DNA from: Anaerolineae bacterium
GTDB lineage: Bacteria > Chloroflexota > Anaerolineae > B4-G1 > SLSP01
DNA length: 60,705 bases
Reading direction: 5' to 3'
NCBI GenBank assembly: GCA_025454475.1
Contig: JALOOJ010000003.1
Span: forward strand, 1-60,705
Part shown: positions 1 to 60,705 of the stretch, piece after piece
Layout of the letters: every line of letters begins with the position of its first letter
Position numbering within the stretch: position 1 is the stretch's first letter
Notes under the pieces: model-generated
Told to the model about the DNA's origin: nothing
The model's database searches: none
The model's input: the letters and a program-made list of their open reading frames with translations, nothing else
Translations under genes and position numbers: made by a program

Positions 1-46
1 GTGGAATAGACCCAAAGAAGCGGACACAACACAAAGAGAAAGCAAA

Positions 47-481
47 ATGTTAAAAAGAGGTTCGATAGCTCTCTCAATCTGGAGCGGCACCAATTTCCTA
101 CTCGCCGCCTTGATTCTGACCACGCTCGTCATTTTCGAGGCGGACTCCCCACTGTTGATCATGGTATTTGAGAAGCCTGAAATCGCGGCGCTGGATGCCA
201 GGGTCATTGCCTCGCTCAACACGTTGACCATTCTGTACAACTCTTGCTCGGTTGTGGTCTCGGTGCTGGTGTGGACGGTGATTCGGAAAAACCTGGTCGC
301 CGGCCAAAAGTGGGCCTTCTGGTTGCTGGTGTTCGTGATCGGGTTCATTGAGGTGATGGCCTTCATCGCCTCCGCCCCCATCGGAAACGCACGCTGGCAG
401 GTAAATGTAGTTCAGAGCGTTCTATATGGCGTGGGCATTGGCCTGTCGGGTTATGCCCTGTTCATAGGAGACATGAAATGA
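47..481 (+). CDS. Hypothetical integral membrane protein (about 4 hydrophobic segments); frame is open to the window edge so the true start may lie upstream
   Basis: 144-aa ORF with alternating hydrophobic stretches; no stop codon in frame between positions 2 and 46. Confidence 0.6.
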   Translation: MLKRGSIALSIWSGTNFLLAALILTTLVIFEADSPLLIMVFEKPEIAALDARVIASLNTLTILYNSCSVVVSVLVWTVIRKNLVAGQKWAFWLLVFVIGFIEVMAFIASAPIGNARWQVNVVQSVLYGVGIGLSGYALFIGDMK

Positions 482-653
482 ACACAAACGGGTGCGCTTC
501 ACCTTTAGGGGGGAATCTGCGCCCAGGGACTTGGAACTCCACAGGCGGCATGAACGTCAAGATGGTGTGGCCATACAAGAGGCCGATGTGACAGAAGGTC
601 CAAGGACAGCAACAAGGTTTCTCATACGCAGTAACCACAAGGGAGTTCAATCG

Positions 654-1775
654 ATGAAAGGGAGAGTTGAGTTTGGCATAGTCTTGGTAGCGCTCTTCGC
701 TCTGCTGATCAGCGGCTGTAGTGCCACGGCGGCCGCATCCGGACATAATGGTGCGGCGACTGAGGTCACACAGGAGCAAGAGGACACAGCGGCCGGATTG
801 CCGAACCCCGCATCCGTCTTCTGCAACGAACAGGGCGGCACATTGGATATCCGCACAGATGACAGTGGCAGCACGGGGTTCTGCGTCTTCGAAGATGGCA
901 GTGAGTGCGAGGAGTGGGCTTTCTTCCGTGACGAATGCCAGCCCGGCTCTGCAGACGGCGCGGCCAAGCTGATCTTCGGTTGGTACGGCCTGGTCATCAC
1001 CCCGCCGGCGGGACAGCCCTTTGACTACTACCTGAGCCTGTATCCGAAGGAAGCTGGGAACGCCGGCCTGGCGCCGATGAGCAATGAGGTCGGACAGACT
1101 CTGACGACATTGCGAGACAGCGGACAGCTTGCGCACTTCTGGGGCGCCCTGGCCTGCGAAGGGCCTGACTTCAGCGGCTGCCGTGTCGAGGTAACGCGTG
1201 TGCGACCAGAGGGTCCCGGTGAGTTCTACGCCCCCGACCTCGTAGAGGGGTGGTCCGGCACTATCCAGAGCCTGCCGGATGGCGCACAGTATGATGATGT
1301 GTTCATTATGAGCGATGCGGTCTTCCCTGTTCGGTACGGCATCGATGCCAAGGACGAGACAATTGCCGCACAGCTTGGGGCACTTCGGGACACGGGGCGC
1401 AGCGTCTTGGTCTTCGGCGAGCTAAGCTGCGGCGTAATCGACGTGAATGGCTGCCAGATCCAGACCAGCCGAATCGAGGGGGCCGAAACGACCGCCCCGG
1501 TAGTACTCCCTGAGAGTACCTCTGTGGCGAGCGTCAACGACTGGGTCGGTCTGATCAAGAGCACGCCTGACGGTGCACAATTCGATGACTACTTCCAGAT
1601 GATGGATCAGAGCGGCACACGGGCCGGCATCTGGGCTGAGGGCGAGCTTGGGTCGCAGATCGAGGCGCTCCGCGACACCGGCACAGTCATCCACGTGTGG
1701 GGAACCATCCGCTACAATGTACCCGACGCCTACAACGCACAGATCACAGTGACGCGGATGGATGCTGGCGAGTAG
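654..1775 (+). CDS. Lipoprotein with DUF333 domain followed by three ~80-aa repeats
   Basis: GGGAG RBS at 641-645 before ATG 654; lipobox LISGC; DUF333-like LPNPASVFC..GG......GFC.FEDGSECEEWAFFR; three internal repeats with (G/D)WxG...LRD(S/T)G...(W/F)G. Confidence 0.75.
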   Translation: MKGRVEFGIVLVALFALLISGCSATAAASGHNGAATEVTQEQEDTAAGLPNPASVFCNEQGGTLDIRTDDSGSTGFCVFEDGSECEEWAFFRDECQPGSADGAAKLIFGWYGLVITPPAGQPFDYYLSLYPKEAGNAGLAPMSNEVGQTLTTLRDSGQLAHFWGALACEGPDFSGCRVEVTRVRPEGPGEFYAPDLVEGWSGTIQSLPDGAQYDDVFIMSDAVFPVRYGIDAKDETIAAQLGALRDTGRSVLVFGELSCGVIDVNGCQIQTSRIEGAETTAPVVLPESTSVASVNDWVGLIKSTPDGAQFDDYFQMMDQSGTRAGIWAEGELGSQIEALRDTGTVIHVWGTIRYNVPDAYNAQITVTRMDAGE

Positions 1776-1877
1776 GTGATTGCGTTAGGAGCCAGGGGAC
1801 GATGCCCTGCGGCATCGCCCCCTGTGCTCAGGTCTTCCAGCCCTGCCGGCCCATCAGGTTGGCTATGAGCGCCGATC

Positions 1878-2738
1878 CTAGATGATCGACTCGTGGGGAT
1901 GTTTCTCGTCCAGCTTGGCCAGCCCATAGGAGCAGGCTGCACCAAAGGCAAAGAGCAACGCACAGACAGCAATCACCCATCCTGTTACGCCGCTTGGGAT
2001 AATGGCCAACGTTGAGCCCACAACAATGCCAAGGATGAGGTGATACATCAGAGCGTGGAACTTCCTGAATAGCCATGAGACCAACTTGGCAAAGGCAAAG
2101 ACACAGAGAGCCCCGCCAAGCATGAGTGGGATGATCACCCCGAAATCCAGATGGCGAATCCCGCTGGCCATAGGTTGATAGAGCCCCAGATAGATCAGGA
2201 AGTTGGAGGGGCTCATTCCCGGCACAACAACACCCAGACCAATCAACGCACCACTCAACAGCCAGTTGGCGAAGCCAGCCGTCAAAGCGATACTGTTGGC
2301 CGTCTCCATCCAACGCATAAACAGCAGCGTGCCGGCGGCGGCAACGATCAGGACGAGCCAATGGTAGGCTCTTCTCCCCTGGTTTCCGGCGGTCCTGAAG
2401 AGTGAGGGAAAGGTGCCGAAGATGAACCCGACAAACAGCCAGGTGAACTGCGCCGCATAGTTGGTGAAAGCGAAGTCGACAACGGCGGAGAAAGCTACGA
2501 CGCCCAGGACGCCACCAATCCCGACGGGGATGAAATAGAGCAGGTTCTTGAGAAACTCCTCCCTAAGATTAGCAAGGAACCGTATCAGGGGTTCGTACAA
2601 TCCGAAAACCACGGCAAGAACGCCGCCTGATAGCCCGGGAACAATGAACCCGATGCCGACCATGACACCCTTGATAAGACGAATAAGCCAATCGCCTAGC
2701 GTACCCTTGTTCCCGAGTGCCGTGTCCGTCGCTGCCAT
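1878..2738 (-). CDS. DUF368 family inner-membrane protein
   Basis: Signature KGVMVGIGFIVPGLSGG and second repeat VVPGMSPS; multiple TM segments; AAGGAG RBS upstream of ATG 2738. Confidence 0.8.
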   Translation of the reverse strand: MAATDTALGNKGTLGDWLIRLIKGVMVGIGFIVPGLSGGVLAVVFGLYEPLIRFLANLREEFLKNLLYFIPVGIGGVLGVVAFSAVVDFAFTNYAAQFTWLFVGFIFGTFPSLFRTAGNQGRRAYHWLVLIVAAAGTLLFMRWMETANSIALTAGFANWLLSGALIGLGVVVPGMSPSNFLIYLGLYQPMASGIRHLDFGVIIPLMLGGALCVFAFAKLVSWLFRKFHALMYHLILGIVVGSTLAIIPSGVTGWVIAVCALLFAFGAACSYGLAKLDEKHPHESII

Positions 2739-2772
2739 TGAAATGCTATGCTCCTTCGTGTGTCGGGCTAGC

Positions 2773-2802
2773 AAAAAGACCAGAGCCGCTGGGCCCTGGT
2801 CT
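2773..2802 (-). terminator. Intrinsic terminator downstream of tRNA-Met
   Basis: Minus-strand hairpin AGACCAGGGCC-CAGC-GGCTCTGGTCT followed by a U run. Confidence 0.75.
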
Positions 2803-2810
2803 CTTCGTAG

Positions 2811-2882
2811 TAGCGGGGGGTGGATTCGAACCACCGACCTCCGGGTTATGAGCCCGACGAGCTGCCACTGCTCTACCCCGCA
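2811..2882 (-). tRNA. tRNA-fMet (initiator, anticodon CAT), CCA not encoded
   Basis: Cloverleaf folded by hand: T-arm GGTGG-TTCGAAT-CCACC, anticodon arm TCGGG-CTCATAA-CCCGG with three consecutive G-C pairs, A11-U24, unpaired 1:72. Confidence 0.95.
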
Positions 2883-3078
2883 TCGTTACGACACGGAGTA
2901 TACCAGGCTTGGTGAAGAAGTCAAGGCCAATTCCACTTCAGGTGAATGCTATGTTGTCGATCACCACTTCGGGGGTACACTTCGCATCAGCGTCATCAGC
3001 CACCCTCTTTGAGATAGGCTTCGGGCTTGCCTGTGCGGCACATCGGGGCCTCAGAGTTCAGTGACAAGGAGTGATAGT

Positions 3079-6000
3079 ATGAAGCGCAGAACATCGCTGC
3101 TCATGCAGATCCTTCCGGTCGTAGTGCTGTTTGTGACCCTCTCCTGTCGATCCGGAGCTTCACCAACGCCGGTCCCGACGACAACTCCCAAGCCACCGAC
3201 CCCTGTGCCATACCCACCCTTGCCCGCCCCCAAGCTCATCTACCGTACCCCTGCGCCTTACGAGCCCCAGGCGCTTGGCGAGCCAGTTGAGTTGGTCTTC
3301 GACCAGCCCATGGACCAACAGAGCGTTATCAGAGCCTTCGAGATCGAGCCCCGGGTCGGGGGTGAGCTCGCGTGGGGCGACGCCCGCACGTTGCGCTTTG
3401 TGCCCGCTACAGCGTTTGACCGGGGCGCGTCGTACCAGGTGACGATTAGGGAAGCGGCCCGGAATGCCGAAGGAGAAGCGCTCCTCGAGCCAGTCGCCTT
3501 CGAGTTCCAGACCGTGGGTTTCATCGAGATCACTGAGGTGCAGCCTATCCCCGACAGCGAGGACGTCGACGCCGACACGGCGATCACCATCATCTTCAGC
3601 CGCCCGGTGGTGCCGCTCACGTCCGTCGATCGCCAGAATGAGCTCCCGGTTCCGCTGACGCTTGACCCGCCCGTCGCCGGCAAGGGCGAGTGGCTCAACA
3701 CCACGATCTACCGCTTCTACCCCGAGCAAGGCCTGGCCCCAGCAACGACCTACACCGCCCGCATCCCGGCCGGGCTTGAGGATACCCAAGGGGCCGTTCT
3801 TGTGGAACCTTATACATGGATCTTCTCGACGATCCGACCAATGCCCACGATCTGGTCACCTCCCAGCAATGCTCAGCATATCGGCCCAAGTGAGGTGATC
3901 AGTATTACCTTCAACCAGCCGATGGATCACGCATCGACCGAGGCGGCGTTCAGGCTCACCGTCGATGGGCAACCGGTCAACGGAGCGATCCGCTGGACTG
4001 GGGGCAGAACCCCCATAGACGACGAGACGCTGTTGTTCACACCCGCGCAGCCGCTGGCGCGTAATGCCAGCGCCGATGTGTCGCTGGCCGTCTCGGCGAA
4101 GGCGCATGATAGCCGGATCACGCTTTCGGAGGACACCACCTGGGGCTTCTGGACCGTGCGGGACCCCGCCGTCGTCAGCACCGTCCCCCTTGATGGCGAA
4201 CGAGGCGTCGATCCCCTGAACGGAGTTGAGATCACGTTTGCCAGCCCGATGCGAACAGCCGCGTTCCTGGACTACCTGACCATCGTTCCGAATCCCACAG
4301 AGGTCTACTCCGACTGGCGCGAGTCGGACACAGTGCTGCACCTCTCTTTCCCTAAGGAGGCGGCAACCCGCTACCGGATCACGCTGGACGCCAATGCGCC
4401 GGATCGGTATGGCGGTACGCTGAACGCACCGCTGTCACTCGCCTTCACCACAGGTGACCTTTCCCCATTTGCCTCGCTCAACGCGCCGGGCTCGATCGGG
4501 ACCTTCGACGCTTACACCGACACCGTCATATACGCCCGGCACCGGAACATCACCCGGCTCGATGTCGCGCTGTACCGCCTCTCGCTTGACACGTTTATGC
4601 GGCTGCACGGCTATGGCAGCTGGGACTATCGCAGCCGGTTCCGTCCGTTAGCCACGGATCTCGTGCGGCAGTGGTCAGTGTATCCGGACGCGCCGCGCAA
4701 CACGTCAGCGCTGCGGGGCATCGATATCGTCGATGCGCAGGGAGCGCAGCTTCCACCGGGGATCTACTACCTGGAGCTGAGTGCGCCTGAAGTGATTGCC
4801 CGCTCCGACGATGCCCGGCCCGAGGGGTTCACATTGGTGCGCAGCGCCACCAACCTGGTGCTCAAGCAGGCGCTCACCGAATCTCTGGTCTGGGCGACTG
4901 ACCTGGCAAGCGGCGAGCCTCTGCAGGGTCAGCCGGTCCGCCTCTACAGAGAGGGCAGGCCTGAAGGCCGAGGTGGCACAACCGACGGCAACGGGCTCTG
5001 GCTGGCGGAGGGACTCACAGACGTCGACCAGTGGGACGACCTATTTGTGGTGCTGGGGGAGCCCGGCGACTCGGCCTTCGCCGTTGCTTACAACAACTGG
5101 GACAGCGGCATCAGTCCTTGGGACTTCGAGCTCAACAGTGAGTATGGTGCGAGCCGAACCATCGGCTACCTCTATACGGATCGGCCGATTTATCGTCCCG
5201 GTCAGACGGTCTACTTCAAGGGAATCGTGCGCCAGGATGACGACGCCGACTACACAATCCCAATGGCGATTCGGACGCTAGAGGTCTCGGTAAGCGATCC
5301 CCAGGGGCGAGATCTCTACCGTGAAACGCTTCCGGTCAGCGATATGGGCACGCTCCACGGCGAACTGCTGCTGGGGGAGGAAGCCCCCCTCGGCAGCTAC
5401 TACATTCAGGTTCAGGATGAGGCCGCGGAGTTCTTCTCAGGCACTAGCTTCCGTGTTGCGGAATACCGCAAGCCTGAGTTCGAGGTAACCGTCGAGACCG
5501 ACAAGGCTGCCTATCTGCACGGCGACGCCATCAGGGTGACCGTCCAGGCGAATTACTACTTTGGGGGACCGGTTGCCAATGCGGCCCTGACCTGGAACGC
5601 CCTGAGCGCGCCCTATACTTTCCAATTCCAATGTCCAGAGGGTACGTCGTGCCCGAGCTATAGTTGGTGGGATTACGACGATGGCGAGAACTATGGAGAG
5701 TATTACGGCAGCTATGGCAGGTTGGTCGCCAACGGCGCTACGACGACGGACGCACAGGGCCGTGCGACCTTCCGCGTGTCTGCCGACATCGTCGAAGAGA
5801 TCAGCAGCCGCAGCTTCACCATCGAGGCCAGTATCGCCGACATCAATGGCCAGGAGGTGAGCCAGCGGACAACTGCAACAGTCCACCGGGGCGATTTCTA
5901 CATCGGGATGACCTCGGAGCGCCGCGTGGCGCAGGCCGGCGAGGCGCAACGTCTTGGGGTCTTGACCGTCGACTGGAACAGCGAGCCCGTGGGTAGTATG

Positions 6001-9000
6001 GGTCTGGACGTTGTCGTCATGGAACGCCATTGGCTGAGCGTCCGCGAGGAGTCGGAGGGCGGCTATGCCTATTGGACATGGACGACTGAGGACGTTCCGG
6101 TGTATACCACGACGACGACGACCGATCGGACCGGAAGGGCCTGGATCTCGTTCACGCCCGAGAAGTCCGGCACCTACCGGGTGCGGGCCTCGGGCAAGGA
6201 TAGTGCCGGAAACGAAGTCCGCAGCAGCACCTACCTGTGGGTCTGGGGGGGAGGCGACGTCGTATGGCGACGCGAGAGCACCAACCGCATCGACCTGGTC
6301 GCGGACCGCGATCTCTACCAGATCGGCGATGTAGCCGAGATCCTCATCCCGTCGCCGTACAGCGGAACCGTGCAAGCGCTGATCACGATTGAGCGAGGCC
6401 GCATCCTGAAGACTGAGGTGCGCGAGCTTCAGGGCGCGACCGAGATCCTGCGCATCCCAATCGTCGAGGACTATGCGCCCAATATCTTTGTCTCCGTCAT
6501 CCTGATGCAGGGTTCAGCCCAGACTCCCGAACGCCTGGCGACATTCAAGATGGGCGAGGTGATGTTGCCGGTATCGACCGAGACAAGGGCACTCCAAGTC
6601 AGGCTCACGCCCGACCGCGCGTTGCAGTCCGGCGAGACCTATCGCCCCCGCGGAACGGCCACGTATGACATACGCGTCACCGATAGCGCGGGACGGCCCG
6701 TCGTTGCCGAGCTGTCGTTGCGCCTGGCTGACCTTGCGGTGCTGGCCCTGGCGGATGACACCGGCCCCACTCTGATGGAGCGCTTCTGGAGCCAGCGCGG
6801 TCTCGGGGTACGGACCAGCACACCTCTCGCGGTGGCGATGGAGATCTACAACCGCGAGCTGACGCCGGGTATCAAGGGCGGAGGTGGGGGCGGAGAGGAC
6901 GACCTGGGCTTCGTCCGCACCCGCTTCGCCGACACCGCGTTCTGGGCCGCCGTCGTAAAGACCGACGCCGAAGGACGCGCCCGCGTCGACGTCGACTTGC
7001 CCGACAACCTGACCACCTGGCGCATGCAGGCCCGCGCAATCACGGCGGACACATTGGTGGGTCAGAGTGACGTCGACATCCAGACCACGCTGGACCTGCT
7101 TGTCCGTCCGGTTCTTCCGCGCTTCTTCGTCGTCGGCGACCGGGCCGAGATCGCGACGATCGTGCACAATAACACCGCCAACGCAGCTATGACCGATGTG
7201 TCGATCGCGGTCGAAGGGCTGTCCGTGGATGGAGAGACGCAGCAGAGCGTCAACATTCCCGCCGGCGAGGACGCCAAGGTGACCTGGCCGGTCAAGGCAC
7301 TGGCGGGAGACCACGTGACGGTTCGTATGGAGGCGCGCGCGGGGTCGCTCTTTGACGGCAGGGAGGACTCACTCCCGCTCTACGCTTACGCCACGCCCGA
7401 GAGTATGGCAACGGCGGGCCGGCTCTCCGGGCCCGAGCTGCGACAGGAGGTCGTACAACTGCCCTACGACTTTGACCCCACCCAGGGCGAGCTCACCGTG
7501 CAACTCGACGGCTCGCTCACGGCGGCGGCTCAGGGCGCGCTCGACTACCTTGAGCACTATCCCTATGAATGTGTCGAGCAGACCGTCAGCCGTTTCTTAC
7601 CCAATGTGCTGTCTTACCAGGCACTCGTGGAGATGGGCCTGCCCCGTCCCGAACTACAGCGCAGCCTCACGGCGCAGGTGAGCGTGGCGCTGCAGCGCCT
7701 CTACAACGAGCAGCATTACGATGGCGGTTGGGGCTGGTGGGTCTCAGACACGAGCGATGCCTACCTGACAGCCTATGTGCTGCAAGGGCTGGTGGAGGCC
7801 TACCGCGCCGGATTCACCGTCGACACGGATGTGGTCGACCGCGCCGTTGCCTATCTGCGCGAGGCCCTGCCGTCCATCACACGCGATTCGCCACAGTCCG
7901 AGGCCAACCGGCTCGCCTATGAGCTCTACGTGCTCGGCGAAGCCATCGCCCTCATCCCGAGCGTCGAACCGGCAGGAGAGCTTGGTCGCGCCACGGCGCT
8001 CTTCCGGCAACGCGATCAGCTGGGCTCCTATGGGAAGGCATTGCTTGCCTCAGCCTTCGGACTGCTCGAGCCGCAGGAAGATAGCCGTGTGTCCACTTTG
8101 CTGTCCGATCTTTCTGGAGATGCCGTCCGGAGTGCGACAGGGACCCACTGGGAAGAGGCCGAGCCCGACTACCGGAACATGACCACCGATGTCCGCACGA
8201 CAGCAATCGTCCTGTGGGCGCTGGCGCGTCATATACCCGAGAGCGAAAGCCTGCCCGGCGCTGTCCGCTGGCTGATGGATATGCGGAAAGAGGGTCACTG
8301 GGAGTCGACACATACCACATCGTGGTCACTGGTGGCGCTTGTGGCTTATATGCGCGCGACGGGTGAGCTCCATGGAGAATACGGCTACACAGTATCGCTC
8401 AACGGCGAACAGCTACTATCGGGAGATGTGGACGCGGAGACGATCGACGAGACCCGGCAGGTTCAGGTCGAGATCGCGGACCTGCTTGTAGACCAGGCCA
8501 ACAGACTCATCATCGAGCGCCAGGCGCCCGCGGGGGACCAGACCGGCGAGGGTCAACTGTACTACACGGCTAACCTCCGGTACTTCGTGCCGGTGGAGAC
8601 TGTCCGCGCGATCGATCGTGGCATCGTCGTCGCTCGCCAGTACAGTCTGGTGGATACGCCGGACGCTGCCGTGAGCCAGGCAGCGGTCGGTGACGTGATC
8701 CGCGTCAAAGTTACCGTCATTGCGCCCACCGACCTCTATTATGTGACCGTGGAGGATCCGCTACCCGCCGGGTGCGAGGCCGTGGACGTGACGCTCAACA
8801 CGACCAGTATCGTGGGAGAGGCGCCTATGGTCCAGAACCTCACGGCCCAGGAGGCAGATGTCTGGACTCGATGGTATGGGTGGGGCTGGTGGTGGTTCTC
8901 GCACACCGAGATGCGGGACGAGAAGGTAACTCTCTTCTCCACATACCTGCCGCGCGGGACGTACGAGTACACCTACGTGATGCGCGCGAGTGTTCCCGGC

Positions 9001-9096
9001 GCCTACAAGGTTATGCCTGCGACGGCCTATGAAATGTACTACCCCGACGTGTTCGGGCGCAGCGATGGAGGGCAGTTCATCGTTCTGGGGGAGTAG
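3079..9096 (+). CDS. Bacterial alpha-2-macroglobulin family lipoprotein with N-terminal Ig-like repeats
   Basis: AAGGAG RBS; lipobox VTLSC; repeated Ig-like units (FDQPMD, FSRPV, FNQPMD, FASPM); MG2 motif YTDRPIYRPGQTVYFKG; EYRKPEF; Gly-rich bait-like segment KGGGGGGED; LPDNLTTWR; thioester motif YPYECVEQ (7570-7581). Confidence 0.93.
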   Translation: MKRRTSLLMQILPVVVLFVTLSCRSGASPTPVPTTTPKPPTPVPYPPLPAPKLIYRTPAPYEPQALGEPVELVFDQPMDQQSVIRAFEIEPRVGGELAWGDARTLRFVPATAFDRGASYQVTIREAARNAEGEALLEPVAFEFQTVGFIEITEVQPIPDSEDVDADTAITIIFSRPVVPLTSVDRQNELPVPLTLDPPVAGKGEWLNTTIYRFYPEQGLAPATTYTARIPAGLEDTQGAVLVEPYTWIFSTIRPMPTIWSPPSNAQHIGPSEVISITFNQPMDHASTEAAFRLTVDGQPVNGAIRWTGGRTPIDDETLLFTPAQPLARNASADVSLAVSAKAHDSRITLSEDTTWGFWTVRDPAVVSTVPLDGERGVDPLNGVEITFASPMRTAAFLDYLTIVPNPTEVYSDWRESDTVLHLSFPKEAATRYRITLDANAPDRYGGTLNAPLSLAFTTGDLSPFASLNAPGSIGTFDAYTDTVIYARHRNITRLDVALYRLSLDTFMRLHGYGSWDYRSRFRPLATDLVRQWSVYPDAPRNTSALRGIDIVDAQGAQLPPGIYYLELSAPEVIARSDDARPEGFTLVRSATNLVLKQALTESLVWATDLASGEPLQGQPVRLYREGRPEGRGGTTDGNGLWLAEGLTDVDQWDDLFVVLGEPGDSAFAVAYNNWDSGISPWDFELNSEYGASRTIGYLYTDRPIYRPGQTVYFKGIVRQDDDADYTIPMAIRTLEVSVSDPQGRDLYRETLPVSDMGTLHGELLLGEEAPLGSYYIQVQDEAAEFFSGTSFRVAEYRKPEFEVTVETDKAAYLHGDAIRVTVQANYYFGGPVANAALTWNALSAPYTFQFQCPEGTSCPSYSWWDYDDGENYGEYYGSYGRLVANGATTTDAQGRATFRVSADIVEEISSRSFTIEASIADINGQEVSQRTTATVHRGDFYIGMTSERRVAQAGEAQRLGVLTVDWNSEPVGSMGLDVVVMERHWLSVREESEGGYAYWTWTTEDVPVYTTTTTTDRTGRAWISFTPEKSGTYRVRASGKDSAGNEVRSSTYLWVWGGGDVVWRRESTNRIDLVADRDLYQIGDVAEILIPSPYSGTVQALITIERGRILKTEVRELQGATEILRIPIVEDYAPNIFVSVILMQGSAQTPERLATFKMGEVMLPVSTETRALQVRLTPDRALQSGETYRPRGTATYDIRVTDSAGRPVVAELSLRLADLAVLALADDTGPTLMERFWSQRGLGVRTSTPLAVAMEIYNRELTPGIKGGGGGGEDDLGFVRTRFADTAFWAAVVKTDAEGRARVDVDLPDNLTTWRMQARAITADTLVGQSDVDIQTTLDLLVRPVLPRFFVVGDRAEIATIVHNNTANAAMTDVSIAVEGLSVDGETQQSVNIPAGEDAKVTWPVKALAGDHVTVRMEARAGSLFDGREDSLPLYAYATPESMATAGRLSGPELRQEVVQLPYDFDPTQGELTVQLDGSLTAAAQGALDYLEHYPYECVEQTVSRFLPNVLSYQALVEMGLPRPELQRSLTAQVSVALQRLYNEQHYDGGWGWWVSDTSDAYLTAYVLQGLVEAYRAGFTVDTDVVDRAVAYLREALPSITRDSPQSEANRLAYELYVLGEAIALIPSVEPAGELGRATALFRQRDQLGSYGKALLASAFGLLEPQEDSRVSTLLSDLSGDAVRSATGTHWEEAEPDYRNMTTDVRTTAIVLWALARHIPESESLPGAVRWLMDMRKEGHWESTHTTSWSLVALVAYMRATGELHGEYGYTVSLNGEQLLSGDVDAETIDETRQVQVEIADLLVDQANRLIIERQAPAGDQTGEGQLYYTANLRYFVPVETVRAIDRGIVVARQYSLVDTPDAAVSQAAVGDVIRVKVTVIAPTDLYYVTVEDPLPAGCEAVDVTLNTTSIVGEAPMVQNLTAQEADVWTRWYGWGWWWFSHTEMRDEKVTLFSTYLPRGTYEYTYVMRASVPGAYKVMPATAYEMYYPDVFGRSDGGQFIVLGE

Positions 9097-9118
9097 ATAC
9101 GATCATCGAGGAGGTGCT

Positions 9119-9988
9119 ATGGCGCAGCTGGGCCTACCTCAGCCCGAGATCAAGGTTGATGCATTCGCGCCTGCCGAAATGGCGGCAAGAGCCGAAGCCG
9201 CAGGTGTGAAGAGGACCACAGCCAGGGCGGCACAGCTCTTCGCCAAGGCGATCCTTGCCGGCGCCTTCATCAGCCTAGGCGGCATCTACAGCACCGTCGT
9301 TTTGGCTGGGACCAGCGCCTTGCCCTACGGCGTGCAGCGCCTGCTTGGCGGCTTGGTTTTCTGCCTGGGGCTCATTCTTGTCGTCGTAGGCGGCGCGGAA
9401 CTCTTCACCGGCAATGCCCTCATCGTCATGGCATGGGCGACCAGGAAGATCACGACGGCGCAGGTTCTGCGCAACTGGGCCATCGTCTACCTGGGGAACT
9501 TCGCGGGCTCCCTGGGAACGGCAGGGGTGATGTTCCTGAGCGAGCAGTACACCTTCGGCGGCGGCGCAGTAGGGCTCACCGCGCTGAGCATCGGCAACGG
9601 CAAATGCGCTCTGGGGTTCGTCGCCGCCGTGGCCCTGGGAATCATGTGCAATCTTCTGGTCTGTCTGGCTGTGTGGCTCTGCTTCTCGGCGCGGAGCACT
9701 ACGGATAAGATCCTGGCCGTCCTCTTCCCAATCTCCGCCTTCGTGGCTGCCGGGTTCGAGCACAGTGTCGCCAACATGTACTTCATCCCAGTCGCGTTGT
9801 TTATTAAGTCGGGCGCGGCGGATGACTTCTGGACCGCAATAGGCAAGAACGCGGGCGACTTCTCCACCCTAACCTGGGGCAACCTTTTTCTCAGAAACCT
9901 ATTGCCCGTCACCCTCGGCAACATCATTGGCGGCGCGCTGCTGGTGGGCGGCGCCTACTGGTTCATATACCTGCGAAAACAAGCCTGA
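9119..9988 (+). CDS. Formate/nitrite transporter (FNT) family channel
   Basis: GAGG RBS; motifs ELFTGN, GIMCNLLVCLAVW, GFEHSVANM, TLGNIIGG. Confidence 0.93.
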   Translation: MAQLGLPQPEIKVDAFAPAEMAARAEAAGVKRTTARAAQLFAKAILAGAFISLGGIYSTVVLAGTSALPYGVQRLLGGLVFCLGLILVVVGGAELFTGNALIVMAWATRKITTAQVLRNWAIVYLGNFAGSLGTAGVMFLSEQYTFGGGAVGLTALSIGNGKCALGFVAAVALGIMCNLLVCLAVWLCFSARSTTDKILAVLFPISAFVAAGFEHSVANMYFIPVALFIKSGAADDFWTAIGKNAGDFSTLTWGNLFLRNLLPVTLGNIIGGALLVGGAYWFIYLRKQA

Positions 9989-10013
9989 TAGCGAGCCGCA
10001 GCGCTTGGGGTGG

Positions 10014-11171
10014 TCAGCAGATGCGCGGAAGCTGGGCGCCCGCCAGCATCTGGATGATGCGCCGTGCACCGTAAGGTGTCTCCAGCGTCACACGCCCGCG
10101 GTGAGCCGCCGTCACCGTACCGATGGCTGCCGCGTCTCGCCCAAGCGGGTGTTCGCGCAGGATCGCCAGAGCCCTGTCGGTGCTCGCGCCCTCGACCGCG
10201 ATGACGACCTTGCCCTCATTCGCCGCGTAGAGCGGGTCCAGGCCGAGGAACTCGCACGCCGCCCGAACCTCCTCACGGACCGGGATCTGCGCTTCGATGA
10301 GCTCGATCCCGACCCCCGCGGCCTCAGCCCACTCGTTGAGCACCGTGGCAAGACCCCCACGCGTGGCATCGCGCATCCAATGGACCTGAGTGGGTAGCCC
10401 AGTCAGGAGCGCTTCGATGAGGGCGTTGAGGGGAGCGGTGTCGCTCTCAAGGCTGGATCGAAAGGTGAGCCCTTCCCGCTGGATCATAACCGCCAGCCCG
10501 TGGTCGCCGACGGTGCCGTTGACCAGGAGCGCGTCGCCTGGTTGCAGCCTCTGGGGGCCGAGCTCAAGGCCGGGCGGGATCACCCCAACCCCTGCGGTGT
10601 TGATGAACAGGCCGTCCGCCGCGCCACGACCAACCACCTTGGTGTCACCCGTCACGATCCGCACACCTGCTTCGCGCGCGGTCGTGGCCATACTGACGAC
10701 GATGCGCTCCAGATCCTCGATGGGCAGACCCTCCTCAAGGATAAACCCCGCGGTCAGGTAGAGTGGGCGTGCGCCCATCACAGCGAGATCGTTGACCGTC
10801 CCGCACACAGCCAGCTCGCCTATGTCGCCACCCGGGAAGAAGAGCGGCTGTACGACGTACGAGTCCGTGGTGAGGGCCACCCGGCCTTCTGGCAGCTCGT
10901 CGAGAATCGCGGAGTCGGCCATCTCGTTCAGAAGCGGATTGGCGAACGCACGCACAAAGACATCCTGTATGAGCTCGTGGCTCAGCTCCCCTCCGCTGCC
11001 ATGCGCAAGCAGGACGCGGAGTCGATGTTGGACGCCTGATGTTGGATGTCGGATGCCGGAAGCTGGAAGCCGAGTATCGGCGGCAGCCTGCAAGCTCTCG
11101 ATTACCCCATTCTCCGATTCCTGATTCCCCATTCTCCGATTCGCCTTTTCGCTCATTCGCTCACTCGCCAT
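10014..11171 (-). CDS. hypE: Hydrogenase maturation protein HypE with repeat-derived N-terminal extension (start uncertain: 11171, 11156 or 11132)
   Basis: LAHGSGG, TTDSYVV.PLFFPGGDIG.LAVCGTVNDLA, DATRGG, ANEGK, C-terminal QLPRIC. Confidence 0.95.
   Translation of the reverse strand: MASERMSEKANRRMGNQESENGVIESLQAAADTRLPASGIRHPTSGVQHRLRVLLAHGSGGELSHELIQDVFVRAFANPLLNEMADSAILDELPEGRVALTTDSYVVQPLFFPGGDIGELAVCGTVNDLAVMGARPLYLTAGFILEEGLPIEDLERIVVSMATTAREAGVRIVTGDTKVVGRGAADGLFINTAGVGVIPPGLELGPQRLQPGDALLVNGTVGDHGLAVMIQREGLTFRSSLESDTAPLNALIEALLTGLPTQVHWMRDATRGGLATVLNEWAEAAGVGIELIEAQIPVREEVRAACEFLGLDPLYAANEGKVVIAVEGASTDRALAILREHPLGRDAAAIGTVTAAHRGRVTLETPYGARRIIQMLAGAQLPRIC
11042..11169. repeat. Composite 7/8-mer micro-repeat element in the hypE 5' end
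   Basis: Heptamers TTGGATG TCGGATG CCGGAAG CTGGAAG (11042-11069), then (C/G)ATTC-core 7/8-mers and TTCGCTCA octamers (11105-11169). Confidence 0.85.
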
Positions 11172-12261
11172 ACTTGTAGAACGCAGCACACGCGCCCTCG
11201 GCGCTGACCATACAGGGGCCGATAGGATTACGCGGCGTGCAGACCCGCCGAAAGAGACCGCAGGCGCTCGGGGCGATCACACCGCGCAGCACCTCACCGC
11301 AGCGGCATCCCTTGGGCTCCGCGACCGACGCAACTTCCACGGGAAAGCGCAGCGCGGCATCGCGGTGCGCATAGGCAGTGTTTAGGGTGAGTCCACTGGT
11401 GGGAATCTCACCAAAGCCACGCCACGCAGCCGCACGCACATCGAACACCTGATCGAGCAGGCGCAGGGCCACAGGGTTGCCCCCTGGCTGGACGCTACGA
11501 GCATAGGTATTGAAGACGCCCGGCGCCTTGTCTGCGGCAGCATGGACCAGGGCCGCGATGGCGCTCAGCAGATCCAGCGGCTCGAAGCCGGCGACCGCAC
11601 ACGGGATACCGTAGTCTTCGGGCAGGAAAGCCCAGGCATCGCTGCCGATGACGGCGCTGACGTGCCCAGGGCCGATGATCCCATCGAGCGCGACCTCTCC
11701 CGCATCGAGTATCGCGCGCATCGCCGGAGGCGTGAGCTTGTGCAGGCTGAGTACACTGAAATTCGGGGTTCCTGCCCTCTCCGCCTGTAGCAGGGCGGCG
11801 GCCACCCCCGGAGCCGTCGTCTCAAAGCCCACGCCGAGGAAGATGACCTGCCGGTCGGGATTGGTCTGGGCTAGAGCCAGCGCATCCAGCGGCGAGTAGA
11901 TGACACGAACATCGGCCCCACCGGCGCTCAGCTGCTGGAGAGTTCCACGGCTGCCCGGCACGCGCACCATGTCGCCAAAGGTGGTGAGGATGACATCCGG
12001 TTGCGCGTCCGCAAGCGCCATCGCAACATCCAGATCACGCGATGCCGTCACGCACACTGGGCAACCGGGCCCCGAATGCAGCTCGACATCCCCCGCGAGC
12101 GTCTGGCGCAGGCCAAAGTGGAAGATCGCGTGCGTGTGCCCCCCGCAGAACTCCATCAAGCGCACCGGGCGGATGTCGGGGTGTGCGGCGACCTCGCGCT
12201 TGATCTGAGCGATCAACCGCCGCGCCAATGCCGGGTCGCGGAACTCATCAATGAGCTTCAT
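11161..12261 (-). CDS. hypD: Hydrogenase maturation protein HypD
   Basis: MEFCGGHTH, GPGCPVC, GFETTAP, GPGHVS, GFEP, PIGPCMVSAEGAC. Confidence 0.97.
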   Translation of the reverse strand: MKLIDEFRDPALARRLIAQIKREVAAHPDIRPVRLMEFCGGHTHAIFHFGLRQTLAGDVELHSGPGCPVCVTASRDLDVAMALADAQPDVILTTFGDMVRVPGSRGTLQQLSAGGADVRVIYSPLDALALAQTNPDRQVIFLGVGFETTAPGVAAALLQAERAGTPNFSVLSLHKLTPPAMRAILDAGEVALDGIIGPGHVSAVIGSDAWAFLPEDYGIPCAVAGFEPLDLLSAIAALVHAAADKAPGVFNTYARSVQPGGNPVALRLLDQVFDVRAAAWRGFGEIPTSGLTLNTAYAHRDAALRFPVEVASVAEPKGCRCGEVLRGVIAPSACGLFRRVCTPRNPIGPCMVSAEGACAAFYKYGE

Positions 12262-12548
12262 TCCCGTGGTCGGCTCCCGGATGCCCGCAGTGCGGCCTCC
12301 TCGGCCTCCATAGCTTCCTGGATTCGTGCCAACTCGGCAAAGGCTTCCAGGGACGCCTCAGCTTCCTCAGTATCCATCAACGAGATCGCATAGCCCGTAT
12401 GCACGAGCACATAGTCGCCGACCTTTGCTTCAGGGGTCATGATGAGACTGACTTGCCGGGTGACGCCACCAAGCTCGACGGTCGCCAGGATTCCGATCCC
12501 GCCATCCGGGCTGATCTCGATTATCTGAGTGGGTATCGCTAGACACAT
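12258..12548 (-). CDS. hypC: Hydrogenase chaperone HypC
   Basis: N-terminal MCLAIP; VGDYVLVHTGYAI. Confidence 0.96.
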   Translation of the reverse strand: MCLAIPTQIIEISPDGGIGILATVELGGVTRQVSLIMTPEAKVGDYVLVHTGYAISLMDTEEAEASLEAFAELARIQEAMEAEEAALRASGSRPRE

Positions 12549-12556
12549 AGGAACTC

Positions 12557-15193
12557 CTATCGTGAGTACTCGAACGCGACCATGGCAGCCTGTCCGAGTG
12601 AGATGCCACCGTCATTGGGTGGCACATGGCGATGCGTCAGAACCTCGAAACCGGCGCCGACCAACCGCGGCACCGTGAGGGCAAGGAGGAGCCGGTTCTG
12701 GAACACACCGCCACTCAGAGCAACCGTAGTACTGCCGGTAGTCTCTCGCACGAGACCCGTCACCGACACAACCATATCCGCCACCGTGACGTGGAAACGC
12801 ATGGCAATCTCAGCGGTAGAGACTTCACGCTCCAGATCGTCCAGGATCGCGTCGAAGAGCCGCGCGAGCCGGATCTGAAGCGGGGAAAGGGGAATCACAG
12901 AACCAAGGAATCGAGTATCCGGAATCAGGGGAGAAACGGCGGCATCCACGCTGTAAGGATAGGGCGACAAGCCAGGATCGGCGCGCGTCCAGGCGACCGG
13001 CACCGACTGCTCAAGTTCAATCGCGGCCTGCGCCTCATAGGTCGCCTCGTGGCAGATGCCCAGCAGCGCACTGACCGCGTCAAACAGCCGCCCCATCGAG
13101 GATGTCCTGGGTGTGTTCACCGCGCGGTCGACCATCGTCCGCACGCGCATCACATCGGCGGGGCAGAACTGGCCCAGAGGCAATCGCTCGTCCATCCCTA
13201 ACGCGTGCAGATAGGCTGCGGCGACGCGCCATGGATGATGGATAGCAGCATCGCCGCCGGGCAGCGGCAGGTATTCGAGCTGCGCTACCCGCTGGAAGCC
13301 TGCGTAGCCGCCCACCATCCACTCGCCCCCCCAAATGGCGCCATCGGTCCCGTAGCCCGTGCCGTCCAGCGCTACACCGATCACGGGATCGGAATCCTTA
13401 ACGGGATCGGAATATCCGGGGCGCCCATTGTCCGCAAGACACGCAGCGATGTGGGCTTCGTGGTGCTGAACACGGCGCGGCGCCGGGAGTCCGTGCTCAA
13501 GGGCGAACGCTGTGGCAAGACGCGTGCTCATGTAGTCCGGGTGCAAATCGCAGACGACGTATTCCGGTTCGATGCGGAACAATCGCTGATAGGTCGCGAG
13601 CGCAGCCTCATAGTGCTCAAGCGTTTCCAGATTCTCCAAGTCCCCGATATGCTGGCTCACAAACGCATAGTCATCTCGGAGTAGGGCGAACGTGTTCTTC
13701 AGCAGAGGCCCGACAGCATAAATCTGTGGCCCTTTGAAAGGCAGCCGGATCGGAAAAGGCGCATACCCCCGCGCACGCCGCACGAACTGGATTCTGAAAG
13801 CCGGTTGCTGGGTAACGGACGCAGGCGGCTTGGTCCCGGCACTCGGCTCCTCAGTTCCGCATTCCTGATTCGCTGGTTCTCCGATTCTTGATTCGCTGAG
13901 CTGCACCACCGAGTCGTCGTACCGCGCCTGGATGTCGCGGTTGTGGAGTAGGAATGCGTCTGCCAGCGGCGCGAGGCGGCGGAGCGCCTCATCATTGTCC
14001 TTCGCGATGGGTTCCTCGGAGAGGTTTCCGCTGGTCATGACCAGTGGGCGCCCGACATCGCGGAGAAGGATATGGTGCAGCGGCGTGTAGGGCAGCATCA
14101 CGCCCAGCGTGTCGCTATTGGGCGATACCCCGGTGGCGATCGCAGCATCGGGCCGCGCGTCGAGCAGCACGATGGGGCTCTCAGGTGAGGTCAATAACGC
14201 TTCCGCCTCCGACGGCACGTCACACAGCGCCCTGGCTTCTTCAATCGTGCTAACCATTAGCGCAAACGGCTTCGCCGGGCGCCGCTTGCGCTCCCGCAGC
14301 CGTGCCACCGCCTCAGGATTGGTAGCATCACACGCCAACTGGAACCCACCCAGCCCCTTAACCGCAAGTATCCTGCCGTCCACAAGCAGCGCCGCGGCGC
14401 GGGCGAGCGCATTGTCTCCCAGCTGGATGCTGGATGGTGGATGGTGGATGCTCGATGCCGGAAGCCGGATACCGGCTTCCGGATGCCAGGACCCAGCCTC
14501 TAGCTTCAGATTGCCGGCTTCTGGAGTCTTGATGCTTGATTCTCCGATTCCCGATTCCGCGATTCGTCTGGCCGCTTTTTCGCTTGCTCGCTCACTCGCC
14601 TCCTCCAGCCAGACCTGCGGCCCGCACACAGGGCAGGCATTGGGCTGCGCGTGAAAGCGACGGTTCGCCGGATCCTCGTATTCTGCCTGGCAGTCCGGGC
14701 ACATCGGGAAATCCCGCATCGTGGTGTTGGGCCGGTCGTAGGGGATGTCAGCGATGATCGTGAACCGCGGGCCGCAGTTTGTGCAGTTGGTGAAGGGATA
14801 ACGATACCGCCGATCCGCGGGATCAAGCAACTCTCGCAGGCAGTCGGGGCAGGTGGCGACGTCCGGTGAGATGAGCTGGTAACGCCCCTCCTGGCTCTCC
14901 GAATGGCGGATCTCGAAGCCCACATAGCCTTGAAGATCAATCGGGCGCGCCTCGATCGACTCTATGTGCGAGAGGGGTGGCGCCTTCGCTTGCAGGTCGG
15001 CGATGAAAGTCGCGACCTGCGCCGCCGTCCCCTCCAACTCGATATCGACGCCCCCCGAGTGGTTGAGCACCCAGCCCGAAAGCATCAGCCGGCTCGCCAG
15101 GTTGTAGACAAAGGGCCGGAAACCCACGCCCTGCACGACGCCCGTGACCGCGATGTGCTGGGCGACAGGATCCTGCAAGTGATTGGGTCTCAC
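12557..15193 (-). CDS. hypF: Carbamoyltransferase HypF with several in-frame low-complexity insertions (878 aa)
   Basis: Acylphosphatase GVVQGVGFRPF; Zn fingers CPDC/CTNCGPR/CPDC/CPVCGP; KGLGGFQLACDA; RRARGYAP; QHHEAH; DGTGYG; PPNDGGISLGQ. Confidence 0.97.
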   Translation of the reverse strand: MRPNHLQDPVAQHIAVTGVVQGVGFRPFVYNLASRLMLSGWVLNHSGGVDIELEGTAAQVATFIADLQAKAPPLSHIESIEARPIDLQGYVGFEIRHSESQEGRYQLISPDVATCPDCLRELLDPADRRYRYPFTNCTNCGPRFTIIADIPYDRPNTTMRDFPMCPDCQAEYEDPANRRFHAQPNACPVCGPQVWLEEASERASEKAARRIAESGIGESSIKTPEAGNLKLEAGSWHPEAGIRLPASSIHHPPSSIQLGDNALARAAALLVDGRILAVKGLGGFQLACDATNPEAVARLRERKRRPAKPFALMVSTIEEARALCDVPSEAEALLTSPESPIVLLDARPDAAIATGVSPNSDTLGVMLPYTPLHHILLRDVGRPLVMTSGNLSEEPIAKDNDEALRRLAPLADAFLLHNRDIQARYDDSVVQLSESRIGEPANQECGTEEPSAGTKPPASVTQQPAFRIQFVRRARGYAPFPIRLPFKGPQIYAVGPLLKNTFALLRDDYAFVSQHIGDLENLETLEHYEAALATYQRLFRIEPEYVVCDLHPDYMSTRLATAFALEHGLPAPRRVQHHEAHIAACLADNGRPGYSDPVKDSDPVIGVALDGTGYGTDGAIWGGEWMVGGYAGFQRVAQLEYLPLPGGDAAIHHPWRVAAAYLHALGMDERLPLGQFCPADVMRVRTMVDRAVNTPRTSSMGRLFDAVSALLGICHEATYEAQAAIELEQSVPVAWTRADPGLSPYPYSVDAAVSPLIPDTRFLGSVIPLSPLQIRLARLFDAILDDLEREVSTAEIAMRFHVTVADMVVSVTGLVRETTGSTTVALSGGVFQNRLLLALTVPRLVGAGFEVLTHRHVPPNDGGISLGQAAMVAFEYSR
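12882..12940. repeat. GGAATC-core micro-repeat segment inside hypF (opposite orientation to the other inserts)
   Basis: GGAATC occurs three times within GGGGAATCACAGAACCAAGGAATCGAGTATCCGGAATCAGGGG. Confidence 0.6.
13383..13413. repeat. In-frame tandem duplication (period 18 nt) inside hypF
   Basis: ACGGGATCGGAAT at 13383-13395 and 13401-13413; peptide YSDPVKDSDPVIG. Confidence 0.75.
13855..13900. repeat. GATTC-core micro-repeat array inside hypF
   Basis: ATTCCTGATTCGCTGGTTCTCCGATTCTTGATTCGCTGAG. Confidence 0.75.
14423..14600. repeat. Composite 7/8-mer micro-repeat element inserted in frame in hypF
   Basis: About 9-10 tandem heptamers CTGGATG CTGGATG GTGGATG GTGGATG CTCGATG CCGGAAG CCGGATA CCGGCTT CCGGATG, then GATTC-core repeats, then TTTTCGCTTGCTCGCTCACTCGCC. 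Confidence 0.88.
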
Positions 15194-15861
15194 CCCCGCC
15201 CCAACTTATCCTCCAGCCACGCGATCCAATCCCCTATCCCTTCACCGGTCTTGGCTGAGACAACGATGATAGGGATGGTGGGGTTGAGGCCATGTACCAG
15301 TTCACGGAAGGTGTCGACCTCGAAGTCCAGGTAAGGCAGCAGATCCGACTTGGTCACCACGACCAGGTCGACGGCCTCGAAGATCGCAGGATACTTGTAG
15401 GGTTTGTCATGCCCCTCGGGCACACTGATCAAGCCGACGTTGAAGTCCTGCCCCAGGTCGAAGGAGACCGGACAGATCAAGTTACCGACGTTCTCGACCA
15501 GGACCAAGTCAAGGTCCTCCAAGGGAAGGGCCTGCACTGCATGGCGAATCATAGGCGCGTCGAGATGACAGGCGCCACCAGTGTTGATCTGCACGACTGG
15601 CGTGCCCGTCGTGGCAATCTTGTCGGCGTCGATTTGGGATGCGACATCGCCTTCGATAACGCCGAGCCTGTGCCCGGCTAATGCCGCGATGGTAGCCATG
15701 AGCAGCGTCGTCTTCCCCGCGCCTGGGGAGGCCATAATGTTGAAGACCTTGACGTCATGCGACCTGAACTGCACTCGGTTGTCGGCGGCGACCTCCTCAT
15801 TGGCAGTCAACAACCGCTCGACGACAGGCACACGATTTGAGATGGCTTGGTTGTCTGACAT
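15190..15861 (-). CDS. hypB: Hydrogenase nickel incorporation GTPase HypB
   Basis: ASPGAGKTTL, VIEGD, QINTGGACHLDA, ENVGNLICP, KYP, TKSDL, VSAKTGEG. Confidence 0.96.
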   Translation of the reverse strand: MSDNQAISNRVPVVERLLTANEEVAADNRVQFRSHDVKVFNIMASPGAGKTTLLMATIAALAGHRLGVIEGDVASQIDADKIATTGTPVVQINTGGACHLDAPMIRHAVQALPLEDLDLVLVENVGNLICPVSFDLGQDFNVGLISVPEGHDKPYKYPAIFEAVDLVVVTKSDLLPYLDFEVDTFRELVHGLNPTIPIIVVSAKTGEGIGDWIAWLEDKLGRG

Positions 15862-15885
15862 GGGTGTTACCTCCTGGGCCTCAGA

Positions 15886-16230
15886 TCACGAGGTGATCTC
15901 GATACTCTCGACGTAGAACTCTTTTCCGGCAACGACATCACCGCCCAACGCCTGGCACGATGGACAATGCCAATCCTGTCCATCAGGCTCGAACTCCTGT
16001 CCGCACTTCCGGCAACGGAATCGGATCCTGATCCGCTCGAAATGCAGGGACGCGCCCTCCGCGATGGTGTTTGGCGTGAGAAGGTCGAAGTAGAACTGGA
16101 TCGAGTCATCGATGAAGCTGCTCAACTCGCCGATCACAAGATGGATGTCGGTGACCTTCTTGGCTCCCCCACGCTCGGCGTGGTCCTTGACGATGCGGAG
16201 GATATCCTCCGTAACAGCCATCTCATGCAT
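15886..16230 (-). CDS. hypA: Hydrogenase nickel metallochaperone HypA
   Basis: MHEMAV start; FRCRKC and CPSC Zn motifs; GKEFYVESIE. Confidence 0.96.
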   Translation of the reverse strand: MHEMAVTEDILRIVKDHAERGGAKKVTDIHLVIGELSSFIDDSIQFYFDLLTPNTIAEGASLHFERIRIRFRCRKCGQEFEPDGQDWHCPSCQALGGDVVAGKEFYVESIEITS

Positions 16231-16789
16231 GGCTGGACTCCTGTACTGGCGTTCTAGGCCGCACTGCAGGCGCTCCTGAGAGCCCCAGGATGCGGTCTAC
16301 AGCAGGATCGACCAGCTCCGCAGTCTCAGCCGACAGACCCTGGCCGAAGTCAAAATCGTGGCCCAACAGGGACAAGAGAATTGCGCGCGGCGCCTTGTCG
16401 TAGAGATGCATCGTCAAGGCCAGCACGGTTGACGGGTGAGTCTGGTGATAGACGAAGGGCGCCCGATAGGCAACCTCGAGGCTCTCCTCATGGATCGATT
16501 CGGGGATACCCGATGCGACATGGGCATCAACGAAGATCACCAGGTCGTAGTGTTGCAGATCCTCGGCAAGTTCAGGAACCAGTTGGTGAAGGACAACCGT
16601 ATCAATGGGGTGGCCCAAATCCTCAAAGCCATCATCCATCTCATCCAGAGGAGGGCGTCCCAGCCGTTCGCGCAGAACGTTGACGACGAAGCGGGCGACG
16701 CCATCGTCGCGGCGGTAGAGGTTGCCAAAACCAGCGACCAGAGTGCGTCTATCTGTTTTGTCTAGAGACTCGATCAAATGTTTCCTCAA
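16223..16789 (-). CDS. Hydrogenase maturation endopeptidase (HoxW/HyaD-like); start may be TTG 16777
   Basis: LVAGFGNLYRRDDGVA, HQLVPELAEDL, VIFVDA, HQTHP; located between hoxH and hypA. Confidence 0.88.
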   Translation of the reverse strand: MRKHLIESLDKTDRRTLVAGFGNLYRRDDGVARFVVNVLRERLGRPPLDEMDDGFEDLGHPIDTVVLHQLVPELAEDLQHYDLVIFVDAHVASGIPESIHEESLEVAYRAPFVYHQTHPSTVLALTMHLYDKAPRAILLSLLGHDFDFGQGLSAETAELVDPAVDRILGLSGAPAVRPRTPVQESSHA

Positions 16790-16965
16790 TCGTAGAGTCG
16801 CGCCGCCAGCTCAAACCCTAGCTGTAAGCGCGATTATTCACAATGTTATCTGGTTTTGGCGGAGCTTCAAGGGCTCAATGGCCTCGACAGTATGTCGGCA
16901 CAGACCCAGCCTCGCCGCCCAGGTGCCGTGCTCACGGAAGCTGCACGGCGCCCAGACTATAGCAT

Positions 16966-17020
16966 CAGAAGCCTCCGCGGCCTGGACGAATTGGTATTCG
17001 TCTCGCCACGGAGGCTTCTG
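16966..17020. other. Long intergenic hairpin downstream of hoxH
   Basis: Perfect 12-bp stem CAGAAGCCTCCG/CGGAGGCTTCTG enclosing inner stem GACGAA/TTCGTC. Confidence 0.65.
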
Positions 17021-17071
17021 TTGTCGCGTTACCTTGGCCTTTGAAGTGGGCCCGCGCCCAATCACGTGGCG

Positions 17072-18505
17072 CTAGTCGCGACGCAACGTGTCCAGGACCT
17101 CGCCATCCGGCCCCACCAACTCGATGTGTAAAGGCATCTGACCCATCGCGTGAGTCGAGCAGGAGAGGCACGGGTCATGGGCGCGGATTGCGCCCTCGAC
17201 ACGGTTCAGCATCCCTTCCTGGAGGTGGTTGCCATCTACGTAACGCCTGGCTACCATATTCACCGAATGATTCATCGCCCAGGCATTCCCGGCTGTCGCC
17301 ACGATCATATTGACTTTGGTGATCACGCCATTGTCATCGGTCCAGTAGTGATGGAACAGCGTACCACGCGGCGCCTCCAGAACGCCAACACCCTCGCCCG
17401 TGATCTGCCCGACCGGGTTGGTCACATCGTTGCCGAGGATATCGGGGTCGTCCATGAGTTCTCTCACCCGCTCAAGGGCGTAGACCGTCTCGATCAGTCG
17501 CGCATAGTGATAGTAGAGCGTTCCCTCGACTGGCTTCCCACCGTTAAGCGACTTCCAGATCTTCATCTCGCTCTGTGCGATCGGGGTGCTTATGTGACTC
17601 GCGGTGTTGAGGCGACCCAAAGGGCCAACGCGATAGACGCCGTCGGGATAGCCCCGCTTCTTGTAAAAAGGCGCCTTCAGATAGGTGTAATTGTTGACAT
17701 GCTCGCCAATGTAGTTGAGGTAGTCACTAGGATCAAACTCCTCAAGAAACGCGCCGTCAGAGTCCACCATCCGCAGATTGCCATGATAGAGCTCCAAGGC
17801 ACCATCGGCCTGAACCAGGCCCATATAGCCGCTGGGGAACACAGCGAACTCGTTGACCATCTCCGCGTGACCCATTGCCCAGTCCTTGAAGAACTCAAGG
17901 CCAACCTGAGTCGTAGCGATGTGCCGATCGAGCTCGCTCAGGATCCACTCGCGGTCCGCAGCGAGCAGCGGCTTGGTCACACCGCCGGGCACGCCGAAGA
18001 TCGGATGCACACGGCGCTCACCCAACAGCTTGATGATCTTCTGACCATAGGCACGGAGCTGCACAGCCTTCACTGCCAGATCCGGGTTCGCAGCGACGAT
18101 GCCACCGACGTGGCGAATCTTCGGATCTGCATCCCAACCCAACACAAAGTCCGGGCCGGCAAGCTCGAAGAAATGCATCCCGTGTGACTGGATGACCTGC
18201 CCCATATGCATCAGGTCACGCAGCTTGTGCGCAGTCGGCGTTGGGACGGTGCCAGCAACCACGTCACAGGCTTTCGTAGACGCCAGGTGGTGGCTAACGG
18301 GGCAGATGCCACACGTCCGGGGCGTGATTTGGGGCATTTCGTAGAACATCCGCCCCTCGCTGAACTTCTCAAACCCGCGGAATTGCTCAACATGAAACAG
18401 GGAATCCGCGACCTTTCCCTGATCGTCAAGGTAAATCGTGATCTTCGCATGACCCTCAATACGAGTCACCGGAGAGATTGTGATCTTCTGCGCGCTAACT
18501 GCCAT
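17072..18505 (-). CDS. hoxH: [NiFe] hydrogenase large subunit, group 3d (HoxH-like)
   Basis: VTRIEGH; L1 PRTCGICPVSH; EAPRGTLFHHY; L2 DPCLSCSTH followed by a 25-aa cleavable extension AMGQMPL... Confidence 0.92.
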   Translation of the reverse strand: MAVSAQKITISPVTRIEGHAKITIYLDDQGKVADSLFHVEQFRGFEKFSEGRMFYEMPQITPRTCGICPVSHHLASTKACDVVAGTVPTPTAHKLRDLMHMGQVIQSHGMHFFELAGPDFVLGWDADPKIRHVGGIVAANPDLAVKAVQLRAYGQKIIKLLGERRVHPIFGVPGGVTKPLLAADREWILSELDRHIATTQVGLEFFKDWAMGHAEMVNEFAVFPSGYMGLVQADGALELYHGNLRMVDSDGAFLEEFDPSDYLNYIGEHVNNYTYLKAPFYKKRGYPDGVYRVGPLGRLNTASHISTPIAQSEMKIWKSLNGGKPVEGTLYYHYARLIETVYALERVRELMDDPDILGNDVTNPVGQITGEGVGVLEAPRGTLFHHYWTDDNGVITKVNMIVATAGNAWAMNHSVNMVARRYVDGNHLQEGMLNRVEGAIRAHDPCLSCSTHAMGQMPLHIELVGPDGEVLDTLRRD

Positions 18506-18510
18506 ATTGG

Positions 18511-19068
18511 TTACCCTCCATCACTTCCGTACTTCAACACATTACCTTCCAGCTTGGGCATCCGGCCTTCCAACAATTCGGTCAAAACAAACCAGATGGC
18601 GTCGGCTGAGGGGGGGCAACCCGGCAGGTATATATCCACAGGAACCACATCGCCCACACCTGAGACCTGATCTGTAAGCGGCGTTAGCTCCTCATGGACA
18701 GGAATCTCACCATCGACGGTGCTCTCCGACTCGATATAGCCGCGGCGCAGGACCTCCTCCTTGTCGAAGAAGTTGCGCATCGTGCAGATCCCGCCAGTCA
18801 CCGCACAGTCACCCATAGCGATCAGGATCTTGCACCGCTCGCGCATCAGCTTGGCCTCGTGGATTTCGTCCTCGTTGCCAATTCCGCCAGTCAGGATCCC
18901 AACAACAACCCCCTCCTCCGGTGGATGCTTCATGTCAGTAATCGGCGAAGAACTGAGCTCAACATACTTCAGAAGCTCAACGATCCTCTCGTCGATATCC
19001 AGAAAGGACATGTGGCAGCCAGCACATGACTCAAGCCACTGTGTCGCAACAGTAATCTTCTCACCCAT
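18511..19068 (-). CDS. hoxY: [NiFe] hydrogenase small subunit (HoxY-like, single proximal cluster)
   Basis: WLESCAGCHMSFLD, MGDCAVTGG, YLPGCPP. Confidence 0.9.
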   Translation of the reverse strand: MGEKITVATQWLESCAGCHMSFLDIDERIVELLKYVELSSSPITDMKHPPEEGVVVGILTGGIGNEDEIHEAKLMRERCKILIAMGDCAVTGGICTMRNFFDKEEVLRRGYIESESTVDGEIPVHEELTPLTDQVSGVGDVVPVDIYLPGCPPSADAIWFVLTELLEGRMPKLEGNVLKYGSDGG

Positions 19069-19110
19069 AGCAATACTCCTGCCTTCCCGGCGCTTCGTAG
19101 ACCGCCGCCA

Positions 19111-20811
19111 TTATAACATAGCGGCAAGAGCTGAGAGCACTTCCGCGTCGTCCCGCACCGCTGCGGGTTTGGGCAGAACCTCTGCCACAGGTTTCACGAC
19201 ACCGGCATAGTCGGTAGTGTGACCCGTCCGTTCATACCACACCGGCGTCGGTAGAACGACATCGGCTCCCTCGACCAGTGGAGACAAGTAACTGGCCTGG
19301 ACTACGGTGAAGGCACCGTCGACCTTCGTCGTCAGGGCCTGATCCTCGCTCTGCTCGCCCAGTAGGAAGAACCGGGTCTGCGCACCGTTGGGCTCGGCAT
19401 GCTTCAGGCCCGCAGCGGTAGCGCCCCGCTCATTTCGCCCAGGGCTCAGTGCAAGCGTATAGAGCCGATCACCGAGATGGCGGAAGGCAGCTATCACCCT
19501 GCTCTTGATCCCCACGCTGTAGACCAACACGATCTTTTTGGCATCAGCCGCAGCCTTGGCAACCTGGTCGGCATCCGCATATGACACCGTCATTGTCGCC
19601 CGCTTAGTCAGGCTGTTCTCTGTATCAGCAATGACTGCAACGGTCGCACCATGATCCGCCGCCCGCTGAATAAAGTAACCCACCACGCGTTGATAATCGA
19701 GCGGCTGTGCGCCGGCGACTACGATGAAGTCGGCATCGAGAATGTCCGCGAGTTTCCCAGTCGTGCCATATCCCAACACCGGCGCAACGGGCTCCAACAG
19801 CCCCGCCTCTCCCTTCGCCTTGGCGAAGAGCCCCGCAAAGGCCTCGAGTGCCTCGTTGGTGGTAGCGCAGGTGGTCAAGCCCTGGACGCCGCCCGCCTTG
19901 AACCTGGCAGCCACCGTGCTCAGCGCCTCGTCCCATCCGGCCTCGACCAGCTTGCCGTCCTTGCGGACCAGCGGGCTGGTGACTCGTTTGCGCTCCTCAT
20001 ACAACGGGGCGAAGCGCCCGTCAACACAGAGGAGGCCGTCGTTGGGCTCGGAGCCCCAGATGCCATCGACACGAAGTAGACGGTTGTAGCGCGTCACTAC
20101 GTCCAGAGCACATCCAACGCTGCACTGCATGCAGGTCGTCTCCGTATGAACGACATCTTTCTCGCGACCGCCATAGGCGCTGCGAGCATCGATCAGGGCT
20201 CCGGTAGGACAGACCTGCAAACACGTCCCGCACTCCACACAGCTTGACTCACCGAACGGCACATCCAGATCAGCCATGATCATAGAATCCGCACCGCGCG
20301 CGCGCACATCAAGGGTGTGATTGGCCACAATCTCCGAGCATGCTCGAACACAACGCGTGCAGAGGATGCAGCGGTTGTGGTCCATGATGAAGTACTTGCG
20401 AGACGCATCGACGCTCAGCTTCTGGTAAGGCCGCGGATAGGTGAAGTGATCCAGCCCATAGCGATAGGCAGCATCCTGCAACTCGCAGTCGCCGCTCATC
20501 TGACAGAACATGCAGTAGTGGTTGCGTTCGGAGAAGAGGAGTTCCAGAACGAACTTCCGCACATCGACCGCAGCCGTCGTTTCGGTCTGAACCTCCATAC
20601 CATCTGCGATGGGGCAGGTACAGGCCGTCTGCAGGCCACGCATGCCTTTGACCTCAACCACGCACATGCGGCAGGCGCCCCATGCCGATAATGCTGGATG
20701 GGAGCAGAGAACAGGAATATCAACGCCCGCAGCCTGTGCGGCTTCCAAAATCGTCTGACCGCTCAGCCCCGTTACGGGCTGATTGTTGATCGTGAGTCGC
20801 ACCTCGCTCAT
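19111..20811 (-). CDS. Extended HoxU / NuoG-HydA-like iron-sulfur subunit (no H-cluster, no Mo site)
   Basis: AAGGAGG RBS; [2Fe-2S] LC..GACRMC..AC; HYCMFC...C; CILCTRCVRAC and CVECGTCLQVCPTGAL; extra CMQCSVGC...C; shortened molybdopterin-oxidoreductase-like C-terminus. Confidence 0.88.
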   Translation of the reverse strand: MSEVRLTINNQPVTGLSGQTILEAAQAAGVDIPVLCSHPALSAWGACRMCVVEVKGMRGLQTACTCPIADGMEVQTETTAAVDVRKFVLELLFSERNHYCMFCQMSGDCELQDAAYRYGLDHFTYPRPYQKLSVDASRKYFIMDHNRCILCTRCVRACSEIVANHTLDVRARGADSMIMADLDVPFGESSCVECGTCLQVCPTGALIDARSAYGGREKDVVHTETTCMQCSVGCALDVVTRYNRLLRVDGIWGSEPNDGLLCVDGRFAPLYEERKRVTSPLVRKDGKLVEAGWDEALSTVAARFKAGGVQGLTTCATTNEALEAFAGLFAKAKGEAGLLEPVAPVLGYGTTGKLADILDADFIVVAGAQPLDYQRVVGYFIQRAADHGATVAVIADTENSLTKRATMTVSYADADQVAKAAADAKKIVLVYSVGIKSRVIAAFRHLGDRLYTLALSPGRNERGATAAGLKHAEPNGAQTRFFLLGEQSEDQALTTKVDGAFTVVQASYLSPLVEGADVVLPTPVWYERTGHTTDYAGVVKPVAEVLPKPAAVRDDAEVLSALAAML

Positions 20812-20915
20812 AAGTGCTTGCCTCCTTGGGCACATTCTATAGGTTTGGCTAACCCTCAGGCAGTCGGCGCGGGTCCGGGATGATAGCCGGGCCGCGGACC
20901 GTCCGTCGAGGCGTG

Positions 20916-22499
20916 CTAGTCCCGCAATCGGGACTCGAATTCGCTGCGGAAATACTGCAACCCAGTGAGGATCGGAACTGGGGCAGCTTGCCCCAGGCCA
21001 CAGAAAGAAGCCTGCTGGACGTAGGTTGCGATCTCCTCCAGCCGTTCCAGATCGGCGCGGCGTGCCATGCCCTTACGCAGACGGTCCAGCGCCTCAAGCA
21101 TCTGCGCTGTGCCGACACGGCAGGGCGTGCATTTGCCACACGACTCGGTCTTGAAGAAACGGACCAGGACGTAGGCCAAGTCGACAATGTCGGTGTCCTC
21201 GTCACAGACAAGCAACGCGCCACTGCCAAGGCCCACACCCTTCTCCCGCATTGACGCGAAATCCATCGGCACATCCAGGAGCTCCGCCGGGATGATCGTG
21301 CCGGACGACCCACCTGTCTGCGCCGCCTTGAAGGCCTTACCGCCCTTCATGCCACCGCCGTAGATGCCGATGATCTCCCGCAGTGTTGTGCCCATGGGCG
21401 CCTCTACCAGGCCACTGAGCGCCACATCGCCCAACATCGTATAGACTTTCGTCCCCGGACTCCGCTCCGTCCCGATCGCTCGGAACCAGTCGGCGCCATT
21501 GAGAATGATCGGGGCGATGTTCGCCAGGGTCTCGACGTTGTTCACGACGGTAGGTTTGCCACGAAATCCGTATACCGTGGGGTACGGTGGACGGATACGC
21601 GGTATTCCACGCTCGCCCTCCAGGCTGTTGAGCAGCGCCGTCTCCTCGCCGCAGACGTAAGCGCCGGCGCCGGCGTGAACATGCACGTGGAACGAAAAGC
21701 TCGTGCCCATAATGTTGTCGCCAAGGAGGTTTAGCTCCTCAGCCGCGGTGATGGCGTGGTTGAGGATGTCCTTGGCCATCGCGTATTCGCCACGGATGTA
21801 GATCCAACCCTCGCTCGCTCCCACTGCGTAGCCTGCTAGCGCCATGCCTTCCAGCACCGCATGGGGATCACCTTCGACGATCAGCCGATCCTTGAAGGTG
21901 CCCGGCTCCGACTCATCCGCATTACACACAATGTACCGCGGCGACTCGGGCTGCTGCGCCACAAAGGTCCACTTCAGACCGGTGGGAAACCCGGCGCCGC
22001 CACGACCCTGAAGCCCGGAGGATTTGACGGTGTCAAGCACCTCGCCGGGCGTCATGCTCGTAAGCGCCTTGCCTAGCGCGAAGTAGCCATCATAAGCAAT
22101 ATACTCATCAATGCTGTAGGGATCGATCGTGCCGGCGCGTTTGAGCACCACACGCTTTTGGGCATAGAGCGTATCCTCTGCCACGCCGAGCGTATCGATC
22201 TCAGCAGACGCCACCTCCGCAGACACCAAGAGATGCTCAACCTTACGTCCTTTGTAGAGGTGTTCGCTGACGATAGTGGCGCCGGTCTCAGGCGACACCG
22301 GGCCATAGACGATGCCCTCTGGATAGACAACTACGACAGGCAGCACATCCGTACGGTTGACGCGGCCCGTATACCCTACCCGTACCTCATCCTCAAGTCC
22401 GTAGAAGGCGAGCTCGGCCTCGATCGCAAGACGGGTGTCCTCGGCGCCTCGCGACAAACTGATGGGATCTCCAGACACCAGAACCGTCGAGCGGATCAT
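20916..22499 (-). CDS. NuoF/HoxF-like flavoprotein, non-bifurcating-type signature
   Basis: [55 protein letters not shown]; no C-terminal ferredoxin domain. Confidence 0.92.
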   Translation of the reverse strand: MIRSTVLVSGDPISLSRGAEDTRLAIEAELAFYGLEDEVRVGYTGRVNRTDVLPVVVVYPEGIVYGPVSPETGATIVSEHLYKGRKVEHLLVSAEVASAEIDTLGVAEDTLYAQKRVVLKRAGTIDPYSIDEYIAYDGYFALGKALTSMTPGEVLDTVKSSGLQGRGGAGFPTGLKWTFVAQQPESPRYIVCNADESEPGTFKDRLIVEGDPHAVLEGMALAGYAVGASEGWIYIRGEYAMAKDILNHAITAAEELNLLGDNIMGTSFSFHVHVHAGAGAYVCGEETALLNSLEGERGIPRIRPPYPTVYGFRGKPTVVNNVETLANIAPIILNGADWFRAIGTERSPGTKVYTMLGDVALSGLVEAPMGTTLREIIGIYGGGMKGGKAFKAAQTGGSSGTIIPAELLDVPMDFASMREKGVGLGSGALLVCDEDTDIVDLAYVLVRFFKTESCGKCTPCRVGTAQMLEALDRLRKGMARRADLERLEEIATYVQQASFCGLGQAAPVPILTGLQYFRSEFESRLRD

Positions 22500-22981
22500 A
22501 CAATGCCTCCCGATCTTTCCTCGCCTCGGTAGCGAGCGATGATCTCACGGACCTTCTGCGGGTCCAGGTTGCCATGAATGTCGCTATCGACCATCATCAC
22601 CGGTCCCACTGCACAGGCGCCGATGCAACTGGTAGTCAGCAAGGACCATTCGCCGTCCAGGGAAGTCGCACCGAAAGGAATTCCAAGCTCGTGCTCCAGT
22701 GCCTCCCAGACTTGCTGCCCTCCCACAACATGGCACGGGGCATCTTGGCAGAAACGCACTACATGCTTACCGAGAGGCTCGAGGCTAATCAAACTGTAGA
22801 AGCTCGCGACGCTGTAGACCTTGCTCAGCGGCAAGCTCAAACGGCTGGCAATCCTCTGCATCTGCTCTCGGCTCAGATGTCCACTTACCTCGTTGACCTC
22901 TCTCAGAATCTCAACAAGAGCCTCCTGGTCAGCACCGTGGACATCAATGATGCCGTCGGTTGTGGCTAAGACGTCTTCCAT
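22496..22981 (-). CDS. NuoE/HoxE-like [2Fe-2S] subunit
   Basis: VASFYS, FCQDAPCHVVG, SCIGACAVGP. Confidence 0.92.
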   Translation of the reverse strand: MEDVLATTDGIIDVHGADQEALVEILREVNEVSGHLSREQMQRIASRLSLPLSKVYSVASFYSLISLEPLGKHVVRFCQDAPCHVVGGQQVWEALEHELGIPFGATSLDGEWSLLTTSCIGACAVGPVMMVDSDIHGNLDPQKVREIIARYRGEERSGGIV

Positions 22982-23046
22982 ACGTACCCCTTTCTCTGGC
23001 AGTCTCTAGTGCCCTGCGACCCATTCGTGGATGCTGGCCTCTGAGT

Positions 23047-23073
23047 TTCCGATTCGCTGATTCTCAGATTCCC
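23047..23073. repeat. Short GATTC-core micro-repeat copy immediately after the hydB-like stop codon
   Basis: TTCCGATTCGCTGATTCTCAGATTCCC. Confidence 0.7.
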
Positions 23074-23076
23074 TTA

Positions 23077-24837
23077 TTACTCGACGCTGACAGCATTGAC
23101 CGGGCAGACCTGGGCACAAATGCCGCAGCGGATGCAGATCTCAGGATCGATCACGTGCGGCTGCCGCGCTATCCCGGTGATGGCGTTGACGGGGCAGTTG
23201 CGCGCGCAGCGCGTGCAGCCGATGCAGGTCTCCGGGTCGATTTTGTACTCGATGAGTGCTCGGCAGACCTTCGCGGGGCACCTCTTGTCGTAGATGTGGG
23301 CCTCGTACTCCTCGCGGAAGTTCTCGATCATGCTTAGGACGGGATTGGGGGCTCCTTGCCCCAGCCCACAGAGTGAGCCAATCTTTACAGACCGTCCCAG
23401 AGTCTCCAGAGCTTCGATGTCGCCCGGCTTACCCTTGCCCGCGCAGATGGCCTCGAGGATGTCCAACATCTTGCGCGTTCCCACGCGGCACGGAACGCAC
23501 TTACCACAGGACTCCTCCTGCGCAAACTCCATGAAGAACCGGGCCATATCGACCATACAGGTCTCTTCATCCATGACGATGAAACCACCAGAGCCCATCG
23601 CGGAGCCCACCGAAGCCAGCGACTCGTAATCCACCGGCATATCAAGGTGTTTCTCGGGAATACAGCCGCCAAGAGGCCCACCGGTCTGGACCGCCTTGAA
23701 TGCTTTGTCATTCAGGACACCGCCGCCGACATCGTACACGATCTCGCGGACCGTGATGCCGAGCGGCACCTCGATCAGACCAGTGCGCTTGACCTTACCG
23801 GCAATGGCGAAGGTCTTGGTACCCTTGCTCTTCTCGGTACCCATTGCGGCGAACCACGCCCCGCCGTTCAGCAGAATCTGGGGGACGTTAGCGTAGGTCT
23901 CGACATTGTTGATATTCGTGGGCTTGCCCCAGAGACCCGACGTCGCCGGGAAGGGAGGACGCGTACGGGGCTGTCCACGGTTACCCTGAACCGACTCCAT
24001 CAGTGCGGTCTCCTCGCCACAGACGAAGGCGCCGGCACCCATCCGGACCTCGAGATCAAAGCAGAAACCGGTCCCGAAGATATCCTTGCCCAGTAGGCCA
24101 TACTCGCGGGCCTGCTCAATCGCAACACGCAGAGTACGAATGGCGATAGGGTACTCCGCCCGGACGTAGAGGTAGCCCTGGGTGGCCCCGATGACGTAGG
24201 CGGCGATCGCCATTCCCTCGAGGACCGAGTGCGGATCACCCTCGAGCACACGGCGATTCATAAACGCGCCGGGATCGCCCTCATCGCCGTTGCAGACCAC
24301 GTATTTCTGATCACCTGGCGCGTTGCGGGCGAAGGTCCATTTCATCCAGGCGGGGAAACCCGCGCCTCCCCGGCCGCGCAATGCCGAGGTCTTGAGTTCT
24401 GCGAGTACACCATCCGGCGTCATCTCGGTCAAGACCTTGCCAAGCGCAGCGTAACCATCCTGAGCGATATAGTCGTCAATGCTCTCCGGGTTTATGACGC
24501 CAACGTTTCGCAGGACGACCCGCACTTCCTTGGTCGAAGGCTCGTCCAAAGGCTCAACGGCCTGCTCTTGCACCATCAGGTTCTGGACAGGGCGTCCTTT
24601 CAGCAGGTGTTCTGTAGCCACCAGACGCGCATTGTCCGGAGTGAGGTCCCGATAGTGGACGCCGTCAGGATAGACGATCGCCTCGATGCTTGGCGTCGCT
24701 ACCGTCAAATCCGTTGCCGCCAGAACCTCAATCTCATTGCTGAGGCCCAAGAGGCCAATCTCATCCAACAGCGCTACCGTGACAGGCTGCGCCTGCTGGG
24801 GATCTCCGCTGATGATCACATGTGCGCGATATGCCAT
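23077..24837 (-). CDS. HydB/HndC-like flavoprotein, bifurcating-type signature
   Basis: [62 protein letters not shown]-terminal 2x[4Fe-4S] [12 protein letters not shown] / [12 protein letters not shown]. Confidence 0.93.
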
Positions 24838-24870
24838 AGGTCCTCCTCAGACGTGGCAGAGGCTCGTCTC

Positions 24871-25230
24871 TTACTTCCTGACTTGCCACTTGGCGACAGG
24901 CACACCGCCGACTACGTGTCCATCGATGAGCTCCGGCACGCGTCCGACGTCGATCTTGCCATAGGTGACCATGTCCGATTCGCCAACCTGGATCTGGACA
25001 ATCGGCTCGAACTCACACAGACCGATGCATCCGGTCTGGGTCACAACCACGTCCGTAATGGACCGACTCTCCAGTTCACTTAGGATCGCGGTCATGGTGT
25101 CTCGCGCGCCGGCCGCAATGCCACACGTGCCCATCGCCACGACGACCCGCGCCCGCGAGCCCTCGCCGGACAGCTTCCGCCGCTGGAGCGCTCGCTCCTT
25201 GATTTTCTGCAGTTCCTCCAAGCTTTTCAT
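24871..25230 (-). CDS. Thioredoxin-like [2Fe-2S] ferredoxin (HydD/HndB-like)
   Basis: VAMGTCGIAAGA and QTGCIGLCEFEP. Confidence 0.88.
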   Translation of the reverse strand: MKSLEELQKIKERALQRRKLSGEGSRARVVVAMGTCGIAAGARDTMTAILSELESRSITDVVVTQTGCIGLCEFEPIVQIQVGESDMVTYGKIDVGRVPELIDGHVVGGVPVAKWQVRK

Positions 25231-25268
25231 GTCGGATGACCTCCTACCTCGAGTTAGTGGATCTACGT

Positions 25269-25835
25269 TCAGGGCAAAGCTTCACTCCCGATGGAAGCTA
25301 GCCCCTCGCCAATAGTGCCGCGCACAAAGGCAAAAACCTCCGGGTCCGAGAGCGAGACCTCAGGTCCCAGAATCTCGCGAAACTCTCGCGTGTCGAGCAC
25401 GAAGGTCCTATCTGCAACCTTGTGCTGGTAGACTAGATCAATCATAGGATTACCCACGATGATGCACAGTAGCGTCCCGTTCAGATCCCCAAGAGGGGGG
25501 CGATCGATGTGGCTGAGTTGCAGCGTCGCTCGGGTCGTGGTTCCCTGTCCCAATGCAGAGGTGATCTCGAACGTTCCACCGCACATTTCAGCAGTCTGCT
25601 TGAGAAAGGGGATGCCGAGGCCGACCTTGCGCGTCGTCCGCGTCGTAACCCACGGGTCTGCGATATGCCGAAGCATATCGGCATCCATTCCCCGACCATC
25701 ATCCCCGATGGCGATCGACAACTGGTCGTCTACCGGATTCTCATCGATGTCAATGTGCAGCAACGTTGCACTTGCGGTAACGCTGTTCTCAGCGATATCG
25801 AGAATATGCTGAGAGAGGTCCCGGAAAACGGTCAT
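25269..25835 (-). CDS. Stand-alone HATPase_c (histidine-kinase-like ATP-binding) protein
   Basis: HILDIAENS (N box), DDGRGM (G1), TTRTTRKVGLGIPF (G2), GQGT; no transmitter His domain. Confidence 0.88.
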   Translation of the reverse strand: MTVFRDLSQHILDIAENSVTASATLLHIDIDENPVDDQLSIAIGDDGRGMDADMLRHIADPWVTTRTTRKVGLGIPFLKQTAEMCGGTFEITSALGQGTTTRATLQLSHIDRPPLGDLNGTLLCIIVGNPMIDLVYQHKVADRTFVLDTREFREILGPEVSLSDPEVFAFVRGTIGEGLASIGSEALP

Positions 25836-26335
25836 TCGTACTTACGCAGGGCCTTCGCCACGTCCTGGGGCTGCACGCGTCCGACCACGTCGTCGTCGAT
25901 CATGACCACCGGAGCCTGCGAACACGCGCCAACACAGCGGCAGGTCTCCAATGTGAACCGGTTGTCCTCCGTAGTCTCACCCACTTCTACGCCAAGGACC
26001 TGCTGCAGTTTTTCGACCAGCGAAGGCCCTCCACGTACGTAGCAGGCCGTGCCGAGGCAAATACTTACCTTGTGACGCCCAATCGGAGCCATGCGGAAGA
26101 ACGAGTAGAAGGTCAGCACACCGTAGATGTGGCTCAGAGGGATCCCCATGCTATCGGCGATATAGCGCTGCATAGGCGGAGACACGTATCCCAGCCGCTC
26201 CTGGGTCAGGGTCAGGACCACCATCGTCGCGCCAGGTCGGCCGCGGTTCTCCTCAAGGATCCGGTCCAGTTCCACCTTCTCCTCTGATGAAAGCTCCAGA
26301 ATTGTTGGGGTCGCTCGTTCTGTCGCTAAAGTCAT
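25832..26335 (-). CDS. NuoE-like [2Fe-2S] subunit (HydC/HndA-like)
   Basis: GAGGTG RBS before ATG 26335; TFYSFF, ICLGTACYVRG, RCVGACSQAP. Confidence 0.92.
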   Translation of the reverse strand: MTLATERATPTILELSSEEKVELDRILEENRGRPGATMVVLTLTQERLGYVSPPMQRYIADSMGIPLSHIYGVLTFYSFFRMAPIGRHKVSICLGTACYVRGGPSLVEKLQQVLGVEVGETTEDNRFTLETCRCVGACSQAPVVMIDDDVVGRVQPQDVAKALRKYE

Positions 26336-26514
26336 ACGTCTCACCTCGGTATCGGAGATAGAATCTAGGTTGCGCATCTCCCCGGATGGCAGGCTCTGTG
26401 CACAGTGCGCACGACTGCTCGCACCTGAGTCTGAAGCCCGTATACGAGTCTGGGATGACCTAATGGTACACCCTACTGCGAGACCGGTCACGGGCATGTG
26501 ACAGGCCAGATGTG

Positions 26515-26520
26515 ATTATA
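26515..26520 (-). promoter_or_regulatory. Candidate sigma-70 -10 box for the hydrogenase structural operon
   Basis: TATAAT on minus strand in the PHP-hydC intergenic gap; no clear -35. Confidence 0.45.
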
Positions 26521-26603
26521 CCGTCGTTTTACAAAAGCTACAGTGACATTCACCACGCGATTGCTCGTCGATGCGCCACTCAATGCCATGCGCGAAAGGT
26601 GAT

Positions 26604-27350
26604 CTACGGGACGTAGGCGCGCTGCCCACTCTCCCCGCACAGGGCCTGCCTCAAAGCGCCAACCGATGGCGTGTCGTCCAGTTGGAAGATAGTCATCGTC
26701 GTCCCCATCCACTCCAGCCAATGCGCGTCTGAGCTGCTGATGAGGGTCAGGGCCGGCGGCAGAGTTGAGAACTGTCGTCGCGCCTCGCTTGGGCGCATAT
26801 TTGGTGAGAGCTCGGCCGCATCGGCCTCCAAGTCAGGGGGCCAGATACCCAACGTCCGCATCAACCCATTGTGCTGCCGATCGATGTGCGCCGGGATGAC
26901 CAGGCCCCCAAGGGCGTGCACCTCTCGCGCAGCATCCTCCAGTCCCATGGTCGTCGGCGCCTGCAGTAATCGCGGATCCTCCCCAACAAAGTTGCCCTCC
27001 CGGTCCACGACGAACTGCGGGCCGAAGCGGTCGACATCATTGAGCAGCGGCGGAATCGTGGCGTCTACCGCCCGCTGCCATGCCTCTAAGGCAAGCTGTG
27101 AATCGAAGATACACAGCAGATCGACCTCCTCGCGCGTCTGCAGCTCCATCCCTACGAGAACGGTCAATCCCGTAGCCGTTGCGGCCTCGCGCACCGCCAA
27201 CGCATTGCCGGTGGCATTGTGATCGGTAATGGCAATGATGTCGAGACCCCTGGACAGAGCTTCGTCCACGATCAGGGGCGGGATCATCTCCACCTCGGCG
27301 CACGCCGACAGCGCCGTGTGAATGTGCAGATCGGCCCGGTACTCCCGCAT
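26604..27350 (-). CDS. PHP domain (polymerase/histidinol phosphatase-like) protein
   Basis: DLHIHT..SAC, ITDHN, GMELQT.EEV, IPAHIDR, SSDAH. Confidence 0.9.
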   Translation of the reverse strand: MREYRADLHIHTALSACAEVEMIPPLIVDEALSRGLDIIAITDHNATGNALAVREAATATGLTVLVGMELQTREEVDLLCIFDSQLALEAWQRAVDATIPPLLNDVDRFGPQFVVDREGNFVGEDPRLLQAPTTMGLEDAAREVHALGGLVIPAHIDRQHNGLMRTLGIWPPDLEADAAELSPNMRPSEARRQFSTLPPALTLISSSDAHWLEWMGTTMTIFQLDDTPSVGALRQALCGESGQRAYVP

Positions 27351-27368
27351 GCCCTATCCCGCCATGTC

Positions 27369-27701
27369 TCAGACACCCAGCGAAATGAGCTGCGCCACGC
27401 TTTCGTAGACCGGGTCTGGGCTCGAGAGAACCGGCATCCCCTGTTCCTCAGCCTTCTCAAGGGTGCCCTCAGGGACATTCGCGCCTTCAGCGACAACAAT
27501 CGCGCACACGCCCAGAAGCGAAGCGACTGCAACGATATTGGCGTGTGTCTGAAGCGTTAGCCACAGGTCACCGGCCTCCGCGCCCGCCATCACACAACTC
27601 AACAGATCGGCTACATAGCCGCCATTGACTTCGGCATCAAGACCGCCGGCTCCCCCCAGCACACGCCATCCCAGTTGCTCAACGACGTCGCGAACCTTCA
27701 T
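27369..27701 (-). CDS. DRTGG domain protein
   Basis: AGGAG RBS; GGYVADLLSCVM, WLTLQTH.NIVAVA. Confidence 0.85.
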   Translation of the reverse strand: MKVRDVVEQLGWRVLGGAGGLDAEVNGGYVADLLSCVMAGAEAGDLWLTLQTHANIVAVASLLGVCAIVVAEGANVPEGTLEKAEEQGMPVLSSPDPVYESVAQLISLGV

Positions 27702-27748
27702 TCCACCAGCTCCTGTCGTGGCCAACGTAAGTACCGCGTTTGTGCACC

Positions 27749-28726
27749 TCAGCCCGCATCCTGCTCGCCGATCTCTTGGGGCGAGACGCTGAAGGTCATG
27801 AGCACGCGTGTTCCAACGCCAACAGCCGACCAGATACTCAGCTTATCCGTACAGCGCTCAATGTTGGTGAGCCCCATACCGGCACCGAAGCCCATTTCCC
27901 GAACCTCTGGCGTTGCCGTTGACCAGCCCGGCTGGCGGGCAAGGCCCACATCGGCAATGCCGGGACCTGAGTCCTGGGCAACGATCGTGATCTCGTTGGG
28001 CTGAATGTCCGCGAGGATCATCCCGCCATTGTGCGTGTGAATGATGAGGTTGACCTCGGCCTCGTACGTGGCAATCGCTACGCGGCGCGCCAACTGAGGC
28101 GATGCGCCGATCTGAAGTAGCGCCCTCTTGATTTTCGCGGAGGCGTCGCCACCCCGGGCAAAGTCGCCCTTCTCGACACGATAGCGCAGTTGCAGGCTGG
28201 TGCTCTCAGATTCCAGGGCATCGAAGAACCGCTGTGGGCGTGCTTGGTAGGCCTCCGCCTCCGTGTAGAGCTCCTGAAGCGCATCAAGGAGAGCCAGTGT
28301 GATATCGCCGCGCGTGACCATACCGACAAGTTCATGCCGGGCGTTCAGGACGGGCATACGTCCAATGCCGGTTTTCTCGAAGCGGCGCAGAGCCTCCATG
28401 ACCGACTCCTGCGCATGGGCGGTCACGAGGTTCGAGCTTGTCATGAACTCCCGTATTGGAGCATCCAACCGCTGGACCTCAAGCGCGTGGATCAGGTCCT
28501 CGATGCTGACGATGCCCACAAGCGCCTGATCCTCCACCACCGGGAGGCCCGAGATACGGTGTTCCCGCAGGAGTTCCTTCAACTGTTGCATCGTCGCGTC
28601 CGGGGGGAGCGTGAAGACTGAGGCCGTCATCACCCTTGAGACCGGCATTTCGCGCACGAGCTCATGGATCTTGGTGAGTGCACCCCCTCTTCCCATAGAC
28701 CCCAGAAGTGCGAACTGTCGTTTCAT
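27749..28726 (-). CDS. CBS-pair fused to RsbT/SpoIIAB-like Ser/Thr kinase (anti-sigma-type) domain
   Basis: Two CBS motifs (RISGLPVV...GIVS; GIGRMPV...GMVT) then AIATYEAEVN, DSGPGI, GFGAGMGL.NI; start may be 28696. Confidence 0.87.
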   Translation of the reverse strand: MKRQFALLGSMGRGGALTKIHELVREMPVSRVMTASVFTLPPDATMQQLKELLREHRISGLPVVEDQALVGIVSIEDLIHALEVQRLDAPIREFMTSSNLVTAHAQESVMEALRRFEKTGIGRMPVLNARHELVGMVTRGDITLALLDALQELYTEAEAYQARPQRFFDALESESTSLQLRYRVEKGDFARGGDASAKIKRALLQIGASPQLARRVAIATYEAEVNLIIHTHNGGMILADIQPNEITIVAQDSGPGIADVGLARQPGWSTATPEVREMGFGAGMGLTNIERCTDKLSIWSAVGVGTRVLMTFSVSPQEIGEQDAG

Positions 28727-28808
28727 CGTTCCAGGTCTCTCGGCCGATACTTTGATGAACTAGGGCCTGCGGTCCTGACCCTGATGCGTCGCAGGCCGCC
28801 GGCGCCAC

Positions 28809-29171
28809 CTACTGGCGAATGATCGGCAGTTGCCCAAGTCCCTTCAGCCCTGCAGCATACAAGAGCCCGGCGGCCTCAAACATCGTGTAGCGGCACAGCA
28901 GAACACCGATACCCATCTCCTCGGCAAGCGACAAGGTCTCTGCCGGAGGGTACTTGCCTCGCACGAACATCACGGCAGGCGCCTCTGCCATGTCAGCGGT
29001 TCGGATGGCCTGCGGATTGGTGAGCCCTGTCACGAGGAGCATGTTAGGCTTGGTGAACAGCAGGACATCACTCATCAGGTCAGAGGCGCACGCAGACTCA
29101 AAGTCTACGGTGAACGGAAGCTCAACAAGGACCTCCGCATCGGCTGCTTCAAGGATCTCGTCCAGTGTCAT
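28809..29171 (-). CDS. DRTGG domain protein
   Basis: GGAGGT RBS before ATG 29171; ASDLMSDVL, LVTGLTNPQAIRTA, VMFVRGK. Confidence 0.87.
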   Translation of the reverse strand: MTLDEILEAADAEVLVELPFTVDFESACASDLMSDVLLFTKPNMLLVTGLTNPQAIRTADMAEAPAVMFVRGKYPPAETLSLAEEMGIGVLLCRYTMFEAAGLLYAAGLKGLGQLPIIRQ

Positions 29172-29337
29172 CCAGTTTACCTCCACCATACACCCGCTCG
29201 GCCTGGCGCAAGTCCAGACGCCCGCGCACCTGTACAGCCATACCGTGAGCACATTCCGGGGACACGCCGTGGTAGGGACTATGCCACTCCCTATGGGGCA
29301 TCGCACAACTGCCAAGCCTGATAACCAGCTGGATAGT

Positions 29338-29343
29338 ATCATA
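29338..29343 (-). promoter_or_regulatory. Candidate -10 box for the DRTGG/CBS-kinase/PHP operon
   Basis: TATGAT on minus strand in the divergent intergenic region. Confidence 0.35.
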
Positions 29344-29408
29344 AAGTATGCGGCTGTCCAGTCGTGACCGTGAATCCAGGAGAGCTTGCCTGACCGTGCG
29401 AGATGGCC

Positions 29409-29414
29409 TATAAT
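29409..29414 (+). promoter_or_regulatory. Candidate -10 box for hisS operon
   Basis: TATAAT about 50 nt upstream of hisS ATG. Confidence 0.5.
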
Positions 29415-29462
29415 GCCACCGGCTTCAGGTAGCATCGCAGACCTTATGAAGAGGTAGGTACC

Positions 29463-30725
29463 ATGCCACGATTCACTCGCCCTAAGGGGACACAGGACAT
29501 CCTGCCGGAGGATCAACCCTACTGGGCGCACGTACAGGCCGTGGTCGCGCAGATGGCGCAGAGTTACGGCTTTGAGCGCATCGACGTCCCTATGTTTGAG
29601 AGCACCGAGCTCTTTGCCCGCGGCGTTGGAGAGGGCACCGATATCGTCGATAAGGAGATGTACTCATTCAAAGACAAAGGCGACCGTGATATGACGCTCC
29701 GGCCGGAGTTCACAGCCGGGGTGATGCGAGCCTATGTCGAGAACGGTATGCACGTACAGCCCAAACCCGTCAGGCTCTTCTCAACTGGGCCGATTTTCCG
29801 ATACGAGGAGCCGCAAGCGGGTCGATACCGGCAGTTTCACCAGTTCAACGCGGAGATCATCGGTGTTGCCGGTGCCATCGCGGATCTGGAGACTATGCTG
29901 TTGGCGTGGGACATCTACGCAGCGTTCAGCTTCAAGGATCTTTCGTTCCAGCTCAACTCCACGGGCTGCCCCGCCTGCAAGCCCGCTTATCTGAAGGTCC
30001 TACAGGAGTATTACGGGGACTACCACGACGTCGTCTGTGAGGATTGCCGGCGCCGGATCGTGAGCAATCCTTTACGGGTCCTGGACTGCAAGCAATACCA
30101 GTGCCAACCTGTGATCGCCGCGGCGCCCAGGATCACGGATCACCTCTGCGAGGGATGTGCCCAGCACTTCTCCGAACTGCGCGAGTATCTCGACGTCCTG
30201 GGCAAGCCCTACACGCTCAACCACCGACTGGTTCGTGGCCTGGACTACTACACCAAGACCGTCTTTGAGGTCTGGGCTGAGGGCATTGGGGCGCAGTCGG
30301 CTGTCTGCGGTGGTGGGCGCTATGATGGCCTCGTCGAGCTCCTTGATGGTCCGGCAACGCCAGCGGTGGGATTTGCCGCGGGTTTGGAGCGCGTGATCCT
30401 GGTGATGAAGGCTCAGGGGATCTCTGTCCCGGCGCTGCCCCAGCCGCCGGTATATCTGGCCTACCTCGGCGACATATCCCGTCAGCACGCAGTTCGGCTC
30501 CTTGCCGATCTGCGCGCCGTGGGTATCGGCACGCAGATCGCAATGCAGGGCAGCCTCCGTTCGCAGTTGCGCCAGGCAGACAAACGCGAGGCCAAGTTCG
30601 TAGTCATCATCGGTGACGATGAGATCGAGCGGGGCGAGGTCACGCTCCGCGATATGGCCAGCGGCGATCAATCCACGGTGGCTGCAGCGGCAGTTGTCAC
30701 GCTGCTGCGGGACCGGCTACCCTGA
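29463..30725 (+). CDS. hisS: Histidyl-tRNA synthetase
   Basis: RPKGTQD, LRPEFTA, FRYEEPQAGRYRQFHQ, LVRGLDYYT, GGGRYDGL, GFAAGLER. Confidence 0.98.
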   Translation: MPRFTRPKGTQDILPEDQPYWAHVQAVVAQMAQSYGFERIDVPMFESTELFARGVGEGTDIVDKEMYSFKDKGDRDMTLRPEFTAGVMRAYVENGMHVQPKPVRLFSTGPIFRYEEPQAGRYRQFHQFNAEIIGVAGAIADLETMLLAWDIYAAFSFKDLSFQLNSTGCPACKPAYLKVLQEYYGDYHDVVCEDCRRRIVSNPLRVLDCKQYQCQPVIAAAPRITDHLCEGCAQHFSELREYLDVLGKPYTLNHRLVRGLDYYTKTVFEVWAEGIGAQSAVCGGGRYDGLVELLDGPATPAVGFAAGLERVILVMKAQGISVPALPQPPVYLAYLGDISRQHAVRLLADLRAVGIGTQIAMQGSLRSQLRQADKREAKFVVIIGDDEIERGEVTLRDMASGDQSTVAAAAVVTLLRDRLP

Positions 30726-30800
30726 CTGAGTCTCCCGGTGGCAGGATAGCACCAAGGGACATCACAGGCGTCTGACCGCGAGATCGCCCTACAAGGACGC

Positions 30801-31667
30801 ATGAACACCTGCACCACTGACATCCGGACGATCGGTCTGATCTACAATGCGCGTGTCGAGAGATCGCGCCCTCTAGCTGACGACATTGCTGCCTGGCTGC
30901 ATGCGTTTGGCGTGGGCTGTTGGACCTACACGACGCTGGAGTATGTCGAGGATTGCCCGTCGGCCGACCTGCTGGTAACGCTCGGTGGCGATGGGTCGAT
31001 CCTGCGCGTCGCGCAGAGGGCCGCACCTGCCGGAATCGCTATGCTCGGTATCAACCTTGGTCGGGTGGGGTTCTTGACGGAAGCTGCCCCTGAAGCCTGG
31101 CAAGTGACGTTGAAGCGCGTTTTGAACGGCGAGGGGGCGGTCGAGGCGCGTATGATGCTTTGCGTGTCCCTGCTCCGCGATGGCGCCATCGTGGCTCAGG
31201 AACAAGCGCTCAACGATGCAGTTATCAGCCGCGGAGCTCTCGCCCGGACGGTACGGCTCTACGCCTCGGTCGACGGCGCCTTCATGACACGATATGTAGC
31301 CGATGGCCTGATCTTGGCCACGCCTACAGGCTCGACAGCCTACGCCTACGCGGTCGGTGGCCCGATCCTGCCACCCTGGCTTGAGAATATCGTCCTCATC
31401 CCCGCGGCACCGCACCTCAGCCTGGAGCGGCCTTTCGTGTTGAACGCTGAGGCCATTGTCGAAGTGCGTGTGGAGACCGAGATGGATGGTATGCTCTCCG
31501 TAGATGGCCGTATGGAGGGGGAACTCCACGACGGCGACGTCGTGCAGGTTCAGCGAAGTGCGATCAAGGCGCGGTTCTTGAGGCTACGCAGTCGCAATGA
31601 CTTCTACGATACGCTGGTCGAACGTCTGACACCCCACAATGGAGAGGCGCATGACCGAGCCGACTGA
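30801..31667 (+). CDS. nadK: NAD(+) kinase
   Basis: LGGDGSIL, GINLGRVGFL, LNDAV, DGLILATPTGSTAY. Confidence 0.95.
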   Translation: MNTCTTDIRTIGLIYNARVERSRPLADDIAAWLHAFGVGCWTYTTLEYVEDCPSADLLVTLGGDGSILRVAQRAAPAGIAMLGINLGRVGFLTEAAPEAWQVTLKRVLNGEGAVEARMMLCVSLLRDGAIVAQEQALNDAVISRGALARTVRLYASVDGAFMTRYVADGLILATPTGSTAYAYAVGGPILPPWLENIVLIPAAPHLSLERPFVLNAEAIVEVRVETEMDGMLSVDGRMEGELHDGDVVQVQRSAIKARFLRLRSRNDFYDTLVERLTPHNGEAHDRAD

Positions 31668-32175
31668 CGAAGCCCTCTTCTGCTACAGGCACCCCAAGAT
31701 CGAGACGACCCTGCGCTGCTACCAGTGCGACAGGCCAATGTGCGTGCGCTGCGCGCGACGAACCCCGGTCGGCTATATCTGTGGCGAATGCCAACGGGGA
31801 CGCCAGCGGCGGTTCGACCAATCGCGCCCCACGGACTACGTCGTGGCGCTGGTGATCTCCGCGTTCCTGGGAGGAGTCGCCAGCATCCTCCCTATGCTCG
31901 GTTCGTGGTGGTTTCTGGTCTTCCTATCACCATTGGCTGGAACGGTGATCGCCGAGATTGTGTGGCGGGCCGTAAGGCGGCGCCACGGGCCGCACCTGTG
32001 GTGGTTGGTGGGTGTAGGCATCGTGATCGGCACACTGCCGATTATGGGCAGCAGCTTGTTACAGCTCCTGACAGTGTTGCAGGGCAATCTCTGGGGCCTC
32101 CAGGGCCTGCTGTCGTGGGGACTTCACGTTGTGCTAGCGGTCAGCACAGCCATAGCGCGGCTACGCCTGACATAG
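31651..32175 (+). CDS. B-box-like Zn-finger membrane protein
   Basis: CYRHP...CYQCDRPMCVRC...ICGEC followed by about 4 TM segments; GGAGAGG RBS before ATG 31651. Confidence 0.78.
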   Translation: MTEPTDEALFCYRHPKIETTLRCYQCDRPMCVRCARRTPVGYICGECQRGRQRRFDQSRPTDYVVALVISAFLGGVASILPMLGSWWFLVFLSPLAGTVIAEIVWRAVRRRHGPHLWWLVGVGIVIGTLPIMGSSLLQLLTVLQGNLWGLQGLLSWGLHVVLAVSTAIARLRLT

Positions 32176-32178
32176 GCG

Positions 32179-33423
32179 GTGGCGATGAGTTCGGTACTGA
32201 TGCTCACGCCGCAGTCGCCCTACCCTCCGCGACAGGGCACGGCACTGCGCAACTGGGGACTGCTCAAGGGACTGGCAGCCCTTCACCGGATCTCTTTGCT
32301 GACGTTTTCCGCTCCCGACGAGGCGCAGACGCCCGATCCTGACTTGGCCCACATGGTGGAGCGTGTGGCGCTTGTGCCCCAACCAAGTCGCTCCCCAACC
32401 CACCGCCTCCGGGATCTGGTAACTACCACGTTTCCTGATCTCGCCCAGCGTCTGGCAAGTGCGCCATTTCGCGCAGTGCTCAATGACTGGCTGATGCATT
32501 ATCGTTTCGACTGGATACTGGTGGAAGGCCTGGAGATGGCGCCTTACACCCTGAAGGGTGCGGGTTCCGCAGCCAATATCCCCGAGGAAACCCGGATCGC
32601 GTTCGACGATCACAACTGCGAGTACGTGCTGCAGCGGCGTACCGCGGGTTCCGATTGGCGACAGCCTGCACGGTGGCCCAGCGCGCTGTATTCCTCTATC
32701 CAGTGGCGCCGACTCCGTCGCTATGAGGCCGAAGTGTGCGCCCGTGCGGATGCGGTCATTGCAGTCTCCGCCGCGGATGGCGCGGCGCTGCGTGCTGTCG
32801 TCCCCACACTGGACCCGCTCGTGATCCCCAACGGCATCGATGTTGCGGCCTACGCCAGTTTCGACCAAGCCCCAGCCTTCGGGTTCGGACCGGCTCCGAC
32901 GGCCCTGGCCCAGCCCGCCTTTGTGTTCACCGGTACAATGGACTTCCGACCGAATGTGGATGGTGTGCTCTGGTTTTCCAACCGCGTGTGGCCACGGATC
33001 CGCGAGACGTTGCCTGAAGCCCATTTCTACATTGTGGGGCGCCGGCCTCACAGGCGGCTGGATGCTCTGCGGGAACATCCCGGCATCACGGTCACCGGCA
33101 ACGTGGACGACACTCGGCCCCACATCCGTGACGCGGCCGTCTACGTCGTGCCGCTGCTTGTGGGAGGAGGAACCCGCCTCAAGTTGCTCGAAGCGACGGC
33201 GATGGGCAAAGCCGTGGTCGCGACGTCGCTGGCGGCCGAGGGTTTCGACAGGCCGGAGCGTGCAATGATCCTGGCAGATGCCCCGGATGCCTTTGCTGAA
33301 GCCTGTATTGAGCTGGCACGTGATCCGAACGCTCGCGCTGACTGGGGAAGCCGTGCGCGCGTTTACGTCGAGGCCTATGACTGGGCCAACCTCTTGCCCC
33401 CACTATTGGCCAGGCTTGGCTGA
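32179..33423 (+). CDS. Glycosyltransferase family 4
   Basis: FDDHNCE, IPNGID, FTGTMDFRPNVDG, GGGTRLKLLEA.AMGKAVV. Confidence 0.9.
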   Translation: MAMSSVLMLTPQSPYPPRQGTALRNWGLLKGLAALHRISLLTFSAPDEAQTPDPDLAHMVERVALVPQPSRSPTHRLRDLVTTTFPDLAQRLASAPFRAVLNDWLMHYRFDWILVEGLEMAPYTLKGAGSAANIPEETRIAFDDHNCEYVLQRRTAGSDWRQPARWPSALYSSIQWRRLRRYEAEVCARADAVIAVSAADGAALRAVVPTLDPLVIPNGIDVAAYASFDQAPAFGFGPAPTALAQPAFVFTGTMDFRPNVDGVLWFSNRVWPRIRETLPEAHFYIVGRRPHRRLDALREHPGITVTGNVDDTRPHIRDAAVYVVPLLVGGGTRLKLLEATAMGKAVVATSLAAEGFDRPERAMILADAPDAFAEACIELARDPNARADWGSRARVYVEAYDWANLLPPLLARLG

Positions 33424-35004
33424 AACCACGCTGATACCGCGTTCGCGGTCCTCCCCTTGGCGACTCTCGACATCCCCGAAGTACAGCGTTCGCAGCTCCT
33501 CAAGTGCGGTCTTATTCCCCTGCACAGGTTGGCCGTCGGGCTCAACAGCGGATGTGAGTCGCGCGACTTCGAATAGCGGATGAAGTGGTAGACGCCGTGT
33601 GTACCGATAGGTCCGAGGATCGGCAATGATCGCCTTGGCGTGCGCCAGGTAACCTGCAGCGGTCCGATCCCATGTATAGTGGCCCAGGACCCGCTGTCGG
33701 CCACGCTCGGCGAAGTCGACCCAGGCGGCATGATCCTGGAGAAGACGAAGTAGCCCACGCGCGATGTCTTCAGGATCTGCTGGGTCGACCAGGACGGCGT
33801 AATCACCATGGTCGTCACGCAAGCTCTCACTGGGGCCACCGTTCCGCGTCACCACCAGCGGGAGGCCTGCAGCCGCGGCCTCCAATGGGCCAAGGCCAAA
33901 GGGCTCAAACAGCGCTGTGAGAGCAAAGACCGAGCCTCTCTGCGCCAGATAGCGATAGGCAGCCGCCAATGCCAGCTGCCCATGCAGGGCAAAGGAGGTC
34001 ACTTTTCCCCAGAGGTGCCGATCCCTGACCACCTGACGGAGCTCAGACAACACCTCTCTCTCCTCAGACTCAGCCCCGGCATCATCTCGCAGCGCATCAT
34101 TCAGTGCGCCGGTGAAAAGCACAAGGTTCGCCCGGGCCTGCAACTCACAGGACTCCGCATAGGCTCTGACCAAATTGAGGTGGTTCTTCTTGGGATCAAG
34201 ACGGCTGGAAGCGATAATCGCGGGGAACTCGCGACGGTGGGGGGCGAGATCGCGCGCCAGCATATCGCGGATATGCGCCTGCGTAACGACCTCGTCATTG
34301 CAGGTGACGTCGCGGCCGAAGATGCTAAGGTTGACACCAGGAGGGATCACAGCGAACCGGTGGTCATCGCCAACATCGACGGCTTCCCGGTAGACGCGAT
34401 GCGAATACTGTTCGAAGCGCTCCTGGCGCGTGCTGGTGACGATCAGGGCCGAACGGTTCATGCTCAGCCGCTCAGCAAAGATGCGACAGGCGAAGTTGAA
34501 GTGTGCATCCATCGCCGCCAGGTTCTCAAAGGTGACGCCAGCGCTCTCCATTTTCTGTGCACCCAGCGAGTGCGCGGTGAAGGTGAAAGGCACTCCGGTA
34601 TGCTCGCTGAGAAGCACCCCGGAGATACCCCCATCGGCGTAGTGGGCGGTGAAGACGTCCGGGAGACCACGATCCTGTGAATAGAATCGCAGGATGTTAG
34701 GCACCCAATCGCGCACAATGTGGGGCCAAAGGAGCTCCTTGCGCAGGAATACCGGGGGACCGGCGGGCAGGCGTAGAACACGGACATTGGGGCTGCCCGC
34801 ATAGTGATCTTCACGTGTGCGGAACTCTGGCCACTCAGCGTCGCAAATCTGGCGCGTGAGGATATCGACGGTGTGGCCCATCTCTGCAAGCGCCAGGGCA
34901 ACGTGCTTGACGTAGACCAGTTGGCCACCGAAGTCCGGGTGTTCGGTCCAATAGCTATCGAGCGGATCAAAGTTTCCCTGCGGGTTCAGAAACGCGAAAT
35001 GCAT
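33403..35004 (-). CDS. Sucrose-phosphate-synthase-like GT4 glycosyltransferase
   Basis: GGAGG RBS before ATG 35004; HPDFGGQLVYV, DILTRQI, HYADG, FTAHSLGAQK, SSRLDPKKN, FEPFGL..LEAAAAGLP..TRNGGP. Confidence 0.82.
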   Translation of the reverse strand: MHFAFLNPQGNFDPLDSYWTEHPDFGGQLVYVKHVALALAEMGHTVDILTRQICDAEWPEFRTREDHYAGSPNVRVLRLPAGPPVFLRKELLWPHIVRDWVPNILRFYSQDRGLPDVFTAHYADGGISGVLLSEHTGVPFTFTAHSLGAQKMESAGVTFENLAAMDAHFNFACRIFAERLSMNRSALIVTSTRQERFEQYSHRVYREAVDVGDDHRFAVIPPGVNLSIFGRDVTCNDEVVTQAHIRDMLARDLAPHRREFPAIIASSRLDPKKNHLNLVRAYAESCELQARANLVLFTGALNDALRDDAGAESEEREVLSELRQVVRDRHLWGKVTSFALHGQLALAAAYRYLAQRGSVFALTALFEPFGLGPLEAAAAGLPLVVTRNGGPSESLRDDHGDYAVLVDPADPEDIARGLLRLLQDHAAWVDFAERGRQRVLGHYTWDRTAAGYLAHAKAIIADPRTYRYTRRLPLHPLFEVARLTSAVEPDGQPVQGNKTALEELRTLYFGDVESRQGEDRERGISVVSAKPGQ

Positions 35005-35334
35005 CGAGGTCCTCCAAGGTAAGCCAGGCCCGGCAGGATTACACGAATCGGCGTCACATAGTGGTAGAGCTGGTCCGGCCACGTCTCGTCAACTGGGGCC
35101 GCCTATGCCCCGGTACCCAGGTACGTCCGGGGAGCTGGCGGTCAGGCTTCCGTGATTTGTCCCCTCAGCACATTTCAGTATACTGTACAACTGCGTCCCT
35201 GATCCCACAACATCGACTTAGCACCCATCTTTCTCAACAGGGCAGAGCCCGTTGCTACAAGGGCCAGGAAACGACGGGCCAATGCACATCGGGACTCAAC
35301 GCTGCCCATCGGTGATTCTGAAGAGACAAGGACG

Positions 35335-36009
35335 GTGGTTGTGGATCGACAACAGATCCTTTTTCTGGTCGCTCACCGCTCGGTAGAACGCCAGTTATGT
35401 GCAGCGATCGAGGATCGCTACCAGGTGATGGTCACGTCACTGCGTCGCGAGGCGCTGCAGCTTGTCGAGCGGAGGCATCCTGACCTTATCCTCATCGATA
35501 TGCCCTCCATCCGCTTTGACATTGCTCGCTTTTTCGAGAGCTTCGCCGGCGTGTCGGTAGCGACACTTCTTCTCCTTGGCAAGGGCATGCGACTTGACCA
35601 GATGCCACTGGCAAACGGATACCTGCGCTATCCTTTCTCAACTCAGCAGCTGATGCGGCGTTTGGCGCGGGTGATCTCGGCTAAGCCGCAGGAGATCGTT
35701 GAGTGGCGTGGGCTCTGCGTGGATACTGAGAACCTGTTTCTCATATGGAAGAGTCAACAGGTACCCATCACCCGCAAGCAGGCGGATCTGGCTTTGGCCT
35801 TCCTTGATTCCCCGGATCAGGTGATCACCCGAGAACAACTCATGAGGGATGTCTGGGGCACCGATTTCATGGGCGACACCAGGACCCTCGACGTGCATAT
35901 CCACTGGCTGCGCAAAGCACTACGACAGACCGAAGCCCCCTTTGTTCTGGAGACACGGCGCGGCGTCGGCTATTGTCTCACCACCCTGTACCCTTCAGGT
36001 CAGCCGTAA
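35335..36009 (+). CDS. OmpR-family response regulator with atypical receiver domain
   Basis: Receiver-like PDLILID; winged-helix TREQLMRDVWG...TRTLDVHIHWLRK...TRRGVGY. Confidence 0.85.
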   Translation: MVVDRQQILFLVAHRSVERQLCAAIEDRYQVMVTSLRREALQLVERRHPDLILIDMPSIRFDIARFFESFAGVSVATLLLLGKGMRLDQMPLANGYLRYPFSTQQLMRRLARVISAKPQEIVEWRGLCVDTENLFLIWKSQQVPITRKQADLALAFLDSPDQVITREQLMRDVWGTDFMGDTRTLDVHIHWLRKALRQTEAPFVLETRRGVGYCLTTLYPSGQP

Positions 36010-36040
36010 GCGCCCCATTGAGCTGCGCCGGTATGCCCCA

Positions 36041-37744
36041 ATGACGCGCACTTCCCAGAGCCGCCCACACGTGCGCGGGAGGAACAGCCGTAGCTTCCGG
36101 TATGCTACTGGCACCCTGGTCTTTGTGGCGCTGCTCATAGGCCTGTCTAGCCCGGTCACGGCCAACCAGGAGGCCCTTCGTGAGAGCCTCAGCGTTCGGT
36201 TCGACGGCGGCGAAGTTGTCAGGATCGCCGTTGCGTCTCAGGCGGAACTGGCCCGACTGGCTCAGCGATTGGACATCTGGGAGATGGTGACCCCGTCACG
36301 GGGCATCGGCGCGGCAAGCGTGGTCGCCCGGATCACCCAAGCGGATGCCCGCTGGCTGCTTGCGCAGGGTATCGGCTTCGATGTCGTGCCTGCTGCGCCC
36401 GCTCAGGCCCTCACCATCCCGGATTTCCCGTGCTATCGGACGGTCGACGAGCTGTATGCCCAGTTGGCCTTGTGGACCGGGCAGTATCCGGGGCTGTCCG
36501 ATCTCGTGTCGCTGGGCACAAGTTATGAGGGGCGTCCCCTCTGGGTTCTGCGCCTCACCAATCTGGGGACAGGGCTGGACAAACCCACTTTCCTCCTTAT
36601 GGCCAACATCCACGGGCGGGAGCTCATCACGCCCGAGACCGCGATGGCGTTCGCCGAGCGGCTCCTGGAAGGATACGGAGACAACGCAGACACCACGTGG
36701 TTGCTGGATCAGCATCGCATTGAGATTATGGTGACGGCGAACCCTGATGGCCACGTGCGCAATGAGGCTGGCTCCCCGTGGGCCTACTGGCGCAAGAATG
36801 CCAATCCAAGCAACGGCCCATGCGGAAGTACGACCTTCGGCGTAGATCTCAACCGCAATTCCAGCTTCGCCTGGGGCGGCGCAAGTGGCGATCCATGCAG
36901 CCTGACCTACCAGGGGCCCTATGCAGCCTCCGAGACCGAGACACAGGTAGTCCAAGGATATCTCCAGACCCTCTTCGCAGATCAGCGCGCGCCGGGCGAC
37001 GCTCCTGCGCCTGACGATGCAACCGGGCTGTTTATCTCACTTCACAGTTACAGCAACCTCGTGTTGTGGCCCTGGGGGCACACAACCACCATAGCGCCGA
37101 ACGACGCGCAACTGGCTCAGCTTGGGCGAAAGCTGACGTCGTTCAACGGTTACATCGCCCAACAGGCCAGCGCGCTCTACCCGGCCTCGGGCACCACGGA
37201 CGATTTCGCCTATGGGGAGCTAGGGGTTGCGGCTTACACCTTCGAGATCGGCAGCGCCATGGATGGCTTCTACCCACCCTGTTCGCGCTACGATGCGTTG
37301 ATCCGGCCCAATCTGGACGCTCTCCTGTACGCGGCTAAGGTCGCGCGGACACCCTACCTGACCCCGGCAGGCCCTGATGCGGTGGCAGTCAGCGCTCGGG
37401 CCACGCTTGTCACGGGGGCTCCCGTCATTACCATCACCGCCAGCATCGATGATCGAGGTAACGGCGGGCTGGCGGTTACCGAAGCGGAGGTCTATGTCGA
37501 CGCGTTTCCGTGGCAGGGCGCAAGCCCTGTCTCGTTGACCGCTGCCGATGGCGCATTCAACGGCCCTATGGAGGCCGTCACGGGTACATTGGTCTTGACG
37601 ACGACCATATCTGACTACACACAGAGCAGGCACATGGTCCTTGTGCGGGGCAAAGATGCAGGCGGGGCCTGGGGTCCTATCACTGCGGCGTACGTCATCA
37701 CGGTTAACCCGGTGTACTTGCCGTTCATAGCACGCATGGATTGA
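36041..37744 (+). CDS. Secreted M14 zinc carboxypeptidase (carboxypeptidase T-like)
   Basis: N-terminal hydrophobic signal; HGRE, NPDG, WRKN, DLNRN, SLHSY, YTFEIG; C-terminal VYLPFIAR. Confidence 0.9.
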   Translation: MTRTSQSRPHVRGRNSRSFRYATGTLVFVALLIGLSSPVTANQEALRESLSVRFDGGEVVRIAVASQAELARLAQRLDIWEMVTPSRGIGAASVVARITQADARWLLAQGIGFDVVPAAPAQALTIPDFPCYRTVDELYAQLALWTGQYPGLSDLVSLGTSYEGRPLWVLRLTNLGTGLDKPTFLLMANIHGRELITPETAMAFAERLLEGYGDNADTTWLLDQHRIEIMVTANPDGHVRNEAGSPWAYWRKNANPSNGPCGSTTFGVDLNRNSSFAWGGASGDPCSLTYQGPYAASETETQVVQGYLQTLFADQRAPGDAPAPDDATGLFISLHSYSNLVLWPWGHTTTIAPNDAQLAQLGRKLTSFNGYIAQQASALYPASGTTDDFAYGELGVAAYTFEIGSAMDGFYPPCSRYDALIRPNLDALLYAAKVARTPYLTPAGPDAVAVSARATLVTGAPVITITASIDDRGNGGLAVTEAEVYVDAFPWQGASPVSLTAADGAFNGPMEAVTGTLVLTTTISDYTQSRHMVLVRGKDAGGAWGPITAAYVITVNPVYLPFIARMD

Positions 37745-37991
37745 TTGGAGATCTGTGGGGGCGTACGGCATCACCCGGATCCAGCAGTGCATCCTCTTGG
37801 GCGCGTTGTTGCTCAGGTTTTTCGGGCTACGACTCAACTGGCACGACGCGATTCAGAGCCCCGGCGGCGCCTGTCCGGCGAACAGCCCAACTCTAGGCGC
37901 TTGCTTCTGAGCGACCTCGCCACCAATAAGGCCCGCGCAGGCTACGCCCGGATTGTCGTTCGTGGCATCCGCGGTAAGATCATTCTTACTT

Positions 37992-38360
37992 ATGAAGCGA
38001 CTTCTCGCGTTCCTTGTCGGGATAGCAGCGGGAATCGGCTTGGCAATGCTGATCGGTTGGGTTCTCTTTCCCCTCGACCGGCAGGAGATTACGCCTGCCT
38101 CGATGCGCGCCGATTATCAGGCTGAGTATCTGCGCCTCGTTGCTGCCGCTTACCAGGCGGAAGGTGACATCGCCGTCGCCGATCTGCGCCTGAGGGCCCT
38201 CGGCGCGAGCCCCTACACCGCACCATTGGTGGTATTGACAGAGCGTTGGATCCAGGAGGGCCGCAGCACCGATCTTGTTACGCCGCTAGCTCTTCTCGCA
38301 TTGGCATTGGAGGTGGACTCACCCGCGATGGCGCCATACCTTGCCAGGAGTCGCGAGTGA
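37992..38360 (+). CDS. Hypothetical membrane-anchored protein
   Basis: N-terminal TM helix followed by P..L..DY..EY..LVA..Y; similar to the next gene's N-terminus. Confidence 0.7.
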   Translation: MKRLLAFLVGIAAGIGLAMLIGWVLFPLDRQEITPASMRADYQAEYLRLVAAAYQAEGDIAVADLRLRALGASPYTAPLVVLTERWIQEGRSTDLVTPLALLALALEVDSPAMAPYLARSRE

Positions 38361-39367
38361 GATCGTGGGGCGTTTTGATCGTGGGGCTGCTCCTCGGGCT
38401 GGTGGGAGGCTTGATTTTCACCTGGTTTGTCATGCCCCTTAGGTACTTCGACACCTATCCGCCTATGATGGCAGCGCGCTACCGCCAGGACTGGATCCGG
38501 ATGGCGACCTGGAGCTATGGGTTGGATGGCAATTGGGAGCGTACACAGACGCGGCTGCTCAATCTTCCACCGTCAGAGATCGCTGCAGTCTCCACCGAAG
38601 CTCTCGAACGCGCGGCAGCAGAGGGGCGCCCAGCAGAGATCCTACAGCGTATTGCAGGCCTGGCCCTGGCCTATGGGGCTTCCGGGCCAGGTGTCAGCGT
38701 CTATGCAGAGGGCGACGGCGCACTCGCTTTGCCCGCCACCGAGCAACTGCCCAGTCCCACAGTCCCGCTGGTCGAGCTGTCCCCCACTGAGACGGCAACA
38801 CCCCGACCTCAGCCAACACCGCGCTCAGCCGCAGCAGCCGGAACTGCGACACCACCAGCACTCACGATGACCGACCCCATCTCGATTGTCTCGCAGACGT
38901 TGACCTGTGAGCTCGAGCCAATCCTGGCCATATCACTCGAGATGTCTCAGACCGTCAGCATCCGGGGACGTGAGACCCAGGGGTTGGTGGGCTTGCCGAT
39001 GCGTGAGATCTGGCTCATCTGGGATGACGGTGCCGATCGCGCCATCACAGGGCTGCGTCCGCAGAAGGGCTTGGGCTATGCTGATTTCGCGGTAGTGCCT
39101 GACCGTACATATAACCTCTACATCGACTCACCAAGCGGCCGCCCGATCCTTACTCTACAGGTTGAGCCATGCCCGCCAGCTGAGGGAACGGGATGGGTCT
39201 CCCGGATGTTGATCCTGCGCGAGGCCCTCGATCCGCTTCCACGGACCACGGGCGACTCGCCCGTTCCGCCGCTGACGGTGTCTGAGACGCTGACGCTGTC
39301 GCCGACACTGAGGGTATTGGCGACACCTTCAGTGTCGGCGACACCCTCATCCACGCCCTCAGACTGA
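38357..39367 (+). CDS. Hypothetical membrane-anchored protein with Pro/Thr-rich linker
   Basis: GTG overlapping upstream TGA (GTGA); TM helix, paralogous N-domain, Pro/Thr-rich tracts. Confidence 0.7.
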   Translation: MRSWGVLIVGLLLGLVGGLIFTWFVMPLRYFDTYPPMMAARYRQDWIRMATWSYGLDGNWERTQTRLLNLPPSEIAAVSTEALERAAAEGRPAEILQRIAGLALAYGASGPGVSVYAEGDGALALPATEQLPSPTVPLVELSPTETATPRPQPTPRSAAAAGTATPPALTMTDPISIVSQTLTCELEPILAISLEMSQTVSIRGRETQGLVGLPMREIWLIWDDGADRAITGLRPQKGLGYADFAVVPDRTYNLYIDSPSGRPILTLQVEPCPPAEGTGWVSRMLILREALDPLPRTTGDSPVPPLTVSETLTLSPTLRVLATPSVSATPSSTPSD

Positions 39368-39372
39368 CAGCA

Positions 39373-39400
39373 TTGCCCGTACCGAGCCTTAGCATATAAT
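39373..39400 (+). promoter_or_regulatory. Sigma-70-like promoter
   Basis: TTGCCC (39373-39378), 16-nt spacer, TATAAT (39395-39400) upstream of the YtxH-like gene. Confidence 0.6.
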
Positions 39401-39436
39401 ACGGTATGGAGTCAACGGATCAGCGGAGGTGAAACT

Positions 39437-39691
39437 ATGCGCAAGTTCTTTGTATTCCTTGCCGGAGTTCTCGCAGGTGCTTGGACCGGGGGGATGCTCT
39501 CGTTGCTCTTCGCCCCGGCTTCGGGATCCGAGCTGCAGGTGCGAATTCGAGAGGGTGTGAACCGGTTGGTCGACGAGGGGAAGTCAGCAGCTGAGAACCG
39601 GCGTCACGAGTTGGAAGAGCAGTTGGAGTCCTTTAAGCAAGGGCGCCCCATCACGCTGCAGACAGCTGAGGAGCCGCCCAAGACCGTGTGA
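39437..39691 (+). CDS. YtxH domain-containing protein
   Basis: GGAGGT RBS; TM helix then LLFAPASGSELQ and a coiled segment. Confidence 0.85.
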   Translation: MRKFFVFLAGVLAGAWTGGMLSLLFAPASGSELQVRIREGVNRLVDEGKSAAENRRHELEEQLESFKQGRPITLQTAEEPPKTV

Positions 39692-39730
39692 GAGTCGTCC
39701 ACCGGCGTCGGCGGCCCATCGAGACAAAGA

Positions 39731-39755
39731 AACGGCGGGGACTATCCCCGCCGTT
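39731..39755. terminator. Hairpin between convergent genes, probable bidirectional terminator
   Basis: AACGGCGGGG-ACTAT-CCCCGCCGTT perfect 10-bp stem. Confidence 0.65.
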
Positions 39756-39776
39756 CTCTGTCGGTCGCGGGTATAT

Positions 39777-40511
39777 TCACCTCGCGGCGGCGATCAAGGC
39801 ATCGAAGAGCGGCAACATCGTGTCGGAGAGCTTGAGCATTGCTTCCGGATGCCACTGCACGCTGAGACAGAACGGGTGGTTCCTGAGCTCCGCCGCCTCG
39901 ACGATTCCATCAGGAGCGCGAGCCACAATCTCCAGTCCCTGTCCGGGCAGCCACGTGGCCTGGTGATGCGCGCTGTTAACCGCAAAGCGCTCGCCTCCCA
40001 GAATCCGGGCGAGCGCACTATCGGACTCGATAGCTACATCGTGGACCGGGTCCTCCATCGGCCTGCCGGGAACGTAAGCGTGGTCGAAGGTGTTGGCGAC
40101 CTGAGCCATGATGTCCTGGTACAGAGTGCCGCCCAACGCGACATTGAGCAATTGGTGTCCCCTGCAGATGGCCAGGACCGGTTTTCCCAACGCCAACCAG
40201 GCTCGGACCAGGCCCAACTCAGCATAGTCACGCTCGTCATCAACAAGGCCGGTCCAGGGCTCAAGCGCCTGTCCATAGCGGGCCGGAGCTATGTCCTCGC
40301 CGCCGGTGAGCAATAGCCCATCCAAGCGTTCTAGCAGGACAGGCCAGTCTGTCTCGTGCATCACCGGGGGGACGATTACCGGCGTACCACCGGCACGCTG
40401 GACAGCCCGCGTATAGGTGGCCCCGACGGCATGCATGGAGGTGCTAAGCAACCGGGCGGAAGTGTCCTTCCGCCCGGTCATACCGATCAATGGTTTACCC
40501 CGAGTACTCAA
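39777..40511 (-). CDS. Peptidase C26 / gamma-glutamyl-gamma-aminobutyrate hydrolase family (class I GATase fold)
   Basis: LLLTGGEDI.P..YG, LAICRGHQLLNVALGGTLYQD, NSAHHQA, VQWHPE. Confidence 0.9.
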   Translation of the reverse strand: MSTRGKPLIGMTGRKDTSARLLSTSMHAVGATYTRAVQRAGGTPVIVPPVMHETDWPVLLERLDGLLLTGGEDIAPARYGQALEPWTGLVDDERDYAELGLVRAWLALGKPVLAICRGHQLLNVALGGTLYQDIMAQVANTFDHAYVPGRPMEDPVHDVAIESDSALARILGGERFAVNSAHHQATWLPGQGLEIVARAPDGIVEAAELRNHPFCLSVQWHPEAMLKLSDTMLPLFDALIAAAR

Positions 40512-40580
40512 CGGCAGTTCCTGGAACCGGAGATGACCCAGCCGCCGCAGCCTGAAGCACGTATCGTACCGCGGACCAGA

Positions 40581-40937
40581 TCAGTCGCGACGCTCCTTAA
40601 GCCGGGCCGCACGCCCACTGAGCTCGCGAAGGAAGTAGAGCTTTGCGCGGCGAACTTTAGCATGCCGCATGACCTCGACCCGCTCCACGCGGGGGGAGTA
40701 CAGCAGAAAGGTGCGCTCGACGCCAATGCCATTCGACGCAATGCGCCGCACTGTGAAGCTCGCGCCGGCGCTCTTCCCGTTGCGCATTCGGATAATCGTG
40801 CCCTGGAAGGGCTGAATGCGCTCGCGATCACCCTCAACGATGCGGACGTGGACGCGAACGGTATCACCGACCGACAAATCGGGCACATTCGGATTGGGTG
40901 TTGCCATCTGGCGTTCAAGTGATTCGACCAGGTTCAT
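40581..40937 (-). CDS. rplS: 50S ribosomal protein L19
   Basis: GDTVRVHVRIVEGDRERIQPFQG, FTVRRIASNGIGVER, VRRAKLYFLR. Confidence 0.97.
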   Translation of the reverse strand: MNLVESLERQMATPNPNVPDLSVGDTVRVHVRIVEGDRERIQPFQGTIIRMRNGKSAGASFTVRRIASNGIGVERTFLLYSPRVERVEVMRHAKVRRAKLYFLRELSGRAARLKERRD

Positions 40938-41052
40938 GTTATCTATCCTCTCCCCCGAGACCTTCTCATAATGAAGCCGCCAGCAGTGGCGGCGAAATGG
41001 CATTATACCATAGTCCTCGCGAGTCGCAATGGCGCTCCGCCCGCCGGTTCGA

Positions 41053-42033
41053 TCACTTTACGCGGAGACGCCACCCTTCCTGCAGATAGTCAGGATCTCG
41101 GGGCAGGCCGCGACTGTCCCACATGTGGCCATTCCAGCTCCAGAATTGCTCACGCTTGAGCCCATGCCGCGAGATGATTCCCCAGACTGAGTCGCTGGTC
41201 TTCACCGTGATATAGACCGGCTGTGCCACGGTCGTGACACCTGCGGCAGTGCTGACACTCATCACCTTATCCTGGACTGGGCTGCGACCCTCGGTCTCCA
41301 TACACGCCACATTCACCGCCTGAACCATCGGCCAAAGCGCCCGTTCAGTGCTTGCCACATCGTAGATACTGAAGAAATCGACGCCGTGCCGCGCAATGCC
41401 CTCGACCCACGGGATGAACTCCTCGGGTAGCATCTCTTTCGCATCCGAGCTGCGGCTCTGTGACAGCACCGGGTAGACGTCCGGCGTCTTGCCCCAGATC
41501 AAGCTGAGTGCATCGAGCTTGTGGTAGACTTCCTGGTCAATGACCTCGATGGCATCGTCAGACTGTGCCGCAAAGCATAAGGGCATCCACCCACCCTGGC
41601 ACACCGATACGAGCGCCTCAAGCGCACTTCGGTCCATAGAATCAACAAGCGGCGGCGATGCGAGGAACAGACGCTGTGTCGGGATCTCGACATCGACAAG
41701 CGCCTCGGCGAGTGCCTGCAGTGGTGCGCTTGGCAGGCCGACATGCTGCGTCAACACCAACACGACCGCCTCATACCCTCGATTCAGCGACTCGGCGATA
41801 GCCCTACGTGTATCGGGTGAAGATGCACCCGTCAACTGCACCCAGGCAATCGCGATCAGGCCCAGCGAACGGACACGCTGAAGCATGTCGCGCGTCGTTT
41901 CCGGGAAAAAGATTGGACCGTGCCCAACTTTCACAAGGAGATGCGTTCCACCAATACGGGTTGCCATCTCGACCGCACGGTCGAAGTCGTGTGAATGTGT
42001 GAGCCAGATTCCCTTGCCACAAAGGTGCGCCAT
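41053..42033 (-). CDS. Hypothetical protein with probable TIM-barrel-like N-domain and C-terminal LysM domain
   Basis: GGAG RBS before ATG 42033; C-terminal YITVKTSDSVWGIISRHGL....WSWN....PDYLQEGWRLRV resembles LysM. Confidence 0.65.
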   Translation of the reverse strand: MAHLCGKGIWLTHSHDFDRAVEMATRIGGTHLLVKVGHGPIFFPETTRDMLQRVRSLGLIAIAWVQLTGASSPDTRRAIAESLNRGYEAVVLVLTQHVGLPSAPLQALAEALVDVEIPTQRLFLASPPLVDSMDRSALEALVSVCQGGWMPLCFAAQSDDAIEVIDQEVYHKLDALSLIWGKTPDVYPVLSQSRSSDAKEMLPEEFIPWVEGIARHGVDFFSIYDVASTERALWPMVQAVNVACMETEGRSPVQDKVMSVSTAAGVTTVAQPVYITVKTSDSVWGIISRHGLKREQFWSWNGHMWDSRGLPRDPDYLQEGWRLRVK

Positions 42034-42368
42034 TGAACTCTCCGCCCGAGCCGTCTGCGCATTATAGCTGTGGGGTGATAGTTGGCAAGTGGTAGCTGCA
42101 AGTTGGCGCCAGTCTGCGCAATAGGTCTGTAGCAAGGTCGCCGTTGCCAACTTGTCCCCGTTCCGAAACAGTTGCGATCGAACCTGATGCTTGACAGACT
42201 ACAGCCGTCCCTTACAATTGGTTGTATGAAAACGGTATGATCGTCGCCCGTTCTCTGCCGTGGTGCCGAGGCAGAGCGTTGCTACTCCTGAGGTAGCACG
42301 GTCCGGATTAGCTCGAGGAGATAGGCGATGCGGTTGATGTGTATCGAGGCCGAATGCGAGGTATCGAG

Positions 42369-43793
42369 ATGCACTGGGATGAGAGCTTGACTCAGCGCCA
42401 GCGCGTCATCCTCTTGGCGCTCGCACTGAGTGTCATTGGCGTCGTGTCCATGTTGGCATGGAGCGTCTGGTCGGCGTCGGGAGCAGCCTGGTCTGAGCCA
42501 TCCCCGGCACCTACACCCTTCTTCTCAACATCGGTGACACCGGCTCCAACAAGCACGGTCGATCCCACAGTGTTGAACGTGCCTACCAGCACCCCAGAGA
42601 TCTCCCTACCCGCCCCGGCATTCGATGTCTTCCGCGCCGGCTACATCTCCGCCGAGGTCGCCGCTGCACGGCAGGCGCGTACCCGCTATGACACCCCGCT
42701 AACACTCGTCGACGAGCTCGACATGGCCAGAGCCCTCTATGCTCACTATCGGGCGCGTCCTCCTTTGCCTATGCAGGTCTGGCAGGTGCTGAACGTGTTG
42801 GGCCTGTGGAGCCCGGAGCCGCCACGCATCGATATCGTGGCTCAGGCCGAACTAGTGGCGTCCCTCTACGCCCCTGAGACGGCGGAGCTCTACCTACGCC
42901 GTGACTGGGACGGGCAGCTCGCGGTCGTTGAAACACAACTTGCTTTTGGTTTCGCGCGTGCGTATTCCGATAACTACGGCGACCTCGCCGCACTTCAGGG
43001 TGACGCTGGGTCGATAGATCGTCGGTTGGCAATCGCGGCGGTGGCCCAAGGTGATGCGGTGGTCTCCGTCTGGCTGGCCAACGGTGTGATGCCGGCCCAG
43101 CCAGGTAGCATTCCCGGTGCCGCGGCTGCGATCAGAGATGACATTGCCCGTGCGTCCTGCCCGCGATGGCGGGGGGACGCAGAGCTGTTGTCTGAGGTCG
43201 CCTGTCTTGACCTGGATCTTGGGGTCGATTTCCTCTCCTCCCGGTACTGGGCTGAGGGAACCACGGCCATGGATGCCGTTGTCCTCCGCCCACCGCGGTC
43301 GACCGAACAGGTCCTGCACCCTGATCGCTATGCAATACCTGACGAACCTCTCATGCTTCTGCCGATCGAACCCGCACTAGGTCCCGGTTGGACGCTCACG
43401 CGTACAGATACGTTGGGCGAAGCGCTGATGGGGCTGGTAGTCAAAGCCTGGAGCCAGGGGGCGCTGGGCGCCGATGCAGTGACCGGATGGGGTGGTGATC
43501 TGCTGCAGGTGTGGCAAGGCCCGGAGAGCGCCACAGTCTGGGCTTGGCAGTTGGCTTGGGATGATTCGCGGACGGCGGCCTCGTTCTATGGAAACCTGCT
43601 CGACCTGATGCCGCGTGCCCTTGTAAAGGGCCTGATCAGCGACACCACATCCCCGGCATCCCTGACCGGGGGACGCTGGTGGTCCGGCAGACAGGGCACG
43701 ATCTACCTATATCGCTGTGCCAGCCACGTGTGGTTGGTGTCGGGAGATGACCCGGCAGTTGTGAGGGCGGTGGCCGAGGTTGCCCTCCCCTAG
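42369..43793 (+). CDS. Membrane-anchored protein resembling a zinc-metallopeptidase-like family but lacking HExxH
   Basis: N-terminal TM helix, Pro/Thr linker, SLYAPET..LY, A..QGDA, PPRSTEQVLHPDRY, GWGGD; start uncertain (GTG 42339 possible). Confidence 0.65.
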   Translation: MHWDESLTQRQRVILLALALSVIGVVSMLAWSVWSASGAAWSEPSPAPTPFFSTSVTPAPTSTVDPTVLNVPTSTPEISLPAPAFDVFRAGYISAEVAAARQARTRYDTPLTLVDELDMARALYAHYRARPPLPMQVWQVLNVLGLWSPEPPRIDIVAQAELVASLYAPETAELYLRRDWDGQLAVVETQLAFGFARAYSDNYGDLAALQGDAGSIDRRLAIAAVAQGDAVVSVWLANGVMPAQPGSIPGAAAAIRDDIARASCPRWRGDAELLSEVACLDLDLGVDFLSSRYWAEGTTAMDAVVLRPPRSTEQVLHPDRYAIPDEPLMLLPIEPALGPGWTLTRTDTLGEALMGLVVKAWSQGALGADAVTGWGGDLLQVWQGPESATVWAWQLAWDDSRTAASFYGNLLDLMPRALVKGLISDTTSPASLTGGRWWSGRQGTIYLYRCASHVWLVSGDDPAVVRAVAEVALP

Positions 43794-43872
43794 GCCTGGA
43801 GCATTTCGGCTGGCCAGGCCTCCCGCTCAGTAGGCAAGGCTCAAAGGTCCCTATCGCGGTCGGGCAGCATGA

Positions 43873-44628
43873 TTGCCTATGCCGCTGTTCCTGCCCCCCC
43901 GCTCCCATTTCTCACGCCGGTTTTGTGCTATCATAGGCGCCGACACTGGGCATGAGCTCGCCGCAGAGGAGGATGCGATCAAACGCTGGCTAGGTTGGTC
44001 CCTACTGAGCGTGCTGTCGATGGGTGCAGTGCTGGCCATCTGGACGATGTGGACACTGTCCGGGCGATACAACCAGGCGATCTACACGCCTGATGAGCTT
44101 TCGGTCATACCGGATCAACAGGTCGCGATCGTGTTCGGCGCAGGCTACTGGCCCAACGGGGTGCTCAGCCTGATCCTGCGAGAGCGTCTCGAAGGGGCAA
44201 TCGAGCTCTATGAGGCGGGCCGGGTGCAGAAGCTCTTGTTCAGCGGCGACAACCGGATCGCTGAGTACAATGAGCCGGCGGTCATGTTGGCCTATACGCT
44301 GGAGCGCAACATCCCGCGCGAGGACATCATCCTCGATTATGCCGGGCGTCGAACGTACGACACATGCTACCGAGCTCGGGACATCTTCGGATTGTCGCGC
44401 GCGACCTTGGTCACGCAACGCTATCACCTTCCCCGTGCGCTGGTGACATGCGGCGCATTGGGGCTGGAAGTGGTTGGATACAGCGCCAACCGCTATCAAC
44501 ACCAGGGATGGTACCTGATCCGCTATCGCCTGCGCGAAATCCCGGCTTTGTGGCTCGCCTGGTGGGAGACCCACGTGACCCATCCGACGCCGGTCTTGGG
44601 CGAGCCACTGCCTATCTTTAGTGGGTAA
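43873..44628 (+). CDS. SanA/YdcF (DUF218) family protein; start uncertain
   Basis: AIVFGAG, RERLEGAIELY, LFSGDN...YNEP..M, DYAGRRTYDTCYRA, VTQRYHLPRA. Confidence 0.88.
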   Translation: MPMPLFLPPRSHFSRRFCAIIGADTGHELAAEEDAIKRWLGWSLLSVLSMGAVLAIWTMWTLSGRYNQAIYTPDELSVIPDQQVAIVFGAGYWPNGVLSLILRERLEGAIELYEAGRVQKLLFSGDNRIAEYNEPAVMLAYTLERNIPREDIILDYAGRRTYDTCYRARDIFGLSRATLVTQRYHLPRALVTCGALGLEVVGYSANRYQHQGWYLIRYRLREIPALWLAWWETHVTHPTPVLGEPLPIFSG

Positions 44629-44649
44629 CCACAAGGGAGATACACGATC

Positions 44650-47562
44650 GTGACGCAAATCCATGGCTTTGAACTGCTGCAGCAGCGGGAAATACCGGAA
44701 CTGAACACCCTGGCGAAGCACTACCGCCACGTCAAGACCGGCGCCGAGGTCCTCTCGCTGGAAAACGTCGACGAGAACAAGGTCTTCGGCATCACTTTCC
44801 GGACGCCCCCGCCCGATTCGACCGGGCTACCGCATATCATGGAGCATTCTGTCCTCTGTGGTTCGCGAAAGTACCCAGTGAAGGAACCCTTTGTAGAACT
44901 GGTCAAAGGATCGCTCAACACGTTCCTCAACGCGTTCACCTTCAGCGACAAGACGTGCTACCCTGTGGCCAGCCAGAACCTGCAGGACTTTTACAACATC
45001 GTCGACGTCTACCTTGATGCGGTCTTCCATCCCCGCTTGACACCCGAAGTCCTGGAACAGGAAGGGTGGCACTACGAGCTGGAGTCCCCTGAGGAGCCGC
45101 TCACGTACAAGGGCGTGGTGTTCAACGAGATGAAAGGTGCGTACGCGTCGCCCGACAATCTCGTGTCGCGGTACAGTGAGCAAGGACTATTCCCTGACAC
45201 GGCGTACGGGCTCGATTCCGGCGGCGATCCCGAGGTGATGCCCAACCTCACACACACGCAGTTCGTTGATTTCCACACTACCTACTACCATCCGTCGAAT
45301 GCGCGCGCGTACTTCTATGGTGATGATGATCCGGAAGAGCGACTACGCATATTGGATGTGTATTTCAGCGAATACGATCGGCAGCCCGTCGATAGCGCTC
45401 TCTCGCTGCAGCCTGCGCGCTCTCAGCCTTGGCGGCTGGTGAAGCCCTACCCTGTTGGCGAAGAGCAGACTCCAAAATCCATGGTGACGGTGACCTGGCT
45501 GCTGCCGGAGAACACCGATCCCACGCTAACCTTGGCGCTGAACATCCTGTCGCATGCATTAGTCGGAACTCCCGCATCTCCGCTGCGCAAGGCCCTGATT
45601 GATTCTGGGCTGGGCGAGGATGTCATAGGAGACGGTGTGGATGACTCCGTCCGGCAGCTGTATTTTTCCGTTGGGCTGAAGGGAGTTGCGTCAGAAAACG
45701 TCGATCGCGTTGAGGCCCTGATCCTTGACACGCTGAATGGCATTGCAGACCAGGGGCTCGATGCGGACACGATTGAGGCCTCGGTCAACACCGTCGAGTT
45801 CCAACTGCGCGAGCAGAACACAGGACACTACCCGCGCGGCCTGTTCGTGATGCTGCAGGCGCTGACCACGTGGCTGCACGACGGCGACCCGTTCGTGTCG
45901 ATTGCCTTTGAGAGGCCGCTGCAGGCAGTGAAGAGCGCACTCAAGGCGGAGTCGCGGCACTTTGAGGGCCTGGTACGCGAGCACCTGCTGCGCAATCAGC
46001 ACAGGCTTACCGTAGTCCTGGAGCCAGATCCTGACCTGCAAGACCGGCAGGACACAGCAGAGAAGGCTCGCCTGGCGGCAGCGAAGGCCTCTATGTCCGA
46101 GCCCGAATTGGCAACCGTCGCGGAGCGAGCGCGTCATCTCAAGAAACTGCAGGAGACGCCCGATTCACCTGAGGCATTGGCGACCATTCCCAACTTGGGC
46201 CTTGCAGACCTGGACAGGGAATCCAAGCACGTGCCCACGGACGTATCTAGCCACCACGAAGTCCAGGTCCTGTATCACGATCTGTTCACGAACGGCATCG
46301 TGTACCTTGACCTGGGCCTCAACCTACGCGCGCTGCCCCAGGAGCTTCTGCCCTATACGGAGCTATTCCTGTCCGCACTGCTAGAAATCGGCACGGAATT
46401 CGAGGACTTCGTCAAGCTCACCCAGCGCATTGGCAGGCAGACCGGCGGCATCTCACCGTCCACTTTCACCTCAACTGTACGTGGTTCCCGCTCAACCGCA
46501 GCTTGGGCGTTCCTACGTAGCAAAGCCCTGGTGGCCCAGGTGCCCGACCTGCTGGCGATCTTGCACGATGTGCTGCTGGCGGTGAAGCTCGACAACCAGC
46601 CCCGCTTCATGCAGATGCTGCTGGAACGCAAGGCGCAAGAGGAAGCGGGCCTGGTCCCCGGAGGCCATCGCGTAGCTGCCTCGCGGCTGCGCGCCAAATT
46701 CGGCGAGTCGCACTGGGTGGCCGAACAGATCGGCGGGGTCTCATATCTCTTCACACTGCGCAAACTCGTCGATGAGGTCGGCACCGATTGGCCTGCAGTT
46801 CTGGAGAAGCTCGAACTCGTTCGGAGCTTGCTGATAAACCGCACCACCATGCTCTGCAATGTCACGGTGGATGCGGAGGCCTGGGCTGGGATCGAGCCCC
46901 AACTGGACGCGTTCCTGGGATCGCTCCCCAATGGCGACATCTCGGTGGCGACGTGGACGCCCACATATAACTTGGCGCCCGAGGGGCTGACGCTGCCCGC
47001 AAACGTGAACTACGTCAGCAAGGGCGCCAACCTATTTGACCTGGGATACAAGCGCCACGGATCAGCCGAGGTCATCTCCCACTATCTCCGCAGCACCTGG
47101 TTGTGGGAGCGCGTAAGGGTGCAGGGCGGCGCCTACGGTGGGTTCTGCATCTTCGACTCACATTCCGGCACCTTTGGCTACGTATCATATCGCGACCCCA
47201 ACCTACAGCAGACGCTTGACATCTATGACCAAACTGCAGCGTTCTTGGAGACCCTGGTTCTTCCCCGAGAGGAGCTTGTCAAGGGCATCATTGGATCCAT
47301 CGGGAATATCGATGCCTATCAGCTCCCTGATGCAAAGGGGTTCAGCGCCATGGCTCGGGTCCTAATCGGGTACACCGACGAGGCCCGGCAGCAGTACCGC
47401 ACCGAGCTACTCAACACCACCACGGAGGACTTCAGGGCTTTCGCAGCGGTCGCGAGACGTGTAGCTGAGTTCGGCAGCGTGGTCGTGGTTGGATCGCCCG
47501 CTGCGATCCAGGCGGCAGAGGAGTCGCGCGGCATAGGCTTTGAGATTACCAAGCTGATGTAA
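44650..47562 (+). CDS. M16C metallopeptidase (presequence protease PreP-like)
   Basis: GLPHIMEHSVLCGS (HxxEH), KGSLNTFLNAFT, KGVVFNEMKG, WERVRVQGGAYGG, SYRDPN. Confidence 0.95.
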   Translation: MTQIHGFELLQQREIPELNTLAKHYRHVKTGAEVLSLENVDENKVFGITFRTPPPDSTGLPHIMEHSVLCGSRKYPVKEPFVELVKGSLNTFLNAFTFSDKTCYPVASQNLQDFYNIVDVYLDAVFHPRLTPEVLEQEGWHYELESPEEPLTYKGVVFNEMKGAYASPDNLVSRYSEQGLFPDTAYGLDSGGDPEVMPNLTHTQFVDFHTTYYHPSNARAYFYGDDDPEERLRILDVYFSEYDRQPVDSALSLQPARSQPWRLVKPYPVGEEQTPKSMVTVTWLLPENTDPTLTLALNILSHALVGTPASPLRKALIDSGLGEDVIGDGVDDSVRQLYFSVGLKGVASENVDRVEALILDTLNGIADQGLDADTIEASVNTVEFQLREQNTGHYPRGLFVMLQALTTWLHDGDPFVSIAFERPLQAVKSALKAESRHFEGLVREHLLRNQHRLTVVLEPDPDLQDRQDTAEKARLAAAKASMSEPELATVAERARHLKKLQETPDSPEALATIPNLGLADLDRESKHVPTDVSSHHEVQVLYHDLFTNGIVYLDLGLNLRALPQELLPYTELFLSALLEIGTEFEDFVKLTQRIGRQTGGISPSTFTSTVRGSRSTAAWAFLRSKALVAQVPDLLAILHDVLLAVKLDNQPRFMQMLLERKAQEEAGLVPGGHRVAASRLRAKFGESHWVAEQIGGVSYLFTLRKLVDEVGTDWPAVLEKLELVRSLLINRTTMLCNVTVDAEAWAGIEPQLDAFLGSLPNGDISVATWTPTYNLAPEGLTLPANVNYVSKGANLFDLGYKRHGSAEVISHYLRSTWLWERVRVQGGAYGGFCIFDSHSGTFGYVSYRDPNLQQTLDIYDQTAAFLETLVLPREELVKGIIGSIGNIDAYQLPDAKGFSAMARVLIGYTDEARQQYRTELLNTTTEDFRAFAAVARRVAEFGSVVVVGSPAAIQAAEESRGIGFEITKLM

Positions 47563-47670
47563 CGCACGCCTGTTCTGACCGCAGGATCGGAACCGGTGCT
47601 TTGACTTACGCACCGGACGCAGCCGGGACGATTGCGTTACTGCAGAGCATAATGATCAGAGGAGGAACGT

Positions 47671-48255
47671 ATGGCATGGCCTACACGAGAGGAAGCATGG
47701 GCATTGCTGACCGAGTACACCACCAGTCCCAGTCTGCGCGGCCATGCGCTGGCCGTGGAGGCGGCGATGCGAGCTTACGCGCGCCGCTTCGGTGGTGATG
47801 AGGAGCAATGGGGCGTCGTGGGCCTGATACATGACTTCGAGTATGAGCGTTACCCGGATCTCGGGCCGGATGGCCATCCGTTCAAAGGGGCCGAGATCCT
47901 GCGAGAGAAGGGCTGGCCTGAGGAACTGATTCGCGGCGTCCTGGCCCATGCGCCCGACCTCACGGGAGAGACGGCCAGCAATGCGATGGAGAAGGCGATC
48001 TATGCCGTCGACGAGCTGACTGGCCTCATCACCGCGGTCGCGCTGGTCCGCCCCAGCAAGTCGCTGCTGGATGTCAAAGTCAGCTCGGTCACAAAGAAGT
48101 GGAAGGACAGGGCCTTTGCCGCAGGCGTAAAACGCGAGGATATAACAGCTGGGGCCGAAAGCCTCGGTGTCCCGCTGCCGGAGCACATCGGCATCGTGCT
48201 CGCGGCGATGCAGGAGATCGCGGCCGACCTGGGTCTGGTGGGGGAGCTGGCCTGA
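47671..48255 (+). CDS. HD-domain protein (HDIG-like hydrolase)
   Basis: GGAGG RBS; HALAVEAAM, GLIHDFEYE, HPFKG, AVDELTG. Confidence 0.88.
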   Translation: MAWPTREEAWALLTEYTTSPSLRGHALAVEAAMRAYARRFGGDEEQWGVVGLIHDFEYERYPDLGPDGHPFKGAEILREKGWPEELIRGVLAHAPDLTGETASNAMEKAIYAVDELTGLITAVALVRPSKSLLDVKVSSVTKKWKDRAFAAGVKREDITAGAESLGVPLPEHIGIVLAAMQEIAADLGLVGELA

Positions 48256-48370
48256 TCTCAGTCTGCTGAGACGCGATCCGGGAGAACCCGTGGCCTTACG
48301 GGGCTTTGTTCGTGGGGCCACCGACAGTGCTCAATAGGGCACAAGTGGTGGGTTGCCATAGGGGGCATTT

Positions 48371-51300
48371 ATGCAGTGGGGCCGTGTTGTGCGGAGCCGG
48401 GCCCGAAGCTTCTGCGATGACACCTGGCAGCGTGTCGGCGGGATCGGGCAGTTCAGGTGGGCCAGTGTCACAGCCGTGCTGTTGGCGGTTCTCCTCTGCC
48501 TCACCAACGCCTCGACCGTTGCACGGCCAGCCCATCCTCTGCCGACAGAGGAAGCATCCCTCGTCGCCGGCGGTGCGACGACCTTCTATGCCTCGACCAT
48601 CTCCATCCCAACCTACCCCTACGACAGTTTTCTGACGACCGCGACCAACTCCACCTTCAACATGACGTATCCGGTGCTCGATTGGACGCGGTACCTGGCC
48701 TCGAGTCCCACCGCCGTGCCCCGTACCTATACGCTTCTCGTGTTGGAGAACACCTACCTCAAGGTTACACTGCTACCCGAGCTTGGGGGACGGGTCTACG
48801 AGATCATCGACAAGGCCACGGGACACAACCAGCTCTACCAGAACCCCGTCATCAAGCCCACGCGCTGGGGACCGCCGGAGCAGGGCTGGTGGCTAGCAGT
48901 TGGGGGCATTGAATGGTGCTTGCCGGTCGACGAACACGGATATGAATGGGGCATCCCCTGGTCTTGGGCCGTGGTCAGTTCGACCGCCGGGGTTACAGTG
49001 ACGCTGCAGGACACGACCGCCACTAACCGCCTTCGCGCCACTGTTGAAGTCTTCCTGCCATCCGATCGTGGCCACGTGGTCCTCAACCCGCGGGTAGAGA
49101 ATCCCACGGATGCGCCGGTTGATTTCAAGTTCTGGATCAACGCGGCCTTGGCGCCCGGTGCGACCAACGCACCCACCGAGGGGCTCTCCTTCATCTTCAA
49201 CGCCCCCGAGATGTCGGTTCACTCCACCGGCGACGCACGACTCCCCGGCGCTTACCCGACAATGCCCACAGCGCCGGACTACCGGTTCAGTTGGCCGCAG
49301 TATGAGGGTGTGGATTACTCGCAGCTCCGCAACTGGAGCGAGTGGCTGGGGTTCTTCGAGTACCCGCAGGCGACCAAGGGCTATATCGGTGTCTACGACG
49401 GCCTGCAGGGCGAGGGGATGGTACGGGTCTTCCCCCCCGAGACCGCAACGGGTGCGAAGGCATTCGCGATGGGCTGGTCGCACCCACTGGATTGGCATAC
49501 GTGGACCGACGATGCATCGGGCTACGTCGAGCTCCACGGCGGCCTGGCCCCCACGTTTTGGGACACGGCAAGGTTGGCGCCTCACAGCGTCACGTCTTGG
49601 CGCGAGGTCTGGTACCCTGTTCGGGATATCGGAACTGTCTCCGTCGCTACAGAAGAGGCCGCACTCCGCGCGACGAAGGACGGCGACCTGCTCCGGCTCG
49701 CGGTCAAGCCGACCCGGGCTTGGTCCGCGAGCGCAACCGAGCTCTTCGTTTGGAACCGCACGACGTGCACCGAGCTGGCGCATTGGACGATGTCGGCACT
49801 GGATCCGACCAGCACATACCAGAACGCGCTTACGGTCGGTACGCTGACGCCGGATGAGATCGCGATGGCCTACGTCGACACCACTCATCAAGTCCTGGCC
49901 GCCTACGGCCCGAGCGACTGCTTGGACTTCACGATGCCTGCTCCGCACGTGGGCTACGGCGTAAACGTGCGGGAACTCTCCCGCATTCCGCAACTGGTCG
50001 ACCCGTTGGGGTTTGAGTGGGTCAAACTCTGGGACGAATACGGCGGCTTTCCTACAAGCGTGCTCCCACAAAAGGTGCTCTACAATGTCGCCTGTGGAGC
50101 GTACGTCAACGATCTCAACGCCTGGCGCAGCCGTATCCGTTCCGCAGCGCAGGCAGGCCTGGGCAGGGTGCAAGCCTATGAGATCTGCAACGAACCCAAC
50201 GTCAGAGGGTCCGGCTGGGGAGGCAACACCCCCGATCCGGCGCGCTTTGCCCAGATGGTGTGCATCGCCCGCGACGAGATCAGGGCCATCGACCCGCACG
50301 CTCTGGTGATTAGCGGTGGTTTGGCGCCTGTGGGGCGCATCCCCTCGCCTTGGCCCTGTGGTGTCGGGAACAACTGCGACGCGATGGACGAGTGGGTCTA
50401 TCTTGAGACGATGCTCGACAACGGAGTCGGCACGTGTATGGATGCGTTCGGCTACCACCCCTATGGCTTTGCCTCTCCCCCGGAGCGCGACCCCGACCTG
50501 GTAAGCAACGCGTTTTCTTTCCGCGGAGTGGAGAAGTTGCGCAGTATTCTCGTCACCCGAGGCCTGGCTGGCCTCCCCGTCTGGGCAACGGAGTTCAACT
50601 GGATCCGAAGGCCCGCCGACGATGGGCGTGAGCTGAGCTGCGATGCCAACCCGGACTACCTGCTCTACTTCAAGTGGCAGGAAGTCAGCGCACAGACACA
50701 GGCCGACTACCTCATCCGCGCCTTCAGATACGCAGATACACATTGGCCCTGGATGCAGGGCATGATTGTCTGGAACCTCGATTGGCACGACTATCTGACA
50801 TGGCTGCCATGTTTCCACAGCCGCTATTACGCGCTGCGGCGCTATGATGGGACCCCGCTCGGTGCTTTGACGCCAGCCTACACGGCGCTCGCGGCAATGG
50901 ACAAGCGCCCTTGGCCCCACGGCGTCCCGGTGCTATCCGTACAGCCGGCAGGCCTGGGGCTGATCAGCGAGATCAACGATCCGAAGGTGCTCACTCGGTC
51001 GCTCACGATCCTCAATACTGGACCAGGCGCACTGACCTGGACGGTCTCCCTCTCCCCAACCAGCACGCTGGTACCAATCCTGTCCCCCACAGGAGGTAGC
51101 CAGGGTGAACAACTCACAGTGACGGTGAACACTCAGGGACTCGCCATCGGCTACTATACCGCCACCTTGAGGATCGACGCCGTGCCGACCGAGACTCTGG
51201 GCCGGCCCAAGATCGCTGACGTCACCCTCCACGTCGTGACGGAATACCGGCGAGCCTATCTCCCCACGATCATGCGTAGCTACGTCGCCTCACCCCCTCC

Positions 51301-52216
51301 AAGCGCCGCTGTCCCCCACGGGCCGTCCAAGATCGGCACGCATGCTGTCTCGGAGGGGGGGACACTGGAGCTCGTTCGGCGAGTGCGCGACGCCGGTGGT
51401 CACGTGGCCCTCGTCAAGGGGCTCTCCTTCGGGTATCTGTGCGAGGTCAAGCAGATCTCGCCGCAAACGGTGACCATAGGGCGGTGGTCGCACAGCACCT
51501 GGGAGGCAATCGCGGCCGAGGGCGATCCGGCGGCGAAGGCGAGCACGTATATGCAGGTACATATGCAGCAGTGGGCGCCCTACAAGAGCTGCGTGGACTA
51601 CTGGGAGGTACTGAACGAACCAGATCCGCCGACGATCGCCGGACACGCGTGGTTGGGTGAGTTCTTCAAGGCTGCGATGCCGATTGCCGAGGCCAATGGC
51701 TACAGGCTGGCGCTATTCTCCTATAGTATGGGCGTTCCGGAGATCTACGAGTGGCAGGCGATTGCCCAAACGGGAGTGTTTGCGCAGGCCAAAGCCGGAG
51801 GACACGTACTCTCGCTCCACGAATACGGCGGCCCCCTATTGAGCGATCGCTGGGGCGAGCCGATGCCACAGTACCCCGGACAGCCTGTCGACGACCCTAC
51901 CATCCCACTCTACCCGGATCGTGGCGTGTTGGGTGGACGCTACCGCCATCTCTATCGGGACATCCTGATTCCCCGCAACGAGGTCGTTCCTCTGGCCCTC
52001 ACCGAGGTGAATCTGAACATCTGGGACCCGGCGACGCGCGCCCCGTATTTCCTCGACGATATTGCCTGGTACGACGAACGCCTACGCGAGGATGACTACG
52101 TCCTGGGGAGCGCGATCTTTACGCTGGGGGGCGGAATCGCAGGCTGGGGCAACTTCGACTACTATGAGTTCCTTCCCGACCTGGCGCAGCGCATCATCGC
52201 ACTAAAGGATCAGTAA
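48371..52216 (+). CDS. Secreted multi-domain protein: DUF5107-like domain, clan GH-A-like domain, Ig/BACON-like domain, second GH-like domain
   Basis: LENTYLKVTLLPELGGRV...GGIEW (DUF5107-like); YEICNEPN, YHPYG, WATEFNW; LTW.VS...LTVTVNTQGL..G.YTA.L.I; WEVLNEPD, SLHEY, LTEVN; start codon uncertain. Confidence 0.8.
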   Translation: MQWGRVVRSRARSFCDDTWQRVGGIGQFRWASVTAVLLAVLLCLTNASTVARPAHPLPTEEASLVAGGATTFYASTISIPTYPYDSFLTTATNSTFNMTYPVLDWTRYLASSPTAVPRTYTLLVLENTYLKVTLLPELGGRVYEIIDKATGHNQLYQNPVIKPTRWGPPEQGWWLAVGGIEWCLPVDEHGYEWGIPWSWAVVSSTAGVTVTLQDTTATNRLRATVEVFLPSDRGHVVLNPRVENPTDAPVDFKFWINAALAPGATNAPTEGLSFIFNAPEMSVHSTGDARLPGAYPTMPTAPDYRFSWPQYEGVDYSQLRNWSEWLGFFEYPQATKGYIGVYDGLQGEGMVRVFPPETATGAKAFAMGWSHPLDWHTWTDDASGYVELHGGLAPTFWDTARLAPHSVTSWREVWYPVRDIGTVSVATEEAALRATKDGDLLRLAVKPTRAWSASATELFVWNRTTCTELAHWTMSALDPTSTYQNALTVGTLTPDEIAMAYVDTTHQVLAAYGPSDCLDFTMPAPHVGYGVNVRELSRIPQLVDPLGFEWVKLWDEYGGFPTSVLPQKVLYNVACGAYVNDLNAWRSRIRSAAQAGLGRVQAYEICNEPNVRGSGWGGNTPDPARFAQMVCIARDEIRAIDPHALVISGGLAPVGRIPSPWPCGVGNNCDAMDEWVYLETMLDNGVGTCMDAFGYHPYGFASPPERDPDLVSNAFSFRGVEKLRSILVTRGLAGLPVWATEFNWIRRPADDGRELSCDANPDYLLYFKWQEVSAQTQADYLIRAFRYADTHWPWMQGMIVWNLDWHDYLTWLPCFHSRYYALRRYDGTPLGALTPAYTALAAMDKRPWPHGVPVLSVQPAGLGLISEINDPKVLTRSLTILNTGPGALTWTVSLSPTSTLVPILSPTGGSQGEQLTVTVNTQGLAIGYYTATLRIDAVPTETLGRPKIADVTLHVVTEYRRAYLPTIMRSYVASPPPSAAVPHGPSKIGTHAVSEGGTLELVRRVRDAGGHVALVKGLSFGYLCEVKQISPQTVTIGRWSHSTWEAIAAEGDPAAKASTYMQVHMQQWAPYKSCVDYWEVLNEPDPPTIAGHAWLGEFFKAAMPIAEANGYRLALFSYSMGVPEIYEWQAIAQTGVFAQAKAGGHVLSLHEYGGPLLSDRWGEPMPQYPGQPVDDPTIPLYPDRGVLGGRYRHLYRDILIPRNEVVPLALTEVNLNIWDPATRAPYFLDDIAWYDERLREDDYVLGSAIFTLGGGIAGWGNFDYYEFLPDLAQRIIALKDQ

Positions 52217-52808
52217 CATCCAACCCCCGCCACACGGCATACAGATCGTTGCTAAGCCCAAGCCTCGCCATGATCCTGCCAACGCTCTGGTCCACCAACG
52301 CCTCGATCGTCGTAGGCCGGGCGTAGAACGCCGGAATCGGTGGGAAGATGACGGCCCCGATCTCGGCAGCCCGCACCATCAGGTGCAGGTGGCCAAGGTG
52401 AAACGGCGCCTCGCGGACAGCCAGGATGAGGGGCCGCCCCTCTTTGAGGGTGACGTCGGCAGCGCGCACGAGCAGATTGTCCGTGTAACTGTGAGCCACC
52501 GCGGAAAGTGTCTTGATCGAGCAAGGGGCAATGACCATCCCGTGGGTCTCGAAGGAACCGCTGGCAATTGGAGCTGCGAGGTCCTGCGGCGCGTAGGCAT
52601 GCGTGGCCAGGGCCTGGGCGTCGGCCGACGTCATCCCCATCTCATGCGCCAACGTGACCGCCCCCTGGGACGTGATCACCAGGTGCGTCTCTATCGATGC
52701 AGCCTCGAGCGCCATCAGCAGGCGGACACCATAGATCGCGCCGCTGGCGCCGGTGATGCCTATAACTACGCGTTTTTCCTGCCCGGCCCCTTGCGAGTTG
52801 GTGGTCAT
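52194..52808 (-). CDS. ubiX: Flavin prenyltransferase UbiX
   Basis: IGITGASGAIYG, APIASGSF, APCSIKTL, LLVRAADVTLKE, RE.PFHLGHL, FPPIPAFY. Confidence 0.93.
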   Translation of the reverse strand: MTTNSQGAGQEKRVVIGITGASGAIYGVRLLMALEAASIETHLVITSQGAVTLAHEMGMTSADAQALATHAYAPQDLAAPIASGSFETHGMVIAPCSIKTLSAVAHSYTDNLLVRAADVTLKEGRPLILAVREAPFHLGHLHLMVRAAEIGAVIFPPIPAFYARPTTIEALVDQSVGRIMARLGLSNDLYAVWRGLDVTDPLVR

Positions 52809-52922
52809 TGTCGTTAGGGGAATACGCTCGCTTGATCGTCGATCATACAGCGCTATTATAGCCCGTGGCAACCTTCCGGACAGCCGCAACACCTGGCTTT
52901 GCCAGATCCCGAGGAGGCATGT

Positions 52923-53993
52923 GTGAGCATAGGAGAGCGACGACCGCTGCGTGTCATCAACAGCGTGGCCCCGATCCGCATCTGCGACAACGGCGGGTGG
53001 ACCGACACGTGGTTTGCCAAACACGGCAAGATCTTCAACATTGGCGTCTATCCCTACGTCGAGGTACAGATCGAGGTCTACCCCTACGAGCCTGGCGTGG
53101 ACCGGATCGTCTTATATGCCGAGAACTACGGCGAGCGCTTTGCCGTGAAACCCGAAGGCTCCCGCTATGACCATCATCCGCTCCTCGAAGCCTCGATCGA
53201 GCGGATGGGCGTGCCCGCGAACCTGGCCATCCACGCGACGATCTACTCAGAGGCGCCCAGCGGGTGCTCTACCGGCACCTCCGCCGCCGTGACCGTGGCG
53301 CTGATCGGCGCGCTCGATCGGCTGACACCCGGGCAGCTCAGCCCCCACGAAGTGGCTTTCACAGCGCACTCGGTCGAGAGCGATATGCTTAAACAGCAGT
53401 CGGGCATCCAGGACCAGCTCTGCTCGGCTTACGGCGGGATCAACTACATTGAGATGACGCAGTATCCCTACGCGTCCGTCTCGCAGATCTATGTGCCCAA
53501 CACAACCTGGTGGGAGCTTGAGCGACGGCTGGTGCTGATCTACCTTGGGAAGTCCCACGTCTCCTCCCAGGTGCACGAGAAGGTGATTGCGGAACTGGAG
53601 AACGAGGGCCCGGAGACAAAGCGCCTTCAAGACCTCCGAACCACAGCAGAGAAATCGCGAGATGCCGTCTACGCCGGCGACCTGGCTGCTCTGGGGGCCG
53701 CGATGATCGAGAACACCGCTGCGCAGGGTAGACTCCATGCCGACCTGATCAGCCAGGACGCCCAGAGCATCATCGATATCGCGAAAGCCTACGGTGCGCT
53801 TGGATGGAAGGTCAACGGCGCGGGAGGCGAGGGGGGGTCGGTCACGTTGCTCTGCCCTGCGCTTTCGTACGTCAAGCGGGAGATGATCCGGTCGATCGAG
53901 GCCGAGAACGCGCTCTACCGCAACATCCCCATCTACCTGAGCCGATTCGGGTTGCGGATCTGGGAGCAGAACCAGGATAACGGCGGCTGCTAG
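52923..53993 (+). CDS. GHMP kinase (HddA-like sugar kinase)
   Basis: GAGGAGG RBS 5 nt before GTG 52923; APIRI...GGWTD, PSGCSTGTSAA, SGIQDQ...YGG, KVNGAGGEGG. Confidence 0.85.
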   Translation: MSIGERRPLRVINSVAPIRICDNGGWTDTWFAKHGKIFNIGVYPYVEVQIEVYPYEPGVDRIVLYAENYGERFAVKPEGSRYDHHPLLEASIERMGVPANLAIHATIYSEAPSGCSTGTSAAVTVALIGALDRLTPGQLSPHEVAFTAHSVESDMLKQQSGIQDQLCSAYGGINYIEMTQYPYASVSQIYVPNTTWWELERRLVLIYLGKSHVSSQVHEKVIAELENEGPETKRLQDLRTTAEKSRDAVYAGDLAALGAAMIENTAAQGRLHADLISQDAQSIIDIAKAYGALGWKVNGAGGEGGSVTLLCPALSYVKREMIRSIEAENALYRNIPIYLSRFGLRIWEQNQDNGGC

Positions 53994-54823
53994 CGTGCGA
54001 GCAGAGCGGCACTCATCGGTTTGCTGGGCACAATGATGCGTCGCCCGGCGACCTCCAGGACATCCACCGTCACGCCATAGGTCTGTGTAAGCCACGCAGT
54101 CGTCAGCACCGCCTCGGGCGTGCCGGCCCCAAGCACGCGCCCCTCGCGCATCAGCACGACGAATGCGGCTACATCGGCAGCCTGATTCGGCTCGTGAGTG
54201 GTAAAGACCACGGTGACGCCCTGCTCCGCTTGCTGCCGCAAAATCGCGAGCACGTGCTCACGGTTGCCCAGATCCAGGTGCGACGTCGGTTCGTCCAGGA
54301 GCAGGATGCGAGGATGCTGGGCCAGCGCGCGTGCGATCATCACCAGTTGGCGCTCCCCGCCACTTAGCGACTGGATCGAGCGGTCCTGGAGATGCGCCAG
54401 CGAGATCTGCCCCAAGATCGCTTCTGCGACGGAGATATCCTCCACTCCCGGCGTCTGGAGTAACTGGAGATGGGGCGCGCGCCCCAAAACAACATACTCA
54501 AGAACAGTGAAGTTGAACGGGATATATTCATCCTGTGAGACGAGGCCGACGAGTTGGCCCATCTCGCGCCGACTGTAGGTCTCACGTGGGCGTCGCGCCA
54601 GCAACACCACGCCGTCCTCCGGCACCAGGATACCCAGGATCAGGTGGAGCAACGTCGTCTTGCCCGATCCATTGGGCCCCAGGATTGTCGTGATGGTACC
54701 TGCTGGGATCTCCAGGGAAAGCCTCTGAAAGAGGGGTTTTGATGCCGACCTCACGCGGGCGGCGCGCCCTTCTTGGTGGTAGCCGAACACGACATCAGAG
54801 AGTGAAATCGTGGGAGGGTTCAC
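53990..54823 (-). CDS. ABC transporter ATP-binding subunit (FecE/BtuD-like)
   Basis: GPNGSGKTT, LSGGERQ, LLLDEPTSHLD, TTHE. Confidence 0.93.
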   Translation of the reverse strand: MNPPTISLSDVVFGYHQEGRAARVRSASKPLFQRLSLEIPAGTITTILGPNGSGKTTLLHLILGILVPEDGVVLLARRPRETYSRREMGQLVGLVSQDEYIPFNFTVLEYVVLGRAPHLQLLQTPGVEDISVAEAILGQISLAHLQDRSIQSLSGGERQLVMIARALAQHPRILLLDEPTSHLDLGNREHVLAILRQQAEQGVTVVFTTHEPNQAADVAAFVVLMREGRVLGAGTPEAVLTTAWLTQTYGVTVDVLEVAGRRIIVPSKPMSAALLAR

Positions 54824-55845
54824 GGTGTGTGATCCTCGCCAGGCGTCGCAGCGCTGTGGGGAGACTTCGTATGAGCCGGTGCTACCATCATCAGGGCAAA
54901 GAGCGTGGCTCCCAGTAACGACGTTAGGATACCCAGAGGGACCTCGCCCGCAAAGGCGACCCGTGCGATATCATCACAGACCAGGGCGAAATTTCCCCCC
55001 AAAAGGATGGATCCTGGGAGGGCGCGTTGGGCATCGGCACCGAAGATCCGACGGGCAAACTGTGGCACGATGAGGCCGATCCATCCCACAATCCCGGAGA
55101 CGGAAACGACGGCAGCCGTCGCCGAGACCACCGCCACGAGGAGCAGCCCCCGCTCCCGCGCTGGCGCGCTCCCCAGCGAGATCGCAATCTTGTCCTCCAG
55201 CGAGAGCAGATTGAGCCGCCACCGCATAAGATAAGCGATCACAAGGGCCACGACCGCCACCGGCACGATCGAGAGCGTCTCAGTCCAGGTCACTCCCCAG
55301 AGCGCACCCAACAGCCAAAAGACAAGCTCAGGGAGCTGCGTCAACGGGTCCGCCACGTACTTGAGCAGCCCCACGCCAGCGGAAAAGAGCGCGGACACCG
55401 CGATGCCCGCGAGGATCAGGCGCAGCGTCCACCCACCGTAGCGGATGCGGCGGGCCAGAAGCGTCGATAGCGCCAATCCAAGCAGTGCGAAAAGGGCGGC
55501 GATGCCTTGAAGGGCGAAAGAGGAGGCGCCGACCACGATGATGCCCAACGCGGCGCCGAAGGCTGCACCCTGAGACACGCCGAGGAACCCGGGCTCGACC
55601 AGGGGATTCCTGAAAAGCATCTGGAGGGCGAAACCGGCGGCGGAGAGTACCATCCCCAGTAGGCAGGCCATGATGATCCGTGGCAGGCGCAGGTTAAGCA
55701 CCAACTGGTACGCCAGCGGATCCTCCCACAGTAACCGCGGTGGGGTCCAATAGGGTTGGGGATACCGCCCGAGAAAAACGGACGCCACAAACAGCGCTAC
55801 CAGGAGCGCCCCCAGGATCAGGGTACTGCGTCGCGTGTCGCCCAT
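54820..55845 (-). CDS. FecCD/BtuC family ABC permease
   Basis: LRLPRI, QMLFRNPLVEPGFLGVSQGA, GIVGWIGLIVP, EVPLGILT. Confidence 0.93.
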   Translation of the reverse strand: MGDTRRSTLILGALLVALFVASVFLGRYPQPYWTPPRLLWEDPLAYQLVLNLRLPRIIMACLLGMVLSAAGFALQMLFRNPLVEPGFLGVSQGAAFGAALGIIVVGASSFALQGIAALFALLGLALSTLLARRIRYGGWTLRLILAGIAVSALFSAGVGLLKYVADPLTQLPELVFWLLGALWGVTWTETLSIVPVAVVALVIAYLMRWRLNLLSLEDKIAISLGSAPARERGLLLVAVVSATAAVVSVSGIVGWIGLIVPQFARRIFGADAQRALPGSILLGGNFALVCDDIARVAFAGEVPLGILTSLLGATLFALMMVAPAHTKSPHSAATPGEDHTP

Positions 55846-55987
55846 ATGCTATGGTGTCGGGCGAACCGTCGTGTTCGCCCACGAGAAAGCACTCCCCGAC
55901 GCAGCACACCCGCTCCATCGCCCGGAGGCGAACAAGACAGTTCGCCCCACGTCCCGGAGCCGACGGGCCCTCTGCACTCCCGCGCTA

Positions 55988-57142
55988 TCAACGCGCCACA
56001 TCGCCCGTCAGTAAGGGCAGAACCTCCGCCTCCACCGTTGCATCGTCCAGACCGTAGAGTTCGCCGTAGAATGCCTCGATCTCGCTGCGCAGTTCCACGC
56101 CGCCGAACAGCTCAGGGTGCATCTTGGTCGTCATCCACGTCAGGCCCAGGATCCATCGCGAGTCCGGCTGGTCCCAACTGTAGAAGTCGCCGGGGAACCC
56201 GAACACCTGCCCCTGCTGGACAGCAGCCAGTCCTTGCCATGCTGGATCGGCGGTGAGCTGCGCAACCACGTCATCCACCTTCTGGAAGTAGCTGATGACG
56301 AAGATCCGGTCAGGATTCCAGGCCGCGATCTGCTCCAGGCCGACGACCGTCCAGCCGCCACCGCTAGCCTTAGTCCAGACCGGATCGCCGCCGGATAGCT
56401 CGACCATACGGGTCTGGATGAACGTCGTCGGGGGCACCTCGAATGCGATTACGTCACCCTCCGTGGTCGTCTGCAAGACCAGCGCAGAGGGGCGATCCGA
56501 TGCATCGAGCCCCGCCAGGGCAACCTTGATGCGATCCATCCGGCTGTGGTAGAAATCCTGGATCCCCTCCGCGCGTTGCGGGTTCGCGAAGATCGTGCCC
56601 AATATGGCGATATCACGCTCGTATTGCTCTGGCGTTTCCAGAGAGAGATAGACCACCGGGATGCCCGCTGCCTCCAGGGCTTGGCCGACACTTTCATGCA
56701 TCATCTGCTTGAGAAAGACCAGATCGGGCTGGGCTGCCGCAATCTGCTCCGCCGTGGATTCCAGGGTCAGGGTGAGTTTAGCCGCGTAGTTGGGTTCTAG
56801 GAGCGTCAGGAATGGCGCCGTCGACTGCTGCGCCTTGGTCAGGGCGACCACGCGTTCCCTCGCCTCAGGAAAGGCGTAGATCGCGTCATTGAGCATGAAG
56901 TTGGCCTTGCCCGCGATCACAATCCGTTGGGGCGGACTCTCAAACATGACCGTCCGACCCAGCGCGTCTTCGACCACGATCTTGGAACTCGGTGCGGGAG
57001 TCGGGGGCGAGGGCGTGTGAGGAGGGGCGCATGCCACACCCACCAGTAAGAGCAGCAAACCTGAACCGATCATGAGGCTGAGACCCGGTCCGCGTCTGCG
57101 CTGTCGACCTTGGACGTCTTCGATTCCGATCGCGAGATCCAC
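55988..57142 (-). CDS. Metal-chelate (iron-siderophore/cobalamin-type) ABC substrate-binding lipoprotein; start uncertain
   Basis: AGGAG RBS before GTG 57142; lipobox GVAC; VEDALGRTV...PQRIV, EQIAAAQPDLV, EQIAAWNPD, W..L.AVQQGQV. Confidence 0.88.
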   Translation of the reverse strand: MDLAIGIEDVQGRQRRRGPGLSLMIGSGLLLLLVGVACAPPHTPSPPTPAPSSKIVVEDALGRTVMFESPPQRIVIAGKANFMLNDAIYAFPEARERVVALTKAQQSTAPFLTLLEPNYAAKLTLTLESTAEQIAAAQPDLVFLKQMMHESVGQALEAAGIPVVYLSLETPEQYERDIAILGTIFANPQRAEGIQDFYHSRMDRIKVALAGLDASDRPSALVLQTTTEGDVIAFEVPPTTFIQTRMVELSGGDPVWTKASGGGWTVVGLEQIAAWNPDRIFVISYFQKVDDVVAQLTADPAWQGLAAVQQGQVFGFPGDFYSWDQPDSRWILGLTWMTTKMHPELFGGVELRSEIEAFYGELYGLDDATVEAEVLPLLTGDVAR

Positions 57143-57295
57143 GGTGTTTTCACTCCTATGAGTCAATGTAGCGCTATTCTACGCGACATCGATGGAGCTT
57201 CAATGGTTTTGTGCGGGACTTCGCTAATGCTAGAATAGGCCACAGGACCTGGACACAGATGAGGCCAGGCCGCCCGCCCCACTACAGGAGTTAGC

Positions 57296-58501
57296 ATGAG
57301 GATCGAAGTCGACACCCGGATTCCCTACGGCAATGCGTGCGATCTTTCGCTCGATATCCTGGGCGACATTGTAGAAGTCGGCTTCTCGCCCGATCCACAC
57401 TGGGGCCCGGAGACGCTGTGGTTCTGCTTCCGCCTCTGTTGCTCGGGTGCTCCCGAACCGGCGCTGAACGAGAGCCCAGCACCAGATTGCCAAGCCCTGG
57501 CCGGGGTCCGCCTCGTACTCAAGCACAGCGCCAACATGCTCGGCGGCAATGAGCCATCGGCGATGCGCCCGGTTGTGCGCTATGATGATAGTGAGTGGCG
57601 GCGGCTACCGAAGGGCGACCTGGAGCGCCTTCCCGATGGAAGGGTAACCATCAGCTGGTCTGTCGGGACGCCCGAACACACGCTCGATGTCGCATATTGC
57701 TATCCCTATGGCCTGGGCGAGGTCCGGGCGCTCGTTACTGAGACAGACGATGCCTGGGCCGTTGATACCATCGGCGTGAGCCAGGCGGCGCGCCCGCTGC
57801 TCCGGCTGAGCAATGGCTACGGGACCGACGGCGGACAACGCCCGGGGCTCTATCTGATGGCGCGCCAGCATTCCGGGGAAACGCCCGGTTCCTGGGTACT
57901 CGACGGGTTCCTGAGAGCTATGGCCACCTTTGGAGTCAATGCCCCTCTGGTCTGGGCGATCCCGCTGGCGAATATCGACGGCATCGAGCAAGGCGATTAT
58001 GGCAAGGACAACTTCCCCTACGACCTCAACCGCGCCTGGGGCCGCCCGCCGATGCGACACGAGGTGTTGGTGTTCCAGCGCGACCTGTGGCGGTGGCGGG
58101 CGCGATGCCGGCCTGTGTTGGCGATCGACTTCCACGCGCCAGGCGCGTGCGAGGCAAACGGCGTCTATGCCTACGTTCCCGACCCCGATACGGACCGCGG
58201 TGCCCATGAGGTCGTCCTGCAGTGGGCTGACTGGACCGGAGAGGCTCTGGGGACACCCTATGCGGCCCGTGAGTTCGCGCGAGTCGCGCGATATCCCTCC
58301 CGTTGGGAAACGCCCAGCTTCCGCTCCTATCTCTGGTCCCAGTTGGGAGTACCGTGCATCACCTTTGAGACGCCGTACACGCTAGTCGGGGATAACGTCC
58401 TCACACAGGAGGACTACCGCGAGATCGGTCGCCGCATCGCAAACGGCGTAATGCAGGGGTTGCATGCGCTAGGGCTCGATGGCGAGGTAACCTATGAGTA
58501 G
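57296..58501 (+). CDS. Cytosolic M14-type zinc carboxypeptidase
   Basis: AGGAG RBS; ARQHSGE (HxxE), NIDG, DLNRAW, IDFHA, TFE. Confidence 0.85.
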   Translation: MRIEVDTRIPYGNACDLSLDILGDIVEVGFSPDPHWGPETLWFCFRLCCSGAPEPALNESPAPDCQALAGVRLVLKHSANMLGGNEPSAMRPVVRYDDSEWRRLPKGDLERLPDGRVTISWSVGTPEHTLDVAYCYPYGLGEVRALVTETDDAWAVDTIGVSQAARPLLRLSNGYGTDGGQRPGLYLMARQHSGETPGSWVLDGFLRAMATFGVNAPLVWAIPLANIDGIEQGDYGKDNFPYDLNRAWGRPPMRHEVLVFQRDLWRWRARCRPVLAIDFHAPGACEANGVYAYVPDPDTDRGAHEVVLQWADWTGEALGTPYAAREFARVARYPSRWETPSFRSYLWSQLGVPCITFETPYTLVGDNVLTQEDYREIGRRIANGVMQGLHALGLDGEVTYE

Positions 58502-59506
58502 TCCAACGTCACAGCCCGTGTTGGCGATCACAATGGGCGATCCCGCGGGGATAGGCCCGGAAATCGTGCTGAAAGCGCTGGCCCGCAAGGACGTGGTCCG
58601 CCGCTGTCACTTCTTGGTGGTCGGCGACCGGCGCATCCTGGAGCGCGCTATGAGATGGGAAAGTGTGCCTCATGTCGACATGAGGACAGTCACAGACCCT
58701 CTGCAAAGCATCGGCTCGCCGGTGCCCGTGGAAGGCCAGATCGACCTGCTGGACTTGGGCAATGCAGACCCCGATCTCTGTGAAGTCGGAGCGGTGAGTG
58801 CGCCAAGCGGACGCGCAGCGGTCGAGTACGTCCAGCGCGCGTGCGACCTCTGCCTAGAAAGCTACGCCGCAGCGATGGTCACGGCCCCTCTCAACAAGGA
58901 CGCGATGAATCAGGCCGGCTACACCTATGCCGGGCATACGGAACTGCTGGCTGAACGAACCGGCGCGACGAAGGTCAGTATGCTCCTGGTCGGTCCGGGT
59001 CTGCGCGTTGTGCACGTCAGCACACACGTCGCCCTGGAAGATGCTGTCCGGCGCGTAAGGCAGGACCGCGTGGCCGAGGTGATCGACCTGGCTTACCGTG
59101 GCTGCAGGGCGCTGGGCATCGCCGCGCCAAGAATAGGCGTCGCCGGGCTTAAGGGCTCTTCGGCGACCAAGAATCGCGTGAGATCATGCCTGCGGTGATC
59201 GCCGCACGGGCCCGTGGACTCGATGTCTCCGATCCACAGCCGCCCGACACTGTGTTTCTGAGAGCCACGCGAGGCGCCTATGACATCATCGTCGCGATGT
59301 ACCACGACCAAGGGCACATCCCGATGAAACTCCTGGCCTTTGACGAGGGCGTGAATGTCAGCCTTGGCCTGCCGATTATCCGCACGTCGGTAGACCATGG
59401 CACTGCCTTTGACATCGCCGGGACTGGACAGGCGCGCGAGACCAGCCTCATAGCGGCCATTGACGTGGCATTGCAGATGGTCGCAGCAAGGCGGGAAGGC
59501 CAGTGA
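58494..59506 (+). pseudogene. pdxA: PdxA-family dehydrogenase (PdxA2-like) split by a frameshifting deletion at about 59152
   Basis: ITMGDPAGIGPE, TAPLNK, GHTELLA, then VAGL with no NPHAGE; shifted frame resumes [50 protein letters not shown]. Confidence 0.85.
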
Positions 59507-59524
59507 GCGAATAGGCGAGTTAGG
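59502..59524. repeat. Short octamer micro-repeat copy beginning at the pdxA stop codon
   Basis: AGTGAGCGAATAGGCGAGTTAGG; same motif family as the hypD-hypE junction sense strand GAGTGAGCGAATGAGCGAA. Confidence 0.5.
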
Positions 59525-59533
59525 GACGCTAAA

Positions 59534-60705
59534 ATGATGACGACATCGGTGGTGGTGATAGCGGATGACCTGACCGGCGCCGCGGATAGCGCCGCGGCGT
59601 TCGCGCGTCAAGGATTCAGGACGATGGTCCTGTGGGAGGGGACGCCCTTGCCTGAAGCGGACGTCCTGGTCTTCACCACAGAGAGCCGTCACGGTTCGGT
59701 CGAAGAGGCCATCAGACGGGTCGATGAGGCAGCCAGACGATTCACAACCGCTCCCAACATCCGGGAGCAGGCATGGATCTACAAGAAGGTGGACTCGACG
59801 CTGCGCGGTCACCCCGGCCCGGAGTTGGCGGCGCTGATGGCAGGCCTGGGGGCGCCTCGCGTCCTCGTGGCGCCGGCATTCCCTGCCCAGGGTCGCGTGA
59901 CGCGAAATGGGACACAGTACGTGCATGGGATTCCTTTAGCAGAATCCGCGTTTGGGCGCGAAGTCCGGACTTCGAGTGTCAGCGAGCGCTTCGCCGTAGG
60001 ATTTGCACGCGGCGCAGTCCACCGGCTGATGCTGACGACGATACGGAAGGGAGTCGCCGCAGTGGCTGCCGTGTTGGCATCGACTGAGGGAATCGTCGTC
60101 GCCGACGCGGAGACGGACGCCGATCTGGACAACCTGACCGCGGGCGCGCACCTCAGCAATACGCGGCTGCTCTGCGGGTCGGCGGGCCTCGCCGGTGCAC
60201 TCACGCGGACGCTGACCACACACGCGGGAAAGGCCGCTCAGCCGGCCCAGCAGCCGAAGCGACGATGGGTGGGCGAGTCTATGCTTGTCGTCGCGGCGAG
60301 TCGTCATCCGCAGACAGTTCGACAAGTAGAGACTGCCGAAGCATCAGGGATAGCGGTGATCCGGCCCGGTCTGGCATGGTTCCTGGAGCGAAATGGTTCC
60401 ACCCTACCCCTCCCGGGTACGGGGACTTCGCCCTCGCCCCCGCGAGACGGGGCCCGACGCGAAGCGAGGACGGAGCAAGAGGCACTGCTCGCTGACTGTA
60501 CACGGCATCTGGGCCACGAATCGCTCATCATCACCAGCCAGGGCCTCCCTGAGTTGCCTGGACGTGGCGCGGACATCGTAGCCTACCTCGCTGAGATTGT
60601 CCACGAGCTCATCACCAGAACACCACCCGCAGGCCTCGTCCTGACCGGCGGCGATATAGCTATGGGGGTGGGCCGTGCGCTCGGGGCCGAGGCGCTCCGG
60701 CTTCA
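59534..60705 (+). CDS. Four-carbon acid sugar kinase family (DUF1537, DtnK/YgbK-like), 3' end outside window
   Basis: Translated by hand (absent from the ORF track because it has no stop in the window): IADDLTGAAD, YKKVDSTLRG, APAFPAQGRVT, CGSAGLA, LVLTGGD. Confidence 0.92.
   Translation, partial: MMTTSVVVIADDLTGAADSAAAFARQGFRTMVLWEGTPLPEADVLVFTTESRHGSVEEAIRRVDEAARRFTTAPNIREQAWIYKKVDSTLRGHPGPELAALMAGLGAPRVLVAPAFPAQGRVTRNGTQYVHGIPLAESAFGREVRTSSVSERFAVGFARGAVHRLMLTTIRKGVAAVAAVLASTEGIVVADAETDADLDNLTAGAHLSNTRLLCGSAGLAGALTRTLTTHAGKAAQPAQQPKRRWVGESMLVVAASRHPQTVRQVETAEASGIAVIRPGLAWFLERNGSTLPLPGTGTSPSPPRDGARREARTEQEALLADCTRHLGHESLIITSQGLPELPGRGADIVAYLAEIVHELITRTPPAGLVLTGGDIAMGVGRALGAEALRL

Follow-up and report, generated by a model that had tools for sequence, protein, structure and literature searches.

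The DNA considered here (the window) is a 60,705-nt stretch of contig JALOOJ010000003.1 from the assembly GCA_025454475.1 of an uncultured Anaerolineae bacterium. The hydrogenase maturation gene hypF lies on its minus strand together with hypD and hypE, and all three genes are associated with short tandem repeats whose units are 7 or 8 nt long (Table 1). HypF has the Acylphosphatase domain, two zinc fingers, the YrdC-like domain and the Kae1-like domain in that order, as seen with Pfam and in the solved structures 3VTH, 4G9I and 3TSP; its match to the HypF of 3VTH is at 1.8e-192. The Pfam domains are Acylphosphatase (residues 13-95), zf-HYPF (to 196), Sua5_yciO_yrdC (269-435), HypF_C (488-588) and HypF_C_2 (606-868). 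A database look-up for the exact protein found no further contig that encodes it.

Table 1. Genes and repeat features, with positions in the window
Feature	Position	Strand	Description and basis
hypF (carbamoyltransferase HypF), hydrogenase maturation	12557-15193	-	single open frame, 878 aa (ORF list and translation)
in-frame micro-repeat module 1	14423-14599	-	residues A199-Q257, 177 nt; absent from 3VTH and from same-genus G008 and G017
octamer block U1 of module 1	14573-14599	-	GCGAGTGA GCGAGCAA GCGAAAAA GCG; peptide ASERASEKA; among 22 such arrays of the genome
7/8-mer block U2 of module 1	14535-14565	-	GAATCGCG GAATCGG GAATCGGA GAATCAAG; Tandem Repeats Finder (TRF) and strict patterns
non-repetitive spacer within module 1	14488-14534	-	part of the 99 nt absent from closest relative L046
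heptamer block U3 of module 1	14423-14487	-	nine in-register units: GGCATCC GGAAGCC GGTATCC GGCTTCC GGCATCG AGCATCC ACCATCC ACCATCC AGCATCC; peptide ...RLPASSIHHPPSSIQ; TRF period 7 x 9
hairpin within module 1	14458-14482	.	CCGGAAGCCGG-ATA-CCGGCTTCCGG, 11-bp stem
in-frame module 2	13796-13897	-	residues about 433-466, YrdC-like/Kae1-like junction; TRF, 3VTH alignment gap, orthologs, pLDDT below 50 at 437-463
weak third in-frame array	12882-12940	-	GATTC units, opposite orientation; peptide SPLIPDTRFLGSVIPLSP; variable loop of the Kae1-like domain, unaligned to 3VTH
hypD	11161-12261	-	366 aa; TGA stop 11161-11163 inside first octamer unit GCGAGTGA of spacer module
hypD-hypE micro-repeat module ('hypE copy')	11021-11168	-	U1 11141-11168; U2 11098-11140; spacer 11070-11097; U3 11021-11069
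hypE open frame	10014-11189	-	391 codons; conserved HypE core from near residue 57 (about 11021)
array	23048-23071	-	further member of the repeat family, GAATCTGA GAATCA GCGAATCG; directly after TAATAA stop
short array	59501-59524	+	GCGAATAG GCGAGTTA; begins at TGA stop

The largest of the in-frame arrays, module 1, is found at the junction of the zinc-finger and YrdC-like domains. Between the motifs CPVCGP and AVKGLGG the protein has 84 residues (252 nt), compared with 30 in the same-genus orthologs G008 and G017, and where HypF has 68 residues the gap in 3VTH is 11, an excess of about 55 aa. A sequence-only reading of this DNA had put the surplus at about 50 residues, which is borne out. As assembled, the module has three GCGAnnnn octamers and four GAATC 7/8-mers, then a 47-nt spacer and, last, nine heptamers of the kinds GGCATCC, GGAAGCC, GGCTTCC and xxCATCC. 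TRF and a check of the sequence both agree with the composite of 7/8-mers described earlier; the program reports period 7 x 9.0 copies at 14425-14487 and period 7/8 x 3.7 at 14538-14565. No more than two neighbouring units are identical (CATCCAC x2). The hairpin that had been placed at 14460-14480 with a 9-bp stem is real, and its stem is longer than claimed. It arises because the unit GGAAGCC precedes its own reverse complement, GGCTTCC. No other strong helix forms when the module is folded as RNA, and the folding z score of -2.4 is owed to this hairpin. A search of 5.8 billion proteins with the module 1 peptide (residues 196-262) matched only HypF itself.

A second module occupies the next domain junction, where it opens with a GCGAATCA/GAATC array (13861-13899) and has a decayed C-rich half. 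The gaps between aligned blocks of HypF and 3VTH, at residues 194 to 263 and 432 to 461, correspond exactly to the two inserts, and both also fall between Pfam domains. In a predicted model of the protein, pLDDT drops below 50 at residues 214-254, and module 1 is modelled as disordered. The idea that all in-frame arrays are sense-oriented was rejected, as the third array of hypF runs the opposite way. GAATCA units read antisense give TGA in all frames, so any orientation bias is in part plain stop avoidance.

The module near hypE had been taken for a homologous copy inside the partner protein. It is instead the intercistronic spacer of hypD and hypE, upstream of the conserved HypE N-terminus and overlapping the hypD stop. 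TRF finds period 8 x 2.6 at 11148-11168 and periods of 7 and 22 nt at 11024-11142. Candidate starts for hypE are ATG at 11169-11171, 11154-11156 and 11130-11132 and TTG at 11091-11093; nearer to LLAHGSGG than this TTG, the hypE frame has no ATG, GTG or TTG. In the two closest relatives, gene callers put the hypE start at an ATG overlapping the hypD stop. Judged from the available start codons, at least the C-rich half of the module would have to be translated in this genome, as an N-terminal extension of HypE. The spacer is only 14-25 nt long in G010, G014, G007 and G029 (same-genus genomes among them) and 30 nt in G005, compared with 150-223 nt, filled with arrays, in G000, G011, G002, G012 and G006. 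Other orders have spacers with other units, for example GCAAGTGG, GTGAAAC and GTTGCAG.

Module 1 and the spacer module (11021-11168) share their block order, and 14577-14600 matches 11146-11169 at 21 of 24 nt, exactly as the sequence-only reading had it. Such likeness, with two matches to Y1_Tnp in the genome, would suit a discrete non-autonomous mobile element inserted separately in hypF and before hypE, in the manner of MITEs or of Rickettsia palindromic elements. The latter come as separate copies, about 100-150 bp long, that share a conserved palindromic consensus. They resemble the present arrays in adding an in-frame peptide at tolerant surface sites of conserved proteins and in being found between genes as well; they differ in that no consensus extends past the 7/8-nt units here, no overall palindrome is present, and ortholog lengths are graded. 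A mobile element is quite improbable at this locus. For the octamer block of the spacer module, an array on contig C197 (27/28, 0.96) is a better match than the block of hypF (0.85, rank 6 of 21). The two copies agree only in their unit cores, and each has matches of equal or better quality at other loci. When the two copies were aligned, no conserved or inverted ends, no target-site duplication and no consensus outside the unit cores were seen. Folding of both modules gave no overall palindrome, a long hairpin like that of REP sequences was rejected, and an Rfam search of 10000-15500 had no match at E of 1 or less. Empty sites do exist (G008/G017), yet their flanks carry no duplication and intermediate lengths are common, so that orthologous sites are graded rather than showing a fixed unit present or absent. 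Y1 transposases also occur in 6 of 14 control genomes and are hence uninformative. Copying of multi-unit blocks between loci was considered as well; a permutation test on the 22 octamer arrays, of low power, was negative, with two-unit runs shared by 2 pairs against 1.8 expected (p = 0.53) and no three-unit runs.

The sequence-only reading also relied on the two copies being read in one frame to give similar peptides. The similarity is present, but it is automatic from the unit lengths and is not evidence: a run of three units fills 7 codons if they are 7 nt long and 8 codons if they are 8 nt long, so any frame gives one cyclic peptide. With a closer match on C197 and order sharing at chance, the idea of a HypE copy is not supported; the HypE-HypF complex, cited there as established, is a partnership coincidental to the repeats. 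On sequence grounds, module 1 and the spacer module appear to be independent members of one repeat family, not copies of one element. What survives of the earlier proposal is repeat expansion that adds unstructured peptide, in keeping with about 40 arrays in the genome and with empty ortholog sites. Its discrete non-autonomous element, for which neither ends nor target duplications were found, is not supported.

The family is well represented across the genome. Strict regular expressions requiring at least three consecutive units were applied to the 4.8-Mb genome and a shuffled control; they gave 48 array matches (22 + 22 + 3 + 1), merged to 38 loci on about 30 contigs, and none in the shuffled genome. 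CCCCAGT arrays are also found; this is the classic unit of the STRR, the heptamer repeats of cyanobacteria. About 20 of 39 purine-rich arrays overlap a same-strand ORF stop or start within about 20 nt after it, and about 8 are found just ahead of a divergent start, where they occupy its non-coding strand; the sum of roughly 28/39 that follow the rule comes from crude ORF scoring plus inspection. Few arrays are internal and in frame: the three in hypF, one in a CbiQ-like loop on contig C308, and C-terminal tails on C219, C256 and C161. The genome-wide scan proposed earlier yields about 40 arrays, mostly at gene ends and seldom in coding frames.

The arrays also have a polarity. The order purine-rich 8/7-mers, spacer, C-rich heptamers is common to the two HypF junctions and to cistron spacers. 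Downstream of purine-rich arrays, C[AT]T[CT]C occurs 8.6 times per kb; the figure is 3.2 on the upstream side and 4.2 for the background. Loci with at least two such motifs number ten downstream and one upstream. Plain slippage does not predict this block order or the C-rich excess, which count against the explanation favoured below. GANTC words occur genome-wide at 0.86-1.01 of expectation, neither avoided nor enriched, and an idea of restriction or methylation finds no support there.

Comparison with relatives shows how quickly the sites change. Alignment of HypF, the other check proposed at the outset, located the empty sites in the same genus, and a conserved non-repetitive linker, which would have spoken against a repeat insertion, is not what orthologs have: site 1 is hypervariable, its length running from 30 to 110 aa across 19 relatives, and from 29 to 110 aa when 41 database homologs are compared. 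Similar variation is seen at site 2. In the HypF tree, the taxa bearing arrays do not form one clade. Module 1 is lineage-specific. Among the three closest loci, site 1 measures 108, 153 and 252 nt with a common left edge, EE-A[SN]ER.SEKA.KR. The 99-nt difference from L046 is bordered by the near-repeat GAATC[A/G]AGCATC[A/C]A. Closest relatives differ at this site by large internal indels that have no fixed ends, and not by single-unit steps, a second observation that runs against the favoured explanation.

Units that are not multiples of three could make hypF a phase-variation switch, in which adding or dropping a single 7- or 8-nt unit shifts the frame and toggles [NiFe]-hydrogenase maturation, like the neuO heptanucleotide repeats of E. 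coli K1; the array is early enough in the gene to abolish the two catalytic domains. We hold this to be very unlikely, as the frame is open at both HypF sites in all orthologs examined (19 + 41), the imperfect units, with no more than two alike in a row, would suppress slippage, and arrays of this family are mostly outside genes. Separate-piece matches in several relatives had suggested split HypF proteins; in G006, the one inspected, the break is a run of Ns where the assembly has a gap within the array, and HypF is not truly split. Arrays do break assemblies, and those Ns, with duplicated flanks, sit in the same hypF site, as might be expected if module 1 were an artefact of metagenome assembly. 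This is the least credible of the alternatives, close to negligible, given that independent ENA, NCBI and JGI assemblies carry family arrays at both hypF sites, in frame, and in the hypD-hypE spacer.

Beyond the closest relatives the distribution is patchy. Octamer arrays of the GCGAN4 form were detected in 79 of 301 sampled Anaerolineae genomes (56 of 176 genera), with up to hundreds per genome; a reversed-pattern control was left out of this survey, as AGCG-N4 arrays match it and it is not independent. The units in other genomes are mostly GCGANTCA, each with a GANTC site. When GCGARTSA x3 was sought in all prokaryote species, Chloroflexota made up 52 of 80 among the matches listed; the others listed include Burkholderia, Acidobacteriaceae, Phycisphaerales and a Stigonema. 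That the unit cores recur in families far apart, and even in different phyla, also weighs against the favoured explanation. It hints at a cause tied to the sequence itself, which could be a preference in mutation or else selection for a motif that is bound.

Such a cause might be selection for an RNA or DNA signal at junctions, with the polar two-part module as a platform for an RNA-binding protein such as ribosomal protein S1, for Rho or for a GANTC-type methyltransferase and the hypF copies functional, e.g., in pacing translation between domains. Its purine-rich array would follow a stop or the end of a domain, and its C-rich array would precede a start or the domain that comes next. The excess of C-rich motifs downstream and the tie of the arrays to stops and starts fit this account, as do the comparable modules (54-84% identity) that many Anaerolineae lineages keep at the two HypF junctions, the GANTC in each unit of the other genomes, and the regulator binding proposed by MacGregor (2015, PMC4679880) for TAACTGA repeats. 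It is nevertheless unlikely. The modules are hypervariable among the closest relatives, and within the genus the two hypF junctions and the hypD-hypE spacer are empty in some genomes; RNA folds are inconsistent, with a z score of +2.5 for the spacer module as opposed to the negative value for hypF; Rfam has no match, and GANTC frequency is unremarkable. A bolder form, slightly less probable again, has a transcription-oriented, unit-specific process or selection install the polar module at cistron boundaries and treat the hypF domain junctions alike. The module would then act on the mRNA, for instance as a platform for landing or pausing by which one cistron or domain is kept apart from the next in translation, and GANTC units might mark DNA.

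Arrays of comparable kind have been reported in other organisms. The GGGAATC repeats of Xanthomonas and GGGGA(C/T)T repeats of Nostoc are mostly intergenic and occur upstream of genes on the non-coding strand (Rehm et al. 2015, PMC4692102). The arrays described here share with them dispersed 7-nt tandem organization, the GAATC core, the gene-end distribution and strand rule, variation of length and sequence among close relatives, and a minority of members inside genes. In contrast to those repeats, 8-nt GCGAnnnn units are as common as 7-nt ones; the units are not G-tract-rich, with quadruplexes unexpected, and often form a polar purine-rich/C-rich pair. For long simple sequence repeats (LSSR) with units of 5-11 nt, polymerase slippage has been proposed (Mrazek et al. 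2007, as related in PMC4679880). As far as that account goes, an excess of long 7-nt-unit arrays in some high-GC or large genomes and a scattered phylogenetic spread are points of likeness, and in-gene repeats there mostly have units divisible by three, whereas here 7- and 8-nt units stand in frame with only total length constrained. Four features of the LSSR/STRR class are present: head-to-tail arrays beyond chance, dispersed unit families, the gene-end and strand rule, and rapid change between relatives.

Two other systems overlap in part. The TAACTGA direct repeats of marine Beggiatoaceae are heptamers, mostly intergenic and near start codons, and of the 25 sets that overlap genes, 13 extend over the stop codon of the gene upstream (MacGregor 2015, PMC4679880), as at hypD. 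They differ in belonging to one unit family found chiefly upstream of starts, and persistent in-frame linker arrays were not reported. Borg tandem repeats are also fast-evolving, are intergenic or translated to disordered segments, and can begin at an ORF end; within ORFs they are perfect with unit lengths divisible by three (Schoelmerich et al. 2023, PMC9879509), whereas the units here are imperfect 7- and 8-mers. In the paper collection searched, no description of such arrays in this Anaerolineae lineage was found.

The best reading is that these repeats are of a known kind, that of the Xanthomonas GGGAATC, Nostoc and cyanobacterial STRR arrays, and that the lineage and the unit set are new. 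Module 1 is then probably (at a chance of about three in four) a local case of lineage-wide proliferation of 7-/8-nt tandem repeats, of the long-unit simple sequence repeat type, tolerated in a HypF linker. The unit families GCGAnnnn, GAATCnn and C(A/T)TCCnn would proliferate across the lineage as simple sequence repeats, with arrays arising and changing through replication slippage and through deletion or duplication between near-identical units. Selection would spare them only at harmless places, i.e., after stops, upstream of starts and in intercistronic spacers. Tolerant protein linkers would be allowed as well, if total length is a multiple of three and no in-frame stop occurs. Module 1 would be translated as a mostly disordered linker of roughly 59 residues, presumably a neutral one, at the zinc-finger/YrdC-like junction; a second, partly decayed array marks the next HypF domain junction, and the look-alike 3.3 kb downstream is the hypD-hypE spacer, an independent member of the same family.

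The origin of 7-nt arrays (here also 8-nt ones), and their spread over many loci, has been unexplained since they were first described. The two linker sites of HypF, a conserved and well-structured enzyme, offer a natural series from empty through short to long arrays across close genomes, and the intercistronic spacer does likewise. They illustrate that an essential maturation gene can keep units whose length is not a multiple of three, so long as the constraint falls on total length alone. A stop codon can be supplied by an array, as in hypD, and the same probably goes for a start codon and N-terminal residues, as in hypE. For the annotation of metagenome-assembled genomes, this means that such arrays inflate ORF lengths, move predicted starts and break assemblies.

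The long insert that separates the last zinc finger of hypF from its YrdC-like domain (module 1 in the table) is built largely of short tandem units. On the coding strand it opens with three octamers, GCGAGTGA GCGAGCAA GCGAAAAA, followed by four 7/8-mers that share the core GAATC, a non-repetitive spacer of 47 nt, and nine in-register heptamers (GGCATCC, GGAAGCC, GGTATCC, GGCTTCC, GGCATCG, AGCATCC, ACCATCC, ACCATCC and AGCATCC). Because GGAAGCC meets its own reverse complement, GGCTTCC, one unit on, the last block contains an 11-bp hairpin at 14458-14482. The hairpin had been noticed, with a 9-bp stem, in the sequence-only reading, as had the 84 residues between CPVCGP and AVKGLGG in HypF and the match at 21 of 24 positions between the octamer block and 11146-11169; all three were recovered. 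Translation of the insert would give peptides such as IAESGIGESSIK and LPASSIHHPPSSIQLGDNALAR. The motifs said to be shared with hypE are present as well, but they add no evidence of kinship: three 7-nt units make seven codons and three 8-nt units make eight, so that any frame yields the same cyclic peptide.

Repeat arrays and genes of the hyp group in the window
Feature	Position	Strand	Remarks
hypE open frame	10014-11189	minus	head-to-tail with hypF, hypC and hypD
hypD-hypE array module	11021-11168	minus	the three block types of module 1, in the same order
hypD	11161-12261	minus	head-to-tail hyp group
hypC		minus	head-to-tail hyp group
hypF	12557-15193	minus	head-to-tail with hypC, hypD and hypE
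third in-frame hypF array (weak)	12882-12940	minus	GATTC units
second hypF insert	13796-13897	minus	residues ~433-466, YrdC/Kae1 domain junction
hypF module 1	14599 down to 14423	minus (coding)	residues 199-257

Alignment of the window HypF with the solved structure 3VTH gives blocks at 11-194, 263-432 and 461-871. Between the first two blocks 3VTH itself contributes 11 residues, and between the last two it contributes none, so module 1 and the second insert amount to about 57 and about 30 residues placed exactly at domain junctions. Pfam domain borders agree with these positions. In an AlphaFold2 model built with 42 sequences, pLDDT is below 50 at residues 214-254 and 437-463, and the inserts contain only a short helix (201-213), in the octamer-derived part. 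The third array, oriented opposite to the other two and encoding SPLIPDTRFLGSVIPLSP, falls within the Kae1-like domain, in a loop that is variable.

HypF orthologs (19 relatives fetched from whole genomes and 41 database homologs) vary strongly in length at two places, site 1 from the last zinc finger to the YrdC-like domain and site 2 from DDSVV to RRARGYAP. Aligning relatives, as had been proposed, revealed short versions of site 1: it measures 30 aa in two genomes (G008 and G017), 29 in the shortest database homolog, and up to 110 aa elsewhere. The same kinds of array occupy both sites in many lineages (e.g., ASERASEKASKR, ESRITNHE and SIQHPASS as peptides), the frame is open at both in all orthologs compared, and array-bearing taxa are scattered on a tree of the conserved HypF parts. 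The left edge of module 1 is common to the window and its closest relatives, L046 (ENA) and L047 (NCBI), with lengths of 252, 153 and 108 nt. The near-repeat GAATC[A/G]AGCATC[A/C]A flanks the 99 nt missing from L046 on either side, the pattern that deletion or duplication between units would be expected to leave. Site 2 shows the opposite, the full two-part module being found in these two relatives and a decayed one in the window. A different kind of insert, four tandem 66-nt (22-aa) units reading SETALKRLL(R/Q)TGDLSSGVEE, occupies site 1 of one congener (L012 in G001; P0023). An apparently split hypF in another relative (L043, G006:C90) proved to be a scaffold gap, a run of Ns with duplicated flanks inside the site-1 octamer array; such arrays thus disrupt short-read assembly and can make a gene look split when it is not.

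The hypD-hypE array module had been regarded as a copy lying in HypE, the partner protein of HypF, and as specially related to the hypF copy. It is a spacer and not the body of HypE, and the special relation was not borne out. Similarity to HypE in 22 relatives starts only near residues 55-58, counted along the hypE open frame of the window, which places the module upstream of the conserved HypE N-terminus. With the register locked to the octamer, the identity of its octamer block is 0.96 with an array on contig C197 and only 0.85 with hypF, which ranks sixth of 21 arrays. Among the 22 octamer arrays, 2 pairs have two consecutive units in common, where a random distribution of the units predicts 1.8 (p = 0.53), and no pair shares three. 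Aligned with each other, the hypF and spacer modules are identical at unit cores only, and neither conserved termini nor a target duplication was seen in the two modules and their orthologous copies. HypF residues 196-262, compared with 5.8 billion proteins, matched only themselves. Together these sequence comparisons indicate that the HypE-HypF partnership is irrelevant to the repeats.

The hypD-hypE spacer is itself a hot spot for arrays, whatever the unit. Between the hypD stop and the LAHGSGG motif lie 14-25 nt in four relatives (G010, G014, G007 and G029), 30 nt in G005, and 150-223 nt, filled with arrays, in the window genome, G011, G002, G012 and G006. In other families of the order (L042, L039 and L040) the spacer carries unrelated units, GCAAGTGG ten times, GTGAAAC/GTCAAAC, and GTTGCAG three times. 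The hypD stop codon in the window (TGA, 11161-11163) is part of the first octamer unit, GCGAGTGA, and the end of hypD is overlapped by an ATG in the hypE frame (11161-11171). Arrays are thus a source of stop codons and possibly also of start codons. In all, three ATGs (at 11169, 11154 and 11130) lie inside the arrays upstream of a TTG at 11091-11093, and between that TTG and the conserved N-terminus the hypE frame of the window genome contains no ATG, GTG or TTG. On the codons available, at least the C-rich block (LPASGIRHPTSGVQH) must be translated as the N-terminal part of HypE, unless a rare start codon is used. Gene callers start hypE of the two closest relatives at an ATG overlapping the hypD stop; immediately ahead of LLAHG both also carry GTG, against GTC in the window. 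The frame of G002 and G012 is closed by stop codons further upstream, and their CATCC array is immediately preceded by an ATG.

The genome (4.8 Mb in 369 contigs, 63% G+C; the window contig is C141) contains many such arrays. Strict patterns of at least three consecutive units found 22 GCGAN4, 22 GAAT[CG], 3 C[AT]TCC and 1 GAAGC arrays, merging into 38 loci; a shuffled genome gave none. With gene calls from crude ORF scoring and inspection, about 20 of the 39 purine-rich arrays overlap the stop codon of a gene on their purine-rich strand or begin within about 20 nt after it, and about 8 are found a short way upstream of a gene transcribed divergently. In-frame arrays within genes are few: those of hypF, the C-terminal tails of three proteins, and an octamer array (C308:45162-45188, peptide ASDESGEQASKRNGG) in a CbiQ/EcfT-like membrane protein, where it falls in a loop that joins predicted membrane segments. 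Three consecutive GCGAATGA units (e.g., C254:1221-1241 and C108:2763-2798) place TGA in all three frames, so arrays after stops would halt read-through or frameshifted ribosomes in any frame, which may be a side effect. TRF also detected four arrays of the heptamer CCCCAGT (e.g., contig C256, about 8020-8060), which we take to be the classic STRR unit of heterocystous cyanobacteria.

Of 301 genomes sampled from the class, 79 (56 of 176 genera) have the pattern GCGAN4 repeated 3.5 times, very unevenly, from none to several hundred matches per genome. Elsewhere in Anaerolineae the dominant octamers are GCGAATCA, GCGAGTCA, GCGATTCA and GCGACTCA, i.e. GCGANTCA. Each contains a GANTC site, the target of HinfI/CcrM-type methyltransferases; in the window genome GANTC is neither avoided nor enriched. 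Among the matches listed when one genome from each prokaryote species was scanned, 52 of 80 loci with three GCGARTSA units belong to Chloroflexota, the others including Burkholderia, Acidobacteriaceae, Phycisphaerales, Streptomyces and one Stigonema.

Rickettsia palindromic elements are discrete copies, and in this they differ from the arrays described here. Closer counterparts are the GGGAATC heptamers of Xanthomonas and related Nostoc repeats, found on the coding strand past the stop, including overlap with it, and on the non-coding strand upstream of the start, a placement rule that the present arrays match (PMC4692102). The present arrays also match TAACTGA repeats (PMC4679880) and, from the summary in the same paper, the long simple sequence repeats that Mrazek et al. 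described. Borg repeats differ, since their units within ORFs are divisible by three, in contrast to the 7- and 8-nt units here (PMC9879509). The literature searched contained no published description of such arrays for Chloroflexota. The local particulars are the octamer units, the polar pair and persistence in HypF linkers.

That polarity is recurrent. C[AT]T[CT]C motifs number 8.6 per kb downstream of purine-rich arrays, 3.2 upstream and 4.2 in the background; two or more occur downstream at ten loci and upstream at one. In several lineages both HypF junctions show the order purine-rich to C-rich (C(A/T)TCC heptamers). One could read a functional or mechanistic specificity into this recurrence, which we consider quite improbable. 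Folding gave no consistent RNA structure, and no Rfam family matched. In some loci (the G006 spacer, C310 and C112) the two halves are exact inverses of each other, so a polar pair may begin as an inverted duplication and diverge later. The 223-nt G006 spacer (L028), for example, is a near-perfect inverted pair, GAATG/GAATC/GCGAnnnn then TCGCnnnn/CATTC/CTTCC, that would fold into a long hairpin. Similar pairs stand at C310:1835-1906 and C112:508-550 of the window genome.

Polarity is left unexplained by the reading that we prefer, with a probability of about 0.75: that the arrays are simple sequence repeats driven by slippage and recombination and filtered by selection. Repeats of long unit would arise and turn over both by slippage and by recombination between units, and selection would spare those at stops and starts, in spacers and in the linkers of proteins. 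Within hypF they would persist as a tolerated, translated, disordered linker.

Follow-up and report, generated by a model that had tools for sequence, protein, structure and literature searches.

Does one [NiFe] hydrogenase carry two different flavin modules? The question is raised by a 60,705-nt stretch of DNA from an Anaerolineae bacterium (contig JALOOJ010000003.1, positions 1 to 60,705; the window). A previous reading of this DNA, made from the letters alone (the sequence-only reading), described two NuoE/NuoF pairs beside a single hydrogenase, one of bifurcating and one of non-bifurcating type, and proposed that both serve the same scaffold and catalytic subunits.

An operon with two NuoE/NuoF pairs

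We assigned genes by Pfam and NCBIfam profile matches (Table 1). A minus-strand operon (16223-26335) encodes HydC, a HisK-like ATPase, HydD, HydB, a second NuoE/NuoF pair (HydC' and HydB'), the NuoG-like HydA, HydS, HydL, and a protease, and hypABFCDE lies downstream of the protease gene in the same run. (In gene orders, we abbreviate the two pairs as E1, F1, E2, and F2.) All nine genes of the flavin and [NiFe] set are intact, co-directional ORFs. The run with two NuoFs is thus real, and it has one scaffold (HydA) and one catalytic pair (HydS/HydL), as had been described. The longest ORF for NuoE#1 extends to 26497; the start suggested earlier, 26335, is the likely one and has a ribosome-binding site (GAGGTGA).

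Table 1. Genes of the operon and its surroundings in the window
Feature	Position	Strand	Evidence or remark
ORFs either side of the CBS-kinase gene	28809-29531 and 27369-27725		Weak DRTGG matches, below cut-off
CBS-CBS + HATPase_c_2 kinase-like regulator, upstream accessory cassette	27749..28726	-	Pfam CBS 2.7e-29, HATPase_c_2 1.3e-8
PHP-domain protein, last gene of accessory cassette	26604..27350	-	Pfam PHP 1.1e-8
HydC / NuoE#1, C1 [2Fe-2S]	25832..26335	-	PF01257 1.1e-47
HisK-like ATPase	25269..25835	-	HATPase_c 8e-15; 4-nt overlap with hydC
HydD, Trx-like [2Fe-2S] ferredoxin, 119 aa	24871..25230	-	NCBIfam fdxn_Clost 1.3e-8 (NCBIfam only)
HydB / NuoF#1, bifurcating type, 586 aa	23077..24837	-	Complex1_51K, NADH_4Fe-4S, 2 x Fer4
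HydC' / NuoE#2	22496..22981	-	PF01257 7.7e-45; 4-nt overlap with NuoF#2
HydB' / NuoF#2, non-bifurcating type, 527 aa	20916..22499	-	Complex1_51K, NADH_4Fe-4S
HydA, NuoG-like scaffold, 574 aa	19111..20835	-	Pfam Fer2_4, NADH-G_4Fe-4S_3, Fer4_Nqo3, Molybdop_Fe4S4
HydS, [NiFe] small subunit	18511..19068	-	PF01058 4.8e-29; VhuG-like, 132 bits
HydL, [NiFe] large subunit	17072..18505	-	PF00374; RTCGICPVSH and DPCLSCSTH motifs
Hydrogenase maturation endopeptidase	16223..16789	-	TIGR00072 1e-15
hypA, hypB, hypF, hypC, hypD, hypE ([NiFe] maturation)	10014..16230	-	Pfam HypA, cobW, HypF domains, HupF_HypC, HypD; AIRS + AIRS_C = HypE
FocA-type formate/nitrite transporter	8990..9988	+	PF01226 1.8e-76

HydD has conserved cysteines at positions 36, 68, and 72, and 30 of the 32 homologues checked share this three-cysteine pattern. 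Upstream, the order DRTGG / CBS-kinase / DRTGG / PHP is also annotated in two Bellilinea loci (L083 and L084), and most relatives have a PHP gene upstream of the flavin cassette. The FocA protein is 62% identical to a Bellilinea FocA that is encoded between NuoF2 and FdhA. In another locus from the same family as the window (L115), a FocA homologue adjoins FdhA and hypA. The window's FocA probably survives as the trace of a link to the formate dehydrogenase module of these relatives.

NuoF#1 has the signature of a bifurcating subunit

The best match for NuoF#1 in the PDB is HydB of Acetomicrobium mobile (7t2r_B; 794 bits, with residues 3-583 aligned), which belongs to the NiFe-Bfu enzyme NiFe-HydABCSL (PDB 7T2R/7T30; Feng et al. 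2022, PMC8880783). The motif DEGDPGAFM (aa 185-193; nt 24259-24285) aligns with DEGDPGAFM of A. mobile, which holds the AFM residues; the Bfu-specific A202 and M204 of this motif are a criterion for BfuB (PMC9304861). The B2 site is present as well: GGPLGGC, EETC, and a further motif align with GGPSGGC, EDTC, and HIKDKRCPAKIC of A. mobile, whose B2 ligands are three to four cysteines and one histidine (Cys476, His525, Cys531, and Cys536; PMC8880783). At the C terminus, a B3/B4 domain has two CxxCxxCxxxCP motifs (aa 538-549 and 568-579) and matches the Fer4 families of Pfam. By motifs and alignment, NuoF#1 carries the FMN, B1, B2, and B3/B4 sites, and NuoE#1 has the ligands of the C1 [2Fe-2S] cluster (Cys 147, 152, 188, and 192). 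In our tree, NuoF#1 falls in the Bfu clade (SH-aLRT 100). The AFM residues, the B2 Cys/His site, and the B3/B4 domain support the earlier typing of NuoF#1 as a putative Bfu subunit. All of the motifs that the sequence-only reading quoted for the two NuoFs are present, although its nucleotide coordinates for them were about 6 nt off.

One site differs from A. mobile. Residues 1-95 of NuoF#1, the Trx-like N-terminal domain, contain no cysteine, where A. mobile HydB has VCRGTGC ... GCHGMC, so NuoF#1 lacks the B5 site. Its closest relatives also lack these cysteines. Schut et al. 2022 counted the B5 cysteines in the invariant Bfu core; in later structures, zinc is possible at B5, and the minimal site is B1-FMN-C1, with B5 outside it (PMC11829005). 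For these two reasons, the absence of B5 may leave bifurcation intact.

NuoF#2 belongs to an old, stripped-down sister clade

The best PDB match for NuoF#2 is also A. mobile HydB (7t2r_B; 584 bits), versus 416 bits for Nqo1. Its motifs are DESEPGTFKD (aa 195-204; nt 21888-21917), GGSSGT, and EDTD, and the last two replace the cysteine-bearing motifs. According to the motifs and Pfam, NuoF#2 has no B2 ligands, no AFM, no C-terminal clusters, and no Fer4 domain; it ends at the position equivalent to residue 528 of A. mobile, and its Trx-like N-terminal domain is free of cysteine. It retains FMN, the NADH site, and the B1/N3 [4Fe-4S] cluster (FCGLGQ is present; PF01512 2.7e-48, PF10589 3.8e-30). 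NuoE#2 has the four [2Fe-2S] cysteines (78, 83, 119, and 123) and is 34% identical to NuoE#1, and the two NuoFs are 47% identical. NuoF#2 lies in a separate deep clade (SH-aLRT 99); the tree of F1 and that of F2 are both deep and distinct, and their branching is broadly congruent. Purifying selection is equally strong on the two NuoFs: dN/dS is 0.03-0.11 across both and 0.03-0.10 for NuoF#2.

TFK and the lack of extra clusters support a predicted non-bifurcating type (criteria from Losey et al. 2020, PMC9304861, and PMC7311640), so that part of the earlier description held. The part that did not was its label, NuoEF-type: as placed by its sequence, NuoF#2 is in an old sister clade of BfuB rather than being a NuoEF of complex-I or Hox type. 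By these features it can be likened to the beta subunits of the NADH-only [FeFe] enzymes of the syntrophs S. wolfei and S. aciditrophicus, which lack the extra clusters and the Bfu residues, are non-bifurcating, and work at very low H2 pressure (below ~60 Pa; PMC7311640, PMC9304861). Those enzymes differ in that their catalytic subunit is of [FeFe] type and that this is their sole flavin module, with no adjoining bifurcating one.

The scaffold and catalytic subunits resemble those of A. mobile

HydL matches 7t2r_D best (578 bits, full length), followed by MvhA (401 bits) and HoxH of H. thermoluteolus (395 bits). It has the L1 and L2 NiFe motifs and a cleavable C-terminal tail. HydA also matches A. 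mobile best (7t2r_A; 305 bits), but it is shorter (574 versus 692 aa), and the alignment covers residues 9-340 only. It has Cys/His patterns suited to five Fe-S clusters, as in A. mobile, and its C-terminal part is truncated and molybdopterin-like, with no catalytic site.

Because HydB, HydA, and HydL all match this one enzyme best, we view the operon as the NiFe-HydABCSL gene set with an inserted pair. The A. mobile operon is hydC-hisK-hydD-hydB-hydA-hydS-hydL, and HisK and HydD are not in the purified enzyme (PMC8880783, PMC9304861). The shared backbone is hydC-hisK-hydD-hydB ... hydA-hydS-hydL-protease; the window adds the HydC'B' pair between hydB and hydA and has the upstream DRTGG / CBS-kinase / PHP cassette.

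The subunits had been named HoxYH and HoxU/NuoG-like. A [NiFe] small/large pair and a NuoG-like protein are indeed present, but they appear closer to HydS, HydL, and HydA of A. mobile, and the HoxE and HoxU matches in NCBIfam are below cut-off. HoxEFUYH and the soluble hydrogenases (group 3d) do share a NuoE/NuoF/NuoG-like diaphorase and a [NiFe] pair, and E2-F2-HydA-S-L alone would have the same subunit logic. HydA differs from HoxU (~240 aa) by an added Mo-pterin-like part, and NuoF#2 resembles BfuB more than Nqo1.

The dual cassette is old and portable

Of the 401 Anaerolineae genomes sampled, 35 have NuoF2-type genes, as do 21 of 216 genera. In 17 of the 29 short loci, an F1-type gene has its 3' end directly upstream. 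The same gene order is found in many independent MAGs and also on long contigs (478 to 885 kb), so the arrangement is neither an assembly artefact nor chance. Tandems of the same two NuoF types are present in five other phyla, and both NuoFs are intact ORFs across dozens of species.

Partners of the six-gene cassette are the [NiFe] core, formate dehydrogenase, or the two together. In the family to which the window belongs, it lies ahead of a formate dehydrogenase; in Bellilinea, ahead of both enzymes; and in other phyla, ahead of candidate HydA proteins of [FeFe] type. The two modules are not confined to this hydrogenase, to which the sequence-only reading had tied them, so what needs explaining is the dual cassette rather than one hydrogenase. 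The cassette is old and portable. It also varies: one locus has the order swapped (L017), the A-S-L genes are placed mid-cassette in Thermotogaceae and Bipolaricaulota, some operons have F1 only (L144, L145, and L147), and others have F2 only after loss of F1, with relics (L124 and L126).

We presume that the closest described formate-linked systems are the bifurcating formate dehydrogenases and hydrogenase-formate dehydrogenase complexes such as HylABC-FdhF2 of Gottschalkia acidurici and Hyt-FdhA of Clostridium autoethanogenum (named in part from PMC7311640). Relatives of the window's operon likewise join the flavin cassette to FdhA, or to FdhA and a hydrogenase. But those complexes have one NuoF-type subunit, and the window has no FdhA. 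We found no paper that describes the two-module arrangement in the literature searched, in line with the earlier suggestion that it was unreported.

Do both modules feed the same core?

The sequence-only reading would be refuted if the HydCB module worked instead with an [FeFe] HydA or a formate dehydrogenase encoded elsewhere. In the source genome, which is 95.7% complete, we found neither a third NuoF nor a second NuoG-like scaffold, and no [FeFe] H-domain or FdhA, so this case does not apply there.

We lean towards the explanation that the two modules serve one and the same catalytic core, the first confurcating NADH and ferredoxin and the second using plain NADH. On this reading, the operon encodes an orthologue of A. 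mobile HydABCSL (HydC being NuoE#1, HydB NuoF#1, and HydA the NuoG-like protein), with the HisK-like ATPase and HydD probably accessory and HydC'B' a second flavoprotein pair between hydB and hydA. HydB' has kept FMN and B1, with C1 supplied by HydC', and has lost B2, the ferredoxin-reducing B3/B4, and the Bfu signature residues. The two pairs may share a docking site, the N-terminal Fe-S domain of HydA, with one pair per HydA. HydCB would then couple NADH and reduced ferredoxin to H2 (or the reverse), HydC'B' would couple NADH alone to H2, and the enzyme could switch between the two modes. The NADH-only route would be feasible only at very low H2 pressure, as when fermenting Anaerolineae grow with methanogens. 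In relatives, the cassette may be a double input/output unit for formate dehydrogenase, or for both enzymes, in the same way. Many anaerobes retain the pairing, which may allow a single hydrogen-producing core to work in two energy-coupling modes.

Each NuoF type is found alone with this kind of core (F1 also in A. mobile). HydA is 571-576 aa long both in dual loci and in split loci where only E2-F2 adjoins it, so it has no extra docking domain. Since a single HydA has one known docking site, simultaneous binding would need a dimer or two enzyme populations. This counts against a shared core, as do the two catalytic modules of Bellilinea-type operons, the lack of B5 cysteines in NuoF#1, and the split operon of three genomes (G401-G403), in which E2-F2 is with HydA-S-L and E1..F1 is alone on another contig, beside a sensor kinase.

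The split operon also fits another reading, in which the ancestor had two enzymes. HydC'B' would be the only real partner of HydASL, in a plain NADH-dependent [NiFe] hydrogenase, and HydC-HisK-HydD-HydB would once have belonged to formate dehydrogenase. Here the latter would have no BfuA scaffold and would be, for example, a stand-alone NADH/ferredoxin module, or would work with an unrecognised partner. Several relatives are consistent with this. The Bellilinea loci have FocA-FdhA as well as HydA-S-L after both pairs (E1-HK-Fd-F1-E2-F2-FocA-FdhA-HydA-S-L), and because such operons carry two catalytic and two flavin modules, the ancestral state may be one module per enzyme. Same-family genomes have the cassette with FdhA only, and one of these loci (L117) retains relic fragments of NuoG and HoxH. 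Two genomes (G037 and G184) have lost E1 and F1 but keep HydD-E2-F2-HydA-S-L. And a FocA gene persists in the window. Nevertheless, we consider this reading rather unlikely. First, the purified A. mobile enzyme pairs exactly the F1-type HydB with HydASL, and in several Anaerolineae operons HydA-S-L is directly preceded by the F1 type alone. Second, the gene that adjoins FocA-FdhA in Bellilinea is F2, not F1, and the FdhA-only cassettes also keep both pairs. Third, we found no other scaffold in the source genome, and F1 is constrained as strongly as F2.

A further proposal is that the modules differ in their nicotinamide, one using NAD(H), the other NADP(H). H2 would be linked to both pools, or HydA would connect the two flavins in an Nfn-like transhydrogenase. 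In sister lineages, a GltD-like FAD/NADPH module replaces the ferredoxin domain of F1 (L133, L134, L141, and L143; 1028-1051 aa), so such cores have repeatedly been wired to a second nicotinamide site. Similarly, the Bfu transhydrogenases NfnABC and StnABC (PDB 9BOV, 8OH5, and 9N5U) combine a BfuBC core with a second nicotinamide site in another part of the complex, and their B subunits are strong PDB matches for NuoF#1. But their second site is a GltD-like FAD domain in BfuA and not a second NuoE/NuoF pair. Also, we identified no NADP-specific feature in either NuoF. Both keep the glutamate of CGEET, which we take, from work on E183 of E. coli NuoF, to disfavour NADPH. So NADP use, which the sequence-only reading had allowed for, is not indicated, and we see two separate pools as distinctly improbable.

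It is more doubtful still, to the point of being very improbable, that HydC'B' is the missing NADH-input module of a complex I-like enzyme. NuoB, NuoCD, and NuoI-like ORFs are on another contig of the source genome (C331); this genome has no nuoEFG, and complex-I-type NuoF is absent from both the genome and its order. However, F2 is a relative of BfuB with a Trx-like N-terminal domain, not of the Nqo1 type, and in every case it is linked to a HydA or FdhA scaffold. Other dual-cassette genomes have three to five NuoF genes (ORFs of complex-I size, ~420-450 aa, were not assigned to those particular genomes). Finally, the mere presence of two paralogues might suggest that one of the pairs no longer functions and was left behind by a recent duplication or by module loss, but we give this almost no credence, as it is already contradicted by the two deep clades and by the selection on both genes.

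The operon encodes two kinds of flavin module

Nucleotides 10014-29531 of the window are a single run of minus-strand genes. As the sequence-only reading had claimed, the run encodes, all in one direction, a NuoE, an ATPase, a ferredoxin, a NuoF, a second NuoE and NuoF, a NuoG-like protein, and a HoxYH-type pair of [NiFe] hydrogenase subunits. (We refer to the first NuoE/NuoF pair as HydCB, to the second as HydC'B', to the NuoG-like scaffold as HydA, and to the small and large hydrogenase subunits as HydS and HydL.) Domain assignments for the operon's genes are strong. The protein motifs that had been quoted are all present, but the nucleotide coordinates given for the NuoF motifs were about 6 nt off.

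Genes of the hydrogenase operon and its flank
Feature	Position	Strand
Two weak DRTGG ORFs	either side of the CBS-CBS-kinase-like gene	-
CBS-CBS-kinase-like protein	27749-28726	-
PHP protein	26604-27350	-
NuoE#1 (HydC)	25832-26335, ORF open to 26497	-
HisK-like ATPase	25269-25835	-
Trx-like ferredoxin (HydD)	24871-25230	-
NuoF#1 (HydB)	23077-24837	-
NuoE#2 (HydC')	22496-22981	-
NuoF#2 (HydB')	20916-22499	-
NuoG-like protein (HydA)	19111-20835	-
[NiFe] small subunit (HydS)	18511-19068	-
[NiFe] large subunit (HydL)	17072-18505	-
Endopeptidase	16223-16789	-
hypA, hypB, hypF, hypC, hypD, hypE	10014-16230	-
FocA-type transporter	8990-9988	+
Alpha-2-macroglobulin-like protein	3061-9096	+

The junctions are tight: hydC and hisK overlap by 4 nt, as do hydC' and hydB', and the remaining gaps are 5-95 nt. 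Promoter-like or terminator-like sites that would split the operon did not occur above shuffled expectation, and no Rfam families were found at 16000-29600. (A perfect TATAAT lies at ~26515-26520 on the minus strand, within 26498-26603 and ~180 nt upstream of the probable start of hydC. The long ORF probably includes a 5' leader ahead of hydC, which has no Rfam match.)

The first pair and the core resemble the enzyme of Acetomicrobium mobile

Among solved structures, the closest relatives of HydB, HydA, and HydL are all chains of the bifurcating NiFe-HydABCSL from A. mobile: 7t2r_B (794 bits, residues 3-583), 7t2r_A (305 bits, residues 9-340), and 7t2r_D (578 bits, full length). PMC8880783 and PMC9304861 give the A. 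mobile operon as hydC-hisK-hydD-hydB-hydA-hydS-hydL and indicate that HisK and HydD are not in the purified pentamer. Given these matches and this gene order, the window holds the A. mobile operon plus hydC'-hydB' between hydB and hydA.

In a residue-level alignment, HydB shares with A. mobile HydB the AFM motif, the B2 ligands (GGPLGGC, EETC, and H..CPAKVC), and both C-terminal [4Fe-4S] motifs. Together with its place in the phylogeny (see below), this upholds the earlier assignment of HydB to the bifurcating type. One difference is that HydB has no cysteines at the B5 ligand positions (VCRGTGC ... GCHGMC in A. mobile). According to PMC11829005, B2 and B5 can be zinc sites, the minimal bifurcating site is B1-FMN-C1, and ferredoxin is reduced by B3/B4. 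The absence of B5 is a deviation from the 2022 definition of the family and does not clearly imply a loss of function. As for the other subunits, the Cys/His patterns in HydA fit five clusters, and in HydL both of the motifs that bind NiFe are present, along with a C-terminal tail that the protease would cleave. The ferredoxin HydD has exactly three cysteines (36, 68, and 72) in 30 of 32 homologues from Anaerolineae, Thermotogae, and Clostridia, and it is kept beside HydC'B' even after the loss of HydB (loci L012, L124, and L126).

The second pair is of the plain type and is not a recent copy

The best PDB match of HydB' is A. mobile HydB as well (584 bits), followed by Nqo1 (416) and two FdsB proteins (388 and 332). 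Aligned with A. mobile HydB, HydB' stops at residue 528; it lacks the C-terminal clusters, has TFK instead of AFM, and has GGSSGT and EDTD in place of the B2 cysteines. The B1 cysteines and the FMN/NADH motifs are retained, as is a Trx-like N-terminal domain that contains no Cys, and HydC' has all four [2Fe-2S] cysteines. By the criteria of PMC9304861, PMC7311640, and PMC11406978, HydB' is predicted to be of the non-bifurcating type, as had been proposed, and NADH-only.

We placed both proteins in a tree of 94 NuoF sequences, which was rooted with complex-I NuoFs from Anaerolineae and built without HoxF, FdsB, or the HydB of S. wolfei and S. aciditrophicus. The 44 HydB' sequences from Anaerolineae form one deep clade (SH-aLRT 99), and all of the HydB sequences form a separate clade (SH-aLRT 100) with A. 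mobile HydB and HydBs from Clostridia. DEGDPGAFM is present in every HydB; every HydB' has DE(S/G)EPGTFK and lacks the C-terminal clusters. The branching orders of the two clades agree broadly within Anaerolineae. Because the clades are separate, the HydB' lineage is not a recent copy of the adjacent HydB; a recent tandem duplication is also ruled out by the 47% identity between the two NuoFs. Nor is either one decaying: relative to four orthologous operons (L003, L004, L005, and L010), dN/dS is 0.03-0.11 for HydB and 0.03-0.10 for HydB', and these values are rough because dS is saturated.

The cassette is found with varied catalytic modules

Among 401 genomes that sample the class evenly, genes of the HydB' type (at least 54% identity) are present in 35 genomes, from 21 of 216 genera, and HydL-type genes (at least 58% identity) in about 80 genomes. 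Metagenomes contain over 120 clusters (at 60% identity or above) of HydB'-type proteins, which are annotated as NuoF or HndC. The window's gene order recurs in other Anaerolineae, and we found several other architectures.

Architectures in Anaerolineae (the cassette is HydC-HisK-HydD-HydB-HydC'-HydB'; L-numbers are compared loci)
Form	Gene order	Loci
(a)	Window's order	L003-L005, L010, L014, L121, L123, L125, L127, L129, L132
(b)	Swapped: HydC'-HydB'-HydC-HisK-HydD-HydB-HydA-HydS-HydL	L017
(c)	Cassette, then 906-aa Mo-formate dehydrogenase (FdhA), no hydrogenase	L006, L011, L013, L115, L116
(d)	Cassette, FocA, FdhA, HydA, HydS, HydL, protease	L083/L084 (Bellilinea sp.)
(d)	Hydrogenase, then FdhA	L128, L131
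(e)	A. mobile-like single-module operons	L144, L145, L147
(f)	HydB fused to GltD-like FAD/NADPH domain replacing ferredoxin domain	L133, L134 (with HydC'B'); L143 (without)
(f)	GltD-fused HydB plus minimal 423-aa NuoF	L141
(g)	HydD-HydC'-HydB'-HydA-HydS-HydL, relic PHP and HATPase fragments, HydB orthologue lost	L124, L126
(h)	Ribosomal protein genes, then HydC'-HydB'-HydA-HydS-HydL	L007-L009

Three of the genomes sampled from the window's own family have form (c). In one of these (L117; G293:C57, ~2480-2975), the dual cassette is followed by FdhA, and short NuoG-like fragments (50-55% identical) and a C-terminal fragment of HoxH (73%) lie just before the protease gene; these are the footprints of a deleted hydrogenase module. 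In two other genomes, both of one family (L118 in G155 and L119 in G038), the genes after the dual cassette, all on its strand, are sdhC, sdhD, sdhA, and sdhB (for succinate dehydrogenase or fumarate reductase) and a YhhN gene. There, FdhA is 5 kb further downstream and there is no adjacent scaffold gene. In form (f), the fused NuoF (1028-1051 aa, with Fer4_20 and Pyr_redox_2 replacing the C-terminal 2 x [4Fe-4S]) is still upstream of HydA-HydS-HydL (L133:6136-9255, L134:6335-9475, L141:11211-14366, and L143:5277-8387).

Form (h) might seem to prove that HydCB is dispensable, but those genomes encode the regulators and an intact HydC-HisK-HydD-HydB (with HydB 74-75% identical) on another contig, beside a large sensor kinase. 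Form (h) is thus a split operon with no loss. Genuine loss of HydB was seen only in two genomes (G037 and G184), where relic fragments are left.

Tandems of an AFM-type and then a TFK-type NuoF also exist outside Chloroflexota; in Caldisericota, the first is of an AYM type. In Caldisericota and Verrucomicrobiota, the match of the downstream protein to NuoG is confined to the N-terminal ~220 residues of the latter, and our guess is that this protein is an [FeFe]-type HydA. Thermotogaceae and Bipolaricaulota have the order HydC-HisK-HydD-HydA-HydS-HydL-protease-HydB-HydC'-HydB', and the tandem in Atribacteria has FdhA and FocA nearby.

Do both pairs serve one core?

Across these architectures, both pairs are kept with a hydrogenase, a formate dehydrogenase, or both as the partner. 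What stays constant is the cassette of six genes, in which one pair is of the bifurcating type and the other is plain; the catalytic module varies. Also, judging from the gene content, either type of NuoF can be the sole module of a HydA-HydS-HydL core in some lineage. A common docking site is the simplest explanation of these patterns, and we somewhat favor this putative arrangement: both pairs would dock on the NuoG-like N-terminal domain of HydA or FdhA, giving two couplings of NADH to H2 or formate. (HydA is 571-576 aa in both the window-order and the split loci, which rules out an extra docking domain in the dual-cassette genomes.)

In the window's own genome (95.7% complete, 369 contigs), the only Complex1_51K matches are the two in this operon. 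It had been recognized that HydCB and HydD might have a partner elsewhere, but we found no [FeFe] H-domain, no FdhA, and no further NuoE or NuoG-like protein in this assembly, which gives that scenario no support. (A weak match on contig C72 consists of no more than a 4Fe-4S motif.)

The main alternative derives the pairs from two distinct enzymes and has HydC'B' alone serving the hydrogenase. This is favored by the layout in Bellilinea, by the split operons, and by the lineages that lost HydB. But the A. mobile enzyme, the Anaerolineae operons with HydB only, the lack of another scaffold in the own genome, and the constraint on HydB, which is as strong as that on HydB', all argue against this alternative, and we consider it unlikely. 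The GltD fusions in sister loci suggest instead that the two modules have an NAD/NADP or transhydrogenase role, which is improbable given that the glutamate of CGEET is kept in both NuoFs.

If both pairs do share a docking site, then with reduced ferredoxin, HydCB would confurcate, which could be possible at higher product pressure. Without reduced ferredoxin, HydC'B' would couple NADH to the product only where the product pressure is very low. Hydrogenotrophic methanogens stimulate the growth of cultured Anaerolineae, which live by fermentation. The potentials of H2 and formate are similar, and the two can replace one another as interspecies carriers, which fits the exchange of catalytic modules.

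More tentatively, and we doubt it, an (HydASL)2 core could carry HydCB and HydC'B' arms simultaneously, so that one particle could shift its energy coupling in response to the pressure of H2 or formate and to the NADH/ferredoxin ratio, and the cassette could plug into [NiFe], [FeFe], and formate dehydrogenase modules across phyla. (The A. mobile enzyme is a dimer of pentamers around a core of this type.) The coupling mode might be under the control of HydD, the HisK-like ATPase, and the CBS-kinase/PHP cassette.

Every component belongs to a known family. The sequence-only reading knew of no described enzyme with this arrangement, and likewise we found no description of a tandem of bifurcating and non-bifurcating modules in full-text searches of the literature or in key papers (PMC9304861, PMC8880783, PMC11406978, PMC7311640, PMC11829005, and PMC3971608). 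The domains by which the 2022 survey of the bifurcating (Bfu) family (PMC9304861) found BfuB include the 4Fe-4S ferredoxin domain, so HydB' would be missed.

Two deeply split pairs, one bifurcating and one not, beside the same scaffold and catalytic subunits are a matched pair, which allows testing of which features (AFM, the B2 site, or B3/B4) confer ferredoxin coupling. The single-FMN bifurcation mechanism of Bfu-type enzymes is still debated. If our preferred reading is correct, it would explain how methanogen-dependent fermenting Anaerolineae, which are abundant in digesters and sediments, dispose of NADH both with and without a supply of reduced ferredoxin, and for this flavin cassette the electron carrier could be either H2 or formate. 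Metabolic predictions from genomes are affected as well, as both genes are currently annotated simply as NuoF or HndC.

Other genes in the window and its genome

The own genome has NuoB, NuoCD, and NuoI-like genes (C331 ~30016-33178, and C141) and no complex-I-type NuoE/F/G, and the other sampled genomes of its order are mostly without any NuoF; hence its complex I-like enzyme probably draws electrons from a different donor. A second [NiFe] hydrogenase (~30% identical to HydL) is encoded on a 5.3-kb contig (C250 2914-5197). Its large subunit is apparently split over frames, which may be a frameshift, an assembly error, or a pseudogene.

Just beyond hypE, the FocA-type transporter is 62% identical to the FocA between HydB' and FdhA in Bellilinea. 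It looks like what remains after loss of a formate dehydrogenase module; alternatively, it may act in a different formate pathway. Upstream of focA is a gene for a 2011-aa bacterial alpha-2-macroglobulin-like protein with MG2, A2M, TED, and bMG10 domains and Big_5 repeats.

Follow-up and report, generated by a model that had tools for sequence, protein, structure and literature searches.

A variant of the putative hydrogen-sensor cassette with a CBS-fused kinase, upstream of a [NiFe] hydrogenase operon in Anaerolineae

Described relatives and the layout of the locus

The closest described counterpart of the locus studied here is the TamHydS locus of Thermoanaerobacter mathranii, which encodes a group D/M2e putative sensory [FeFe] hydrogenase and has the order DRTGG / HATPase_c_2 kinase / ... 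/ DRTGG / PHP directly 5' of hydC-HATPase-hydD-hydB (Land et al. 2020, PMC8163306). The arrangement hydC-hisK-hydD-hydB has also been published on a [NiFe] enzyme, in the Acetomicrobium mobile operon hydC-hisK-hydD-hydB-hydA-hydS-hydL-hydP (Feng et al. 2022, PMC8880783; Schut et al. 2022, PMC9304861). The holoenzyme of A. mobile does not include HydD (PMC9304861), and neither paper describes an upstream cassette (PMC8880783, PMC9304861). Bfu-type bifurcating enzymes such as these set H2, formate, and NADH/ferredoxin balance in many anaerobes, and spectroscopic characterisation has been published for the "sensory" hydrogenases of group D.

The four genes that we analysed are a widespread variant of this known "hydrogen-sensor" cassette, in which the hydrogen sensor is gone and a CBS pair is fused to the kinase. 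Their DRTGG, kinase, and PHP products are homologous to those of TamHydS-type cassettes, e.g., that of Thermoanaerobacter thermocopriae (L103). They differ from these in that neither the locus nor the genome has a HydS-like gene, the kinase has gained an N-terminal CBS pair, and the downstream enzyme is a [NiFe] hydrogenase with two flavin modules. On balance, we lean slightly towards reading the four genes as a module that transduces signals for a flavin-based redox enzyme of the Bfu type (HydBC), a variant of the group D (TamHydS-type) putative H2-sensing cassette that would work through a CBS-gated kinase.

In the window, i.e., the whole 60,705-nucleotide stretch of DNA that was analysed, the cassette occupies positions 29171 to 26604 of the minus strand, on which all features given here lie. 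Pfam bears out the order read from the sequence, DRTGG, CBS-CBS-kinase, DRTGG, and PHP ahead of hydC-HATPase-hydD-hydB. The first gene encodes DRTGG1 (28809..29171), a stand-alone DRTGG-domain protein of 120 residues whose Pfam score (19.5 bits) is under the curated cut-off. It is followed by the CBS-CBS-SpoIIAB-like kinase of 325 residues (27749..28726; CBS, E 2.7e-29; HATPase_c_2, PF13581, E 1.3e-8), by DRTGG2 (27369..27725), another stand-alone DRTGG protein with a score under the cut-off (22.6 bits) and probably starting at the ATG at 27701, judged by its homologues, and by a PHP-domain metal-dependent phosphoesterase of 248 residues (26604..27350; PHP, E 1.1e-8). Directly downstream comes hydC (25832..26335), which encodes a NuoE-like [2Fe-2S] subunit with best PDB matches 7q4v_C and 7t2r_C; its reading frame is open from 26497, and homologues of 166-170 residues that begin near 26335 suggest a start at about that position. 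The gene of the standalone HATPase_c protein (25269..25835, 188 residues), the "hisK" of the A. mobile operon, overlaps the hydC stop by 4 nt. This protein has no HisKA domain and its PDB matches are only to the ATP-binding domains of histidine kinases. Then follow hydD (24871..25230), for a small thioredoxin-like [2Fe-2S] ferredoxin-fold protein with a weak Pfam match and a position kept across the loci compared, and hydB/bfuB (23077..24837), for a NuoF-like protein with two C-terminal [4Fe-4S] domains.

Downstream of hydB (20916..22981) lies a second NuoE/NuoF pair (22496-22981 and 20916-22499), which lacks the C-terminal ferredoxin domain and is kept after HydB in Anaerolineae loci. The remaining subunits (17072..20835) are a HydA-like protein (19111-20835), HydS (18511-19068), and HydL (17072-18505), with best PDB matches to A. 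mobile NiFe-HydABCSL. HydB matches chain B of that complex over its full length (7t2r_B, E 1e-237) and HydL matches chain D (7t2r_D, E 1.7e-172), while the HydA-like protein matches chain A (7t2r_A) over its N-terminal 340 residues only and has no H-cluster. The HATPase and hydD genes are in the positions that they have in A. mobile; the window differs in its extra NuoEF pair and shorter HydA. With a BfuB-type HydB carrying two C-terminal [4Fe-4S] clusters, a HydC, a HydA without H-cluster, and small and large group 3 [NiFe] subunits, the enzyme is assigned by its sequence to the NiFe-HydABCSL type and predicted to be electron-bifurcating.

The same gene order, a DRTGG gene, a HATPase_c_2 kinase gene, a second DRTGG gene, and a PHP gene directly 5' of hydC-HATPase-hydD-hydB, recurs in dozens of loci from other genomes, and so the arrangement is not due to chance. 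The full layout of the window is seen again in 31 of the 80 HydL-centred loci, including cultured Leptolinea. A terminator scan found no minus-strand terminators within the cluster, which is weak evidence for read-through and leaves undecided whether there are one or two transcripts.

The cassette and the flavin module

The sequence-only reading had taken the genes for an "[FeFe]-hydrogenase-type" set moved onto a [NiFe] enzyme. This description has to be given up, as the cassette tracks the HydC-HATPase-HydD-HydB (Bfu) flavin module with any catalytic subunit. Among loci that were not chosen through the kinase, 64 had both the cassette and the standalone HATPase, 30 had neither, and five were mixed (1 and 4). 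Because of this tight co-occurrence, we assign the unexplained "hisK" gene of the A. mobile operon to the same system as the cassette. The catalytic partners include [FeFe] subunits (called by BLAST against an H-domain), [NiFe] subunits, FdhA-like subunits (L009, L024), nuoABCD (L053), and HdrA-like proteins (L060, L069); in the Thermotogota loci L061, L062, and L110, no partner enzyme is encoded beside the cassette. Cultured carriers are Leptolinea tardivitalis YMTK-2, Leptolinea sp. HRD-7, and Athalassotoga saccharophila.

That the cassette follows the flavin module, and not the catalytic subunit, would also be expected if it served maturation: both GHKL ATPases, together with the DRTGG proteins, HydD, and PHP, would then help to insert FMN and Fe-S clusters into HydB/HydC, or to put these subunits together, instead of signalling. 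At least 30 HydBC loci do without both the cassette and the HATPase, so neither is required for assembly in general. Moreover, what differs from one cassette to another is a component of the sensor type, either HydS-like or a CBS pair, as is usual in signalling systems, and the kinase comes from the protein-kinase/anti-sigma family. We therefore regard a role in maturation or assembly as decidedly unlikely.

Two rules linking the type of kinase to the type of enzyme were considered and rejected. The CBS-kinase is not specific for [NiFe] enzymes: in close relatives the subunit is FdhA-like and the genome encodes no HydL, one CBS-kinase locus has an [FeFe] enzyme (L157), and another has nuoABCD (L053). 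A first tally had indicated that plain kinases never accompany [NiFe] enzymes, and the HydL-centred sample then showed HydS-type cassettes on Synergistaceae [NiFe] operons. As a query, HydL retrieved Acetomicrobium spp. at 88-89% identity, and HydB returned mainly [FeFe] and Fdh relatives. In the Acetomicrobium relatives L177 and L183, a HydS-type cassette whose kinase has no CBS domains sits on a [NiFe] operon.

Nothing speaks specifically for the proposal that the cassette governs a choice between the two flavin modules of the enzyme, since enzymes that have a single flavin module (L242, L035, L047) are served by it as well. Physical linkage is not universal either. In the assembly CAZCTC01, the cassette (G018:C17) is unlinked and the enzyme operon (L189) is on contig 54.

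The CBS-kinase and the promoter-like elements

The "Fe-S protein" of the canonical cassette is a HydS-like [FeFe]-hydrogenase-like protein with two Fer4 domains followed by Fe_hyd_lg_C and FeS domains. The order DRTGG / small kinase / Fe-S protein / DRTGG / PHP ahead of multimeric [FeFe] hydrogenases was found in 27 loci. As had been read from the sequence, the window has neither an [FeFe] HydA nor a HydS-like gene: Fe_hyd_lg_C (PF02906) has no match in the whole genome (4.8 Mb, 95.7% complete), and there is no HydS-like ORF between the kinase and DRTGG2 genes, where the gap is only 23-47 nt. The suggestion that the CBS pair stands in place of the Fe-S protein holds well beyond this genome. 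Across 110 cassettes, the two states are almost mutually exclusive, with a group D HydS-like gene in 36 of 38 plain-kinase cassettes and none in 71 of 72 CBS-kinase cassettes. The sole intermediate, L065, has the CBS-kinase and the HydS-like gene together. The swap of the sensor for the CBS pair is thus real, and it is undescribed in the literature searched, where we found no description of the cassette or of the CBS-kinase. With a CBS pair on the kinase itself in place of a metallo-sensor, the kinase stands out as the likely receiver of the input, and the exchange suggests that a single switch can respond to H2/redox or, alternatively, to a nucleotide. The exchange also makes the window's variant an oxygen-insensitive, easily expressed protein set for in vitro work on the pathway.

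Both CBS domains carry the ribose/phosphate-binding signature G-h-x-S/T-x-x-D (GIVSIEDL and GMVTRGDI in the window), and across 64 homologues the conservation of residues G71, G135, T138, and D141 is at least 95%; such a tandem pair, a Bateman module, is predicted to form an adenosine-ligand site. Residues 205-310 of the kinase match the anti-sigma F factor SpoIIAB (1til, 1th8; E about 3e-6), and the N, G1, and G2 boxes of the ATP-binding (Bergerat) fold are at least 95% conserved in 64 family members. Judged by these motifs and by its PF13581 and SpoIIAB matches, the protein has what a HATPase_c_2 serine kinase with an intact ATP-binding site would need. The family is large, as the best 120 database clusters all combine CBS and HATPase_c_2 domains, and a tree of the kinases places the CBS-kinases together, with 3 label changes where shuffles give 31.6.

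In the rsbV-rsbW and spoIIAA-spoIIAB pairs, the antagonist gene is followed by the kinase gene. The cassette resembles the SpoIIAA/SpoIIAB and RsbV/RsbW systems in its HATPase_c_2-family kinase, in the small partner gene immediately 5' of it, and in the presence of a hydrolase in the same unit. It differs from them by having DRTGG instead of STAS, PHP instead of PP2C, and no linked sigma factor. The likeness in kinase and gene order fits a transcriptional alternative, in which the kinase would sequester a sigma factor or regulator encoded elsewhere, the DRTGG proteins would act as antagonists, and the output would be transcription from a promoter-like element in front of hydC.

This element, the putative promoter P2 (26506..26549, in the PHP-hydC gap), was found by pattern scan and alignment. 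It consists of TGTCAC, a spacer of 22 nt, TATAAT, 7 nt, and TGG. The window contains this pattern a single time, and 7 relatives have it in the corresponding intergenic gap. In most relatives, no other gap in the operon is as long as the one between PHP and hydC. In the alignment, TGTCA, TATA.T, and TGG are invariant and the remainder of the gap is not conserved. Conservation of TGTCAC at a non-standard 22-nt distance from a perfect TATAAT counts in favour of transcriptional control, and so does the transcriptional regulator that Land et al. noted next to TamHydS (PMC8163306). On the other side, no sigma factor or DNA-binding gene is encoded in or beside the cassette in the roughly 240 loci examined, and the near-perfect co-occurrence with a second ATPase and flavin genes suits a target at the protein level at least equally well. 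Given also that the fold of the DRTGG proteins is not STAS-like (see below), we consider transcriptional control unlikely.

A consensus scan revealed another putative promoter, P1 (29333..29360), 5' of DRTGG1, with TGGACA, a spacer of 16 nt, TACTAT, and a TG before the -10 element. The block TGGACA...TGATA(C/G)TAT is also found 5' of DRTGG1 in L002 and L009, and in a looser form in L003. With this element in front of it, and with cassette and enzyme operon on different contigs in CAZCTC01, the cassette probably has its own promoter and can act in trans. Long leaders follow both P1 and P2; an Rfam scan of the 9-31 kb region found no RNA families.

The DRTGG and PHP proteins and the candidate mechanism

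The weak Pfam calls of the DRTGG domains are secured by the structural match of DRTGG1. Its AF2 model (pLDDT 96.5) matches in Foldseek the DRTGG protein AF1212 (2ioj, TM 0.81) and the DRTGG domain of a CBS-pyrophosphatase (3l2b, TM about 0.7). DRTGG2 also has weak Pfam matches to PucR and the HPr-kinase N-domain. The genome has no DRTGG genes other than these two. The DL(M/L)S motif that had been picked out as a possible phosphorylation site is real: it reads DLMS in DRTGG1, where D31 and S34 are invariant in 65 sequences, and DLLS in DRTGG2, where it is at least 80% conserved in 80 sequences. S34 is placed by the AF2 model at the N-terminus (N-cap) of helix 33-38, and an invariant serine at a helix N-cap is found in both paralogues. 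This serine could instead be a ligand-binding or structural residue.

No STAS domain was found in the cassette by Pfam, and the 50 Foldseek matches listed for the DRTGG1 model include DRTGG and HPr-kinase N-domain folds and no STAS fold. The idea that DRTGG is a cryptic STAS domain was rejected on fold grounds, and since DRTGG1 has no STAS-like fold, the known substrate class of SpoIIAB/RsbW kinases is missing from the cassette. The other usual companions of a partner-switching kinase, a PP2C phosphatase and a linked sigma factor, are missing too: PHP takes the place of PP2C, and neither the window nor the related loci contain a sigma factor gene.

The PHP protein has a full set of metal ligands on a PHP fold (H9, H11, D43/H44, E69, H155, D208/H210). 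In an alignment of 61 sequences, D43, H44, E69, H155, D208, and H210 are invariant, and D7, H9, and H11 are at least 90% conserved. Its nearest structural kin in the Foldseek ranking of the AF2 model (pLDDT 98) are not the protein phosphatases CpsB/YwqE (2wjd, 3qy8), which appear at ranks 41 and 44 (E 6e-3 to 1e-2, TM about 0.35). Ranks 1-17 are held by EndoQ (5zb8, TM 0.7) and then TM0559, BAD_1165, RNase AM, and Cv1693. Judged by its model, the protein is therefore closer to phosphodiesterases of nucleic acids or nucleotides than to the protein phosphatases of the PHP family, a resemblance that would also suit a function in maturation.

These structural affinities bear on another explanation, a nucleotide-messenger loop in which PHP would make or destroy an adenosine nucleotide (pAp, ApnA, or a linear or cyclic dinucleotide) read by the CBS pair, and the DRTGG proteins would be ligand-binding or dimerising adaptors rather than phospho-acceptors. 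PHP shows weak sequence similarity and clear similarity in fold to RNase AM and to Cv1693 (2yb1), a pAp phosphatase, and DRTGG1 has 3l2b among its best matches in fold. The CBS-DRTGG insert of family II pyrophosphatases (3l2b/3l31) uses a CBS pair and a DRTGG domain together, with adenine nucleotides and Ap4A as CBS ligands; in the window, the two belong to different proteins, and an ATPase of the protein-kinase type takes the place of the pyrophosphatase as effector. CBS and DRTGG domains cooperate in these nucleotide-regulated enzymes (PMC11172384). Yet the HydS-type cassettes, in which CBS domains are absent, contain PHP and the two DRTGG genes just as regularly, and hence the role of these genes cannot depend on CBS. 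We think such a loop very improbable.

Under the signal-transduction reading that we prefer, the CBS pair would bind an adenosine-containing ligand (AMP/ADP/ATP, or Ap4A, SAM, or c-di-AMP), as its motifs suggest, and would gate the kinase in cis, replacing the H2/redox input that HydS would give in trans. The kinase would bind one or both of the DRTGG proteins, probably phosphorylating the serine of their DL(M/L)S motif, and the PHP enzyme would reset the system. The output may act post-translationally on the HydC/HATPase/HydD/HydB module or on the conserved putative hydC promoter P2. The partner-switching circuit of the sequence-only reading is something that we infer, and two of its legs are weakened, as DRTGG has no STAS-like fold and PHP is nearest to EndoQ, TM0559, and RNase AM. 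A STAS-free partner switch would have the CBS-gated kinase phosphorylate DL(M/L)S and PHP dephosphorylate it, with the phospho-state toggling the HydBC flavin module via the HATPase and HydD. We hold this version to be doubtful; if true, adenylate status (H2 in the HydS-type version) would have direct control over electron bifurcation, in hydrogenases and formate dehydrogenases as well as in other enzymes of the Bfu type.

The DRTGG1 gene is always directly 5' of the kinase gene and often translationally coupled to it, with -4 nt overlaps in several relatives. Some pairs of DRTGG1 and CBS-kinase adjoin unrelated genes (L010, L066, L068), so that in some lineages the target may be something other than the flavin module.

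Gene order and the enzyme at the locus

The cassette observed in the window is real: the gene layout, which we established from an ORF listing combined with Pfam, agrees with the coordinates and domains of the sequence-only reading. On the minus strand, it includes DRTGG1 (28809-29171), a protein with two CBS domains fused to a HATPase_c_2 domain (27749-28726; hereafter the CBS-kinase), DRTGG2 (27369-27725, with a start probably at 27701), and a PHP phosphoesterase (26604-27350). The divergent gene upstream of DRTGG1 was read by eye as a histidyl-tRNA synthetase. A gap of ~270 nt separates the PHP gene from a flavin module encoded on the same strand: the NuoE-like HydC (about 26335-25832), a standalone HATPase_c protein (25835-25269), HydD, which has a small thioredoxin-like [2Fe-2S] fold (25230-24871), and the NuoF-like HydB, with two 4Fe-4S domains at its C-terminus (24837-23077). 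These are followed, in order and still on the minus strand, by a second NuoE/NuoF pair, HydA, the [NiFe] small and large subunits, a protease, and hypA, B, F, D, and E. HydA is NuoG-like and lacks an H-cluster according to Pfam; it retains a molybdopterin domain in truncated form.

The best PDB matches of HydB (E 1e-237), HydL (E 1.7e-172), and HydA (E 1e-89, N-terminal 340 residues only) are chains B, D, and A of 7t2r/7t30, and HydC matches the [FeFe] HydC 7q4v_C first and 7t2r_C second. The 7t2r/7t30 structures are those of the electron-bifurcating NiFe-HydABCSL of Acetomicrobium mobile, whose published operon order is hydC-hisK-hydD-hydB-hydA-hydS-hydL-hydP (PMC8880783, PMC9304861). Hence, the half of the finding that concerns hydC-HATPase-hydD-hydB on a [NiFe] enzyme was already known.

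A FocA-type formate/nitrite transporter gene (8990-9988, plus strand) abuts the hyp genes, which is notable because an FdhA-like subunit is coupled to these flavin modules in sister genomes. A 5.3-kb contig of genome G000 (C250; L175:2914-5089) encodes another [NiFe] hydrogenase, whose large subunit is split over two frames (3836-4573 and about 4826-5089), suggesting a frameshift or an assembly error.

Two versions of the cassette

We assembled three samples of 80 loci, retrieved with the CBS-kinase, the A. mobile HydB, and the A. mobile HydL, and assigned their ORFs from BLAST comparisons with the window proteins, one [FeFe] H-domain, and the "Fe-S protein". The DRTGG/kinase/Fe-S protein/DRTGG/PHP cassette that the sequence-only reading places before [FeFe] hydrogenase operons does exist: a small kinase (136-176 aa) without CBS domains precedes a gene of 415-485 aa in 36 out of 38 cases, and a [FeFe] HydA lies downstream in 27 of these plain-kinase loci. 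The 415-485 aa product has two Fer4 domains, Fe_hyd_lg_C, and the PF04060 FeS domain (Pfam), an architecture described for the putative sensory group D (M2e) [FeFe] hydrogenase TamHydS (PMC8163306). The Fe-S protein of that reading is therefore a HydS-like sensor, and we call this version the HydS-type cassette. The HydS-like gene is absent from 71 of the 72 loci with a CBS-kinase, and Fe_hyd_lg_C has no match anywhere in the genome of the window (4.8 Mb, 95.7% complete), which bears out the claim that the Fe-S gene is missing and that the kinase carries a CBS pair instead. The only two DRTGG genes of this genome are those of the cassette. One Dictyoglomaceae locus (L065, 9624-13645) combines a CBS-fused kinase, a HydS-like gene, and an extra DRTGG gene, and seems to represent a transitional form between the two types.

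In the tree of the kinase domain, the CBS label requires 3 changes, against 31.6 with shuffled labels. The main clade groups 63 CBS-kinases from Chloroflexota, Planctomycetota, Ignavibacteriota, Hydrogenedentota, Thermodesulfobacteriota, and one row labelled Deltaproteobacteria (which the tool places under Myxococcota); a second one includes Thermotogota, Caldisericota, and Aminicenantes. The family is large: CBS and HATPase_c_2 domains are present in every one of the 120 top-ranked database clusters (59-100% identity), which are mostly labelled Anaerolineae where named. We found no description of the CBS-kinase variant in a literature search. The cassette is a new, widespread version of a known kind, not an oddity peculiar to this genome. 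The window layout (a cassette without the HydS-like gene, two flavin modules, and HydA-S-L) recurs in 31 of the 80 HydL-centred loci, including those of Leptolinea tardivitalis YMTK-2 and Leptolinea sp. HRD-7, both with a full-length CBS-kinase directly upstream.

Partners of the cassette

The enzymes next to the cassette are diverse. Three Synergistaceae loci (L177, L178, L183), two of them from Acetomicrobium spp. with a HydL 88% identical to that of A. mobile, place a HydS-type cassette, whose kinase has no CBS domains, ahead of NiFe-HydABCSL. The cassette and the two flavin modules are retained in five loci where a subunit of 906-919 aa replaces HydA-HydS-HydL; these loci come from close relatives (L004, L008, and L009, the latter with a kinase 83% identical to that of the window) and other Anaerolineae (L024, L029). 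Pfam identifies this subunit in L009 and L024 as a full FdhA-like molybdopterin subunit, and a close HydL is missing from all five genomes. The catalytic module has been exchanged between close lineages. In a Thermodesulfobacteriota locus (L053, 9612-18353), nuoA, B, C, and D stand between the CBS-kinase and DRTGG2, followed by PHP-HATPase-HydC-HydD-HydB. Here, the cassette lies within a Bfu operon that resembles complex I. Two other loci have HdrA-like partners (L060, L069), and those of Thermotogota stop after HydB.

Among loci that were not chosen via the kinase, 64 have both the cassette and the standalone HATPase ("hisK" in A. mobile), 30 have neither, and 5 have only one of the two, at least 2 of these 5 being truncated. 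Together with the variety of catalytic partners, this indicates that the travelling unit is the cassette, "hisK", and the HydBC flavin module. We therefore rejected the view of a misplaced [FeFe] accessory set on a [NiFe] enzyme: the cassette is specific to neither class. The survey of CBS-kinases against hydrogenase classes revealed a near-complete exclusion between CBS domains and the HydS-like gene, but no tie to one catalytic class. A role in choosing between two flavin modules finds no specific support, since single-module enzymes, e.g., that of L242, have the same CBS cassette. Overall, the earlier interpretation is partly supported.

A DRTGG1/CBS-kinase pair without DRTGG2 and PHP adjoins a different [NiFe] small/large pair in L046, L048, L050, and L054, and also in L037, L040, and L042. 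A protease and a histidine-kinase-like protein of 375-394 aa follow the [NiFe] pair in L048, L050, and L054, and only a kinase-like protein, with a GAF-type N-terminus by eye, in L046. These may be [NiFe]-based sensory units. In eight Anaerolineae loci (L196, L206, L207, L209, L223, L228, L236, L243), stand-alone genes for a CBS pair (~148 aa) occur immediately downstream of hydL, where they flank the maturation protease; the corresponding 282-nt gap of the window (16790-17071) has none.

Candidate mechanism and transcription signals

We lean, by a small measure, towards a sensor-kinase module that would regulate the Bfu flavin module (HydC-HATPase-HydD-HydB) or its expression, and in which the CBS pair would take over the input role of HydS. 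A serine of a DRTGG protein would be phosphorylated, the PHP enzyme would reset the system, and the output would be relayed by HydD and the small HATPase, or act on a promoter-like element ahead of hydC (P2). A maturation system seems improbable. Residues 205-310 of the CBS-kinase match SpoIIAB (1til, 1th8). Conservation is 95% or higher in the kinase motifs (E222-N226, D252-x-G-x-G, G279-L286) and in the G-h-x-S/T-x-x-D motif of each CBS domain, a pattern consistent with a functional ATPase or kinase under the control of a ligand that, judging from these motifs, would be of adenosine type. The standalone HATPase consists of the ATP-binding domain only, with no HisKA domain in Pfam or PDB matches.

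Residues D31, S34, G49, and Q54 of DRTGG1 are invariant across 65 sequences from both cassette types, and S34 caps helix 33-38 in the AF2 model (pLDDT 96.5). Foldseek matches the model to AF1212 (TM 0.81), to the DRTGG domain of CBS-pyrophosphatase, and to the HPr kinase N-domain; among the matches listed there is no STAS protein. An anti-sigma-type transcriptional circuit is an unlikely reading of the cassette, if the foremost alternative to the sensor-kinase module. The DRTGG1 gene always precedes the kinase gene, often with a 4-nt overlap, and the two occur without DRTGG2 and PHP in L046, L048, L050, L066, and L068. DRTGG1 is therefore the best candidate for a protein that interacts directly with the kinase.

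The metal ligands of the PHP protein are conserved in the alignment. The closest Foldseek neighbours of its AF2 model (pLDDT 98) are EndoQ (TM 0.7), TM0559, BAD_1165, RNase AM, and the pAp phosphatase Cv1693; the PHP protein phosphatases CpsB and YwqE rank 41-44. A protein phosphatase is thus possible but not favoured by the predicted fold. A nucleotide-messenger loop is the least probable of the readings considered.

The PHP-hydC gap is the largest of the operon in most relatives. It includes P2 (26506-26549, minus strand), i.e., TGTCAC, 22 nt, TATAAT, 7 nt, and TGG, a pattern that has a single occurrence in the window and recurs at this position in seven relatives (L001-L004, L008, L009, L011); only these three blocks are invariant in an otherwise unconserved gap. 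P2 resembles an internal promoter subject to regulation, and its upstream element is unusual. Another promoter-like site, P1, lies upstream of DRTGG1 (TGGACA, 16 nt, TACTAT, with an extended -10); it is shared with L002 and L009 and looser in L003. There is no terminator-like site on the minus strand between P1 and P2. In CAZCTC01, the cassette (L010/L256, G018:C17) and the enzyme operon (L189, contig 54) are on different contigs. Taken together, these patterns suggest two transcription units, possibly with read-through, and a cassette able to act in trans. Separate expression of the cassette would then not be, on its own, an argument against a regulatory role. In CAZCTC01 (Anaerolineales), the complete CBS cassette adjoins an L,D-transpeptidase gene, with the hydC-...-hydL operon elsewhere, and in Anaerolinea thermolimosa the cassette and hydC are 280 kb away from HydA-S-L.
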